DNA of 64,000 nt. Origin: Schizochytrium sp. TIO01 (Eukaryota > Protista > Bigyra: Labyrinthulomycetes). Positions 1 to 64,000 of this stretch are shown in pieces. Location: contig SMSO01000014.1 in NCBI GenBank assembly GCA_004764695.1, positions 4,350,845 to 4,414,844 on the forward strand, given 5' to 3'. The position numbers and the translations under genes are program-made. The notes beneath the pieces were generated by a model. It made no database searches. It saw nothing but the letters and a program-made list of their open reading frames with translations, and was not told the DNA's origin. Within the stretch, counting starts at the first letter, position 1, and each line of letters starts with the position of its first letter.

Positions 1-3000
1 TACTAAAATTCCTTGATCATAATAATATTCTCTTCTGAAGCCAAGGAACCATGCATCGTTGATATCAGGGTGACGTTTGATATACCTTGAAGATATCATC
101 TGGTATTGTTTCTTTACTTCACCTTTTTGAATGCTTTTGAGACCATCTTTAGAATGCATTTGGTATAGGCTACAAATAATGGGTTAGCAGAGCCATGATA
201 CGGGTACCTGTTATTTATGCAAGCTTGAGTGTTTAGGCATTCGTTTGTCCTTTTCTCGAAGAATCATCACCTGTGGCCATATTCGTACCTGTGATATGTT
301 GGATTGATTTAAGATTTCGTTAAACTGTTTGAATGATCGTTCGTTCGTTCGTAAGAAACAGATCACTAAAATATCAAAATATTTATTTGGATAAATAAAA
401 TGCTACCCTGCTATCGATGATTCGTAGAGAGTCGAATTCCTTGGGAGCAAACCTTCACACGCACGGATGTAAATTCTTTATTTCGTGCGCATTGACTTGA
501 TGGGGTGAAAGTGAACGTTGGGGATTATTTGGGAGATAAATCTTGGCTCTGGACCTGAGGTAAAAATCACGCCACTTTCCCATATTCCAGTTGTTGCCAG
601 GAAGTAAAACTCGAACAGGATGACACATGCTGATGGTTCTCTTGATGATGGCGAGACTGGAGGGAGTCAATTGGTTCATGTCGTGATGTTCGCGAGCGGT
701 GCTTACAGCATTTGATCACCTGACAGGGTTTCAAATACTTGCATATTTCCATAAACCCAAGTTTTGCAAAGCGTTGATGTTCCCACTTTTGCAGTAGGTA
801 CATGCCGTTTAAGTGAGTACCACCTTAATTTAACCTCGTATTCGCAAAGTAGGACCGCCCGCTTGCTTGGCCGCTCCCTGAGAACATCATTCAATCAATG
901 AACAATTCCAGAGAATATCGCAATCTGATTCGAAATAATCTGCGTCTTCAACACGCACAGCATCATCAATTGAAGTGAGGTGGAGGCGCACACCGTTCTG
1001 CATACCCAATTTCGCCTAGCAGTGAGAAGCTAATTTTGATGACGGCTATAATTAATTGTTCTCCAAAGTTTCTCAGAACCTTCATTAGAAACAAGTTGGC
1101 ATTATGCACATTGCTACGACCTCCTACATTCCAACATAATAAGAGGTTGCGCCAAACGGATCATCGATTATCTGTAGCATCTTACTTTTGCTCAGAGATT
1201 CGGACAAGCTCCGAGCTGAGTTGCATTTTATTTTCTCTCAAGGCAAGAAAAACAGAAAAGAAAACACGAATCTCTTTCTACTTATTTTTTTTTAAATATT
1301 CGTAGTGTAGAAAATACTGTAGTATTTTTTTCTTTTTTATTTAATTTAAAGATAGTAGTTACGATAATAATAATCATCAGATGAGCAATAATAATAATAT
1401 TTTTATCGCTTTTTCTTTTGGGATCTGTGGACACGGAAGTTTGCAACCTGCTTCACGGTAGCATTACTATTTTAATTAATAGCAAGAACTCCACCTCTTG
1501 AACTTGTTGCGCTCTTTCAGTAAGGTGGCTAGCCGGCCCGTCGAGCTTATGTCCGCATTTAGATAATGTCTATGACCTACAGTTGGAATGAAAAAGCCAG
1601 GCTACAGCACTTTAGAATGGACAAGGTGTCCTTGCAGGAAACTTGTGTATGATAGAATTTATTTATTTATTTTAAAAAGAAAAAAGAAGAGGAGGAAGAC
1701 GGAGTAATAAGCAAAACATTAGTTATCCTCTTCATTTACATATAAACAACGATCTTTTTAAGAAAATGAAATGAAATTCAAGTGATGAATCCCCTTTTAC
1801 TCAACCAAAATCCAACACAAGGAACAGTACTATAAAGCGCAGTGAAGCTTGCTGATAATCTAGCATAGCTCTCATCGACTCTTTCTTGTTTGGTTTACCA
1901 GCGATCAGGAGAAGACCGAAGATCTTGCCTCTTTTGGTCTCCGTGGCGATCTCCCCAAAGTTGGCCGACGGAAGGTGGTTGTCCCTTTGCTCATATGAGG
2001 CTTGCTTCGACGCCATTTTCAGCTTTTAATTCCACACTATGTTTTGGTAATATACGCGCAAAGGTTTATATTTACAGAGAGGTCATGCCGTGGCATTGGA
2101 ATATCGATCACGTGTATTTATATAATGCGCGAACGATTCCCAGGCAGAGGTGGTGGGTTAAGAGACAGCGAGGCAGACACCAAGCGTTTGCAGAGCAATG
2201 CAAACCGGCAACCTGACGCATTCTGGTGAAGACGATTGGAATTACAATTTAGTCCTTTGGAGACGTCAAGGAAAACGATTAGGAGAAGGCTTTTACAGCG
2301 CCTTCATCGCGTTTAATCCTTGTCAACTCATACTCATAGAGAAGTGTTGTCAATTTTTGATTTTAAGATTGGTGAAATCTCTTTTAATTTTATAGAGTTT
2401 TTTGATAACTGGAAACACGCAAAGACTGTCATATTAATCTTTGCCTGTTTCCGAAATCTCTGATACTAGCAGGGCGAACTAAGTTTATAAAGGTAGGTCA
2501 GGGTGTGAGAGCTCTTGCTTTTACGATTAGGACATACGTGCCTTGAACAATTACATTGTAAATCATGAAATGTCACTATGGCGAGGGAAAACATGATAGT
2601 TAAGAAAATAATGTTTAATGCAAACTAAATATGGTGCACACGGGCAGAGAAGGACTCTTGGAAGAGTGTTCGGAGGGGTGTGCGCAGGGGCGGATTACTT
2701 TTTCCTTTTGTTTCTTTTCTTTTTCTTCAAGTTCTCATTTGGCTTTGTCAATCAGCGATTGAATTATGCCTCGCTTCTTAGACCGTTCGTTTTCATGGCT
2801 GGAAACGCTCGTATGCTAAATTCAAGCACAGACGCGCTGGGTGAAGAGACACTGCTCATGCATCCTGTGTTGTAATTGCTTATTTTAGGCAGCTTGGCAA
2901 CATTAACTTTTCAATTAGAGCAACACACTGTTTGTGTGCTACTCTGCTGAGATCGCAGAGTGCACTTCAATTACAGAAGAAATTCATTGCCCTAAGACTA

Positions 3001-3586
3001 ACCGAGCTACGACGACAGACCGTGTTGGACGGACACCGTAGCGTTGGGAAGAGACATACGACGACTGTCTGAGACTTTGTTCGATCCCAACAAAAGCATG
3101 ATGAATTTTTGAAGGACGAGGAGCTTTCTCAATTCTTCGCTGATCATGTTAATGTAGGATGGTACTCGATGTAAAATGAGCAGATTACTGGGGAGGCAAA
3201 GACATGTTTGCATAGGACAGCCAAACATCCGACCTCTTTTCAATTACTCGTACATGCGCAGTCTTTGTGCACAAATCGCGAGTAACAGAGAAAAAGTCTC
3301 GACGAAGAAGACAGATATCAGCATACGATGCGACAAAAACAGCTACACAACCGAAGTCAATACCATTCACGATTATTGTAACCTCAGAGATCGTACGATA
3401 ATGAATATGCGCCTCCTAATTTGTGATCAAGCGCAAGTGAGCGACCTCGTACTCTTTGCTTTAACAACCAAAATGTGAAGATGCAAGCAATCATGCCCTT
3501 TGATCATACATAAAAGTGAAGAACCCAGGCAAGAAGAACCAACAAAAGAATCAGCGTGTGCAGCCAAGTAAGCAAGTAAGCAGCTA

Positions 3587-3655
3587 CGTGAATGAGTGCG
3601 TGAGTGAGCGTGCGTGCGTGCGTGAGTGAGTTAGCGTGCGTGCGTGCGTGCGTGC
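3587..3655. repeat. (GCGT/GAGT)n tetranucleotide microsatellite
   Basis: Directly visible tandem gcgt/gagt units. Confidence 0.9.
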
Positions 3656-6600
3656 TTAGACGGCCGGTCAATGGGAAAAGACCCAAAAAAGCGAGCAAGT
3701 GCTACCCAGCCCGCCTCCCATAATCTAAGCTTTGCCCTCAAAACCTTCACAGAGCCGCCGCATCGCCCGTCTCGCGTTTCCCTCGCAGCAATTTGTATGA
3801 AAGCGAGCGCGTGCCGCCTTTCTTTTCTCCTACCTGATCCTTTTTTCACGTGCTTGCATGTGGACTAATCCAGTATGTCCCATAGGGGCCCGAAGGAGGG
3901 AGATGTCTATGATGTTCTTTTCTTCTTCAGGTTCTTCTTATCTAATAAACCTCGCTCAAGTTTTTTGAGTGCAAGTTCGGGTTTGTGCAGCTGTTAGAAT
4001 CTGCTCAAACATTGCTGTGCATATTCAATGAACTTTGGAAAGATGGTCCTCATTTGGTGTAGCTTTGCAGCGTTCAATATTTCTGGGCTTGAGGTTTATT
4101 TATAATTACTCACAACTTCACAGAATGAGCAAAGGTTTCAATGAAAGGCGGTGGACCCGAAAGATCAAAAAAGCTCTGGCGTAAGAGGTGAAGGTAAAGG
4201 AGATCTACGCATCGTAGGAGTACTTCTTGATGGAGAAAGAATTGCCTGTGTTATCCCATTAGGACTAGTAGTCGAATGAGTAGGCTCGCCTGACTGATTG
4301 CATTTCATTTTTTGGCTCAGCGCGACTCAGCACATAGACAAAGATGAATCACTAGGTTTCTGATGTTGAACTTTAATGAATCATGATGGTGATTTGTTTC
4401 TACTTATGAGAGGCAGCTGATGGTAGCGATCGAGCTGGAGCCGAGCAGGAAGCAGCAAAGGAGTGGGCGCGCGTCTAATTTTCATGCTCCAGCAGCAAGG
4501 ATAGCAGCAGTAGGAACAGCAGCAAAGTACTCGGTGGCAGCTTCTGTCCCCATTTTATCAACCTTCTCTCAACCTTCTACCTGATCGCAAGTCTCTATGT
4601 TATTGGACTACGCGCAATTCCACTGATGCCAGCCACTCTTGATGCCACACTCAACGAGGCTGTCAAACACGAGTGGCTCTGTTTACCATCTTGGAGATCT
4701 ATTAAAGTTTCTTCTTCGCTGCAATGCCCGGTTTAAACGTCCCCACTCGTCAGAGCTCGAGTTTTTCCTCGAACTCTGCTCCGAGTTCTTCTTCATTCTT
4801 CGATTTCGCCTGCAATTGTATTCTATATGTCTTAGTAGTACGTACTGATATTAGTGTTACCGTGCAGGACGTGTAAACCTACCATGATATGTAACATCAT
4901 CAACAGCAGCAACTTCGATAGAAACACCAAACCATTAGTCAGCATGTGACTGAAGGAAACCCATTCTGACATCTCAATGTCTCGAAGTTGAAGAATGTTT
5001 CTCATCCGCCGTGAGGTGAGGAGTAAGGATCAATCTTTTACTAGACCAAGGAGATTCTTCTTCCGGCAGATTAAAGATTGCTACCAATGACGCCCAAACA
5101 AGTATCTTCATTTATATTTATTCATTTCTGTAAAAATGAATGAAAATGAATAAATAAATAAATAATCAGAACAGAAAGAGGAAACAGAAAGCAACGAAAA
5201 GAGTCAGGTGGGGATGGCGTTGAATATTAAGCAGGCAGGCAGGTAGGCAGGCATAGGCAGACAGGCATACGAATCAAGTTGAAAACCTGAAGACTAACTC
5301 AAATCTGGCGGCTGCACAGCCGGCCCTCCTCCCTTTTGCACGCGCAGCTCCGAGCGAGTGCATCGATTCACTCTCTCAGTCAATCGCTCTCTCAATCATA
5401 CATTCATTCATCCTTTCTTTCTCTCACCTGTCTGTGAGATTGTTTCTTCTTAACAAATCCTTTTCCAACTTCCTCGAGCGCCTGTTTGTGCAGAGAAATA
5501 CTTCTCCTGTACCCCCATTTTCCCGTGCCACCCTTGCTCATAGAGCACTTTTAGGGGGGTTTATTGTAAGTTCTGATATACGCGACTGTGCACATCACGT
5601 GTAAAAAAAAAGAAAAAAGGAAAAAGCTTTCGAGTGGTTTTTTATTTTTATTTTGGTTTATCGTTCATTATTTGTTGCTGCTCGGGATTACCTCGAAGCA
5701 AGCAAGCAGAAAGCCAGGGCTTGACCGAGGCAGAAAGGAATTCCTGCCATTGGTCGTCCGTCGCGTATAGGACCGGTACCGCTGCATACGATTCGTCATC
5801 GGCGCTTCCTCCATCCCTCTTTCACTCCACTTCTCTGTAAAGGTTAAAAGAAAACAAAAAGAAAACCAAGAGACAAAAAAACACTTAGAAATCGAAATCG
5901 AAAGCGCATTGCGAATCAGAAATAATCAACTTGTACTAACCAGGCCAACCTTCACATCGGTGCTAAAGCTCTGCAGTCTTACAAGTAGGTACATACCTAC
6001 CTCCTTCACTCCCAACTTGGGCTCTCGTCCAGCTGTCCTTCGGCTTCTTTTCACCCTTCAAGTAAGTTTTAAAGTAAACCCTCCACAAGCACGCCCAAAG
6101 CAAAGTCTGTCTGCAAATAAGTCAGCCTACCAGCAGTAAGTCCAAGGCCTCTCTGGCTGCGAAAGCGTGGGCTTTCCACTTCTCCTCCTCTCCTGCTCTT
6201 TCTTCGGCCACTTCTTCCACGCACCTCACTTCAGTTTGAGCTGCTGCTGATCGATGATTCACTTTATTTGTTTGTTTCTTTACTTTCCGGCATCCATCGA
6301 ATTCTCTAAAAACGTGCCGCTACGCTAGGGTTAGCCCCAAGTAGACGCGCTAAGAGTCTCGGTGTTGGAAGAAGCGGCGCTACACGTGCCGCGCATTACA
6401 ACTTAAAAAGAGTCTTCAGGTAGTCACGAGTAGGGAGCGCTAGCTGGCCGAGGTCCGTGTGGATAATGATAGTGAATGAGCTAGGTAGCTAAGGCTGCTG
6501 GCGGAGTGTGCGTGCGTGCTGCCAACATTCAGGCTGGCTAGAGGAATCGATTTTGTAATTGGGCTGAGAGTGAGTAAGTCGCTCGCATGGTTTGCACACA

Positions 6601-6902
6601 GACTGACTAAAAGAATTTATTTGCTAGCAGACGCTTAGGCGGCACTAGGTGGAAGAGAAAGGAATTTGCAAAAGTAAAGTAGCAGCAGCGGCGACAAAAG
6701 CAGCCACAGCGGCAGAAGCAGCAAACCCCAAACCGGCCAGGCAGGTGCTTTGTTGCCAGCTTGCTTGGCGTGTGAGTGTGGAGCTAGCTAGTTGCCGAGG
6801 CCGCACTAGCTCGCTCGACTTTACTTACTTATTCTTCATTACAACTTCTTCATTGATAACACATCAGGATTACAGCTCGCAACAAGGCGGTGAGCAGCAA
6901 AG

Positions 6903-9900
6903 ATGTTGGCGCGTATCTCTAAGCGCCTTAAGAAGTCCACCCCGGGCGAAACCAAGGGGTGGCAGGAGAAGTTCACGATGGACGGTCAGCCATACTACTT
7001 CAACAATGAAACCATGGAAATCACATGGGAGAAGCCCTTCGAGATGCTCAGCAAGGCCGAGCAGGAGGACGGCCAGGGCCACTGGGTGTGGGTCCCAGAT
7101 CCAGTGAACGTCTGGCAGGCTGCCAAGATTCTTAAAGACAATGGCGAGGAGGTTCAAGTAAAGACCGAGGCCGGTAAGAAGGTAACCGTACTCCGCGACC
7201 AAGTCATGTGCGAAGCGCTCACCGGTGGTCGTGCCCAGCTCGTACCTCTTTGGGAGCTTAACTACTCCTCTCTGCGCCGCCCCGAGGAAGATTTAGTCAT
7301 GCTTGACTCCCACAACGAGGCCATGCTCATTAACACTCTTCGTCTTCGCTACGAGAAAGACTCCCTGTACACATGGGTCGGTGCTGCTCGCACCGTCCTC
7401 ATCAGCGTCAACCCGTACAAGAGCGTTGACCTTTACGGCCCGGAGCAAATCCAGCTCCATGCCAACCGGCCTCCCAACAAGCCTTTGCCACCGCATGTGT
7501 ACGACATCGCCGACGGCGCGTACCGTGATCTCGTGTACGCAAAGCAAAACCAGAGCATCCTCATCAGTGGTGAGTCTGGTGCCGGCAAGACCGTTTGTAC
7601 CAAGCAATGCCTTGACTATCTCGCCGACGTTGCCGGCTCTGAGAGCAACGTAGAGGAGAAGATCATTTTGGCCAACCCTCTGCTCGAGGCTTTCGGAAAC
7701 GCCCAGACACTCCGTAACAACAACTCTTCGCGTTTCGGTAAGTACATCAATATTCACTTCGATGGAGCCACGGGTGTTATCACCGCCGCCTCGATCACCA
7801 ACTACTTGCTTGAGAAGTCTCGCGTGGTCTACCAGCAAGACGGTGAGCGCAACTATCACATCTTTTACCAGATGTGCACGCACAGCAGCACCAAGAGCAA
7901 GCTTGGTCTCAACGACGTCAAGTCTTACACCTACCTCACGCGCTCCTCGACCTTCCTGGCCAAGGACATTGACGATACCAAGGCGCATGACGAGGTGCTC
8001 GAAGCCATGAATGTGCTCGGCTTTGACGACAACGCTCAGGATTTTGTTCTTAAGCTGACTGCTGGTGTTCTCACTCTCGGTAACATCAGCTTTGCCTCCA
8101 AGGACCTTCCCGATGGTGTCACTGGATCGTCTATCACCAACTCAGACGCCCTTAACGCCGCTGCCGACTTCCTTGCTGTTGAGAGCGCCGACCTCGAGCA
8201 CGTGCTTACAAACCGCTCCATCTCGGTTCGTGGTACTACCGACACCATCCCGCTCGACCCGGCCGCAGCACGTAAGGCATGTGACTCTCTTGCCATGGGC
8301 ATTTACTCACGCCTCTTCTTGTACCTCGTGGACCACATCAACAAATCCCTCGAGGGCAACGAGACCGGCAAAACCATCGGCATCCTCGATATTTACGGTT
8401 TTGAAGTCTTTGAGCAGAACTCCTTCGAGCAGCTCCTCATTAACTTCACTAACGAGGCTCTCCAGCAGCAGTTCAACAACACTACCTTTGCCGAGGAGGA
8501 GAAGGTTTACGAGACTGAGGGCATTGACTTCCAGCACGTCGAGTACATGGATTCTCAAGTCGTACTTGACCTCATCCAGGGCCGCCCGCACGGTATTCTG
8601 CTCATGATTGACGATGAGATCCGTATTCCCGAGGGATCTGAGGCCAATTTCATGAACAAGCTCGAGAACCAGTACAAGCGCCACCCTAAGTTTCAGACCG
8701 ACAAGCACCGTCGTCTCGAGAACTCTCTTTCTTTTGAGATTGCTCATTACGCTGGAATTGTGCGCTACAACGCCGATGGCTTCATGGAGAAGAACACTGA
8801 CACACTCTTCCAGGATGCCTACGACCTTGTTGCTTCTTCACACTATGAGAGCATGCGTGAACTCTTCCCTGAGCTCGAGAACCGTCGCCAGATGGTCTCG
8901 CTCTCCACACAGTTCCGCCAGTCCCTTGCGGCTCTCATGGATACCCTCGCTGAGACCACATCCCGTTACATCCGCTGTATCAAGCCCAACGATGACCAGC
9001 TGCCCAATCAGTTCGATGCTGGCCGTGTCATCGAGCAGCTTCGTTACTCCGGAGTCTTCGAGGCGGTTGAGATCCGCAGTCGTGGATTCCCCTTCCGTCT
9101 CACATATGCTGTGTTTGCATGCCGTTACTCTTGCATCAACCTTGGACACCACTACAAGAACAAAGACGACCCTGAAGAGTTGGTCCGCGAGATTCTCGCT
9201 ACCTCGAAGCAGGACTTCAGCGATGTTCGCTTCGGTCGTAGTCTTGTGCTCTACCGTGCTCCTGAATACAAGCTGCTCGAGCTCATGCGCAACTTGGCTC
9301 TTGAGACCATCATCCCCAAGCAGCAGGCCGCTCAGCGTGGACACCTTGCTCGCGAGTTTAAGCGCCGCTGCCTTGTTGCCCAGAAGGAGATCCAAGACGC
9401 TCTTGATGTTGGCAATGACATTGACATGCTTGACGCTGCCATTGCAAATGTCGAGCCCACCATTGGTGATATCAGACCGCTCTTCCCGAACGGCCAGCCC
9501 GGTAACCTCCGTAGTGCGTTGGCACACCGTGAGAGCCTTGCCAAGTGGAAGGCTCTTGAGGTTCGCCTCGAGAAGCTCGTAAGCCAGGACCCCAACAAGG
9601 TCTACTACGAGCTTGCCAAGGCCGTTGATGAAGGTAAAGCGCTCATGCACATTCCGCAAACGCCGCACCAGGCGGAGCTCATCAAGGAGGCCATCAGCCT
9701 TCGTGAGAACTCCGAGCTTGGCAAGATCGATGCTGCCTGCGGCAAGGTCATCGAAAACCTCTACCGTGAGGAGCTTGAGGACCTTTCCCGCCGTGCCAAA
9801 AAGTACGGCCACCGCACTCCTCAGCTCGATGAGATCAACCGTCTCCTCGCCCTCCCGGAGATTGACTACGTTAAACTCGAGATTGACGTAGCTAAGTCTC

Positions 9901-10619
9901 AAGGTGACCGCAAGCGTCAGATTCATCGTGAGATTCGCTTCGAAGAGCTCTTCTTGGCGATGCACGAGTCGGACTACGATGATATTGGCTCCGTTGACAC
10001 CCTCAAGAACCCTGAAGAGTTTGCGAAGTTCTCCGCCACCGGCTTTGCCAAGATCTTTGGCAACAAGGTCAAGCGTGCTGAGACCATGCTCACCTGGACT
10101 AAGGCTGCGCCGGCATGCACCCTCAACGAGGGCATTGAGCTCGACAAGCCATCTCTCAAGCAGTTTGTTGATGCTCTCAAGGCTGCTCGTGGCTTTGCTG
10201 GTGACAAGAAGTCTAACATTCCTGAGGATGACGCTGCTCGCTTCTTGGCTTACACTAAGGCAGCCTCCCCTGAAATTGTTGACGAGCTCTACATGCAGAT
10301 TATCAAGCAATGCACCCTCAACCCGGAGCCCGAAATCACTGCTAACTACTATGACCTCCTTGGTCTCATGTTGGAGACCGTGCTTCCGTCCGAACCCATG
10401 CGCCGTTACGTGCTCATGTTTGTCAAGCATAACGCCCCGGAGAACTTCCACTACAAGAACTTTACTTCCGCTATGCGTAACACCCTGTACGACCGTGGTG
10501 TCACCATCTCTGCTGGTGAGATTCAGTCTGCTCGTGAGAAGTTCCGCTCCACCACCAACTCTCGCTTCAGTCTGAAGAAGGAGGGTGCCTCTGCTGAGGG
10601 AGACGAGGACGACGAGTAA
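6903..10619 (+). CDS. Unconventional myosin heavy chain: N-terminal WW domain, SH3-like, motor, one IQ-like motif, MyTH4 (class IV-like architecture)
   Basis: 1238-aa ORF with an in-frame TGA at 6891 just upstream of the ATG. WW motif GWQEKFTMDGQPYYFNNETMEITWEKP; P-loop GESGAGKT; switch I NNNSSRFGK; switch II LDIYGFE; YIRCIKPN; IQ-like QQAAQRGHLAR; MyTH4 core DELYMQIIKQCTLNP. Strong C-ending codon bias. Confidence 0.96.
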   Translation: MLARISKRLKKSTPGETKGWQEKFTMDGQPYYFNNETMEITWEKPFEMLSKAEQEDGQGHWVWVPDPVNVWQAAKILKDNGEEVQVKTEAGKKVTVLRDQVMCEALTGGRAQLVPLWELNYSSLRRPEEDLVMLDSHNEAMLINTLRLRYEKDSLYTWVGAARTVLISVNPYKSVDLYGPEQIQLHANRPPNKPLPPHVYDIADGAYRDLVYAKQNQSILISGESGAGKTVCTKQCLDYLADVAGSESNVEEKIILANPLLEAFGNAQTLRNNNSSRFGKYINIHFDGATGVITAASITNYLLEKSRVVYQQDGERNYHIFYQMCTHSSTKSKLGLNDVKSYTYLTRSSTFLAKDIDDTKAHDEVLEAMNVLGFDDNAQDFVLKLTAGVLTLGNISFASKDLPDGVTGSSITNSDALNAAADFLAVESADLEHVLTNRSISVRGTTDTIPLDPAAARKACDSLAMGIYSRLFLYLVDHINKSLEGNETGKTIGILDIYGFEVFEQNSFEQLLINFTNEALQQQFNNTTFAEEEKVYETEGIDFQHVEYMDSQVVLDLIQGRPHGILLMIDDEIRIPEGSEANFMNKLENQYKRHPKFQTDKHRRLENSLSFEIAHYAGIVRYNADGFMEKNTDTLFQDAYDLVASSHYESMRELFPELENRRQMVSLSTQFRQSLAALMDTLAETTSRYIRCIKPNDDQLPNQFDAGRVIEQLRYSGVFEAVEIRSRGFPFRLTYAVFACRYSCINLGHHYKNKDDPEELVREILATSKQDFSDVRFGRSLVLYRAPEYKLLELMRNLALETIIPKQQAAQRGHLAREFKRRCLVAQKEIQDALDVGNDIDMLDAAIANVEPTIGDIRPLFPNGQPGNLRSALAHRESLAKWKALEVRLEKLVSQDPNKVYYELAKAVDEGKALMHIPQTPHQAELIKEAISLRENSELGKIDAACGKVIENLYREELEDLSRRAKKYGHRTPQLDEINRLLALPEIDYVKLEIDVAKSQGDRKRQIHREIRFEELFLAMHESDYDDIGSVDTLKNPEEFAKFSATGFAKIFGNKVKRAETMLTWTKAAPACTLNEGIELDKPSLKQFVDALKAARGFAGDKKSNIPEDDAARFLAYTKAASPEIVDELYMQIIKQCTLNPEPEITANYYDLLGLMLETVLPSEPMRRYVLMFVKHNAPENFHYKNFTSAMRNTLYDRGVTISAGEIQSAREKFRSTTNSRFSLKKEGASAEGDEDDE

Positions 10620-11360
10620 GTGAATGGAGGAGTATGACAACATTCTTCTTGTTCTGTACCCATAAACCAAGCATATGGGATAACTCTCGATCAGCTTCTG
10701 TTTTCTTCTAGCAATTTGAGGAGCAAAGGAAGGGCTTATTGTTAAGGATGCACTCGTTGTTCTGATTGTTGCTGTTCTTTTCCCTCCCTTTCAGTAGCAA
10801 ATTCTTGTTTGCTCCTATCATCTCCGACGCTCTGCAAAGCCCTTCTTTGAAATACCGTTTTACCCAACGCCGTCGTTGTTGTTTGTGTCTGTGTGTGTCT
10901 GTGTTGTGTGACTACCACTCTGTCTCTCTCACAACGAAGCAATTCTTTCAAGACTCCGTACTACATGTCTTCTATGCCGTCATTTGCGACTGTATTCTGA
11001 AGCACTTACTATACTACCGTGTCTAGCAACCATGAACAAAAAATAAATTCGTTTCGTTTCTACAAACTTTTGTCTTTTCCCTATTTTGATTTTATTATAT
11101 CAAGCACAACACCCTTTGAGAGTTGGATTTGGAGAGCTATGAATATTCAAGTGCGTGAAATGTGTCAATCATGGACAAGGCAAGTAGTGACACTTCTTTC
11201 TTCTTCTTGTTTCAAAATATAAAAATCTAACTTTTAACTCGAAATAAAAACAAAGACTAGGTAGTTGTTCTGTTCAGGGTGATCGCTACAGAAAAAGTCT
11301 ATAAAAGCAACAAAAAACACATGAATATTAATAACCTGTGCCTACAAGAACCATAAAGTT

Positions 11361-14117
11361 TTACCAATTGAGCAAATGTCCATCATCAAGTACAAATATC
11401 TGCTCCTGATAAAAGTCAGGCAAAGTTGAGGCACGGAGGTGGAAGTCCTGAAGCTGCCTCGACAGACCCTCTCGTTCCTCCTGAAGACGCCGGCAAGTTT
11501 GTTGCAGCTGAGCTACTTCCACCTCCTGTACCAGGTCTCGAACAACTGCTTCTACTTCCACACGTGTTTCACTCGAAGCAACTTGACCTATTGCTTCTTC
11601 GAAATCTTGCCGCTCTAGCTCAGCAGCTGTGACGATTTTGTCGATATCGTCACGAAGCATATGGTTATCATCTTCAAGGTATTGGATGGCAGCTGCTGCT
11701 TCAGCTTGATCCTTTGCCATCTTAAGAAGAGCTGCGTCGTGTTCATCCCGAATTTTCTCTAGCTCTGAGCTTTTTTCTATCAACACGTCATGTACCTCTT
11801 GCAGTTGTTTCATTGCTACATTAGCTTCGGCTTCTGTGTTTGCCAAGCTCTTTTGGAGGTTTTCGCACTCTGATTGAAGAGCCGTGTGCTCAGTTTGTAA
11901 ATCGTCCAATGCGGAAGATTTCTCCTTTAAGGCTTGTTGAGAATTCTCCAATGCAACCTTTAGGTCTTCTGTTTGACGTATAAAATTCTCTACCTCGCGT
12001 TGCAACGTAGAGCATTGCTCAGTGAGTGTCGCCTTTTCAACTATGTGCTTCTCGCGATCTGCGGTAGCGGCCTTAGATACCGAATTTAATTCAGCACGCA
12101 CTTCACGGACCTCAGTGCGCTCCTCTTGCAGTTGCTCTTGAGATTTGTTCAATTGAGAGGTCAGGTCTCCTACTTCCCGCTTGGCACTTTCTAATTCAAC
12201 GCGCAATGTAGAGCTCTGTTCTTTTAGCTGAGAAATGTCAGAGGCGGCCTTTTCACGGTCTTTACTTGCAGTCTTGGAAAGTGTGTCCAAGTCGATCCTT
12301 GCAGCTTTCACCTCGTCTCGTTCTTTGGCAACGGAGTCATGCAAACTCTCTACCTGAGTATTCAATTGTACTATCTCTTTCTCTTTGTAGTCTAGCTGCG
12401 TGCGAAGTAGAGCGCCTTGCTCGCGTAATTCGGCGATAGTTTCAGATGCTTTGGCACGTTCGAGAGTTGCCTGTTGTTCCATGTCCTGAGCCTTTGCCTG
12501 CAGCTCTTCAACGCGGTTTCGTTCCTGCTCCAGCCGCTCGCTCGTCTCCTGCAGCTTGCGCGACGCATCACTGTATGCCTCCTTGGCTTCTTCAGTGCGT
12601 GCCTTACTGTCTTGAAGGGCAGTTTCTAAACCTGCTATGGAAGTCTCCATGGCTGTGAGCTTGGGGAGCAAAGTTTGAGACACAATCGGACCCACCAAAT
12701 GCGTTTTCATCACTTTATCTTGCTCTGGACCTAGAGTAGCATCATATGCCGTCCCAGCTGATAGAGCTTCCACATCTCTTGCATTCTCGGCAGTTAATTT
12801 TTCTGCACACGAGTCTTTGCTCCGAGACTCGCTCGCCATAGCCACACGCCGCCAGTAGTCCTCCATTATTGACTTTGACCGTTCGCGCAGTTTGTCCATG
12901 TAGGCTGCTTTGGCCGTGGTCTCAAGGGCCCCTGGTGCAAAGAAGAGGCGCATCGCAGCCTCCCTTGCAGATTCATGAACTTGCACAAACTCGAACCAGG
13001 ACGCAGGCGGAGTACCCCGTAGCATCGCTTCAAGAGCCTCAGTGTATTGCCTTTCAGCATCATCTAATGTCTCTGAGTAAGTTTGTTCGGCTACATATTC
13101 AAAGGTCTTTTTGATGTCAGGTACAGCGCCATCGTTGAGAGCAGTGAGACATGCTTCAAGAAATTTGCCAAGCATAGGTCCATCAAGAGATTGTCCGCTG
13201 AGTGACTTGGGTTTTGTCTTTTCTCGAATCAAATGAACTAAATCGTTAAGTTGCTGCACAAACTCGGGTCGGAGTTTGTCTTGACCTAGTTCAGCAAGAC
13301 GTTGCAAGTCTCGTTCATCCCAGACTGGCCGAACTAACGTACGACACTGACGGTTTCTGAATATTCTTCGAAGCTCTGCACGCTGTGCGTCTTGTTCTGG
13401 CCTACGTCCTCGTTCTTGAAGGGAGTCCTCAAAATATGCATTGGAATCATTGTTAAATTTTTCCAATGACAATGCAAAGTCTCGTAGAACCCAGCAGAGA
13501 CTAAAACCGATTTTGTTGCTCTTGCTAATGCGTTGTGCAAGTTTGCCTACCATGTAAAGTCGGTCGAGTGCAGATTCATCGATAACGCCGGTGCTGTTGT
13601 ACAGAAAATAAGACGATAGAAGAAGTCCCAGACAGAAGATCTTAGTATCATGCGTTTCGTCTTGATCCAAGCTTGCAAGACCCTCGCTATCAAGGACAAT
13701 CCAATCATTCACCACGCACATCCAAATTCCTCTCGTGCAGCTTTCTGTGGTGTTCCCAACCGGAAACCCACTGTTGCTGCCTTTGTCTACACCGTTCGAG
13801 TTTGCATGGTCTTGAGAACGCCCTCCTGTTTCATTTGAAGTGCTCTTAGTCTCATCTTCGTTGTTCAAAGCATCTAAGAGTTGGTTGAGCAGGAAGCTCT
13901 TGCCGCTCCTGTACAAACCTGCTACACAAACGCAGTGCAACTGCTGCCCTTTGAGGGCTGCAAGCATTTCTAGACCTTCACTACATACCTCGAGCCTCTT
14001 GACCCCTCCGGCTTCTACCTCACGCACTAGCTGCACCGCTTTTGAGGTTCCATTGGCCGCTGTATCCTCGCCACGGCGGTTGTACCCATGGTGATCCGCT
14101 CCACTCATGGCCACCAT
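11361..14117 (-). CDS. Guanylate-binding protein (GBP/atlastin-family large GTPase) with long C-terminal coiled coil
   Basis: 918 aa. G1 AGLYRSGKSFLLNQL, G2 region GNTTESCTRGIW, G3 LDSEGL, G4 WVLRDF and LRPEFVQQL are GBP hallmarks, followed by ~430 aa of E/K/Q-rich heptads. Confidence 0.93.
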   Translation of the reverse strand: MVAMSGADHHGYNRRGEDTAANGTSKAVQLVREVEAGGVKRLEVCSEGLEMLAALKGQQLHCVCVAGLYRSGKSFLLNQLLDALNNEDETKSTSNETGGRSQDHANSNGVDKGSNSGFPVGNTTESCTRGIWMCVVNDWIVLDSEGLASLDQDETHDTKIFCLGLLLSSYFLYNSTGVIDESALDRLYMVGKLAQRISKSNKIGFSLCWVLRDFALSLEKFNNDSNAYFEDSLQERGRRPEQDAQRAELRRIFRNRQCRTLVRPVWDERDLQRLAELGQDKLRPEFVQQLNDLVHLIREKTKPKSLSGQSLDGPMLGKFLEACLTALNDGAVPDIKKTFEYVAEQTYSETLDDAERQYTEALEAMLRGTPPASWFEFVQVHESAREAAMRLFFAPGALETTAKAAYMDKLRERSKSIMEDYWRRVAMASESRSKDSCAEKLTAENARDVEALSAGTAYDATLGPEQDKVMKTHLVGPIVSQTLLPKLTAMETSIAGLETALQDSKARTEEAKEAYSDASRKLQETSERLEQERNRVEELQAKAQDMEQQATLERAKASETIAELREQGALLRTQLDYKEKEIVQLNTQVESLHDSVAKERDEVKAARIDLDTLSKTASKDREKAASDISQLKEQSSTLRVELESAKREVGDLTSQLNKSQEQLQEERTEVREVRAELNSVSKAATADREKHIVEKATLTEQCSTLQREVENFIRQTEDLKVALENSQQALKEKSSALDDLQTEHTALQSECENLQKSLANTEAEANVAMKQLQEVHDVLIEKSSELEKIRDEHDAALLKMAKDQAEAAAAIQYLEDDNHMLRDDIDKIVTAAELERQDFEEAIGQVASSETRVEVEAVVRDLVQEVEVAQLQQTCRRLQEEREGLSRQLQDFHLRASTLPDFYQEQIFVLDDGHLLNW

Positions 14118-15852
14118 GTACAGTCTAGAATTGCCACCGACGGTCCCAAAACGATAGGTTCGCGCAGTAACCTCCCTTCTTTAGACTATGGCCTGCCAAA
14201 GTCTGGCCTTTAGATAGTAAGGTTTTCTCAAGAGCAAGGTACGAAGTTGCTCAAGGTTTGCAGAATTGGTTTCATTTCATTTCATTTCATCAAAATCAAA
14301 ACATTAAAAAAAAAAGGTACACTTGGTATCCTCTACTTTTTTATTATTACCAAGATTGGAATCGACTATCATTCATTCTTCAGAAGCACCAAACTAGGTA
14401 GAACCGCGTGCAGCAGCGAGCGTAGCTTAGTAACCAGTGAATCACCACCTTCAACCTGAACCTCGGAGAAAACCCTTCCCTAATCTACAATGCGATTGGA
14501 TGGAGCCCAGAGGGGGAAATGCTCCTTCACTTTCTTGTTCGTAGTAAGAAATTAAAATGGTCGCCTTTTTGATGAGGTACATAAATCTTATTTGAGGAAT
14601 GCTTGTATTCAATAGAGCGTAAAATGCACTGTGTAATTACCTGTGAAAAGCTTGAGCCCGAACTGCTGCAAACCATTTTCGGTTTGGAGACAGGCATCGT
14701 GCGCCATTTTTAAAGAATATCGTGCCGAAAGAGTGCCTGTAGGCCTGCTTCTAGATTTACAGAGTTCACGTGGTGTCGTTGTTGGTTGCCCTTGAACAGA
14801 AACAAACCAATGAAAACATTTGACCATTTTTTCTTAATTTTTGATAGTCAGTCATGCACTGCCATGTTTAGATTGTGAGACCATTCTAATAAATTTCACC
14901 TTTACCCTTTCGTTCCAGATTAGGCGGGAAATCGAAGTCAACAACAGCATACAATACGATTCAAGAGCTATGCTACTCTGCAGATTTAACAAAGGAGGGT
15001 GTGCATTTTTTGCGATTCCTGTCGTGGCGAATGGTCCACTGCATTCCATTGTGTTAGTTCGAAACACGCCAATGTCTTTCTGTTGTAGAACCTTACAATA
15101 AAACCGAAGTCAGGCTCATCATCAAGCTTTTGTCACAAATACGTCTGCATTTCTGCGTGCCTCAAAGTCCAAAAGCGCGTACTATAAGAACGTCCAGGAA
15201 GGATTCCACATCATAAATAAATCACCAATCGAGCCTCGGTACTCTTGACGGCGGCACGATATATCATCTCCCCGAGTCAAACTTCAACCAGTCAAACTTC
15301 GATCAAGGTCTCCTCAAGCCTCTATTCGTTCTCCAATAGCCAAATGTCACATGCCAGTCGGTCAGCGAGGCATCCTGGCAGGGCGAAGGATTGAAACCTC
15401 AAACTTCGTTTGGTTTCTTTCTCCAACATTGATGATTTAACTTAGCACAAAACCTTAAATTTTACATTGTCGCCTGAGCATCGCAATATCTGAATGAACA
15501 CAAACCTCAAAGTCAGAGGAACGAAAAGGAAAGAACGATTAAAAACGTTTTCAATTAAGAGTTAAAAATTAAAATCAATGATTTTCAATCTATAACAAAC
15601 AATCGATCCCTGGCGGGTAACTAGTGTGTGTTAGTAGTTTGCGGTAGATAGCCATCACAGTGCAGAAAACACGCGGTAGAAGTAAGTCATCACTGCGTGC
15701 AGAGCTCGAATCCCCCCTCTGCGCAGAAGGAGAGTCTGCATATTTCCTCTAGCTGAGCAGGCTCTGCAAAGACCGTGCTCTTGGCGCAACTTGTGTACTG
15801 TTTGTTTTGTGGCGCGGTTCGTAGGGACTTCTGACCCGTTTGACCATCCGTC

Positions 15853-17127
15853 ATGGAGTCCATGTCGAAGGTGGCGCTTGAAGGCGGTCTATCGCTGTCC
15901 TTTTGTGACGATGGCGTCTCCACCGACACGTCCCGCATGCAGGAAGAGACAGAGATCGAATGCTCGAGATTCTACGTGGATATTAAAAGCACGCCAGAAA
16001 CCTTCTTGAGCGGCATGCGTAGCATGGGACTTCTGCGTGGCGAGGATGACGAAGAAATTCATGTTCTCCGCGAGGAGACTGTTTCTTACCTTCGCAAGGG
16101 CCTCTCGATTCCTCTCGGCAGGTCATATGCAAGTCTTGATGCCTCGAGGCCTTGGCTTCTGTATTGGATGTTGCACGCTCTTGACCTGCTCGACGAGTTC
16201 CCAGATGATCTTGTGCCTGGAATTCGCAAGGCGCTCGTCGAATGTCGTGCCAAAGACGGTCTTGGCTTTGGCGGAAACTTTATGCAAGTAGGGCACACTG
16301 CTCCCACATATGCAGCTGTGCTCACAATGGTCATTTTGGATGATGATGAAGCATATGAAATGCTGGATCGCGACGCCATTTACAGATTTTTTATGTCGCT
16401 GAAGCACCCGAGTGGAGGCTTCCGCGTGCAACCAGATGGTGAGATTGATACTCGGGGCCTTTATACTGTCCTTGCAGTGGCCTCAATCCTCAATATTCTC
16501 ACCCCGGAACTCACGGAAGGCTGTGCGGATTTTGTTGCAGCATGTCAGACTTATGAGGGTGGCATTGGAGGAGAACCAGGAAATGAGGCACATGGAGGAT
16601 ACACCTTTTGTGGTGTGGCAGCACTGGCAATTCTTGATCGTCTTGATGCCATTAACATTGAGTCTTTTACCCACTGGATTTCCAGCCGCCAGATGCGCTA
16701 TGAAGGAGGCTTCCAAGGACGCACAAATAAACTTGTGGATGCATGCTATTCTTTCTGGCAGGGTGCCACACCTGCAATTTTGAGGGAGGCCTCAGAAAAG
16801 GGGCAACTTCCTGAGATCGACCTTGCCACTATGGATGGTCTTATTTATGATGAGGAACGCATGCAGCAGTACCTTATTCTATGTTGCCAGCAATTCCAAG
16901 GTGGTCTCCGCGACAAACCTTCCAAACACCGGGATCAGTACCATACCTGCTACGCACTAAGTGGACTTTCCGTGGCCCAGGTCTCGGGGACCAAAATTTG
17001 GGGAACCATGGAGAACAAACTTGTAGAGACTGACCCCGTGTACAATGTTCAGAAATCAAAGTTGCAGCGCGCTATGGCTCGATTTGCTGACCTCCCTGCG
17101 CCCTCCTTGGATGAACCTCTTGATTAG
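15853..17127 (+). CDS. FNTB: Protein farnesyltransferase beta subunit
   Basis: LDASRPWLLYW, GGFRVQPDGEIDTRG, EAHGGYTFC, GRTNKLVDACYSFW (Zn ligands D,C) and RDKPSKHRDQYHTCYALSGLS. Confidence 0.96.
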   Translation: MESMSKVALEGGLSLSFCDDGVSTDTSRMQEETEIECSRFYVDIKSTPETFLSGMRSMGLLRGEDDEEIHVLREETVSYLRKGLSIPLGRSYASLDASRPWLLYWMLHALDLLDEFPDDLVPGIRKALVECRAKDGLGFGGNFMQVGHTAPTYAAVLTMVILDDDEAYEMLDRDAIYRFFMSLKHPSGGFRVQPDGEIDTRGLYTVLAVASILNILTPELTEGCADFVAACQTYEGGIGGEPGNEAHGGYTFCGVAALAILDRLDAINIESFTHWISSRQMRYEGGFQGRTNKLVDACYSFWQGATPAILREASEKGQLPEIDLATMDGLIYDEERMQQYLILCCQQFQGGLRDKPSKHRDQYHTCYALSGLSVAQVSGTKIWGTMENKLVETDPVYNVQKSKLQRAMARFADLPAPSLDEPLD

Positions 17128-17872
17128 TTTCTTGAATATCATCTTTATACGTCACCTCATTTCACACTACACACATAAATACAACTCGCCTCCGGTTCTG
17201 CCAATTAGAAAACTAATTACATCAACTAAGAATTGACATTTCATGCCTGAAATTAACATAATATCTTTCTTTCTGCATTAATGCGATTCCTTCAAAATAT
17301 ATCAGAAAGGACTTGCATAAAAAAGATACAAACCTTCGGCAGTCCCGACAAAATACTGTGTTTCTGCCTTCATAGCGACCACTGTCAGCTACGCTGAATG
17401 CAACATTTTCTATTTAGATGTGAGGGACTGTAAACTACAAAATTGCTCGGAAGATTATGAAATGAAATGAGAGAGAGATGAAGCTTTCCGTCAAATTTGT
17501 GACTTTTCAAGTAGTGCAGTTTGTTTTTCAGATTTTTTTAATTTTGTTGGATTTTAGGAAAAATGAAAAAATTGCGACTGATGTGCAGCGTACACATAAT
17601 GAGTGAGCAGTAGAGAATTAACATAAAGAGCTATTGCCTGCGTTCAGCAGATACAAATTGCTCAAAGAAGACCCGAGTCAGCTATCGCCACGGGCTATGA
17701 ACCATATATAGTCCTTGTAATTTCGTCAAGCAAGGGGGGGCTTTATCGAAGGGTTGTATTACATTTTGCTATTATTACCTTCGACCATGAAGGTTCAATT
17801 CTACCTGCCACAACCACATACATGTTCAGCGACTCAAGCTATTTGAGACCTCAATGCAGAGCAAGTGTGCTC

Positions 17873-18907
17873 TTAATCCGCAAGAGACCTTCCCTCGCCA
17901 TGAAATGATGAGCCCTTGGTCTTTGATTTCCATTTACCTCTACGGGCAGTCGCGATTGGGGCAGCTGTGGGAGTTTCCGACGTTGCTCCCTCGCCGCCGG
18001 TAGAGCCAGCAGTGGTGGTACTAGCTTTACGCTTACCATCCACTCGCTGACCTGTGCCCGAGAAAGCAACATAAGATGCCTTCTGTGTCTCAAGCTCTTT
18101 CTTGCGAAGTTCACGAGCGCGGGCCAGCTGTGCGAGAAAGTCGGATGAGCGCTCGCTCGTTACACCTGCAGAGTCGCTGGTTCCAGTTGTTTGCCCATTG
18201 GAAGCAGATGACGAAGTGCCACTGGTTGCTCCAGTGCCTGTTGTAGCAGAGGATCCACCAGCATCCGGTGCAGGTGGGGGAGTCTTAGCAGATGGCTCCT
18301 CGTAGCCGGGCGGTGCTTCAAAATCAACTTTTACATCAGCCTCGACGATGGAGCAGGCATCCTTTGGCTTCACATCCACCACGTCCAAGTAATACTTTTT
18401 GCCATTGTACGGTAAGCAAATAGTGTCATCCTTGGTAACACATGAGAAGTTGCGAAGAGTGCTCTCTAAGACAGCTTTGGGGTTGGAAATATCCAAGAAG
18501 TCTACGGACTGCGGCCTAAACTTGATGAATTGTGCCAGAGGCAATGTGACATTCTTGATAGTTAAGTAGCCACCCTCCGGAACGAAAAGGTTTTGCATGA
18601 TCCAATACGGTACATAGCATCGTCCCTCTGGTGCAGTGAATTCTAGCACACCTACATGTGTGTGCGGGGTCTTCGCCGTTATATCCTCTAGTGACATATC
18701 TACGTGATTGGTATTGCGCAGCTCAAACTGCATCGGGTATGTAATAGTCATGTGCGCGAGAGTTTCAAAAGCAGACGTCGGCAAGATGATCTTATCACCA
18801 TTTTCTTTATCTTCCTTCCCATCAAACGACATTGGAAAGCACCGGTAGGTTTTTTCAAATGGCCCTTGCGGCATGCCATATCCAAAACCCATGTTGTGAA
18901 ACATCAT
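17873..18907 (-). CDS. UFD1: Ubiquitin fusion degradation protein 1 (Cdc48/p97 cofactor)
   Basis: GDKIILPTSA, YPMQFEL, THVGVLEFTAPEG, FLDISNPKAVLE..LRNFSC, VDFEAPPGY. SHP-box-like AFSGTGQRVDG and FHGEGRSL. Confidence 0.96.
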   Translation of the reverse strand: MMFHNMGFGYGMPQGPFEKTYRCFPMSFDGKEDKENGDKIILPTSAFETLAHMTITYPMQFELRNTNHVDMSLEDITAKTPHTHVGVLEFTAPEGRCYVPYWIMQNLFVPEGGYLTIKNVTLPLAQFIKFRPQSVDFLDISNPKAVLESTLRNFSCVTKDDTICLPYNGKKYYLDVVDVKPKDACSIVEADVKVDFEAPPGYEEPSAKTPPPAPDAGGSSATTGTGATSGTSSSASNGQTTGTSDSAGVTSERSSDFLAQLARARELRKKELETQKASYVAFSGTGQRVDGKRKASTTTAGSTGGEGATSETPTAAPIATARRGKWKSKTKGSSFHGEGRSLAD

Positions 18908-20123
18908 CGTGACTAGCGTGTATTATCCCTAAACTTTTCCTACAAAGCAGACAACAACAAAACCTGTAACTATTAAGCTATATATAGTATCGTGGAGTGG
19001 GTGACCTTGAACTTTGTCGTAACAATTCACGCCGCCCTCCCCTATCGTGCCTACGTTTCCCCTCGTGTTAGATAGATTCTGACTTGCGGATTTCTCGATG
19101 AATCGACAACTCGCCAGACTGGTGTGCCAAGAGAGTTAATTCTGATTGAGAACAAAACACGGAGAAGAATTGATCCAGGTCAATAAACTTTGGTCACCTC
19201 AGTAGCAGGATAGAAACCCGCGTGTAGACCTGCTGTCCGAGCGTGCTCCGGAGAATACTTTGCCGCAAGGCGGGGAACGAAAAGAAGGCGCGAAAGAAGC
19301 CAGAACATGTAGAACGAACATTTAGAATATTAGGAACAATTAGTACACTAAGAACATATGAAACAAAAGGTGTCTTGGTTTTTTCTGAAGATGCCTAATA
19401 CCCTTATTCTATTTCTTAGATTTGCCCATGAATTGACAAATTGGCCAAGGTGATATTCACGAGCGAATAAAAAATGACCGTATAGAGCCACTTGGTCCGC
19501 TTTAACTCAATATCAATACTCATGATAAGTCCACTCTTTAAGAATTCAAGCTTCACAGTTTACATTAGAGAGAGTTGTGTATGGCCTGTGCTTAATCACA
19601 ATTTGAGGGATCAATTTTAGCCGTCTACTAGGTTCCTCTACTTCAAGTCAAAGACTTTGTTTGAGGTCGAAATTGGGATGTGTGAATCCCATCATTTTAC
19701 ATACACAGCATTTCAATCTCAGGCTATTACATGTTCTTTCAAGGCTCTCTTTGAGTGTAGAAGGAATTTCACCACAACGTTTAGCTCCATTCTTGCATCA
19801 AGACACTCCCGTCAACAACTTCAACCCGTCTCCCAACCAATGCTCACTCCACATCGCTGTTCATGTTCGTCACAACAACCTAGCACTCTTGGTGGTAGGT
19901 AGGCAGCGCCAACGTTTATTGTTCACTTTCAATAGTGGAACAAATAATTTACAATAAGTGAAACAAAAATATACCCCAGTTACCCCAATCATACCCTATA
20001 GTACACAAGTCAACAATTCATTGAAGCCCAGATAGCAGGCGTTATTTGTTTGTTGCCATTAGATAGATGGACATTTCGTTGTGACACCAACTTCGTGGCA
20101 GAGCCCTTTCTTGGTCGCTCGCT

Positions 20124-22248
20124 ATGACGCCTTTCGACGCCACTGCTCTGGAGCGGCACCTCCATTCTGCGGACTCGAGCGTGGCGTCCATCCAGGCCGC
20201 TGCCCGTTGCATCACTTCGCAGCCGGGCTCCGCGGCTGCCGCTGCTGCTGCATGGGAACGGGATGCGGTGACTCAGCCATCAGGACGATGGCTCTTGTAC
20301 CTGTATGTAGCGAACGATGTCGTGCAGACCACGCTTCGAAAGCCTTCAGGCCCTGCTTTCAGGTCTGCTTTCCTCGGACCTCTGCTGCGAATGTGCGCCA
20401 AAACCCTTCGCGAAGGTGGCCCAACCCTCGCTCCAAAGGTCAAGCGTCTCGTGGATGTCTGGGATGAGCGCCAGGTTCTCGAGACTCAAGATATTCGCGA
20501 ATTTAGGCGTGTTCTTGACTCTCGTGGCGAGTATATGCCGCCTCAAGCATCTTCAAATTTGAGCACGAACTTCAGTTCAAGTTTTGATTCTAGGGCGGGT
20601 TCTTCGACTTCAGCAACCTTGAATTTGGACCCATCATCTTCGTTTTCGGGAGCGACGTCGGGTAAATCTGGTCAGGAAGGAGTATCCCCTGGAGGGTCTG
20701 GAGAAGATGTAGATATTGATGCGGAGGTCGAAAAGGCTGCGGCTACGGTGAAAGATGATTTTGAGGAAGAATTGGCATCTTCAGATGAGGAAGATGCAGC
20801 GGCAGACGCGCAAATCGATGACCCAGTCATGATCGCAGAAGAACTACAGAGGCTTATAGAGGACGATGCTGTAGATGCGAGCGGCCTGGATTTGGATGAT
20901 GACAGGTCACTTACTGACAAGGAGGCAGGATTCTTGTCCCTAGCGGAGACAGTAGAGTTTGAGACTGTTGGAGATACGCTTGCCATGGAAAAGGTTGAGA
21001 AACTTGCGGATATCCTGGAGAAATTGAAAAAGGCAATCGCTGGGGAGGCGGTGAATGAAGATAAGGATCCAGCAAAAGCCGATGATGAAAAATACGAGAC
21101 GGTGAAGGTTCAAGAGAAGCTGTCCATGGAGTTTGCCACTGCCAGAGCAGTTTTGGAGGCGGGACGCAAACGGACCAAATCCTCTAAAGACCGCAATAAG
21201 GAACTCGCATCTGCTTGTGAGACTGTCCTTGAGGATGGTGCAAGCTCCATGGATATGTTCAAAGGTACCTTGAGCAAGATGGACTCTGCACGCAAAGAAC
21301 TTCGAAGTCTCGCTAGAGTTGTTTTCCTTGAATCTAACCGTCGCAAGCGCAAGCGTATTTCCGAAGATCGCCGCAAGGAGCTTGAAGAAGAAGAACGCCA
21401 GCGTAAAGAAGCATTAAAAGCACATTCGGTATCATCTTCAAAGTTAGACATGGCTAGTCGCATGGAATCCCTTCTATCCTCTGTCAAGTCCAGCAGTGCT
21501 TTTAGTTCATCAGATGGCGCCTATCGAAGCAATACCGGTGCCCCGCCTTTGCTGCCACCCATTCCTCCTCCAGGGGCGCCCCCAAATGCTGCACCGACTA
21601 ATTATGGAAGCGTGCCAGGTGGACACGCTCCAGCTTCGCTCCCTCCTGTTCCTCCCCCTGGGGCACCACCCGCCGCAAATCACTACTCTTCGCTTCCGCC
21701 CATTCCTCCTCCTGGGGCGCCCCCTGCTGCGAATGCCTATGCTCCGGGACCACCCAACATGCCACCAATTGCACCCCCGGCTGGCCCTCCGCCGCCCCAG
21801 TCGTCATATGTGCCTCAGTCTGGGTTTCAGACTTCAAGCTTTGCAGGTTTACAACGTGCGATGGCTTCGGCTCGAGAAAATACAAACTCTGGCAGCTGTG
21901 GAAATGATAGCCAAGATTACAGACCTCAGATTCCTCCGCCCGGAGGACCGGCACCGTATCAACCGCTTCCGCCAATCCCACCTCCAAGTACTTACCCTCC
22001 TCCATCGTATGGGGACCATTATGGCAACGATGGCGATAACAATCAGCGTTACTACGATCAGCAAAACTATCAGGGTCACTACCAGCAGCAGCAACAACAA
22101 CAGCAGTACCATGGACAACGCCACAACAACCACCAACATCACCACCATAATAATAAGTATCGCAACAACAACAATAATAACAACTACCATCGCGGTGGCT
22201 ACAACAACCGGCGATCAAACAATGACCGAAACAACAACAACAATAGGC

Positions 22249-22293
<45 letters not shown>

Positions 22294-22331
22294 GAAACAA
22301 CAACAACGACAACAATTACTACAGCCGATAG
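20124..22331 (+). CDS. RNA Pol II CTD-interacting (CID) domain protein, RPRD1/Rtt103-like, with coiled coil, Pro-rich and N/Q-rich tail
   Basis: N-terminal SIQAAARC..AAAW..RWLLYLYVANDVVQ..KVKRLVDVWDERQV matches the CID pattern. It is followed by an acidic linker, coiled coil, PPIPPPGAPP repeats and a poly-Asn C-terminus. Confidence 0.85.
22229..22314 (+). repeat. Coding (AAC)n microsatellite encoding poly-Asn
   Basis: Long AAC runs at the 3' end of the CID gene. Confidence 0.95.
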
Positions 22332-23009
22332 CACTTTTGTTGAAGACAAGAACGACGTATTTACTGTGAACTTTTTAATTCTATGTGTTTTATGCTTACA
22401 TAGATGCATGCATCACTTTGGAAGATTGAGGGAGATACGGAGAGATAGAGAGAGACTTGTAGAAAGAGAAATGCATTTCATTTTCACAAGAAACTATTTA
22501 AACAGGATAAACAACAGGTGTTCGCGTGAGGCTACTTTCTCTTGGGCTTGGAAATAGGAAAATGACAGAAAGTAAAAAACTAAATCAAAGGAGAAGCACT
22601 GAGTCATCTTGAGGAAGCTTCTGCTCCATTCACATTAAAAAAAAATTATCTTATAATTATGCATTCTTAGATTTAGCTAGCGATGATCTTGTTTGTACGC
22701 TGTAATAATTTGTCTAGTTCCCTGGAGAGCGAACATGGAGACCAAAGAAATATTGAATATGGTTGATGTGACAAATGTTATAAAAGTTAGATTTTCTATG
22801 CGCTTCACCTCAATGCCTAAGGGGAATTTCAAGCAAGGGTGGCAAAAATATGAAGATTAGCTAAGAGCCACGTTTGTTTCTACAATACAGATGTGATTTG
22901 CAAAAAAAAACGACAGCTGAACATGACTTGACCTCGTGCGCAAACTATATAGTTTGAGCCATAAGAGGTGTGGGGTTTGGCCGATGTGTAACTTTACTTT
23001 TGGTTTCAT

Positions 23010-23684
23010 TTATTTGTCCTCGGGCAGAGGCAGCATAAGGGCACCCACAACGCGACCTTCCGCGCTCAGCATGTTGAAAGTTGCACCGGCATGAAAAGAA
23101 CCTGTGACTTCAACAGGACAGATCTTGCGTATTGCCTTAGTGAGCTTCTCAGGAAGTCGTTCTGTGTATTTTCCAGTACCCACGATAAGCAAATCCAGAG
23201 GGGGGTCCAGATGCTCAATAATGGCGAGGTGTTCCTCCGAGAAATCTTCCATGCTCTTCACATCCCAGCTAAGCATGACGTCCGGCAAAACCATTGCAGC
23301 GCCTGGAAGAAACTGACCACTAATGTAGAACCCACCATCTTCAATGCCCTCAATATTGAGTTGGTTTTCGCTGCGACGGCCTTCAGATACTTCGATCGCA
23401 AAGGCGTACTTATCGATGACGTTCTGGCCCTTGTCCGGGTGGACAACAGCATCGAGCTCATCCTTAGTGAGCTGGTCCGGGTGAATTTGATCGTACGGGG
23501 AGAAGAACGCCTTTTGGGTAGTCTCTTCTTCGACGCTTGAGCTAGTGTTCGCGTTCTGGGTGTTCTTGCTATCGCCGGAGCCCGGCGTGCTGGCAAGGCC
23601 TCGCCATGACCACAGATGCGATGGCCGCGCCGACCGGCGAGCGGCGGCGCCAAGACGACTAGCGATGGCAGCTCCTGAAAGCAT
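23010..23684 (-). CDS. NDUFAF3: Mitochondrial complex I assembly factor 3 (DUF498/Mth938-like)
   Basis: First ATG at 23684 gives an Arg/Ala/Ser-rich mitochondrial presequence. LDPPLDLLIVGTG and EVTGSFHAGATFNMLSAEGRVVGALMLP match the DUF498 motifs. Confidence 0.88.
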   Translation of the reverse strand: MLSGAAIASRLGAAARRSARPSHLWSWRGLASTPGSGDSKNTQNANTSSSVEEETTQKAFFSPYDQIHPDQLTKDELDAVVHPDKGQNVIDKYAFAIEVSEGRRSENQLNIEGIEDGGFYISGQFLPGAAMVLPDVMLSWDVKSMEDFSEEHLAIIEHLDPPLDLLIVGTGKYTERLPEKLTKAIRKICPVEVTGSFHAGATFNMLSAEGRVVGALMLPLPEDK

Positions 23685-24457
23685 GGTTGTAGTAGAGGAG
23701 AGGATCGTCACGGTCCCACAAGCTGCCCAAGGAGATTTTTTGAGCGAATTGGATGACTGCTGTGCTTTCTAGTCTTCGTGGCGATTTACTTTTTCTTTTT
23801 CTTTCTATAATTTCTTCGTTTTGATTAAAACAGTATTTTCTTCAAGATGGTCATCCTTTATCTTACCGTGGAGCTTTCACATTTCATTTCGAAGAGCTTC
23901 GGTCAGCTCTCAATGTTCGACGAAGATGGAGGCATGGTTCGGTTATTCAGAGCAGATTCACCGCGGCTGGTGTCGCTTATTGTTCTGCACGTTGTTTTCA
24001 AAGAGAAAGGAGATTCTATCGAATTATTAAGCAATGCAAGAAAAACAAAATACAGCATTCCAAATAGATAGAGAGTTCCTTCGGTTACTGCAACTGAGCA
24101 AATGCGCAGGAACATTGACAATGGTCAAGAGATTGGAATGAAAACAAAAGAGATAGAAATGGGACGTCCAAGTGAGAGAACGAGCATAAGAAAAGAATGT
24201 AGAAAATCGCCGCGTGAATCCTCCGTGCTTGACCTAGTCATGATATTTTCATCCATCTTACGAACCAAGGGAGATGATCAAGATTGCAGGTGAACATATT
24301 AAGTAGAACTAATATAGAGTTGAGATGTAAAGACTTTTCCTATATGTAATAATAATTTTAAAAAGGCAATGGGTATTCACATCAAGTCGGCATGGAAAGA
24401 GGATGACTGAACTGCAGATGGAAGAAATAGTTGATGAAAACCCGCGTGCATGCGATA

Positions 24458-25525
24458 TCAAGCTTTACCTGTGGCAGCCGTCAAGTTGAACTCTATCGCC
24501 TTTTCCAGCTCACGGCCAAGAGCTTTTTCCAAAAATACGTTTGCTTTGCGCATGGACTTCTTGTCCATAGAATAGGGGACCTTGAGGTGATCCAAGACAG
24601 TCAGAACAGACTCCGTGGCAATGTTACCCTTTGCGTCTGGAATAAAGTTGCAGCCGCCAACACCTCCGAGTGAAGAGTCAATATGGCGCACACCAAGCTC
24701 CACGGCAGCCATTACGTTCTCATGGGCGCGGTGGTTGGCATTGTGCATATGAACGCCAAGACGTTCCACAGGGAAGTGACGCGAAACCAGTGACACGAGC
24801 TTGTACACGTGTTCGGGGTTGGTTTGGCCCAAGGTATCAGCAAGCACGACAACCTCGGCGTCAACACACATGTACATGTCCACAACACGGAGCACTACAT
24901 CCATATCCACGAGACCCTCAAATGGGCACTCAAACGCAAGACTAGCGTATCCACGTACGCCAAATCCATCTTGTTTAGCTGCCTGTGATACCTTCTTTGT
25001 CATGGCCAAAGCCTCTGTCATGCTCATCCGGACATTGGCCTTGCTGTGGGATTCTGTGCAGCTCACCAAAGCTGTAATGAAATCGAGCACTGGTGCTTCA
25101 TCACCATTGCCAATGGAGGCCTTGCGAAAGCTTTCGTATCCCCTCAAGTTAGGCACAAGACCTCCGTAGCGCATGCCATTGGCTTTTGCTTTGCGAGACC
25201 ATTCAGATTCGCGAAGCGCTTCGCAAAGATCTGCAGCACCTGCCATTGCTGGCACAAGATCCTCGCGTACAAAAGAGCAGGCCTCGATTGCGCTGGGCTT
25301 GCACTCTGCGACAAGTCTCAGCAGTTCGATCTTCTGTTCAACAGAGAGCACTGTTTTTTCATTCTGAATTCCATCCCGGGGTGTCACATCATAAAGTTGC
25401 GCAGCAGGACCTTGTGAAGAAGAAGTTGAGAAATTTGATGCCGTCAACCTCGATGATGTCGCACTCAAAGTCTTTGCCAGGAGGTTCGCGGCGCGCTTTT
25501 CGCACCCTTTCACAACCTGCAACAT
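24458..25525 (-). CDS. HMGCL: Hydroxymethylglutaryl-CoA lyase, mitochondrial (DRE-TIM metallolyase)
   Basis: First ATG at 25525. DVTPRDGIQNE, SFVREDLVPAMA, LVPNLRG, AFECPFEG, LADTLG, HMHN metal motif, GGVGGCNFIPDAKGNIATE. N-terminal presequence-like segment. Confidence 0.9.
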   Translation of the reverse strand: MLQVVKGCEKRAANLLAKTLSATSSRLTASNFSTSSSQGPAAQLYDVTPRDGIQNEKTVLSVEQKIELLRLVAECKPSAIEACSFVREDLVPAMAGAADLCEALRESEWSRKAKANGMRYGGLVPNLRGYESFRKASIGNGDEAPVLDFITALVSCTESHSKANVRMSMTEALAMTKKVSQAAKQDGFGVRGYASLAFECPFEGLVDMDVVLRVVDMYMCVDAEVVVLADTLGQTNPEHVYKLVSLVSRHFPVERLGVHMHNANHRAHENVMAAVELGVRHIDSSLGGVGGCNFIPDAKGNIATESVLTVLDHLKVPYSMDKKSMRKANVFLEKALGRELEKAIEFNLTAATGKA

Positions 25526-26048
25526 TGTGACCACGCTCTAGGTCTAGTCCGCGAGGTCCCTCCCAAAGGCTTGGCCTGGTGGCTTCTACCACAGCGTCTC
25601 AAGCTTCCCCGGCTTTGGTTTTGGATTTGTTTCCTAGTACTACCTCCCAGTCCCTTTGCTTTGCTTAAGTGCCGCTAAGACGTGGTCCTAACGTGTGTAC
25701 ATCGATAACACTAAGAGTACTTTCTATTCTTTCCTTTCTCGGATTCTTGCCAAGTGCCGGACCAAGGCGGCAGGAGCGACCTGCGCGCGACCGTCTCTTC
25801 AACGGAGCCTTCAGAGTCCTGAAAGCAGACTGTGTTTTGGAGCTTCGTCTCTGCTGCAGGCCACGGTTTCCGAGAGCGCTCCTCTTTTCACGCATCTGTG
25901 TTTGTCACATGTGACTGCACTTCACAGCACGAATTTTGTTCTTTTTTGTAAGTGGTTATTAATTTTATACTTTAGCTGGTTAGCTAAGGAAAACGTTAAT
26001 CATAATAGGAGTACTTAGAGAGCCGTTACGCTTACTTTAACCATCGAA

Positions 26049-27009
26049 ATGAGTAAACGACAGGAATTGGGGACGATCGCGAGGCCCAAACCAGAAAGGA
26101 AAGGTCGAAGAGCATCGACGCTGCGCAAAAGCTTCTTTCAAGAGAGGATCTGGAGTACCCAAGATGGATCATAATAACAGGTTTCGACCTAAAGCTGTAA
26201 GCGCATCGCCTGCATCAAATATTACACGAAGACTGTTGGAATCTCAGGGCGAGAATGATGGCGAAGCTGATCAAGATAATGCGATGGCTTTTGGCGAAGA
26301 TGGGCTTCCTCAGAACATGCCTAGACCAGTCCGTCTCACCGCAATCGAAAGAACTGCTCCTCCACCAGTTGAAGCTAACCCAACACCAGAATTATCTTCT
26401 CAAAATGTAGAGAGTAAAGCAAAAGATGGGGCCAATAACAACGAGGGGAGATCAACGAACACAAGCACAGGCTTGACGGAGAAGACAGATATGATCCTGA
26501 AAAAGTGGTTAGGTATTCAAACCACCCCTCCTGATCCAAGTGACCAAAATGCTGATTCAAATACGAATGGGTCCCCAAAGCCAGAAAAGGTAAATAAAAC
26601 AATTCGTAAATGGCAAAAGAGAGCAATGTATGGAAAAGCAGAGCGTGCTTCTTCCTTAAATATTGACGAAGAATATAAATCATGGTACATTGATCAACGC
26701 GATAGGTTTCGCGTGCAGCTTCCAGAAGCTATTCAAGCGTCACTTGCTGAGGAGGTCTTGCAAACTCTTAAGCCTTTACAACTAAGATATGAAAAGCTGC
26801 TTGGGCCTGACGACGAGCTTGTAAGCCAGGCGGAGGCTCGGATTCGAGAGATCGAACAACAGCTATCAGGTATGGGTAAACAGCATCATATTCATCGAGG
26901 GGTTTCTCGTGGCGTTTCACTTCGATCTCTTGCATCGCTTACAAAGCTCAATATTCCTCCTCCCGAGAGTGAAACTGCTGCAAAGGACGAAGAGGGCTCA
27001 AAAAATTGA
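26049..27009 (+). CDS. Hypothetical hydrophilic protein; 281 aa from ATG 26164, or 319 aa from ATG 26049 if one A of the A4 run at 26127-26130 is skipped
   Basis: Long ORF 26164-27009 with protein-like composition and a C-terminal coiled coil. The upstream ORF 26049-26174 overlaps it in another frame. No family recognised. Confidence 0.7.
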
Positions 27010-27520
27010 CACATCTTATCAGGACTGCATAGTAACTCATAGAATGAGCTTTGCCTCTTAAAACATGAAGTGCTGCCAGCATTCATTTAGTATCACTTGT
27101 TACAATTGAGTCGTACGATACCATCAACCGATGATGAGGATTATTTTAATTTCAAACAAATAAAGTCAGTCAGATGAAAGTAAGATACATACTCATCAAT
27201 TTCAAAATGTAGAAAAACAGAATAAGTCACTGAGTTGTAATGCATTGTAGCTGTGCAAATTTATAGCTAAAATAAAACTCATACAAATATGTGCTAAAGT
27301 TATTTACTTTTTAACGATTGAAGAAACACCAATGATACAAAAGGGATAGATGTTAGTGTTAACGAAGTCTGCTCAAGTCTTAATTCGATGATAGAGAAAT
27401 CGCAACGAATGGGGATGAAATTCGTTACGACGGATGATCCAGAAAGGGAGTTGATTGAAGGAAAGCCTGAGTTGTGGCAGCTTGTGAAGTGTGTGGGATA
27501 TCGAAGCCTCTCCTTCGCAA

Positions 27521-28306
27521 TCAAGGTGGGGCCAAACCTTCCAGAACCCGCGCTGACACCTTTTGGCAGACGAAGGTCCACCCAAGAACTGAGAGGGATC
27601 CTGCAGAATATGAAGGAAGAGCAAAGATTTTCCCTACTGGCCAAAGCCAGCCGCTTTCTACCTCGAGCAGTGGCACGGGTGGAAGGCTCGACTGGTAGAC
27701 AAAGTACAAAGCTGCCCAGAGGACTTGTTGCCGAAATCCAAGAACCTGGCTAGCCCGCTTGCGCCACGAGGCCTGTGCCTGGATTTTGCGTGCCTCAGCA
27801 AACTTTAGAACTTCCCTCTCCCTCGAGGCTGCTTGACGTCTTAGCTTTGCCCACTTCATGAAAGTGCTTGGGAGGTTGTACTCTTTTGCCTCGGCTTCTA
27901 GACGTGCAACATCTTGCTGTAATTCGATCTCCTCTTTACTCGGCCGCAGCTCGATGACCCATCTGCGAGAAATTAGATACGTTCAAGATTTCATTCATCT
28001 CAGCGTTAGTTTTCCAATCTCTCGATAAATTGTCTCTCAGCACATTGAAAATATTATTCTGCAGTCAAAAGAGAATCTATCGATCGCAGAAAGATGAGCT
28101 GCTTCAGCATTTCCATGTGAGCTGTGGTTCTTGAGAAGCACAGAACAGCTTCGATCTCTTTGACGGTGTTATGGACGGGTTCATGAATTAAGATGTGACA
28201 CGTACCGTTTCGTGGCGAAGGCCAATACCTCAACGACCAGCGTGACTGCAAGGACCAACAGCACAGGGCCAGCCTGGAGCACGTGTCTCACTTCAACAGC
28301 CTCCAT
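27521..28306 (-). CDS. GET1: GET1/WRB (CHD5-like) tail-anchored protein insertion receptor; 2 exons (28306-28206 and 27962-27521), 180 aa
   Basis: Intron 28205-27963 has a GTACGT donor, CTAAT branch and TCGCAG acceptor, and joins in frame (K-R|W-V-I-E). Product: TM1, then coiled coil LQQDVARLEAEAKEYNLPSTFMKWAKLRRQ (Get1 F-x-K-W/Y-A-K-L-x-R signature), then two hydrophobic segments ending SLSVLGWTFVC. Confidence 0.87.
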
Positions 28307-30069
28307 TGTGTTCACAAACTCGCGTGTTACCGATGGACACCGGCACAAACAAGCTTGTCTTCGCGATCTGTTGTTTCCCAGCTTTTCCCCTTTCTCTCTC
28401 TCTCTCTCTTTAGAAGTAGGGGTATACCTGCTATTACTTATATGGGTACCTTTTGGGAGAAAACAATAATGTGCCATCTAAACTCGATGTCATGGTAAAT
28501 CGTCATTCATCTGTATCATGTGTCACGATAGGTATGCAATGAGATTGTCGCAATTGACAGCCATCGATTAGAGAAAATACTATGTACAAAAATAACGTTT
28601 CCAGTGGTGAGAGAGCTTGGAGCGGAAATTACAAACCTGGGGCCTTTTTCTTGCATAGTATCTATGCCATTTGGTTGCTAATTTAGGTAAGAAGCTTGAG
28701 ACTCTTACTAATCAGAGACATATGCGCTCAACTAAATTACACATGTTGGAAATATTGCATCTTCAGCTAAATTGCAGGCCAGTGTAACTTTGATGATGAA
28801 AGCGGAGCTAGCAGTAGATAAATTGATTTTGAAAGTATGGTTGATTCATGACTGACTATGAAATCTTGATCTTGTGAGCATAGACAAAAAGTGGCTCTCT
28901 GCACAACGGCCAGACTACCAATAAACTCTGCCCTGGAGATTATTGTAAGATTGTGTGTGCCAACTTGCTTTACTTCTAGTCTTGCGTGAACCCTGACTAG
29001 CAGAACAAGAAAAGTCAGGATATTGCACTAGTTCTGACTAGGACAACATGTAAACCTCTTCGAACCAGACTTCGAAGGCTAATTTAACCCCCAGGTACTG
29101 GGAATTCTCTGCATTGAATTGATAGAAGGCTACATGGACCTCATTTTCGCATTTCAAGAACCAACAATAGGCTCTAAAAGCCCTCACACCAATGTTAAAT
29201 CATTAGACTTCTTCAGCTGGTGTTGTGTGCTTAAACAAACGCATAATTAAAATATTTATGAAACTCTACAGTTTATGTTTTGCCTCCGCTCAGTGCGACG
29301 GGTATCACAATAGAATTTTGCAGCTCTCTCAAATCACCAATGTCTCATAAAGCAACAGAAACCCAGAACGCTACAAAGATAGAAACATAACTTTACATAC
29401 CTATTACTTATCCCCCTTTTTTTTTCTTCAAAAGACTTAGATAAATACCCTTTAACAAAACAAAAACGCTGCATAGCAGTCTGTTATCATAGTATAGAAG
29501 TCTGAGTTTACGCTATCTAGCATTTAAGAGTCACTATCTACGCTATGCGAGGATATCCTAGAACAGCAGTCGCTGCCATCAACTTAAACAAAATGAGTTG
29601 CGCCTATGCAGTGACAATGATGCGCGATGAGAACAAGAACAAAGCCAACAACTGGCAACGTCAACGATGGCAATCACAGCAGCAGGTGCACAAATTGAGA
29701 TAATGATAGAGAACAACACTTGTGCAAGGGAGCGAGTTTAACTGATTTATCCATAGTTGGTGACCGCTACGATGGCCTCTGCTCTTGACGAAAGGAGATG
29801 TCCATCCACTCTGCTAAGGCACTGCTATTTCCACTCTAACCTAACATGAAATGAAACTGATCATCACATCTGAGGTTATTCTGGTACCTCACTCCAAACC
29901 CAGCCAGAACAGCGGTGATGTAAACTTGGCTGCAGCAGTGCTATTGAAGATATCCCAAGCAGCGTTTATCGATATTCTGCAAAGCCTCGGCATTCGGATT
30001 TCCATTTTCTCAACGTCGAGCAAATAAATCTAGGTGTGCCAAAGCCCTCATTCACATTACACTACAGAT

Positions 30070-30101
30070 GAATGAATGAATGAATGAATGAATGAATGAA
30101 T
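30070..30101. repeat. (GAAT)8 microsatellite
   Basis: Directly visible. Confidence 0.95.
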
Positions 30102-30518
30102 GTGCAAATTGCGTTGTGCCATTCGGTCTAAATGACCCCCAGTCTGCAAACCTGAAGCGAGGCCAGCAATGAAAATTTATCCAACGACCTGCACGCCAAG
30201 TCTCCGTCTCTGACGCCAAGTCTCCTGCCATCGAGCACCTTGTGCTGCACTTGGTCTGAGTCCAAGCGCATCGCATCACATCGTTCGCTCTTTCCATGGT
30301 GTTGGTGCTCCTTAGTAACTTCGTAGTAACCTCAGCGGAGCAAGCAGCGCTAAGACTGCCTATGCGGCGCCTAGCGGCCGCACCACAAGTGCAGAAAAGC
30401 GCAGCACAGTGAAGAATGGCGGCGTACAAGTGAAGAATGGGTCAGCTACTATGGAACAAAGTGGTATAACCTACTGTGGCAGTGGATAGTTCATAGAGCC
30501 ACACAGTGCTCTTTGAAG

Positions 30519-30560
30519 GAATGAATGAATGAATGAGAGAGAGAGAGAGAGAGAGAGAGA
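30519..30560. repeat. Compound (GAAT)4(GA)13 microsatellite ~110 bp upstream of MRPL3
   Basis: Directly visible. Confidence 0.95.
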
Positions 30561-30667
30561 AAAATGAATGAAAGTTGAGTGAAGCAAAGTAAAGAGTAAA
30601 GCAAAGAGCAAAGCAGCATCGCTCGCGTCCGTGTGGCTGTGCGCTCGTCCCCTTACTCTTATCCACG

Positions 30668-31639
30668 ATGCTGCGGCTGGCTTCTCCCTGCGTGTCCTCG
30701 CTGCGCTCTCGCGTCCCGGCGGCGTTCCTGTCGTGCGGCGGCGAAGATGCTTTGCTGTCGCTGTCCTCCTCCATGGCGGAGCAGCGCCGTGGCAAGAAGT
30801 ACGAGGTGTTCCGCGGCAAGGTCCGCGCAGGCTTCCAGGACCACCCCCGTCGCAGCGGTGTGCTGGCGATGAAGATCGGCATGCTCCCTGACTGGGACGA
30901 CTACGGACGTCGCCTGGCTTTGACTGTTCTCCAGATCCAAGGATGCTACGTCGTGGGTCACCATATCGAGGAAGAAACTGGTTACCACGGCCTTGTGCTC
31001 GGCCACGGTGATGCCAAGGCCAAGCACGTCGCAAAGCCTCAGCAGGGCGTCTTCGAGGCTGCCGGTGTGCCTCTTCGCCGCAAGATCGCTGAGTTCAAGG
31101 TTCACGAGTCCGCGATGCTGCCCGTCGGCACCGAGCTGACTGCGCGCCACTTCGTGCCTGGTCAGTTTGTGGACGTCCAGGGTGTGAGCATTGGTAAGGG
31201 TTGGCAGGGTGTCATGCGCAGGTGGGGCTTCCAGGGTCAGCCGCAGACCCACGGTACCTCTCTCTCTCACCGTTCCCCTGGATCCATCGGAGTTACCGGT
31301 ATGAGCCGCGTCTGGAAGGGCAAGAAGATGGCAGGCCGCACTGGTAACAAGAACCGCACCATGCCCAACTTGGCACTGGTGAAGATTGACACGGAACGCA
31401 ACCTTCTCTTTGTGCACGGTAACGTCCCCGGTAACAAGGGAGGTATCGTTCGCGTGAGCGACGCCTTTGCGAAGCCGAACTTGCTGTGGAATGGAGATGA
31501 GGCTAAAATGCCCTTCCCGACATGGACCCTCCCGGAGGACGAGGCAGCACGGGAGGAGATCTTGGCGCAAGATTCCGTACTCAAGGCACCGCCCTTGCAC
31601 TTTAACCCGCTCGAACGCACATTTGACTTCCGTGTCTAA
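30668..31639 (+). CDS. MRPL3: Mitochondrial large ribosomal subunit protein uL3m
   Basis: RSGVLAMKIGM, HFVPGQFVDVQGVSIGKGWQGVMRRWGF, THGTSLSHRSPGSIG, VWKGKKMAG, GNVPG. Presequence-like N-terminus. Confidence 0.96.
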   Translation: MLRLASPCVSSLRSRVPAAFLSCGGEDALLSLSSSMAEQRRGKKYEVFRGKVRAGFQDHPRRSGVLAMKIGMLPDWDDYGRRLALTVLQIQGCYVVGHHIEEETGYHGLVLGHGDAKAKHVAKPQQGVFEAAGVPLRRKIAEFKVHESAMLPVGTELTARHFVPGQFVDVQGVSIGKGWQGVMRRWGFQGQPQTHGTSLSHRSPGSIGVTGMSRVWKGKKMAGRTGNKNRTMPNLALVKIDTERNLLFVHGNVPGNKGGIVRVSDAFAKPNLLWNGDEAKMPFPTWTLPEDEAAREEILAQDSVLKAPPLHFNPLERTFDFRV

Positions 31640-32604
31640 GTTACTAAGCTCGTGGGGATAGGTTGACGAGCCTTATTAGGTTTGAATTTCGGTCAGTCGA
31701 TGATTTTAACCTACGTACTTACTTACATACTGTCGTCTTACTTACAACTCTCTTCCGTACTTACTTTCTTACTTTTTTACTTACTACTTACCCTATTCGC
31801 TTCCATACGAACTCGTCATCAACCCACCGCAAGGTCTACTAATCACTCCTCCTTCGTTTTGGACCTTGGACGGACCTATTATCAACGTGCCAAGATTCAA
31901 TACGACAATCAATTACATCAACCTGCTTCAATCTCTCACTCGCTCAACCTTCCATTAAAAATAAAAAAAGAACAAAAGCAAAACTAAATCTATCAGATAT
32001 AACAAACAAATAGCTGCCACAAAGAAAAATATGTCCTCCTCCTCCTTGTTTGATCTACTCTTTTAGATCAATACAGAGATATATAATTTTTTAATATTTC
32101 GATCGAATACAAGTGTCACAGTGTTTTTTTCCCGAAAACATACCCGTTTATGACACGTTTGCTTGAACAGCATGCGAAATGCTTTTGGTTTTCTTTCTCT
32201 CTGCATTGCACTACAATATAATCATATCGCAATTTGATTTGTGCTAACCCTTAGTTGCGCCCTCTTTGGATGTACAATAAGGCCTGATTTAGCACCCGCA
32301 GATATGCTACAAGCAACTAGCCAGATAGTGCGAACCGAAAATTTAGAAAGCAATTAAATATGCAATGACGAGTGTACTCAGATCTATACAAAGTCTCTTG
32401 CTGCTTGCAGACCCCATGACTTTTCACTAGTTCTACATTTTTTAATATCCCTGATGCTCTGACCTTTCTTCAAACATGGCTACCTCAGCTGATTTCCTCT
32501 TTTCCAAGTACAAGACTTTCATGAATCGCATAACCTCATCAGTACCCCGCCCTTTTTCTTTTGTTGATTATCAAGTACTTAGTACATGCCATATGGTGTC
32601 GTAG

Positions 32605-32646
<42 letters not shown>
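32605..32646 (+). repeat. A42 homopolymer upstream of the polycystin-like gene
   Basis: 42 consecutive A. Confidence 0.95.
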
Positions 32647-32651
<5 letters not shown>

Positions 32652-32759
32652 ATGAAAAACTTTGAAGATGGAAAGAGAGAACAAAATCTAGAGCCCAAAG
32701 CGACGTGTGCCGAATGGCCAGCAAGCAAACCATTACCTGTACGCTCATCCTCAGCCGAC

Positions 32760-35700
32760 ATGGAGCTGGCGATGCTACGCCGTGCAGTCCTTCAGGGAAC
32801 ACAACAACTCTCGAGCATCCGCAGACAGCTCGAAGACGTCGAGGACGAGATCTTAGCAGTCGAGGACTTCTTGCAACACGAACCAGCCGCAGAACTGACA
32901 TCCGACGTCTCGGCACAGCTTGACGCCCTCGAAGCAGTAGGCAGCGACGCTTTCACATCTTCATTCACATCTGCGCCCATATCTGGTGCGAATCTTTATG
33001 ACCAACTACAACAACAACAACAAAATCTTCACCACAGACTAGCCCAGAGAAACCTGCGTGGACGCTCCAGTACGAGCAGTACAGGCCCGAGTCAAGAAGA
33101 GAAAAGAGCTCTCACGCTAGAACTGCTTAACCAACGCCTTTTGGCAACCCTGGGTGACAACGGAGATAAAGAAAGTCTACCTGTTTGCAAAGCTCTTCAC
33201 GGACTGCAGGCGACACGGACTCGGCCGAAAGAACTTCATCAAAGAGGCGAGGCCAGAGCCCTTCTTACCGGTGAGCAACGCGGAGATCGACATCCATACC
33301 GACTCACAATATTCTCAGGTGAAGAGGCAACGCTAAGTTATACTTTCAATGTGGATGATGAAACAACGTTTGCTATGGTCCTTCAACGTATCTGCGAATG
33401 CTGGGCTGTCGACGCTAAAAAATTCCATTTGTCCGCCAACTCAGCGACAGAAAGCGGAGATTTCGTTCCACTAAGGTTCCTTCCCTCTGACTCTGTCATC
33501 TCGCGCCTCGAAGAGCTCAAGTATGATGTCACACGCGGGTTTGGGTGCAATGGGCTCACATCTTCGCAGTTTGCCAGCAAAGTTTACATGCTTCCACCAG
33601 TCTACCTCATGAGCAGGGGGCGGTCCTTGGAGGACCGCCACCTTGAGGAAAATAACCCTAACTCCGAGCGCCATGTCATGTCTTACGATGATGCGAGATC
33701 GGTTCTGACCACAGGCATACGAGAACAGAGCCTTCGACGCCTCTTTCTGAAAATTGACGCTCAACATCATTTCGTAGCCCCAGGCGACGATCGGCAGGAT
33801 TGCGGCGTGATTACTTTCGAAGGCTTTCTTCAAGTCATCAAGGGATACTTTGAGGGCAATTTTTTCGACAGAGCATCCCTCACACTGCTATTTACCGAGG
33901 AACTCCAGCTGGTCAAAGTTGCTGAAAATTTTCGGCACAGAGAAGATAACGCGGGATCTTTTGCATCAGCTCAGCAATTGCGAAATATTCAGCAACTCGA
34001 GCAAGAGCGCCTCTTTGTTCAATTACCCCACAGCCAGGCATCATTTAGTTTGCAGCCACTCTTGAAAACTGAAATGGTTGAACAGGATGACCAAACCTAT
34101 GAAGTCATCGACTTCGAAGCTTGCAAACGTATCGTATGGCATCTTGGAAGCGCTCAGCGAATCCAAGAGCGAAGACTTGCTCAAGGCGTCTTGCAAAGCG
34201 CAGAGAATGGAAGAGATGATAGCAACCTCTTCCCGCACGAATCAACTCACTTCCCAGAAAGTGGCGATAGCCGAGGCCATGAACCTCTGAGCCCAGCACG
34301 GGTATACTCGTGGATGCTTCACATCAGAGTTCTTATTGATCAAGAAAATAATGAAGCTACAATCACATCACGTAGGTATCGCGGTGCGAGCGTGAGTGGA
34401 CTCGGCAATCTTGTCGACCTTCCCACCCGCCGTCTGGATATGGAAACCTTTCGAGCAGCCTTACATCAAGCAGTTGCAATCGATGATGATCTCATTAGAC
34501 GATGGTGGGTTCAGTACTTTCAACGCACCAATGAACTGGTAAAAGCCGAAGCATTTGCCACAGCTTGGCAAGGAATGCGCATGCGTCAAGCGTACGACAT
34601 GCCTATTTCAATAGGAGAAGCTGTAGATCGCGCTGTTTTAGCTTTTGAAGAAGAACTTCGTCAAGCTACAATTTTTCGAAAAGGGCAAAAGCCCTCGTCA
34701 AGTCGCGTGCGTACATGTGTCGATATTTTCATCTGCCTGATATCCATTGGCTTGATCTATGCAATTCTTTTTCTTGAGATTCAGCCTCGGCGCCTCAGTC
34801 GAATTTCTCGTCAGTACTCACGTGAGCTTCTAAGTGCAGATACGTATTGCTACTCAACAACCGAGGTTGGTATTATACAAGACTCAGTTCCAACGCTGTT
34901 TGAAAATATTGCTCAAGGAGGATGCATTTGGGGCTTTGTCGACGGCCCATTGTATGACCTCTACTTCTTACAAGCTTCACGGGCCGCTGACATCGAAGAA
35001 GAGCAAGATGACTTTTCTGCGACGCAGGCTCAAGATGACTTGTACTGGAAGACCCTCATGTACAACCGTTTTGTACCTGAAGTTGTCACAATACGCCAGC
35101 TCGTGGTCAATCAATCAACGTGCACAGTGTCAGCAAATGACATCCCACCTTCTAGTACATTTTCTGCTCAAGGTTGTTTCGGAAGTTATAGTGATGCACA
35201 TCGACGCACCACAGATCTTCAACTAAATATGAGCCTGTTGTCCAATAGCACGGATCCAGCGCCATACATAGCCGCTTCACAGTGGCGTGAGCTTAAATTT
35301 TTTGATACATTCAAAGGCCAGTTCGCTGCGTACGATGGCTCGGGATATGTATTTTCGCTTGGTGGGCTCGACGATTCTCTTTTGGGTGAAAACGCGACAT
35401 TGGCTGAACGAGTGGATGCGGCAAAGGTTTACTGGCGTGAAGCAGTACAAAATTTGATGAATCTTCAATGGTTTCAAACGGGAGCTCGTGCAATTATCAT
35501 CAACATTGGCCTCATTAACCCCAATGTCAATCTCTACACCAATCTGCAGATCACCTTCGAGGTGTCGGATACGGCACTTGTTCATTCTAGTATGTCACAA
35601 CTTTCATTCAATGTTGATGTTGAGTCCACAGTGACCGGGAATGGTTTCGGTGCCGCATTCATTTTACGTTGGGTACTTTTGGCCGTCTTGGTCGCAGCGT

Positions 35701-37013
35701 TTTCAGTTGAAATTTACCTAACGCATCAATGTAACCAAGCAATCGCAGCCACCAAAGTTCGCAACGAAAATCAAGTGCGAACAAGCCAACTGCGGAAAAA
35801 TACAGTAAATCATCTCGCTCCCAGCAGCATGTCTTTTCGGCCTTTAAGTGAAGTAACTTTTAATGCCCCAATCATACGAAACGCGGAAAATGATTCTGAA
35901 GCAAGACTAGATGGAAACCTTGCTGGTAATAATGATGATGATGAAGGTAAAGAAGATAGTGAAGAAGAGAAAGAAGAGAGAGCGAACACACGTCGTGTAT
36001 CTAATTCGTTGAACTGGATGTGGACAAGTAAGCGGTTTTGCAGTGGCGTTTGCCGGACAGTTTGCCAGTCCTCTTTATTATTGCTTTCTCTATGTATAAT
36101 TCTGTGGGTTGCTGCCACCGTCGGTATTTCCTACACTTTCATCAGAAACGAGATTCGTAAAGAGTTCGCGCAGGATCTACCTCTCAGTGCATGGAATGGC
36201 GTTACCATGTGGCAGCAGTATATGCGCATAGCACACTTCGACGCCCTTACCCTTATTTTACTCACTTGCAAAAGTCTTATCCTTCTGAATCTATTCTCAC
36301 GTACAGCTATTGTGCTGCAAATGCTCAAGGAGGGCTTTGTTCACATCGTACTATTTGTGGGGGTGCTGTTTTTGACAGTGTGTGTCTTTGCTGGATTTAT
36401 GATGACTTCTAATCTCAGCGTAATTCTCAACATGAAGCACTATGGCACGTCGTTCATTGTGACAATGGCGTCGGCGTGCCATTTTGGCCTTCACGAGCAG
36501 CTTCGTCAGGTGGGCAATCCCGAGGTCTCGGCCCTGACTTACCTCTTTGTTTTATTTTTTGACATGTCTATTATTTCATTGCTCAGCATCGCCACTGCGA
36601 TACTATACCATTTTTATATGTCGCAGGTGCGTAAGGCAGAAGCAGCGGAAATTGTCTTGGCTCCTAAACGGGCTTCGCTTTGGTCAAGATTTGTACAGCA
36701 TTGCTGTAAGGGCTGCGTACGCCCAGAGTCAATGATGAACACAGTGTTTGAGGCCCAACCTCCTCGGCTTCGACGTGGGATTAGTTCTGCTGCATTTACG
36801 ACGAGCCGCCGGGACTCTATGGCGTCGAATTCGTCGCCAGGATTTTTGCCGAGAGCATCTTCGAATATTTCAGGTTCACAGTCTATGATTCATGATGAAA
36901 CTGAACCTCCGCATCTACAACTTGCCCGCTTGCTCGGGCATCCCGCGACTAGTAGTACTTCAAATTCAATGCAGGAGGTTCCTTCCATTGAGCTCTCGTC
37001 AAAGGAATTGTAA
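32760..37013 (+). CDS. Polycystin-2/TRPP-like cation channel subunit with long cytosolic N-terminus
   Basis: S1 at ~34717-34780 is followed by TOP-domain motifs TIRQLVVNQSTC, GCFGSYS, GQFAAYDGSGYVFSL and LQWFQTGARAIIINIGLINPNVNLY..ITFEV (compare PKD2 RQLRV, Y.GGGY, WLDRGTRAVFIDF..YNANINLF), then S2-S6 ending LLSIATAILYHFY. Start placed at ATG 32760, downstream of the A42 tract; the ORF track starts at 32586. Confidence 0.85.
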   Translation: MELAMLRRAVLQGTQQLSSIRRQLEDVEDEILAVEDFLQHEPAAELTSDVSAQLDALEAVGSDAFTSSFTSAPISGANLYDQLQQQQQNLHHRLAQRNLRGRSSTSSTGPSQEEKRALTLELLNQRLLATLGDNGDKESLPVCKALHGLQATRTRPKELHQRGEARALLTGEQRGDRHPYRLTIFSGEEATLSYTFNVDDETTFAMVLQRICECWAVDAKKFHLSANSATESGDFVPLRFLPSDSVISRLEELKYDVTRGFGCNGLTSSQFASKVYMLPPVYLMSRGRSLEDRHLEENNPNSERHVMSYDDARSVLTTGIREQSLRRLFLKIDAQHHFVAPGDDRQDCGVITFEGFLQVIKGYFEGNFFDRASLTLLFTEELQLVKVAENFRHREDNAGSFASAQQLRNIQQLEQERLFVQLPHSQASFSLQPLLKTEMVEQDDQTYEVIDFEACKRIVWHLGSAQRIQERRLAQGVLQSAENGRDDSNLFPHESTHFPESGDSRGHEPLSPARVYSWMLHIRVLIDQENNEATITSRRYRGASVSGLGNLVDLPTRRLDMETFRAALHQAVAIDDDLIRRWWVQYFQRTNELVKAEAFATAWQGMRMRQAYDMPISIGEAVDRAVLAFEEELRQATIFRKGQKPSSSRVRTCVDIFICLISIGLIYAILFLEIQPRRLSRISRQYSRELLSADTYCYSTTEVGIIQDSVPTLFENIAQGGCIWGFVDGPLYDLYFLQASRAADIEEEQDDFSATQAQDDLYWKTLMYNRFVPEVVTIRQLVVNQSTCTVSANDIPPSSTFSAQGCFGSYSDAHRRTTDLQLNMSLLSNSTDPAPYIAASQWRELKFFDTFKGQFAAYDGSGYVFSLGGLDDSLLGENATLAERVDAAKVYWREAVQNLMNLQWFQTGARAIIINIGLINPNVNLYTNLQITFEVSDTALVHSSMSQLSFNVDVESTVTGNGFGAAFILRWVLLAVLVAAFSVEIYLTHQCNQAIAATKVRNENQVRTSQLRKNTVNHLAPSSMSFRPLSEVTFNAPIIRNAENDSEARLDGNLAGNNDDDEGKEDSEEEKEERANTRRVSNSLNWMWTSKRFCSGVCRTVCQSSLLLLSLCIILWVAATVGISYTFIRNEIRKEFAQDLPLSAWNGVTMWQQYMRIAHFDALTLILLTCKSLILLNLFSRTAIVLQMLKEGFVHIVLFVGVLFLTVCVFAGFMMTSNLSVILNMKHYGTSFIVTMASACHFGLHEQLRQVGNPEVSALTYLFVLFFDMSIISLLSIATAILYHFYMSQVRKAEAAEIVLAPKRASLWSRFVQHCCKGCVRPESMMNTVFEAQPPRLRRGISSAAFTTSRRDSMASNSSPGFLPRASSNISGSQSMIHDETEPPHLQLARLLGHPATSSTSNSMQEVPSIELSSKEL

Positions 37014-37880
37014 ATAAAATTCTATTCTTCCTGCTGAAACAAACATTTTAAAAAGAATCTTTTCTAATGGAGAGATTTCTGCGCATGGTGTCGAATGAAG
37101 CGCAAATCGTTCAACACGATGGGGCGTCTGTTTATATAGAGTATGTATTGCTATCTAGATTCCGGATGATTTTCTGTTTGTTTACTTGTTGCAACAGTCT
37201 GTGCAGGTGTGTGTATGTATTTATGAACTGTTGTCCTGGTTGCTCTTCTTCGGAGCCTCTGATCTTTCACCAAATTATGACTGAAGCTCCTTCCTGCAAA
37301 CACGCCTTCTAGCTGCGAACTTATAAAGTGACATGTCCCTTTTGCTAGCATGCATCTATCACATAAGGCCTTCCGCATCGCAGGGCCACTAATTCACTAC
37401 TATGCCGTATTAATTAGGACTACGAAGAGTTGAACGAGTTTTAGTCGTCTTTTTTTTTTTTAAAGGTTTTTTTTTTAATCTAAAGGAACGGTTTGGAACG
37501 AATTGGCCTCCACCTATGACAGGCAGACTGTGGTAGAAAGTAGCTTGAATCAGTGTCAGACTCGGAGTGTATACAGTATCATGATACGACGAAGAGGAGA
37601 ACACCTGCTCTGCAAAGCCTCGTTGTGCTCATCGTTACCTGCATTGGGTTTTCAATCTACGAGACTTATTTATTTATTTTCAACTTTAATCATGATGCTG
37701 AAGTTGAAAAACAAATTTTCAACCATAATAATAATAATGAGTAGTAGTAGTAGTTTTGAACAGCCTTCACCTAACATATAAGATAATACAAAAGACAAGA
37801 AAGAGTGCAATAGGATTGAGCACTGCGGTGAAAAGAAAAAGAAATGCAGTGCAATACATATAAAGGGGAAACGGAGGAGA

Positions 37881-38030
37881 GCAATGTAATGCAATGTAAT
37901 GCAATGTAATGCAATGTAATGCAATGTAATGCAATGTAATGCAATGTAATGCAATGTAATGCAATGCAATGTAATGCAATGTAATGCAATGCAGTGCAAT
38001 GCAGCGGAATGCAATGCAATGCAATGCAAT
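37881..38030. repeat. (GCAAT/GTAAT)n pentamer array, mostly as a GCAATGTAAT decamer
   Basis: About 30 pentamer units over 150 bp, more irregular towards the 3' end. Confidence 0.97.
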
Positions 38031-38351
38031 CCAAAGCAAAATCAACTCTAAACACACCCATCAAAGAAGCTCACCAATTCAGGTGCCAAAGCAAGACAGC
38101 GAGCAGAGGAAATGCATCTAGTTGCTGCAGCGTGAGGACTCTCCGTGCATGTATGTGTTTGGCGCCAGGTGCCTTGGCTTGCGATCGCATCTCCTGCCAC
38201 TAATTGATGGACTTCACGCACAATGAGCGCAGAGGTCACTGCCATCGCAAGAAAACCAAAAGCAAAAGCTAAAGCACAGCCTGAAGCAAAAGCGAACTAC
38301 GCATGCAGAAGCGAGCACGTACAAGCTTAAGGGCAAACCACGCAGATAGAT

Positions 38352-38399
38352 GAATGAATGAATGAATGAATGAATGAATGAATGAATGAATGAATGAAT
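38352..38399. repeat. (GAAT)12 microsatellite
   Basis: Directly visible. Confidence 0.97.
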
Positions 38400-39269
38400 T
38401 ATCCTTTGCAGACAGCGAAGAGAAATGGGTGACGCAAGAGCAGGGAGAGGCTACAATACAAGACCGGAAGGCATAGAACCTTGGGAGTGGAAGAAGAAAA
38501 TCGAAGCTGCGCTGCAGAATGGAACTTCCCGCACAGGAAATACAAGAGGTCTGGTATTATTGGCGTACCGACTGCCAGCTTCGTTACCATATCGTCACTG
38601 CAAGAAGAATGAAAGCTAAATATCGATTTGATCGATACAATCAGTCTTTGGGGATACATATTCTCATATGAAGTGATTGAGAAGTCCAACCTTAACGTAA
38701 ACAAATATGGCGAAGGCAACAGGACTGAAGAGCAGAAAGCTATTGGACTCCTCATGGAATGAGAAAAGCTCAAGAGGGACGCGAGACCCGGCCGGGATAA
38801 TTATATTTTTCAGTGTTTTTATAATTTATTTATATCAAGTGCCCATAAGTAGGTAGTAGGTGAGTATTATATTAAAATAGACCTGTTTTACTTTAAAATA
38901 GGCAAAACTTTAGAATAAAGTAAAGTGAAATAAAATAAAATAAAATAAAAACAGGCTGAGGCCCATATTATGTATTAGTAGAAAGCTTTCTGTTTTGTTT
39001 GTTTTGATTGTTTTATTTTGATTGTTTCCATTCCAAAGTTATTTTTTCATAAAGAAAGTCTTTGAGTTTTCTACCATTGGTTAGAAGTTAGAAGTTTTAC
39101 AATTGTAAGCAAAGCAAGTTAGAGCAAAGCGGAGCAAGGACAATCCTCAATTGCTCGTCGTGACACCTGGTGGATCTGTGTACGAGAGACGCTGCTCTCC
39201 CTGCCCAGTTGCATATTTTGACTCTACCCCTACCTTGGTCTGCTTCTTGTCTATTCACTCGCGTACACC

Positions 39270-40325
39270 ATGTTGAGCGCCGCTTCCCGCACATGCCTTC
39301 TCATGGGCTCTTCGACTCTTGCCTCGAGCAACAGCGGCTTCCGTCTGGCGCTGCGTCGCTCCAAGGTGACCGCTGCGATGGTCAAGGAGCTCCGTGAACG
39401 TACGAGCTCCCCGATGATGCAGTGCAAGAAGGCACTCAGCGACCCTGAGGTGGACGGTGACATGGAGAAGGCCATCGAATGGCTGCGCAAGCAAGGTGTT
39501 GCTCAGGCGGCCAAGAAGTCCGGCCGTGCCACGAACGACGGACTTGTGGGCGTTGCATCTTCTGATGACCGCCGCCGCGCTGTCCTGGTAGAGGTCACGA
39601 GCGAAACTGACTTTGTTGCCCGGAATGATCTCTTCCAGAAGCTCGTATTTGATGTCGCATCCATCGCACTCGAGTCCGGCGCTGCCGACGCTAAGGCGCT
39701 CGCCGAAACCGAAATGAGCGGCGCGCCCGTATCCGCAGCACTCACTCAGGCTGCTGCCACACTCGGAGAAAACATTGCTCTCAAGTCTTCTCACCAGCTC
39801 GCTGTGGCGAATGGCGTTATTGGCATCTACCTCCACAACAAGATGAGTGAGACCGCCTGCAAGCAGGGCGCTGCTGTCGCGATTGAGGCCGACGCCAGTC
39901 TTGATAGCCTCGATGCCTCCGCTCGTGAGAGCCTTCAGACACTTGCTGATAAGCTTGCCCTGCAGTTGGTTGCTGCACAGGCCCTCTTCCTCGAGGACGT
40001 GCCGAAGGAGTACATTGCAAAGGAGCGCGAACTTGAGAAGGAACGCCTTCGCAACGAGGCTCTGGAGCGTGCCGGAGACAAGGAGGTCGACGAGGACGTG
40101 CTCGAGAAGAGAGTATCCAAGAAGGTGGAGAAGATTATTAAGGGACTTAAGGATGAGCAGGTGCTGCTTAACCAGAAGAGCTTTGTTCCGGAACACCAGG
40201 GAGCCAAGATCAGCGCCCTTCTGACCAAGGCCTCTAAGGAGAACAAAGTCAACTTGACCATTAAGTCGGCGGCCAGATTCCAGGTTGGAGCCGAAGAGGT
40301 CATCCTCACACCAGCGGCCAACTGA
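39270..40325 (+). CDS. TSFM: Mitochondrial translation elongation factor Ts
   Basis: VTAAMVKELRERTSSPMMQCKKAL (UBA-like), AIEWLRKQG, EVTSETDFVARN, LGENI, LLNQKSF, ARFQVG. Presequence. Confidence 0.96.
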   Translation: MLSAASRTCLLMGSSTLASSNSGFRLALRRSKVTAAMVKELRERTSSPMMQCKKALSDPEVDGDMEKAIEWLRKQGVAQAAKKSGRATNDGLVGVASSDDRRRAVLVEVTSETDFVARNDLFQKLVFDVASIALESGAADAKALAETEMSGAPVSAALTQAAATLGENIALKSSHQLAVANGVIGIYLHNKMSETACKQGAAVAIEADASLDSLDASARESLQTLADKLALQLVAAQALFLEDVPKEYIAKERELEKERLRNEALERAGDKEVDEDVLEKRVSKKVEKIIKGLKDEQVLLNQKSFVPEHQGAKISALLTKASKENKVNLTIKSAARFQVGAEEVILTPAAN

Positions 40326-41290
40326 GAAGATGGAAGAGCAACATTTAGTGGGCACAGTAAATAGGCGGTATTGTGCGAAACATGATGCGGCCAGTATCTA
40401 AGTGAAGCCTCCGAAGATGGAGGTAACCAAGAAGGTTGGTCTCATTGCTGTTTTCCTTTCTTGTCACTTGGCGTCTTGGCAGTTCTACAAACGGAGAAAT
40501 CGGGATATGAGATTTGTGGGCCCTCTGCTAACATGCGTTTTGCGTGTGCTGCCGTAGGTTTGTCTGTTTATGATAAACAAACCAGCCAACAAATCAAATT
40601 AATTTGCTTTCTCTTGTTTCTTGCGGTGTGGTCTCACATCAATAATAACTGGCAACACCTTAAATTTAATTCAATAACTATAACAAATTAGCATCACCTC
40701 ATGAGCTTTGGGGGGAAATTAGCCATGCACCCCAGCTCCGTCTCCTGTTCAGGTACATACTACATCGACTTTATTTTCATGATAAAATCTTCTTCTTTTT
40801 TCTTTCTCTCCACCAATTGCTCAGTGTCTAATTTTCTTTTTTCACAAGGAGATCTCCCAAATATGATTTTGTATCGTAAGGCGCTTTTCAGAGTATATAT
40901 CTGGCCGTGAAATGCCACCTTGAGCAAAAATAAATTCTTTCTAAAATTCTACTTTTCAAATAATAATAAGACTAATAATAATCAAGTGTTTGCAGGATCT
41001 ATTTCCAGTATTAGAATACAACTTGTTGGTTGAGCCTTAAACTGGCTTTTTTTGATTCTACCAACATTTTCGTTGGAGTAAAAAAGAATATAAATTTACA
41101 TCAAATATCCGGCATCAACAACAGCAACTTGAATCCTAGGAATTTGCCTTCATTATGATCAGGAGAAATGAATTACTGAGACAGGAGATAATTTCCAATT
41201 TGACTAGTAAATAAGATCTTTACCCTCCTAATGAAATCGAAACATGGTTTATGCATGGTCGCTTGTAAACCTTCAAAATATAGTTCATCA

Positions 41291-44200
41291 TCACTCATAC
41301 ACCAGAAAGATGGAAAACTCATCATCACTCGAGGGAAGGTCCCATACGCTTGTTGAATTCAAGGCTACAATTTGGCTCTCATATTCCAAGTAAATATCAT
41401 CATTACTTGAAATTGCCACTTTCAATACTGCGGGCCGATCAACTTCGTTACTACTTGAGCTACTCACCGCCGTACCATTTGAAAGTATGCTTAAGAAGTT
41501 CTCATCTTTGAAGCGGTATCCGTAGAAACCTCCGACCGGGTCTACAATAAAGATGATATTCGATGCAGCAGCAGAAAGACGAGCGAGGTCTTTCGCCCCA
41601 CTTGATGTACTCTCAGATTGCAGAATCGAAGGGTACTGTAAATCGTAGCGAGTGCAGTTATCATCTGTGTTAGAGATGCCACACACCACCAGCTCATCAG
41701 ACGGATACAATGCATAAAGGCGCAACTCATCAGCACTTAATCGAACATCGTAATAATCACTCGTTGAGGTGGTAGATGAAGCAAGGTTCGGAATGATGAA
41801 TTCAACGATTCTCTCCGTCGTGAATATTATAATATCACCTGTTGATGCATCAACCACAGCTATTCGTCCATCAGAAATGAAACACACTGCACCAGGTTGA
41901 GAAAGTTCTACACTAGAGAGGTGGAACCAGCTTCTTAATCTCCACTCCTCATCAAAAGCCACAACACGGTTTGACGCTGCGTCAGCCACGTAAGCTGAAG
42001 GCCAGGCAAGGTGATCGCTATCTATAGAGTAGAGCGCACGAGCAGCTTTCGAACCTCCACCGCACGGTGAGCCATCCGAACAGTATGAAGTACAACGGCA
42101 TATACAAGTAGACACTATCCCCTCAGCATTACATACAGGAAGCATGTTGCTATAGTACGCCGGCATTTTAATGCATACGTCCGTATCACAAGCTATTCCA
42201 GAACTGCTTGTCCAACAGCTCGAACCATCTTGGTCAGACTCGTAGTGAATAATACTATCTGTAGCGGGAAGTGTTAGCAAACACTCGCATATATGCGTTT
42301 GGATTTTGAACAGATTGAAGTACTTGTATTTGGATCCTAGTGTCTTGCAATATGCTGCACATTTAGCGGGAGTAGGATCCGTCATATTCTTCTGTCTTGT
42401 TTCTGTAGTAAAAGTAGATGCGTCGCCAGATGCACATCCCAAGTATACGTACGAAGGCAAATCGAGCGAGTCTGCCTTGGATACACTCACCACTGAAAAT
42501 TTGTCGGGTTCTATGACAAGTGTGGTGCTGTTGGAAGACGTATTAAAGAGAAAGACCCCAGAATTTTCACCTCCAAGTAAGAATGACGGGCTATCTGCAT
42601 TGTCATCATCATCATCATCATCATCAGTAGCAACAACAACTTCCTCGCAATATTCCCAACGTACATTTGGGTTCGTGGTAAAACACCATGCTCCGTTCGG
42701 GTCATTGTTTGGATTTCTACACTTGTTATGCCTACCCAAGCCTGGAGCTGCCACATTAACTAGAATGTCACATTCCGTGCCTTTCATTGCAGTCGAGACA
42801 TTCAGTTCATGATATCCGATCGGAGGGCAAAACCTCTTATTAAGTAGCTCGCTCTGCGTCGAACCATCTGCGAGAGACATGTAGTTATTCACGTAGGGAA
42901 ACCCGCAAGGAAGTCCTGGATCATCTGTATCCGTAGTATTGCAAAAGCCCTTATTTGTTTGATAAGTATTGTAAGCATGTGCGTGTGGAATTTGCTTATT
43001 CCAAGCTTGACATTCTAGACCAGAGAACGTTGTGGTTTTGTTTGACAAATCCGTATCAGTGTTGCTGCTCCTTGCACTTGCACTCAAACGCCGACCCTCC
43101 GATTGTTCAGCTTGAATTCGAGTTGCATTTCCGCACCAGTCTTCGTCGGACGTAAAGTCACTCTCCGAGGTAATTGTTGGATCATTTGGGCAAACATCAT
43201 AACAGTCAAGAACTGTATCATTGTCGGAGTCTAAGGAATCGCATGTGGAGCAACTGTCCCCAGTCCATCCTTGCGGACAGCTTACGCGAAAAGGAAAGCA
43301 TGACGAAATTATAGCAGACGAATCATCGGACAGTGTGCATACAGGTTCCAGAGGGCATGAAGTTTGACTAGTTCCAGTCTCCACGAACACACAAGCATAA
43401 TATGAACCAGGTGTGCTTGGCACAGGAGCCGGCATCAAGTAGTAGCCTTCATCTGATTGCAAATAGGTACTACTCAATTCCACAACATCCACAGAAGCCT
43501 CTTTAGCACAGCGCGCTGAAGTGTCCAGAGTTCCACTCCCTTGCAAAAGCCCTATGTTAACCAAATCAGAAGTGTTTGGCAAAATGATTAACGTAGAGCT
43601 CTCTGGATTATCCTCGCTATAGAATGAGATATTAAAGAGAGTGAGAAACTCAACAGCACTTGAATCGCCTCCCTCCATTTCTAGATACATGGTAGGAGCA
43701 TCACGTGGCCATACACTGTCCTCAACAGAGCAGCAGAATACGCGAGAAGTCTCGTTCGGATCCAAGCATGTGGTTTCTTTCAAACCCAACGCAGAAGAGC
43801 AACTGCAGGTATTATTCAGGAGCCCTGAAAATTCAGACGTGAAACAATATCCATCTTCCTCAGTGATGAATTCTGACCCCATACCGCAGGTGTGTTCACC
43901 ATTTTCGCGAGTGTTTAGGCACTGACCAGCTATTTTATTTGCTGGAATACAGTCAGTGCTATTAGTTTCGTTTTTACAAGATGCTTCAAAGTCATAAATT
44001 GGTTCGTCCACGTTAGGAAATCCAACAAGCACATAGAGACGACAATCTTCATCCTCAGCACATAAATCGCAATGCTCAAGTGTATTCACAAACTTAGAAC
44101 TGTCACTCAGCAAGCTTGACCATGAATCCTTACAAGACTTCGGCTTGTTACCATCGTGCCAGCAACGCTCACCAGAATAGGATGCATTCGCTTGGCATCC

Positions 44201-47200
44201 TCCATAATTGCAAACGGGCCAAATACTAGACTGGTTCCTAGAGTCATTAGCAGCACAGCAATTTCCCGACTCGTTATCACAGAATGTCCACCCGCTTTCT
44301 TCGTTTGCGGCACACATACTAGCATCCAAAACATCCTCTATAGAAAGTAACTCTAGATCTGAAGCAGAGCAAAGCATCCGACCCTCGTCGAAACACGTTC
44401 TGCTAGCCTCTTCGTAATCAGCTTCTCCATAGCATGTACCATTCTCATTTGTAACGTGTACCTTTGTGCGGGGGATCGCAGAGAGCATCGTCGCAGAAGA
44501 CTTGTATTGTGATTCGTTGCTCGCAAAATTTTGAAAGCTGTCAGCTTCAGCATCTGTCTTGCCAACTAAATAGACTTGTTGCAAAGTAGGGCTTGACGTG
44601 GGATATTCAGTGGGCCTTTTTGTGGGCACCCGAGTAGGGGCAGTGACAGAAAAGGCCGCAAACGGGCCGGTAGGCCTTGGTGTTGGGCTTACAGTGGGTT
44701 TTGGAGTGGGCCTCGGAGTAGAGGTGGTTGCATAGGTGGGATTACTTACCAGTTGAGTCTGCCCTCCACAACGAATACTGAGTCCAGCATCACTTGCAGG
44801 ACATACAGACATAAGTCCAGGAGAATTTGTGCTATACATCATAGCATTGGCCACTTGGATTGGATTTGAAGTGCCTGAAATGCATGCCATCCGTGCAAAT
44901 TGGGAACTGTTTCGAAACTCACCTCCAATCCAGCTTCCGGGCCAGGTTTGATAAGCGTCCATATCGTTGTAAGTGCGTAATCCTACTGAGTAATTTGAAA
45001 CACCGTTACCGTCTATAGTGAGCTGAGCTCCCGTCAGTTCAGTGGGGAAATTGGATGTAGGCCAGTTGACGTTCCTAACGGAGAATGTGTAAACCACCTC
45101 GTATATATTATTTAGGAGAATGCCTTCAGCACCGTCTTGGTTATTATCCCTATACTGCTTGAACACTACATCGCCACACCTCGGTGTTTGGTTGAAGACT
45201 CGACAGTCTTTCAAGGTATCGTTGGTGTGAAACTTGACTTCGAGGTCAAGATCTACTTCATCAACAGACCAAGTTAAGCAAGCGCGCATAGCTCCTTCCT
45301 CAAGTTTAGATCGCGTCCAAAAGGTTAGCAAACTGCTCTGTCCCTCGCTTTCACTGCAAAGTGAATAATCACCACACTCGCATACCCCTTCAGCGTCGCA
45401 TGTGATCGTAGTGGTCACAGATTCAATACTTGAACCTGAAACATTCACACTAAAGCTACCGGTGGACGCAGGAAGTGCGCATGTTGTCGTTACAGATACA
45501 ATGTTGCAGATCGATTGAGAAGTTTCACTCGTGATAGTAATTGTAGAATTCAACAACTCTGAACTATTACTCTTAGCAACGCCTCCGCAGAAACTCTCTC
45601 GAACTGCGAAAACAGCGGTAGCAGAAGTAGGCGACGATGTGGGTTCAGCTGTTGGTCCATGTGTCGGTGTATCTGTAGGGGCGACGCTAGGACTTAAAGT
45701 TGGAGACTGAGTTGGGCTTTGTGTTGGTGTATCTGTAGGGGCGACGCTAGGACTTAAAGTTGGAGACTGAGTTGGACTTTGTGTCGGTGTATTTGTAGGG
45801 GCAACGCTAGGACTTAAAGTTGGAGACTGAGTTGGACTTTGTGTCGGTGTATCTGTAGGGGCAACGCTAGGACTTAAAGTTGGAGACTGAGTTGGACTTT
45901 GTGTCGGTGTATCTGTAGGGGCGACGCTCGGACTTAAAGTTGGAGACTGAGTTGGACTTTGTGTCGGTGTATCTGTAGGGGCGACGCTCGGACTTAAAGT
46001 TGGAGACTGAGTTGGACTTTGTGTCGGTGTATCTGTAGGGGCGACGCTCGGACTTAAAGTTGGAGACTGAGTTGGACTTTGTGTCGGTGTATCTGTAGGG
46101 GCGACGCTCGGACTTAAAGTTGGAGACTGAGTTGGACTTTGTGTCGGTGTATCTGTAGGGGCGACGCTCGGACTTAAAGTTGGAGACTGAGTTGGACTTG
46201 GTGTCAATGATTGTAGATTAATGTTGCCAAAATCTACAGTTTGGTCTGACCCTAAAGTCATTCCAGAACTGTAGTTATATCCTGGAAACCGAAGACGAAC
46301 AGTTACATTTTGAGCTAGACTCATTGATAATGGTGTTATCATTCGCAGGTCACCGTACTGAACTTTGAGATTGAGCACAGAACCAACTTCACTCGAATTA
46401 CAATCACTCTGTTGAAAACAAAAATTCATGACGTCGACCTCTGCTGGAATATTGTTGGCCTTCTTGTTATCTAAGGTCACCTTTCCTAAGATGTTATAGA
46501 ATGGGCTGTCTGCGAGGTTGATAAGAGCAGTTTTATATGTAGAGCCAGATATTGCTTTCCGTTGACATGGTTCTGCAACACTGGTCAACGTGCTTGTTAC
46601 TCTAAGCGTTGTTTCTGCAGGTCGATTTGGTCCAGGTATACATATTTTAGCGCTAGCGAGGGCTGAACGCATGACTTCCAAAGAGCCTATAATTGTATAT
46701 GACTTCAGTTGGTTTTCAACGTCAGTCAAAATGTTGATAGATGACGAGTCGTCCACAAATGTCACATTTGACCATACCGGAACACTCATCTCTACAGTTA
46801 CATTCGAACAAGTACTTGGTGCAGGACATTGTTTAGAACCCCTTGACTCAGGCTTGATTATTGGACTTGCGCTGCCCAACGCAGTACAGCGCCCAGTGTA
46901 ATCAATAGCAGTTGCGTTAGCATCAACCGATAGTATTATACTACCTGTGCAAACATCAGAAATGCTATCGTCTGAATCAAGTAAATCATCGCATAACGGA
47001 CTTTGACAAATACCATCAATACAGTCAGCAGAATAAGGATAACCACTGCAGTCGATTCCGCTTGCACAAGACATACCAAGCTCACACGGTTCACAGTATA
47101 AACCGCCGCAAATTGTCGATTCATCAACAGTACTATCCGAAGAGCTAGCACAAGATACACATATGGAATCCACACATAAACTTGATTCACAGTCACGATG

Positions 47201-50200
47201 CTGTGTGCATGTTTGACCATTTGCACATGCTACCCCGAACAATGAACATTGACCACCGCAGTCGGTGTCTGACTCCCACGCATCCTGAATCTGATTGGGC
47301 GTTATGCAGTTGAGAAACCGGCTTTTCCCAAGAACTGCACATATGTTCCCGTCACACAGCCCAGTCTGGCAATCATCATTTGATGTGCAAGAGTGATTCA
47401 CTGGGCACAAACGTCGGCATGGTGATCCGCAGACACCGTTCTCGGACAAAGAAGTGAAGCATTCATCAATGAGGCTACCATCACTTGAAGTTGTTGGTGC
47501 TGAAGTTGTAGCAACATAATCATAGTCTGATTGATCAGCACAAGTGCCATTAATTTCTAATCCAGATTCACAAAATGGACCATTTCCGATCCCCACAAAA
47601 TACCCACGCTTACAGAAGATGTTCCACTTGAAGCACTGACTACTACTCATAATTTCAAAACATGTTTCTGAAGAGATAGACTCGCATTCATCATCCATTG
47701 TATCTGAGGATATGTCACATGTCTTAGTGTTCCTGGAGCAGATTGTGGTTAAACAATCAGCAGAGCTTTCACACGTTTTGTTGACAGCACAAGCAGGAGC
47801 GGACTGCCCGCCTCCACAGTCTATATCTGTTTCACTTCCTGTCTTCTTGAGATCCTGGGGACCTTCGCAAAGAGAAGTGTTTAAGTTGCAGGTCGCATCA
47901 TAACCAAGTTGTTTTTGACAGTCTGAAGCAGTTTTGCAGCCCTCGCCAGGTCCACAGAGAAAGTTAAGTCTTCTACAAAAAGTTCCACCACCATCTGTGC
48001 AGGTTTCATTTCCATTCTGAAAGTTGTCAGTGCAAGATATACATTTATTTTCAAAACAGAGGCCACTATCGCAGTCAGAGTTGGAAGTGCAGATCTTACT
48101 ATCGTCGCACAAGGAGCACTCTGATCCTCCACAGTCAACATCAGTCTCATCCCCATTTGTTATATTATCATAACAGGAAACACAGACACCTTCATAACAA
48201 TAGTTGCTTTCACAATCTCTGTCCAATTCACAATTCTCACCAGAACCACAGAGCGAATATCCGAGCAGAGAACAAGCGCTACCACACCCGGTTTCGCACT
48301 TGTCTTTCAAGTAGCTCTCATCACTGAGCTTATCGAGTCTGTAGGAAGTGCAGATTCGTGTAGAATTTTCAGTTGATGTGGTTGAGTTGCAGGAACAAAA
48401 GCCCCAGGCGTCAGGATTATTATCAGGATTGTAAATAAACGATGTGGCACACCAGTAAGAGTTCTGTACTGAAGCTGTCGTGCTGGTTGATGAGTATTGT
48501 GTCCAATTTGCGGGTGGAATGTCAGCACCTTTCAAACAACTGGAATATAAGCTTCCATTATAGCTGAACGGAAAGACACAAGGTTTACCGTGAGATGACT
48601 CAGGCCCAAGATTAGATGTGTAACATGCAGGAGCTGCACAATTAAGTGTCGTACAGCTAGCATTTGAAGTGCATACCTCACCAATCCCCAGTGCATATTC
48701 CATGTCTGAAAGCAACTCTTCGTAATACGCAGTCTGATTGAAGCTTGTCACCTGCAAAGAGATATCAGAGGAGGATGTTGCGCTAACGCAAAGTCCGTTT
48801 GCGCAGATAAGTCCATCTTCGCAGTCCGCATCACGGGTGCAACCTTCATTCAAAGAACATCTGTCACCAATAATAGCGCACTCCTCACCTTGGTATCGAC
48901 ACGGAGTTGATGTTGGACTTGTATCTTCGCCACTACATGAAATTTCTACGCACACTCCACCACCGTCGGTGCAAGTCTCATTGTCATCTTGAATGCCATT
49001 GCTGCATGACGTAGATTCTACCTCATCACATATTTCACAACGTCCGGTAGTTTGACTGCAACAATTTTTACAGTCGTTGTCTGTGTCACAAGTGTCACCA
49101 TCATTGCAGAGAACACCACATGTCTCCCCACAATCAACTCCTGTTTCTGGCCCATCTTGTTGATTATTAATACAGCAGTCCTTTGACACTTGTGCACAAA
49201 ACGTAGATGCGAGGCACTCTTCTTCGCTAGAAGCATTCGCTGGACAAGTGTCGGGAAGTGACATATCAAAGTTCATAATGCTATCGTAGTTTACGACCTT
49301 TGCAACACTTGAATAGCCCGTGACGACAACTCCTACAATAACAAGAAGTATCAATACTACAAAAACGTACAAAAGGTAAGGTGTATGCGTGTGGCGCAAT
49401 GAAGGATGGCGTTTACTCTTGCGATGTTTCTCGTTCTTTTTAATATTGTCTTTCCTCCGTTGTTGCTTATTAAATTCAACCATTGCTTCCGTCTGTTCCT
49501 CAAACAGTTCAATAATGGCCAGATCTGCATTTTCTGCAACGTGATTTATGATAAATGAGAGTGCAGTGGCAAGAACAATGCATACAGTTAGCAATGTGGC
49601 TGCTGCCGAAAGCAACAAAATATTGAGCTGCGATATAAATGTTGATAGCCCTGAGCAGCAGTCATGGTTAAGGCAGCCATAATAATTTGTGTAGTCCCCA
49701 TCCCATGCCAGCACTGGATTACGCTCCCATACAAAGGCACCTCGGGCTTTATTGGAGGAACCTTCTCCGCAGTACACTGTCTCGCCAGGTCCTTCAGTAA
49801 TATAATAAGAATTTAATGCGGTTGGAATCTGGCCTTGTCCGATGTACTTGGTGCATCCCAACGAGTTAGAGAAGAATTCCTCTGAAATACTGCTCATGAT
49901 AAGCTTGCAGTTATTTTGAACAAGTGATGCCAAATCAATACGCATAATAGTGACTAGCTGAAAGATACACATGGGGAAGACAATGATAAGCACTAAAATA
50001 CGAGCAACACGTAGTCGGCGTAAAGACTCAATCCAAACCGCCCGAAAAGCAAATATAAAGCTGAGAATAAGTGTGATGTCGCAGCAAAATACCATCATCG
50101 GGATCCATATAGGAATGGTGTTCACAACACGCGAGGTTTCAAGAACACGGTTTACAACCCATATGGATGCTACTGCTTGTGCACCAGCTACAGCGGACGC

Positions 50201-51244
50201 GATCATTGCAATAACTTCTGCAAGGCTTTGCATCATTTCATAGACACTGACAATAATAGTACTAGCAATAAGACTAACGATTTGGAGTGGTAGCAAGGCG
50301 AGGCCAGTATACGTGGCCGCATGGAGAAGAGCTTGCGACGCACCCGATGAGTTAAAGGCTGAGCTAGGTAAAGTAAAAGAAGCCAATATGCATGTTATAA
50401 TAAGCGCAAAACTGTTGGCGTAAGCAGCGGCTTGAATAACGTGCTGGCCAACTGTTTCCATGCCGTCACTAGACTCTGTTACTTTCTGGATGCCCGCAGG
50501 CACAACAACGCTGGTCAGTGCGAGGCGATATTTTGCGTCTTTCCACATATATGTTTCCTGCATGACATCTTGATAAACGCGTTGTGCTCCATAGTAGGCA
50601 ATTGCATTTGTTATAAATATTAGCGCTCCCAATACTATTCCAAATAAGGCTTCTCGCGAAATATTTCTTCGAAAGGCTAAAGAGCTCAAGATGGCTAGGA
50701 TAATGCCGCCGACAATTAGAATTATGCTGATGATTTTGAGAAAGTTTTGCATACGCCGTGTAACTTTATGAACTCTACGTTTTCTCCGAAGCTCGTCTAA
50801 GATTTTGATGATATCTGCTGGATTCCGGGGACCGGTTTTGTCTGTAGACTTTGGGTCCGCTTCGTTACTCTCCCAAGCTCCATCCTGTGTCGTTTTGCTA
50901 CGTCGAGGTTCCTCTACATTTGCAAAAGCATCTGCGACTGATCGTAAAAGATGAGCAAGCTCAGACCCAAAGCCAAGGTCTAATAGCATATCTGGTTTAA
51001 GAAATGGGATTTGCCAAAGCTTACGGACATTGTGTTCATACAAGGTGTCTGCAAGTTTCTTTGCTTCATCTTCTGGTGGCTCAGGCGAGACTGCTTTGCC
51101 TACAAATGCTCCGTTGCGAGCCTCCTTGCGCACTTTGAGCAGAACAGCAGCGTTCACAACCTCGTCCACCTCGCTTTGTCTGTGCAACCGGAGGAGGCTT
51201 GAGACGTTTGCATTCGCCTCGGGAGCACTGTTCTCCCCCAGCAT
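41291..51244 (-). CDS. Giant (3317 aa) multi-pass membrane protein with mosaic Cys-rich extracellular C-terminus
   Basis: Uninterrupted 9.95-kb ORF. About 9 hydrophobic helices at ~50745-49320. Recognisable FN2, kringle, WSC, TSP3/EGF and NHL-like motifs, ETDVDCGG repeats, PT repeats and many N-x-S/T sequons. Confidence 0.93.
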   Translation of the reverse strand: MLGENSAPEANANVSSLLRLHRQSEVDEVVNAAVLLKVRKEARNGAFVGKAVSPEPPEDEAKKLADTLYEHNVRKLWQIPFLKPDMLLDLGFGSELAHLLRSVADAFANVEEPRRSKTTQDGAWESNEADPKSTDKTGPRNPADIIKILDELRRKRRVHKVTRRMQNFLKIISIILIVGGIILAILSSLAFRRNISREALFGIVLGALIFITNAIAYYGAQRVYQDVMQETYMWKDAKYRLALTSVVVPAGIQKVTESSDGMETVGQHVIQAAAYANSFALIITCILASFTLPSSAFNSSGASQALLHAATYTGLALLPLQIVSLIASTIIVSVYEMMQSLAEVIAMIASAVAGAQAVASIWVVNRVLETSRVVNTIPIWIPMMVFCCDITLILSFIFAFRAVWIESLRRLRVARILVLIIVFPMCIFQLVTIMRIDLASLVQNNCKLIMSSISEEFFSNSLGCTKYIGQGQIPTALNSYYITEGPGETVYCGEGSSNKARGAFVWERNPVLAWDGDYTNYYGCLNHDCCSGLSTFISQLNILLLSAAATLLTVCIVLATALSFIINHVAENADLAIIELFEEQTEAMVEFNKQQRRKDNIKKNEKHRKSKRHPSLRHTHTPYLLYVFVVLILLVIVGVVVTGYSSVAKVVNYDSIMNFDMSLPDTCPANASSEEECLASTFCAQVSKDCCINNQQDGPETGVDCGETCGVLCNDGDTCDTDNDCKNCCSQTTGRCEICDEVESTSCSNGIQDDNETCTDGGGVCVEISCSGEDTSPTSTPCRYQGEECAIIGDRCSLNEGCTRDADCEDGLICANGLCVSATSSSDISLQVTSFNQTAYYEELLSDMEYALGIGEVCTSNASCTTLNCAAPACYTSNLGPESSHGKPCVFPFSYNGSLYSSCLKGADIPPANWTQYSSTSTTASVQNSYWCATSFIYNPDNNPDAWGFCSCNSTTSTENSTRICTSYRLDKLSDESYLKDKCETGCGSACSLLGYSLCGSGENCELDRDCESNYCYEGVCVSCYDNITNGDETDVDCGGSECSLCDDSKICTSNSDCDSGLCFENKCISCTDNFQNGNETCTDGGGTFCRRLNFLCGPGEGCKTASDCQKQLGYDATCNLNTSLCEGPQDLKKTGSETDIDCGGGQSAPACAVNKTCESSADCLTTICSRNTKTCDISSDTMDDECESISSETCFEIMSSSQCFKWNIFCKRGYFVGIGNGPFCESGLEINGTCADQSDYDYVATTSAPTTSSDGSLIDECFTSLSENGVCGSPCRRLCPVNHSCTSNDDCQTGLCDGNICAVLGKSRFLNCITPNQIQDAWESDTDCGGQCSLFGVACANGQTCTQHRDCESSLCVDSICVSCASSSDSTVDESTICGGLYCEPCELGMSCASGIDCSGYPYSADCIDGICQSPLCDDLLDSDDSISDVCTGSIILSVDANATAIDYTGRCTALGSASPIIKPESRGSKQCPAPSTCSNVTVEMSVPVWSNVTFVDDSSSINILTDVENQLKSYTIIGSLEVMRSALASAKICIPGPNRPAETTLRVTSTLTSVAEPCQRKAISGSTYKTALINLADSPFYNILGKVTLDNKKANNIPAEVDVMNFCFQQSDCNSSEVGSVLNLKVQYGDLRMITPLSMSLAQNVTVRLRFPGYNYSSGMTLGSDQTVDFGNINLQSLTPSPTQSPTLSPSVAPTDTPTQSPTQSPTLSPSVAPTDTPTQSPTQSPTLSPSVAPTDTPTQSPTQSPTLSPSVAPTDTPTQSPTQSPTLSPSVAPTDTPTQSPTQSPTLSPSVAPTDTPTQSPTQSPTLSPSVAPTNTPTQSPTQSPTLSPSVAPTDTPTQSPTQSPTLSPSVAPTDTPTHGPTAEPTSSPTSATAVFAVRESFCGGVAKSNSSELLNSTITITSETSQSICNIVSVTTTCALPASTGSFSVNVSGSSIESVTTTITCDAEGVCECGDYSLCSESEGQSSLLTFWTRSKLEEGAMRACLTWSVDEVDLDLEVKFHTNDTLKDCRVFNQTPRCGDVVFKQYRDNNQDGAEGILLNNIYEVVYTFSVRNVNWPTSNFPTELTGAQLTIDGNGVSNYSVGLRTYNDMDAYQTWPGSWIGGEFRNSSQFARMACISGTSNPIQVANAMMYSTNSPGLMSVCPASDAGLSIRCGGQTQLVSNPTYATTSTPRPTPKPTVSPTPRPTGPFAAFSVTAPTRVPTKRPTEYPTSSPTLQQVYLVGKTDAEADSFQNFASNESQYKSSATMLSAIPRTKVHVTNENGTCYGEADYEEASRTCFDEGRMLCSASDLELLSIEDVLDASMCAANEESGWTFCDNESGNCCAANDSRNQSSIWPVCNYGGCQANASYSGERCWHDGNKPKSCKDSWSSLLSDSSKFVNTLEHCDLCAEDEDCRLYVLVGFPNVDEPIYDFEASCKNETNSTDCIPANKIAGQCLNTRENGEHTCGMGSEFITEEDGYCFTSEFSGLLNNTCSCSSALGLKETTCLDPNETSRVFCCSVEDSVWPRDAPTMYLEMEGGDSSAVEFLTLFNISFYSEDNPESSTLIILPNTSDLVNIGLLQGSGTLDTSARCAKEASVDVVELSSTYLQSDEGYYLMPAPVPSTPGSYYACVFVETGTSQTSCPLEPVCTLSDDSSAIISSCFPFRVSCPQGWTGDSCSTCDSLDSDNDTVLDCYDVCPNDPTITSESDFTSDEDWCGNATRIQAEQSEGRRLSASARSSNTDTDLSNKTTTFSGLECQAWNKQIPHAHAYNTYQTNKGFCNTTDTDDPGLPCGFPYVNNYMSLADGSTQSELLNKRFCPPIGYHELNVSTAMKGTECDILVNVAAPGLGRHNKCRNPNNDPNGAWCFTTNPNVRWEYCEEVVVATDDDDDDDDNADSPSFLLGGENSGVFLFNTSSNSTTLVIEPDKFSVVSVSKADSLDLPSYVYLGCASGDASTFTTETRQKNMTDPTPAKCAAYCKTLGSKYKYFNLFKIQTHICECLLTLPATDSIIHYESDQDGSSCWTSSSGIACDTDVCIKMPAYYSNMLPVCNAEGIVSTCICRCTSYCSDGSPCGGGSKAARALYSIDSDHLAWPSAYVADAASNRVVAFDEEWRLRSWFHLSSVELSQPGAVCFISDGRIAVVDASTGDIIIFTTERIVEFIIPNLASSTTSTSDYYDVRLSADELRLYALYPSDELVVCGISNTDDNCTRYDLQYPSILQSESTSSGAKDLARLSAAASNIIFIVDPVGGFYGYRFKDENFLSILSNGTAVSSSSSNEVDRPAVLKVAISSNDDIYLEYESQIVALNSTSVWDLPSSDDEFSIFLVYE
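45661..46200 (-). repeat. Coding tandem repeat, 9 x 60 bp, encoding (SPTQSPTLSPSVAPTDTPTQ)n mucin-like PT stalk
   Basis: Nine consecutive 60-nt units are near-identical; the four units at 45901-46140 are identical. Confidence 0.98.
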
Positions 51245-53713
51245 AGCCGTTCACTTTAGTTTACTAATTGTTGCGAGGGTTTCTCGGCGGCTCCCTGGCA
51301 AGCCCAGAAGTTCTGCACAATGCTTTCTGCAAGAGTTCACCAAATCTTGAAAGAAATATACATCTGTTGCCTTTCTTTAGGCCAATAATAAATCTTACCA
51401 CTGTCCTAGGTACACTATTCTGCAAGATAGCGCCTAGCTGCGTTATTGTTTGTAGCCCAAACTCTGCTCGCATTTCTATTATGTGATACTGTATATATCC
51501 TACTATTACTGTTCTGTCCGTTATAGTCTTTTTCCGGTAGACCATCCGACGTCTTATCAGCTAGGGAAATTAAGAGTTTGCCTTTTCTCAGCGTGGTATG
51601 AACTGCCAATCGAGAGGAGGAGGAGAGAGCTTGTTAGAAAACTAGAGTGCCCTCAAAACTACTGTTGTAAGAGAGACGAACCCTTTAATGAGGCATGCTC
51701 TGTGTCACGTCCACAACGCTTTACTTTTGGGTCACTTCTTTGAAGTAAAATAGGCCTATTTATAAAGAAATTCTTCAAAAACCTCTTATTTGCAAAGAAG
51801 AAGCTGGTAAAAGCTGAGAGCGAGAAAGTAAAACGATTGTACTTCTCAGTTTGAAGCACGCGTACACGGTGCGTTTGAATTTCTGTCAATTGCGCAATTC
51901 GAATCTTGTTCTGAGCTTTGTTGCTATGGTAGATCTAGGATGCATAATGCTTCGTAAATAGCAAGCGGCTGCATGTGTAGTAATTATGTCAGCGAATGCA
52001 GCACAAAAGGAGAAACTCAAGAAGGCTCTGCGCCCCGTGAAAGCGTTGGATCTTGCGCGTAGGCTTTCAAAGAGGTGGTCTTTCACTACAGTGGTTGGAT
52101 AATCCCTGAGCCGATGTTTATCTTCGGATGATGGCAAGTTTTAAAATGCTAAAGGATCTGCTGCTATCTCAATCTCGTTGGTACGAAGAAAGACGTCACG
52201 AAAAGGTCTCAGCAATCAGGGATGGAACGTTTGAGTAATCAGGAAAAGAGCATACGAATGCCCCTGTCGTGATATTGTCATTCGCTCCAATAATTAGGGG
52301 CTAGTGAAACATCGAAGCGATAATTTCAGTACGGAAGGTTTTGATTTGAGGTCTCTAAGGCAGTCAGATTTAGTTTGGGGAGGCCAATCTTACCAAGAAC
52401 TCCGCACAGATGAGCAAGCAAAATGTAAACGGAGCTTCATGTTGTAAAATCAGAGTGGCGCGCTGATGGGAGCCATGACAATGATTTGAGAGGCACCGAT
52501 CATAGATTTAGTAACAAATTGATTGATTGGTCTCTTTGTAACTATAATCTACCAATTAAGTTCCACGACTTTTGTCACGACATCCGATGACATCAAGAAC
52601 TTGTAAATTACTGGCACATGTTAACTCTCGATTACTTCTTCACGAAACGTAGGTATCTGCCTTGTTGCCTTAGCTTGTCTAAGTTTCAATGTGACTTGTT
52701 TTCTTTTTTAAAAGTCCGAGCACGCCCTCATTGTCGTGCTCCACTGGTCAGAGCAACGGAGAGGCCGAAGTTAGCAAATCATCCCAAGCCTGCATTACAT
52801 AGTCGTTGTTTATCTATTCGAAAGAGATTAATAGAGTCATGGTCTCCAGTGTTTTTTTTTTGGGGGGGGGGGGGGTGCACAATATGCAACAGCAGATTCT
52901 GCTTAGCTAGAGAAGGCTTAGTAAAACCTATCATATTCGATTGTAGTGGTTTCTAGACCTTATGTACCAACTAGGTGTCCTGCAAACAATTTTCATGTTA
53001 GAATCAAGACAATGAATGATGTGCATAAACAAAACCTTCATGACTCGAGTTATTTATTACCCAAGCAAAAAGAATTTATAGTCCATGGAGAAAGAAAGCC
53101 TTGGCAACAAAACTCTTGATAAAAATATGTTTTTGGTAGCTAAAGACAGTGTGCATTTAAAAAAAATGCACAACTGAAAGTGCTCCTTAGTTCCTCAAAT
53201 AGCTGGTATTAGGTCATTAGTGATACACATCACCCCCGTGCGCTTTTGTATACGTACAGGATATCAGAAAGCGCACGCCATGGTTTCAGGCTATGTAAAA
53301 AAAAGTTTCTCTTCATACCACTAATTTGTTCGAGTACTTCTTCAAATTATACAGTTCATCACTAGGTTTCAACTGCATTTTGTTCTATGTCAAGGCTTCG
53401 AGTTTCACCCACCTTTGTCCAGCCAAATGTATTGGAGTTTATATAAGAAGATTTCGTGCTGGAGATGTCAGTGAGCCAAGTTGTGCTTTGGCTTTAGTCT
53501 TCAGAATCATACAAGTAATATCTGCGTGCCAAAAAGAGGGTTCACCATGTCAAGGGCAGCTCACTTATTTTATTATTATTTAATTTTTGAGCTTCACTAC
53601 TAGTACTACTATAACTTGTAGGTACCTTCTTCATGTTTTACTAAATTATAATGGTAAATGTTAAAAGAAAAAACAATATGTTTATATATGTGCGTGCATA
53701 TGTATACATACAG

Positions 53714-53781
53714 AAAACAAAATAGCAAAACAAAACAGGACAAAACAAAACAGGACAAAACAGAAAAGAACAGAACAGAAA
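53714..53781. repeat. Degenerate A-rich pentamer repeat (AAAAC/AGGAC/AGAAC)
   Basis: Directly visible tandem pentamers. Confidence 0.8.
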
Positions 53782-56700
53782 GGAAGACCGTTGCTCTCAC
53801 AGCTCAGCACCGTTGAAACGGGCTCCTTCCTCAAAAGCGAAAACCCATGTCTGGATCAACACATCAGAGCTAATGATTATACTTGCAATGGTAATTCCTA
53901 TCCAGTGGACATATTTTATGCTGTAGACGAACCTGAAGTTGGGCCAATTTTGCGATCTGAGCAACGAAACTGTTTTTTTTTTATATGCCTTTGGGGATTT
54001 CAAGATTAGGCAATCGATTTAGAGGCATCCAGTTACATCAAGAGGAGCGGGAGAATATGTGGGATATCTGATAGTGAATGATTAAGCTCGTTGCGCTCTT
54101 ACACAGACGAGAACTCTGTAAAAAGGAGTTGGGTCAATCGAAAAATGTCACAAGCATGTGTGCTACACAACGCAGCACGAGGCCGCTCTGAAAGCAACGA
54201 CCCGTGTGTCGATATCCCCCGGCTCGCACCAGATACCATTCTCCTGGAGTCTTAGTGGGTTAAAGGTTTGGGTTTTATATGGAGACCAGAGCTTTGCACG
54301 CAACTCAGCCGTCTACTCCACCTTAGATCTGGTGACCTGGCATTACACGTACTGTGTATTGTGTAACGCGCCAGTGCTCGGAGTACGCAGCTTCGGCTGA
54401 ACTTCAACAGTAGTAATAGTTGTGATGTACATCCCAGGCCATACCACGCATGAACAGAATAAGACGGTTCAACTCTGATTGAATAATTGGTGTAGGTCTC
54501 TATCTATACAATCGCTCTTATTGCAATATAAAACATTTAGCGAAATGTGCAGAGAATGATCTCTGGAACTCGCATCCTGAGTTTGCAAATCATGTATTCG
54601 ATGCAAGTTTTTCTTCAATCGGTCCTGGTGATTTGCCAATGATCGTTGTTGAGAGTGCTGCCGATAGGGTCGCCGCTTGCGATAATCATCAATCTCACGG
54701 CTGGGTTCAGAAGGCAGGGTAAGTGACTAGATTGCACTGGGATCTACCCACAACGTTGCTGCGGTCTTGCGCTGCTCCAGTCGCTAGCTTCGCTGCAAAT
54801 CTAAGCGAAGCGACGTTTCAAGTTCAATCGAACAACGAGTTTCTCAACCAGGGAGAACGAGAATAGAATAGTAGGACAAAAAAATGAGGACATTAAAAAA
54901 AAAATCAAAAAAAAATCTCAACTAATTAAAATAAAATAAAATAGAATAAACAATTTGATTTAATTTTTAAAAAAAAAATGTTTGTCTCTGCAGCTTTGCC
55001 AAGGCAGTTAGATTTAAAAGTCTATACAGGCGGGTCTGCAGGGTTTGATCTTCCACTGCTTGCGTATGCATGTCGATTAATCTCGTACCTCTCCATGGTC
55101 AGGGTTCCAAGGCTCACCTTGCAATTTACGCTCTTCTGCACCCACGTTCAGCTGTACTTAATTTTCATTATTCATTTTAAACAATTTTTACTTTATTATA
55201 TATTTTACCATTGCAAATTCCTGTTCATCACTTACTATAAAAGTATACAAAACCATTGTACAATCACAACGTCAAGTCGTCAATCCAAGATATGAACAAC
55301 ATGAACCAACACTACAACATAGAAGCCTTGAGAAAAGAGCCTTCTATCGGTACCTACCATGACAGCTCATACCCACAATTCATGTGCTCTATAAATAGAA
55401 TAGTTTGCAGGTACTGCTACTGCTTACTTCCTTGAAATTGATAGAAAAAGGCTTCGAAAAGAAGCTACAGCTGATTGATAAGGCCTCTGAAGTGGTCTTA
55501 TAAACTAAGGCAGACAGCTCTTCTGCCTACGTACAGGTGACGTGCGAAGGACTTCCTTCTTTCAGCAGCTTTCGTTTCGTTTTTCAGGTTTGCGATTTTA
55601 GCTTACTTGTAAGAAACCATTTCCGACATCACTTCCAACAGACTCAGCGAGTTTTTTCTGTGCGGGATCTGGAAACTGGAAACTGAAAACTGTTTGATGC
55701 GTTTGTACAAAATTATCTTTGCGATACTAGACGCATAAATGCGTGTGCCATCGGGTGTGGGCCAATAATGCCGCGATAGACAAATATTTTGTTCTAAAAC
55801 CAAATAGTGAGTCTAAAGTCATTCTACATTAATTAAAAAAGAGCAAAAAAAGGACAAATTAATTAAATTGAAAAACATTTTAAATTGGTATTATCTATAT
55901 ATAAAGTTTAACAGGCGGAAACGAAGAAAGGTGAGCAAAACATAGGAAATCAATTTAAACGAGAAAAAAGCATTCATTTCCTGCACACTTCAAGTTGCTT
56001 TAAAGAGAGAGAGAAAAGGAACGAGCGAGGGAGAGAGCCCAGCGTATGCAAGACAATGCGCCCTACTTCCTGCTCGCAAGGCACAAGCACGTGCTTAGCT
56101 CTGGGCCCCTCGTTCGTCTCGCCGTTCTTACTTTTGACAGTAATCATCGCAGCCCCGTGAGAATGCTGGTGCAATTTATAAAGTTATAATTGAATTTTAT
56201 TGATTAAAAGTAGGTATGATCACTCTAAATGCATAGTTTTTATTTTAAAAAGTTTTTCAGCTTTAAAAAAAGAAGAAAAAGAAAAAAAAGAAAAAGGAAA
56301 GTAAGATTCACTCAATCGAACTCCATCTCATGAAATGAACGATATAAAGAAATGCGCGAGATCAGTGCACGAATGCCGCCTCTCTGCAAACCCAGAACCT
56401 AGGCACCTCGCCTGCTGCGTATTTCGCTGCGTGTGACTTTCCCCGGCTGCACACCGACCTCCTTCGACCCGAGTACGTTGGTCGCCGACACAGCCGCAAA
56501 CCCTCATCGAACCCGAGGAACTCGCTGACCCCTCTTCTCGGCAAGACAGCGCAATCCACGACCCCTATCGACGTAGCACCGAAGACAGGCCTTCAGACGC
56601 AGACTGGCAGACGCGAGGCCAGGCGCCGTGCTGCGTTCGCGTCCTGGCGGGCCACCCTCGCTGGCAGCCTGCTTCTCTTGCTCGCTGGCTGGGTTGGTTT

Positions 56701-56913
56701 TCATTGCTTCGCTCAGGCTCAGCATCAGCGCAACCAATTCCTCAGGAGGACTTCTTAGCCGTGGCCGTAGACAGCGCCATTAAGGCACAGAGCGGTAGCG
56801 AAGGCGGTACGAGTTGACTAGCGGTGCATCTCTGTTTTGATGACAAAAGGTCTGAAAAGGTTTCCGTCGAGTGCAAGAACAACGTCATTCTCTGGGGTGC
56901 TACTACCCACGGC

Positions 56914-58236
56914 ATGCTAAGCGGAATGGAGGCTGAGGCGAACATGGGGAGGTCTCATGGGCCGGTGCAGCGGGGACTCATGCGGCTGGTGGTGCGTCTC
57001 CACAGCGCCTCTCGGTTTGAGGTTATCCTTGCAGCGATGGTGCTTGGCGCCACAGCACTCATGGCGTCGATCCTTGTGATGGACTACCTGATGAGCTTTC
57101 ACCTGCCGCCGAGTTATGGAGTGCTCTCGTTGCCGTCGCTGGCACTGTCGACTAACCCGCGTGTTCCAGTCTCGCCCGGAGTGACACTCTTTGGCATTCG
57201 CGAGTTTTCGAGGACCTGCTGCGAAGTCGGGCCTACTGTGTACCGTCGACCCACAATACGCGAGCGAAACACGCAGTACTTTGCAGGCGAACGCTCCCAA
57301 TACAGCTACAAATTGGCCTTGCAACACTTCCTTCAGACAGAGAAGCAGTTGGCCCGCGTTTTCGTACCAATCGCCCAGCTAGATGAGTTTATCGGCGACT
57401 TTTTCCTCAGGCTCCCCGGCAATGCCCGTATTGTTCTGATTACTGGCCAAGAGGACTGTGGCCCATCCGAGGTCTTTGGATACAGTAGAAACAAATGCAA
57501 GCTGGACATGCCCATGTCCCTTTACGAGTTTGTGTCAGATCCTAGGTTGGCTCATTGGTTTGCTCAGAATTATGATTTTGGTGATGTTTCGAATGTTGCT
57601 GCTTATCCTCAATCAGCTCCAAGGCCAAATCTCCCCCCAAACCTGTTACGTAAACTTTCGCCTCTTCCAATCGGTGTTGACTTTCACACGTCTGCTGAGA
57701 AGGTCTACTTCTCCCGCGAGAGCCCGAAAAGTCAAGAAGCTCACCTGATCTCGTTGGCTAATCCGAAATGGTCTGAGAAGAAGCAACAGATTCTATCAGT
57801 CTTCACCGTTGCGAAAGAGCGTCCGGATCGTCTCCGTCTACTTGAGGTACAAGCTGGTAAGGAGGCATGCGTTTACAGTCCCGGTCATGTGGATAAAATA
57901 AAGCTCTGGAGCATGCATCAAGATCAGGCTTTTGTGTTCTGCCCTCAAGGTAACGGTATTGATACACACCGGATTTATGAGGCGTTGATTCTTGGTTCTG
58001 TACCTGTAACAATCTCAAGCCCTTTAGATGCTCTTTACAAGCAACTACCCATCATTATTTTAGACTCATGGGAGGATTTCGACTCTTGTGGACGTACTGA
58101 AGAATGGCGGCAGGAAATTATAGCACGTTTTGGCAGTGAGCCGTTCGAGCATCCTGAAGTACGGCGTCTCCTCACATTAGATTATTGGGTTTCTGTGACC
58201 TTTCGTAAACTCGTCGATGCAAATGATGCTAGGTAA
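56914..58236 (+). CDS. Exostosin-like (GT47-related) type II membrane glycosyltransferase
   Basis: N-terminal signal anchor FEVILAAMVLGATALMASILVM; HWFAQN, PLPIGVD, FVFCPQGNGIDTHRIYEALILGSVPV, LYKQLPIIILDSW, LLTLDYW. Start uncertain (ATG 56914, 56926 or 56944). Confidence 0.8.
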   Translation: MLSGMEAEANMGRSHGPVQRGLMRLVVRLHSASRFEVILAAMVLGATALMASILVMDYLMSFHLPPSYGVLSLPSLALSTNPRVPVSPGVTLFGIREFSRTCCEVGPTVYRRPTIRERNTQYFAGERSQYSYKLALQHFLQTEKQLARVFVPIAQLDEFIGDFFLRLPGNARIVLITGQEDCGPSEVFGYSRNKCKLDMPMSLYEFVSDPRLAHWFAQNYDFGDVSNVAAYPQSAPRPNLPPNLLRKLSPLPIGVDFHTSAEKVYFSRESPKSQEAHLISLANPKWSEKKQQILSVFTVAKERPDRLRLLEVQAGKEACVYSPGHVDKIKLWSMHQDQAFVFCPQGNGIDTHRIYEALILGSVPVTISSPLDALYKQLPIIILDSWEDFDSCGRTEEWRQEIIARFGSEPFEHPEVRRLLTLDYWVSVTFRKLVDANDAR

Positions 58237-58869
58237 ATTAAACTGTGAATGGGCAATGCCAATGTTGAATGGGGATTTCGAGTGTTTTTGTAATTTACCT
58301 ATATTGTTATGGTTTCATGATAGTATTAGATCTTTGTAATTGACAAATGGTCAATTAAGAAGGAGTTATTGGTAGAGCTATTGTGGTTATCATCGTATAG
58401 GAAGCGGCATATATGTGTTTCAATAAACTCGTAACACATACACACATAGTGCATGCGTTCATTTGTGAATGGAATTATCTTTGTATGAAAAACTAGCAGA
58501 CAAGTCCTCTCAGCTAGGAACTAAACTATAAAATACAGTAAACCCAATTGTGCAATAGAAGGGTGAATATATACTCAGAGAATGAACTGCCGAAGACACA
58601 TTTGAATAATATCATTAAATTTTCCATTTGTCTACCGTTTAAAACCAATATATTGCTATCCGATTTTTGTTCCCTCTCTATTGATCTCAGATTTTAATTA
58701 GCTTAGTTTCTTTCACTAAATATGTCTAAAACAATCAGAAGCAAGAAACAAGGACAAGGATGTTTAATATATTACTTGAATGCATGTATGGTTTGTCGGT
58801 TTGATTGATTGTTGGTTTGGAAGCAAAAAGAAGATCAGACTCAGGTCAAGATTTACAAATGTCGAACAA

Positions 58870-60327
58870 TCACTTCTTTCGAGCTTGTGATCGAGTCATA
58901 GGACGTTCAAATCGTGCGGGCGGGCGCGCACTGTCATCACTGTCGTCCAAATCACTCAAGTCTTCAAACCCTTGACGATATTTTGACAGTAGATCATCCT
59001 TCCGCTTTGACTTCCGCGTGCCAGAATGATTTCTTGGGGAAGACTCGTCCCCTTTATTCTCCTCGTAGAAATCGACTTCGGGCACCTTCACTTCACGATG
59101 CTGCGAGTTAGCACTGTTGGGGCTGGTGCCCATAAGAATGTCACGAGTTCCAACAGTGAGTCCAAGAACACCATCAAAAGCGCTCTTTACCCAGCTGGTG
59201 CTTCCAGAGCGAGACTCGCGTCCTGTGGAGACATCAAGTTCCACTCCATGCACAATGTTAACACCAGATGGCCTTTGGGACCGGTCGCGGGCAGTACTTG
59301 TTGACTTCTTAGAGTTGCGGTGGGTTGCACCTCGTGAACCGGCAAAAGATAACGCCTCAGTAGAAGATTCTGAATCTTTCCGAGCGTGTCCTGGTCTATC
59401 ATGAGATGAACGTCGGTGTTCCCGTCCGTGCTCTTGCTGCTGCACTTTCTGCTCATGTTTATGCTCATGTTGGTGATCATGTTGGTGCTCGTGCGGGTGC
59501 TCATGATTGTGGACTTGCGTTGTGCCTTCACAAGATGAGGGGTTACGTTGCAAAAAACCATACAAGTATCCTGCCGTAGACCCAGCAAGGGACCAGAGGA
59601 TGTTGTTATTTTGCTCCGAGATCTCCGCTGAAGAAACTTCTACGTGGTTATTGTTAGCATGATGATGGTGGTGATGGCTGAGAATATGATCTGCATCAGT
59701 CTCTTGTTGCTGGTGCTGGTTTTGATGTCTTGCATTGTGTATTGCTCGGGCAATTTGTGAGTCATTTTCATTTACTGACTCAAGCCTCGATTTTTGTTCA
59801 TTATCAATCTGCTTCTGGAGAGACCCCAGGTGATCTTGCAAATCAGCGAGTTGGTCATCAGATGCTACAAATGTGCTCGCGGCAACAAGAGCATTTAAAA
59901 TTCTGCGTTGGCAGGTCAAAACCACACCCTGAACAGCCGGGCTTACCACATTATCGATATAGATGGCTCGGCGATCAAGCTCTGGTTCTAGCACATTATG
60001 AAAAATTGACCCTGCCCCACGAGCAAGAACAATCCACACCACCAGGAGGAATTTAAAAGAGTAATAAAATGGCAACCAAAAGACAAAAATCTCAATGTAC
60101 AGCTCGAAAATGGCTAGAAAAGCATACACCGTCCAGAACTTTAGAACTTCGCGAACCTCATTTTGTGCCTCGCGTGCCTCCACTAGAAGGTTTAGTACCT
60201 CTTCAGAATCTGAACAAACTGCAATCTCTGAGTTAATTCGCTCTCGCCTCTTCAGAAGCTTGAAATTTTGCCAGCTTTCATAAGCTCCGCCCACCATCAG
60301 TACAGCGCTGCACATAATGGCAGACAT
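58870..60327 (-). CDS. TB2/DP1/HVA22 (REEP) family ER-shaping protein with long disordered His-rich tail
   Basis: VLKFWTVYAFLAIFELYIEIFVFWLPFYYSFKFLLVVWI and GAGSIFHNVLEP match the REEP/HVA22 core (YW..FA....E...D....WFPFYY..K..F..WL..GA..IY...HP). Confidence 0.88.
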   Translation of the reverse strand: MSAIMCSAVLMVGGAYESWQNFKLLKRRERINSEIAVCSDSEEVLNLLVEAREAQNEVREVLKFWTVYAFLAIFELYIEIFVFWLPFYYSFKFLLVVWIVLARGAGSIFHNVLEPELDRRAIYIDNVVSPAVQGVVLTCQRRILNALVAASTFVASDDQLADLQDHLGSLQKQIDNEQKSRLESVNENDSQIARAIHNARHQNQHQQQETDADHILSHHHHHHANNNHVEVSSAEISEQNNNILWSLAGSTAGYLYGFLQRNPSSCEGTTQVHNHEHPHEHQHDHQHEHKHEQKVQQQEHGREHRRSSHDRPGHARKDSESSTEALSFAGSRGATHRNSKKSTSTARDRSQRPSGVNIVHGVELDVSTGRESRSGSTSWVKSAFDGVLGLTVGTRDILMGTSPNSANSQHREVKVPEVDFYEENKGDESSPRNHSGTRKSKRKDDLLSKYRQGFEDLSDLDDSDDSARPPARFERPMTRSQARKK

Positions 60328-61447
60328 GGTGAATCACGGTATTATTTACTCCGATCTGCCAATGCTTTCCCCCTTAAATCAAGGCTTGCACCACTAAATA
60401 TGGTAGCTCAACTAAAGACAGCTAAAAAGGACTCTTGAAGAAATCTAAGCTTCTTCGCAGGATGCCCAGCGTCTAAAGGTCAAAGAAAACGCAGCTTTCC
60501 AGTTGTCTTTATCTTGTAGAACTGAAAATCGAAGTAGAAGAGATGCACCGCTCCTCACTCCTTGTTCCCTTGATACTACAGCCTTACAATGTATAGAGCT
60601 ACCGAGGTTTTATGATCCACGCAGTACTGTACTATGCTATTGACTTTGCGCAAAGTATTCAACTTTCTACCGTATAGTTATATTAGTATCGAAAATACGA
60701 AAGAAGGGCCTGAGCCGGAAAGAAGATCCTGATGAAACCGTACAGCGCAGGATCTCGGTAGCACTCCTGAAGATAGGCCTGCCGGCTAGGCTAAGTTCAG
60801 GGTTTTCTCTGTACTGCTTCGGAGGGCGGCTTCGGGGCGGCTCCGACAGAGCTCGCGAGAGTGCAGGCAGAGAGTCCCTGCACCGAGGAACTGATGATGC
60901 GCGTCTGTCTTTGCCCCCCGCGCCCTAACCACGCCAAATCAACAAATGTATCTTTAAAAACCGTCCTTTCATGAGAAAAAAATAATTAAAAGTAGTTAAA
61001 AAGGGGTCCCGAGGTCACAACGGATTGAGGTGAAACAATTTTGCCTGGTGCACACCCCTATTGGTTGTTTATTATTTTACATGATATATATTTGTTAAGA
61101 AAGTGAGAGGCTGAGGTCAAATTAGAGGTGAATCTCATATGAATATGGATGAGACGAAGACCTTTGAGCCGCTAATCAGAGCGAAGAGATACAGCAGCAA
61201 GTATCTTAAGAAAAACTAAAGAGAGGTATTAGAGTGGATATGGAAGAAGCGTGAGGCGTGACACAAAATTGTTTGCCGTGGCAATTCTAAAAAATGGCTT
61301 TCTATAGCTCTTTAGCCTCTTTCTTCTTTGAAAGAAAAAACTTGAAATAACGAGATAAAAAATTAATTACTTGAGAACGTACAACGAGGTTTAAGGGTGC
61401 ACAAGTAATCCGAAGCAAACATCAAATTGCGAAGGCTCCGTGATTCC

Positions 61448-63550
61448 ATGATGCAACGAAGCCCTCGTAAGACCAGCAAAGGAATTTTCAGAGATCAGAG
61501 CGGCAGTGTCAGCTTGAGGGATGGAAAAACTGACGAACGAGAGGAGACGAATTTTCCCAAATCTGAAAAGCCTGCGAAAGGGGTGCAACGAAAGGAGGGA
61601 CAACTAAAAAATGACTCATCTAATCACACAAAAGAGGACAACAATAAAACAATCAATAGGGATGATCGAGATGGAGACCAAGACAAGCCGACGAAACGAC
61701 GAGGAATTGTCGCAACACAATTTGAAGATGTTCTTGGGGAAGAACGCAAATTGTTATTGCCTTTTCGTACTGATATGATAACGGAAGAAGCTCTGGCGTA
61801 TGCCATGGAGGAAGGTGATTTCCAGAAACGCTACGAACTCAAAGAAGCCAAAGTTAATTACAATCTCCAGAAGAATCGTACTGCCATCGTTCACTTCGAA
61901 GAAACAACGCATACAAAACCGGATGAACTAATTGCAGAGCTTGTGCGTCGAAGTACTGCTAGACGAGCAGCCTTGGCTCGCATCACGAAGGCATCAGTCA
62001 ATATTGATGACGATGAAGACGGTTTAGAAGACAGCCCTCCTGTGTTACTGGATGTTGCAGATGCAGATGGCAAACCTCAGCAATATGTTTTCGGTAGTCT
62101 CCAAATGAGCGATGGGTCATTTTATATGGGTAGTGCATCCCGTAATCTGAGTCAGCGCATGGATAAGAAGATTAAATTTGAACGAAAGCAAGTGGCAATT
62201 ATCCCTAAGACAGAAAAGGTCATTTACAGTGGATGGACAGTCAAGCGAATTGTTTCTCGTAAGCGGGCCATTGCATCGATGCTCGAGTCGAAAATCCAGA
62301 CGATCGCCTCTGCTTCTCCAGAGGATATATATAAAAGTATGCCAAAGTCTCCCAAATCACCGATTAACTCGCCGGCATCACAAAATGGACGTGTTTCCGG
62401 AAATTCGGATGTTAAGCCGTTTGAACAAAGACATTGGAATCAAATGCAGCTTGATTTAATTGGTAAGTCCAGAGAAGAGCAACTCCAAATGCTACGCATC
62501 GCAGTCAAAGAAGCGCATGCGGCGGTCAAGGCTGCCGAGCAAGCTGCTGAGGGGGTCTTAAGAACTGTCGCTTACAAGGGTAATAATGGATTCAAAGGGC
62601 CTTCTGACTCCGTAAATGCGAAATATCTTCGTCGCAAGTCTGTCTCTGTGAACTTTCACAACCCCCTTCCTGAACGGCATGTACACCATCCTGCCTTACA
62701 ACATGATCCCCGTGTAAAACAAGCAAAGTCGCCGAAGACAATAGAGAAAGGCAAGTCTGTTAAAAAGGCGTCTGCAAGTCAGCGATCTACGCAAATGATT
62801 AGACAAAAAGTTCGTGATCTAAACGAGGCAGAACAGCATAGTCTTGTTCGAAACAAATCAAACTTGTCTAAATATACAAATACAACAGGAGCTGCCAGTG
62901 TGTTTTTTGAAGCAATACGCGTGGAGAAAACAAGACCTGACTATGTTACAGAGCTAGAAATGGCAAATTACCTATCAAAGGACCAGGGAGAAATGTGTGT
63001 TTGCGAAGCTAGCTCTCCAGGCTCTGTATATTCCGTCAATGAGTCTCTTTTTGACTCAAAAAACCCATACAGAATTAAAACGACTGTGAATAATCGACAA
63101 AATCCAGAGAATTGGATTGAAGCTGCGTTACATTGCAGAGGTATGAATATCAAACGCAATGAAGGCTTCTCTTCTATGAATCGCCAGCCTGCACGCCCTC
63201 AAACCGCCCCCGCAAGAAGAACGGGTGCTCCATACAGCTCTCGCGCTTTCTACGACAAAGCCAAAGAGCATCGGAGACCTGTTTCTGCACGCCCTGGCTT
63301 TCATGATTATTTGCGCGCACAAAGCAAATGCCCTCGGTCCTGGCATCGAATTTGCCGCCAAGCTAAGCTTAAATCAAAAAGTGAAGACATACCACAAACA
63401 ACACCCCTGAAGACACCACAAACAAATGATCCAGGAAAATCGCCTGTCATGCAGGAAGTTGTGAATGCGAGAGTGGAAGATCATATTGCAGCAATTCAGA
63501 GAATTATTCATCATTCTGCAGCACCGGGCAAGTATGCCTTGGTTTCCTGA
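61448..63550 (+). CDS. Hypothetical basic, largely disordered protein (700 aa)
   Basis: 2.1-kb ORF with first ATG at 61448 (the ORF track starts at TTG 61427). SP-rich, with RPQTAP/RPVSARP motifs. No family recognised. Confidence 0.75.
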   Translation: MMQRSPRKTSKGIFRDQSGSVSLRDGKTDEREETNFPKSEKPAKGVQRKEGQLKNDSSNHTKEDNNKTINRDDRDGDQDKPTKRRGIVATQFEDVLGEERKLLLPFRTDMITEEALAYAMEEGDFQKRYELKEAKVNYNLQKNRTAIVHFEETTHTKPDELIAELVRRSTARRAALARITKASVNIDDDEDGLEDSPPVLLDVADADGKPQQYVFGSLQMSDGSFYMGSASRNLSQRMDKKIKFERKQVAIIPKTEKVIYSGWTVKRIVSRKRAIASMLESKIQTIASASPEDIYKSMPKSPKSPINSPASQNGRVSGNSDVKPFEQRHWNQMQLDLIGKSREEQLQMLRIAVKEAHAAVKAAEQAAEGVLRTVAYKGNNGFKGPSDSVNAKYLRRKSVSVNFHNPLPERHVHHPALQHDPRVKQAKSPKTIEKGKSVKKASASQRSTQMIRQKVRDLNEAEQHSLVRNKSNLSKYTNTTGAASVFFEAIRVEKTRPDYVTELEMANYLSKDQGEMCVCEASSPGSVYSVNESLFDSKNPYRIKTTVNNRQNPENWIEAALHCRGMNIKRNEGFSSMNRQPARPQTAPARRTGAPYSSRAFYDKAKEHRRPVSARPGFHDYLRAQSKCPRSWHRICRQAKLKSKSEDIPQTTPLKTPQTNDPGKSPVMQEVVNARVEDHIAAIQRIIHHSAAPGKYALVS

Positions 63551-63707
63551 ATACCTCACCAAATATCCTAAATTATCATATTCGTAAAAAAAAAAAACAC
63601 TGTACCTGCCTTCTTATTCTCACTTGTTGTTCATGAGATACAATCACTATGGTTTCCATCAAATGCATATTTACTTTTTAAGTTCTTTGATTGATCTATC
63701 ATACAAT

Positions 63708-64000
63708 TTATGTGAGCTTGGCGCGTTTATTATCATGCTCGGCTTTAAACGCCTCGAGTTCTGCTTCGAGAGCTCGTCGACGCTTTTTTTCCTCTCTGTT
63801 CTTAGCATACAAGCCATCAACAACTTGAACTACTTCTTTCAGAGAATTTCGAGCGGCATCTCGTTTGACCTTAGCTCTTGCTGCAGATGCACGGGCTACA
63901 CCAAGCTCAGCACTAAATTTACTCTGGTTCAGACGCAACTCTGCGTTTGCATCAGTGAGTCTTTTCTTGTAGCGAGCCTTTTCCATCTTGAGCTTTGTAT
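63708..64000 (-). CDS. 3' end of a coiled-coil protein that continues beyond the window
   Basis: The frame is open to the window edge (..TKLKMEKARYKKRL..). Heptad-rich A/E/K/R composition. Stop at 63708, convergent with the preceding gene. Confidence 0.7.
   Translation of the reverse strand, partial: TKLKMEKARYKKRLTDANAELRLNQSKFSAELGVARASAARAKVKRDAARNSLKEVVQVVDGLYAKNREEKKRRRALEAELEAFKAEHDNKRAKLT

Follow-up and report, generated by a model that had tools for sequence, protein, structure and literature searches.

Tetraspanins such as CD9, CD81, CD53, uroplakin 1a/1b, and peripherin-2 are small four-pass membrane organizers of ~200–350 aa that bind their partners non-covalently. They form complexes with single-pass partner proteins, as exemplified by uroplakin 1a/2, uroplakin 1b/3a, CD81–CD19, CD9–EWI-2, and Tspan15–ADAM10. 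Another type of large surface receptor is represented by polycystin-1 and the adhesion GPCRs, which carry an N-terminal ectodomain behind a signal peptide, GAIN/GPS or REJ domains, and 7 or 11 transmembrane (TM) helices. In thraustochytrids, little is understood of the molecular basis of the structures that mediate attachment. Here, we describe a gene of the thraustochytrid Schizochytrium sp. TIO01, a marine protist, that encodes a giant protein in which a tetraspanin-like membrane core is followed by a large, predicted extracellular part. All positions refer to the analyzed window, i.e., a stretch of 64,000 nucleotides from contig SMSO01000014.1, and the features are compiled in Table 1.

Table 1. 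Features of the giant gene and its product, ordered from the 5′ end of the gene.
Feature	Position in window	Strand	Basis
Likely 5′ UTR	51245..51564	-	Contig ends at 51396-51564 (transcriptome-sized runs); none at 51600-52000
Complete intron-free ORF, 3,317 aa + stop	41291..51244	-	Collinear orthologues, no joints in contigs
Head, residues 1-167, predicted cytosolic	50744..51244	-	Cys-free, hydrophilic; kept in two orthologues
Tetraspanin-like unit 1 (TM1-TM4, residues 168-332)	50249..50743	-	VIA-align fold match, hhalign
Tetraspanin-like unit 2 (TM5-TM8, residues 337-564)	49553..50236	-	Pfam in relatives, PDB profile, hhalign, fold
EC2-like outer loop, residues 435-541	49622..49942	-	Six conserved Cys; K-Y, W-E, G-C-x4-C-C signature
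Basic loop, residues 565-620, predicted cytosolic	49385..49552	-	Mean K+R 6.3 across 17 members
TM9, ~residues 621-645	49310..49384	-	Hydropathy, AlphaFold model; orientation from positive-inside rule
Cys-rich region, ~residues 660-1460, ~45-aa E-T-x-D-C-G-G repeats	46865..49267	-	
FN2 (PF00040), residues 888-950, internal insertion	48395..48583	-	41.7 bits vs. cut-off 22.2
PT stalk, mucin-like	45660..46205	-	60-nt (20-aa) unit x 9.1 copies, 98% identity; Pfam PT weak
D-L-D-L-x-V motif module, residues 1985-2082	44999..45292	-	Conserved in orthologues
TSP3-like Asp-rich motif (PF02412), residues 2662-2692, probable	43169..43261	-	Weak, 17.3 bits vs. cut-off 25
Kringle (PF00051), residues 2736-2867	42644..43039	-	36.6 bits vs. 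cut-off 34.3
WSC-like (PF01822), residues 2934-3016, probable	42197..42445	-	Weak, 17.9 bits vs. cut-off 27.8; profile 1-74/82
NHL-like C-terminal region, ~residues 3075-3317, probable	41294..42022	-	One repeat, PF01436 17.0 bits vs. cut-off 20

The Giant Protein Is Encoded by a Single Intron-Free Gene

The ORF runs over 9,951 nt without an internal stop, and in-frame stops are found just 5′ of its ATG, one of them two codons upstream. Two orthologues (P0002 and P0003, 3,342 and 3,229 aa, respectively) share ~37% identity with the giant protein and are collinear with it along the full length. Contigs from four transcriptome-sized runs, whose RNA nature is a guess and which cannot prove a single transcript, cover the gene with no joints seen; one of them (48176–51340) links the 5′ UTR to the FN2 region and includes the sequence for all nine TM helices. 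Strain differences within the gene amount to 25 synonymous versus 14 non-synonymous changes. Because of the collinear orthologues, the joint-free contigs, and the synonymous excess, we conclude that this is one real, transcribed, intron-free gene. The opposite reading, i.e., an artefact in which two genes or a non-coding stretch are misread as a single ORF, could draw on the unusual size and layout and on nothing more; it is already contradicted by the stop-free length, the collinear orthologues, paralogues of the same layout, the bridging contigs, and the synonymous excess, and its probability is close to negligible.

A 93-aa ORF upstream of the gene (51264–51545) was considered as a source of an N-terminal extension or signal peptide and rejected, as it lies in another frame, has a non-coding look, and shows no joint to the giant ORF. 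On the other side, a Polycystin-domain gene (32586–37013) is located ~4 kb from the giant gene, with an EF-Ts gene in between.

The Membrane Core Resembles Two Tandem Tetraspanins

Several lines of sequence evidence connect the core to tetraspanins. The Pfam family Tetraspanin (PF00335) was found in 10 of 18 family members at E ≤ 0.1, the giant protein itself having no match; the best relatives scored 31.0–31.1 bits (E 2.3e-7) over positions 2–221 of the 225-position profile, ~1 bit short of the cut-off of 32.1. A PDB profile search matched unit 2 to UPK1B (4.8e-4), followed by CD53, CD9, and Tspan15. In hhalign comparisons with canonical tetraspanins encoded by this genome, the core reached a probability of 88% (E 3e-6), unit 2 alone 80%, and unit 1 69% (E 4e-5). 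Searched back on the genome, the family profile matches a canonical tetraspanin gene. Unit 2 comprises an outer loop 1 of 18 aa, a basic inner loop, and an outer loop 2 of 107 aa with six Cys, which is modeled by AlphaFold as helices and short strands. Unit 1 has an inner loop of 51 aa and is devoid of a large outer loop. A direct hhalign comparison of the two units gave just 28% probability (E 6e-4) and is at most suggestive of an internal duplication.

Fold comparison points in the same direction. Read against the high helical-bundle background of VIA-align, in which soluble four-helix bundles reach Z 13–14, the best match of unit 1 was the tetraspanin uroplakin 1a (8jj5_A; Z 17.0, rmsd 2.0 Å over 131 residues), with a lead of 2.5 Z units over tetraspanin-like sarcospan, which came next; unit 2 matched PRPH2/ROM1 (Z 12.7), Tspan15, and CD9. 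A Foldseek search of the core against the PDB gave nothing at E ≤ 0.001. The CCG motif is present in none of 30 family members (0/30), and the same genome encodes at least nine ordinary CCG-bearing tetraspanins. The empty Foldseek search, the scores reached by soluble bundles, the missing CCG motif, and the lack of a Pfam Tetraspanin match in the giant protein would all be in line with a new 9-TM fold that has no kinship to tetraspanins and owes its likeness to generic four-helix bundles and compositional bias. However, the full-length Pfam profile, the PDB profile, the two hhalign comparisons, and the reciprocal genome match are independent sequence links that are in register, and the best fold match is a tetraspanin with a clear lead over sarcospan. 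We thus regard an unrelated fold as unlikely and read the membrane core as two divergent tandem tetraspanin-like units plus a ninth helix. Because CCG is absent from all members inspected, we term the core tetraspanin-like and do not count it as a canonical member.

Nine TM Helices and a Predicted Inverted Topology

A first-pass annotation of the locus had proposed a receptor-like protein of inverted layout, lacking a signal peptide and having nine hydrophobic segments with a basic loop ahead of the last one. Hydropathy analysis revealed nothing hydrophobic at the N-terminus before residue 168, followed by nine hydrophobic segments (residues 168–186, 199–217, 279–297, 314–332, 344–362, 381–399, 416–434, 542–560, and 624–642), and the AlphaFold model of residues 150–660 (pLDDT 82, pTM 0.78) shows each of these as a long helix, which confirmed these two claims. 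The basic loop is present as well, at residues 593–612 ahead of TM9.

The inverted layout itself also survives at the level of prediction. The 9-TM spacing is the same in most of 31 relatives and in four paralogues. Across 17 family members, the mean K+R count was 15.1 on the predicted inner side versus 7.1 on the outer side. Family heads are nearly Cys-free, and almost all tails contain 4–14% Cys. In two relatives (P0031 and P0014), the predicted cytosolic modules EF-hand, PLAT, and C2 precede TM1, a position that speaks for a cytosolic N-terminus and a C-terminus outside the cell. Altogether, the data support a predicted topology with the N-terminus inside and the C-terminal part outside, in which TM9 would serve as an internal signal anchor of type II for export of the C-terminal part.

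The head of the giant protein is helical from about residue 9 to 108 and probably disordered thereafter. The SAM-like fold that had been suggested for it is not supported: the head matched no entry in Pfam or the PDB, and SAM clusters of the protein atlas score just 0.78–0.81. An AlphaFold model of the head built on three sequences reached a pLDDT of 50, and its Foldseek matches were haemoglobins at an rmsd of ~14 Å and hence meaningless.

Module Composition of the C-Terminal Part

The part that follows TM9 comprises 2,675 aa and is Cys-rich and sequon-bearing. Of its earlier module assignments, the Cys-rich repeats with the embedded FN2, the PT stalk, and the kringle were all recovered. The DCGG-repeat region comes after TM9 in most family members; it has no sequence relative in the PDB, and Pfam yields just a weak DUF7107 match (17.1 bits). 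The kringle is split by an insertion of ~70 aa, and an orthologue profile of it matched plasminogen in the PDB with an E of 3e-35. TSP3-like, WSC-like, and NHL-like parts are probable; their matches are weak and all stay below the family cut-offs. The WSC-like match is the sole one in the genome. For the C-terminal region, all protein-atlas matches that carry a family name are NHL or six-blade propellers, albeit at a score of just 0.78, and a beta-propeller is probable here. A YfaP/DUF2135-like module could not be upheld: PF09906 was found neither in the segment scan (E ≤ 5) nor in a six-frame scan of the genome (E ≤ 1), and what is present is a short motif alone. Likewise, the proposed lectin-like and EGF modules matched no family.

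This composition bears on two further readings of the protein. Mucin-like PT stalks and a very large, Cys-rich modular tail could belong to a precursor from which a wall or matrix glycoprotein is shed. The core would then serve as a secretory carrier, and the ectodomain would be cut near TM9 and end up in wall, scales, or mucilage; the occurrence of DCGG repeats in other giant ORFs of the genome that lack the tetraspanin-like core fits this as well. However, a Pfam scan recognized no protease site or autoproteolytic module in the giant protein, and every full-length member retains the core, head, and basic loop along with the tail, in keeping with a lasting role in the membrane. A shed precursor is therefore improbable in our view. 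Alternatively, the giant protein could work like polycystin-1 as a sensor or channel subunit, with an ectodomain sensing force or ligands and a core that gates an ion channel or pairs with one, as might be suggested by the PLAT, C2, and EF-hand heads of two relatives and by the nearby Polycystin-domain gene. Yet that neighbor is separated from the giant gene by the EF-Ts gene, the TM core matches tetraspanins and not channels, and the Pfam scan of the giant protein revealed none of the domains GPS/GAIN, REJ, PKD-channel, and 7TM_2. We consider this second alternative very unlikely.

A Small Family of Uncharacterized Proteins

Five genes in this genome, including the giant gene, carry the tetraspanin-like core. 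Common to them are the core and the initial DCGG repeats, but the distal modules vary, a pattern that a recognition or adhesion repertoire would be expected to show. An exhaustive search among 1.84 billion representatives returned just 31 cluster representatives at E ≤ 0.001, and all of their records are unnamed or "hypothetical"; among them are entries assigned to Durusdinium and Picozoa, which may be contaminants. In a word-indexed protein search with residues 1–700 as the query, no match was obtained. Our literature search found no paper on this build or one that links tetraspanins to thraustochytrids, and the main text of a proteome study on zoospores and vegetative cells of A. limacinum (PMC12221091) mentions neither tetraspanin nor kringle nor fibronectin. 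We thus know of no description of the architecture, in line with what the first-pass annotation had suggested, and we found neither an even number of TM helices, a cytosolic C-terminus, two separate transcripts, nor an already described family. Its proposal of an undescribed protein class holds in part: no report of the build was found, but the tetraspanin-like nature of the core had been missed. We regard the proteins as a small, uncharacterized family that represents a variant of the known tetraspanin superfamily and not a wholly new class.

Discussion

Taken together, the giant protein is probably a tetraspanin-anchored mosaic surface protein with an inside head and an ectodomain exported via TM9, working in the manner of a tetraspanin plus its partner. 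TM9, positioned after the basic loop, would thread the entire C-terminal part into the lumen of the ER, from where it would reach the cell surface. The protein would then act as a tetraspanin covalently joined to a partner of the single-pass, large-ectodomain type. Its core may set the placement or clustering in membrane microdomains, the stalked ectodomain may bind glycans, proteins, or substrate surfaces, and the head may couple to the cytosol. This coupling could be Ca2+- or lipid-linked, because EF-hand, PLAT, and C2 replace the head in two relatives. The function suggested by such an arrangement would be adhesion or sensing; a place at the ectoplasmic net or on the zoospore surface, as put forward in the first-pass annotation, is speculative. 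A more far-reaching version, which we put forward only tentatively, is that single-chain fusions of tandem tetraspanin and ectodomain form a diversifying repertoire that organizes the surface membrane, e.g., of the ectoplasmic net, with heads signaling to the Ca2+ and lipid machinery.

The architecture hints, at the sequence level, at how tetraspanin–partner units can be built, and it adds candidate surface recognition or adhesion proteins for thraustochytrids. In addition, the core profile can be used to annotate ~30 clusters of "hypothetical" proteins. If the single-chain reading is true, the fusion would constitute Rosetta-stone evidence that the principle of pairing a tetraspanin with a large ectodomain is both old and general. 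It would also offer a genetically tractable system for studying tetraspanin pairing in a lineage far from animals.

Comparison with Known Systems

With polycystin-1 and the adhesion GPCRs, the giant protein shares a giant mosaic ectodomain of the adhesion type on a multi-pass core and, in two relatives, the PLAT domain. However, its order is reversed, its core is tetraspanin-like, and Pfam detected neither GAIN/GPS nor REJ. Teneurins and other giant type II surface proteins likewise combine a cytosolic N-terminus with a huge C-terminal ectodomain that follows an uncleaved anchor, but they are single-pass proteins without a tetraspanin-like core, and no homology to the giant protein was detected. 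Sarcospan and the MS4A proteins (CD20 and FcεRI-β) resemble unit 1 in fold (Z 13.6–14.5), and a large outer loop is missing on both sides; in the giant protein, however, unit 1 is followed by a tetraspanin-like unit in the same chain.

The closest correspondence is to tetraspanins and their complexes. Unit 2 shares with tetraspanins a four-helix bundle whose N-terminus is inside, in which a short outer loop 1, a very small basic inner loop, and a large disulfide-stabilized outer loop 2 connect the helices and a G-x-x-G-A-type motif ends the second helix. In contrast to them, the giant protein has two tandem units, TM9, and a tail of 2,675 aa within a total of 3,317 aa; unit 1 departs by its 51-aa inner loop and the missing large outer loop, and outer loop 2 by lacking CCG, by a six-Cys signature of its own, with G-C-x4-C-C ahead of TM8, and by predicted strands. 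Compared to the tetraspanin–partner complexes, the giant protein is a single polypeptide; its TM9 is predicted to be of type II, in contrast to the type I partners of animal tetraspanins, so the analogy may not extend to the geometry. What both have in common is a tetraspanin bundle beside one extra TM helix that bears a large modular ectodomain, and it is the uroplakins among these complexes that provide the best sequence and fold matches of the giant protein.

One gene for a giant membrane protein

Window 41291-51244 (-) reads as a single open frame, 3,317 codons long and free of internal stops, which encodes a giant protein with an N-terminal head, nine transmembrane (TM) helices (the core) and a C-terminal ectodomain. 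The frame is open for just two codons upstream of the ATG, with stop codons immediately upstream. Two full-length orthologues, P0002 (3,342 aa) and P0003 (3,229 aa), are collinear with the giant end to end at 37-38% identity, and Cys positions are mostly invariant in the full-length alignment of the three. Contigs of runs from four different studies were placed on window 46001-52000; the RNA label of these runs is a guess from their transcriptome-like size. The contigs covered 46176-51564 with zero joints and zero indels, and 51600-52000 was empty in 4/4 runs. One contig (48176-51340) connects the 5' UTR with the FN2 region, taking in head and TM1-TM9, and a second (46702-49436) comprises TM9 and ~870 ectodomain residues. 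Coverage ends sharply 150-320 nt upstream of the ATG, which fits a transcript, the contigs alone being no proof of a single one. The strains of those runs differ from the window by 39 coding changes, 25 synonymous and 14 non-synonymous, which indicates purifying selection on the frame across head, core and proximal ectodomain. The collinear orthologues and the contigs bridging core and FN2 region bear out the one-gene reading of the first-pass annotation, and an artefactual ORF is very improbable.

Relatives in the genome and in databases

Four further genes with the giant's core are present in the same 64-Mb thraustochytrid genome (see table). The contig-34 paralogue (G000:C34:4114216-4126436) is split into the 1,107-aa ORF of stretch L007 and a 2,963-aa ORF (L020:546-9437, +), which begins 6 nt past it in a different frame and carries PT repeats; presumably both form one ~4,070-aa gene with a small intron or frameshift, and the pieces were considered separately. 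When giant residues 1-700 were compared exhaustively by HMMER with 1.84 billion cluster representatives, no more than 31 proteins matched at E ≤ 0.001, many with lengths of 2,100-3,700 aa. The named sources are Hondaea fermentalgiana (which has four paralogues), Durusdinium trenchii, a dinoflagellate under which some records are filed, and a Picozoa single-cell assembly; the remaining looked-up clusters are metagenome or assembly records. All names given are "hypothetical" or "uncharacterized", save one spurious "S-antigen" label. Most full-length members share the nine-segment pattern with like spacing, i.e., seven helices, a 90-130-aa loop, TM8, a loop of ~45-60 aa, and TM9. The D. trenchii records P0002 (the orthologue, at 38% identity), P0007, and P0009 are giant nine-TM members on 11-30-kb contigs of the dinoflagellate assembly, and may represent labyrinthulomycete contamination. 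P0031, from the Picozoa single-cell assembly, and the 3,197-aa P0014, from a marine metagenome, form a further family branch in which EF-hand, PLAT, and C2 replace the helical head.

Predicted topology and head

A Kyte-Doolittle scan found no hydrophobic stretch before residue 168, in line with the reported absence of a signal peptide, and recovered all nine proposed hydrophobic segments. An AlphaFold model of residues 150-660 (30-sequence alignment; pLDDT 82, pTM 0.78) likewise contains nine long helices, with a mixed helix/strand loop between TM7 and TM8. The basic loop noticed ahead of the last helix was located at residues 593-612. Among 17 family members with nine clean segments, mean K+R was 15.1 for the predicted inside (N-flank and loops 2, 4, 6, and 8) versus 7.1 for the outside, loop 8 being the most basic (mean 6.3). 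Giant residues 1-200 lack Cys, whereas the 2,675-residue part past TM9 contains 6.6% Cys and has N-glycosylation sequons throughout; family heads are nearly Cys-free and nearly all tails contain 4-14% Cys. The EF-hand, PLAT, and C2 domains ahead of TM1 in P0031 and P0014, all above Pfam cut-offs, are cytosolic module types, and FN2 and kringle in the giant's tail are disulfide-bonded extracellular ones. Six near-invariant Cys in the TM7-TM8 loop are as expected for an outer loop. Together, charge bias, Cys split, head and tail modules, and the six-Cys loop support an N-terminus inside, nine TM helices, and a C-terminus outside, so that the inverted layout first proposed holds as a predicted topology. 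From the positive-inside rule we infer that TM9 with its basic N-flank acts like a type II signal anchor; export of the long C-terminus would therefore require no unusual mechanism.

Head residues 1-167 are 42-43% identical to those of the two orthologues and matched nothing in Pfam or PDB. A model from three sequences was poor (pLDDT 50) and gave meaningless fold matches, and SAM-type clusters of the protein atlas reached only 0.78-0.81, under the level that counts beyond a lead. The suggested SAM domain may be present but is unsupported.

Ectodomain modules

FN2, PT stalk, kringle, and Cys-rich DCGG repeats were all confirmed in the giant. Matches to TSP3, WSC, and NHL are present but weak (17.3, 17.9, and 17.0 bits, respectively), the protein-atlas leads for NHL being concordant but low-scoring, and the searches lent no support to the DUF2135, 'lectin-like', and EGF modules of the first-pass annotation. 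The DCGG repeats matched no Pfam or PDB family; they lie past TM9 in most family members and are present also in giant ORFs without the core elsewhere in the genome. On contig 31, a 5,665-aa open frame without the nine-TM core is full of such repeats (G000:C31:678864-683066, -). The insertion splitting the kringle (window 42740-42949, -; residues 2766-2835) holds an FN2-reminiscent P-C-G-F-P-Y stretch and had no Pfam match of its own. In the paralogues the distal modules are different ones from those of the giant, EGF_2, Ig-like, and CarboxypepD_reg-like among them; the distal ectodomain is therefore variable on a constant anchor.

Features of the giant protein and its paralogues (L, stretches of the same genome)
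Feature	Position or extent	Strand	Remark
TM1	residues 168-186		giant, Kyte-Doolittle
TM2	residues 199-217		giant, Kyte-Doolittle
TM3	residues 279-297		giant, Kyte-Doolittle
TM4	residues 314-332		giant, Kyte-Doolittle
TM5	residues 344-362		giant, Kyte-Doolittle
TM6	residues 381-399		giant, Kyte-Doolittle
TM7	residues 416-434		giant, Kyte-Doolittle
TM8	residues 542-560		giant, Kyte-Doolittle
TM9	residues 624-642		giant, Kyte-Doolittle
FN2	residues 888-950	-	contains insertion
PT stalk	60-nt x 9.1 tandem array	-	near-perfect
Kringle	residues 2736-2867	-	split by ~70-aa insertion
DCGG repeats	~45 aa each		giant; E-T-x-D-C-G-G
Paralogue	L010:411-9482	-	3,023 aa
Paralogue	L011:349-9057	+	2,902 aa
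Paralogue	L009:4939-8253	-	1,104 aa
Paralogue	L007:6217-9540	+	1,107 aa; core and DCGG repeats

Tetraspanin likeness of the core

In the L010 paralogue, Pfam Tetraspanin matched over TM5-TM8, covering positions 5-220 of the 225-position profile. Among 18 family members, ten matched at E ≤ 0.1, the best two reaching 31.0-31.1 bits against a cut-off of 32.1 (positions 2-221). Searched against PDB sequences, the family profile gave uroplakin 1b as top match (E 4.8e-4), with CD53, CD9, and Tspan15 next, interspersed with generic matches, and in the genome scan it also matched one canonical tetraspanin gene. Profile-profile comparison with six of the genome's ordinary tetraspanins yielded a probability of 88% (E 3e-6), aligning TM5-7 to tetraspanin TM1-3. 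Taken separately, unit 2 (TM5-8, residues 337-564) reached 80% and unit 1 (TM1-4, residues 168-332) 69%, both in register, unit 1 with an insertion within the inner loop. An internal duplication may lie behind the two units, which matched each other with a probability of only 28%. For the core model, Foldseek gave nothing significant; exhaustive VIA-align placed the tetraspanin uroplakin 1a first for TM1-4 (Z 17.0 over 131 residues at an rmsd of 2.0 A), then sarcospan and FcεRI-β, and for TM5-8 peripherin-2/ROM1 (Z 12.7, 203 residues), Tspan15, and CD9. Because the Z background is high for helical bundles, these model-based matches support the sequence evidence and do not stand alone. Given both, a core fold unrelated to tetraspanins is unlikely.

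Proposed role

The giant probably serves in adhesion or recognition and is anchored in tetraspanin fashion. Its core would position or cluster it in the membrane, as is known of tetraspanins, TM9 would export and anchor a stalked, glycosylated, multi-module binding domain, and the head would link it to the cytosol. The analysis shows the architecture, the family, the homology, and the predicted topology; we infer binding function, surface location, and any ectoplasmic-net role. That the tail instead belongs to the precursor of a shed wall or matrix protein is unlikely. A polycystin-1-like sensor, a reading prompted by the PLAT heads of relatives and a Polycystin-domain gene in the window (32586-37013, +; 1,475-aa ORF, 35.8 bits), is less probable still. 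The latter gene lies ~4 kb off the giant gene's 3' end, with the elongation factor Ts gene between (39270-40325, +; EF_TS 116.9 bits). Antisense to EF-Ts runs a 366-aa ORF without family match (39255-40355), probably by chance, and a 470-aa ORF (56824-58236, +) matched RXYLT1_C weakly (20.5 bits, under cut-off).

We found no paper on tetraspanin fusions of such build or on tetraspanins in thraustochytrids, and a life-stage proteome paper on A. limacinum makes no mention of tetraspanin, kringle, or fibronectin (PMC12221091). At least nine ordinary tetraspanins of the same genome score above cut-off and carry the CCG motif, whereas it is absent from all 30 family members, which instead share a G-C-x4-C-C signature ahead of TM8. 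For this reason, and with duplication only suggested, the core is termed tetraspanin-like or tetraspanin-derived, and the protein is not classed as a canonical tetraspanin.
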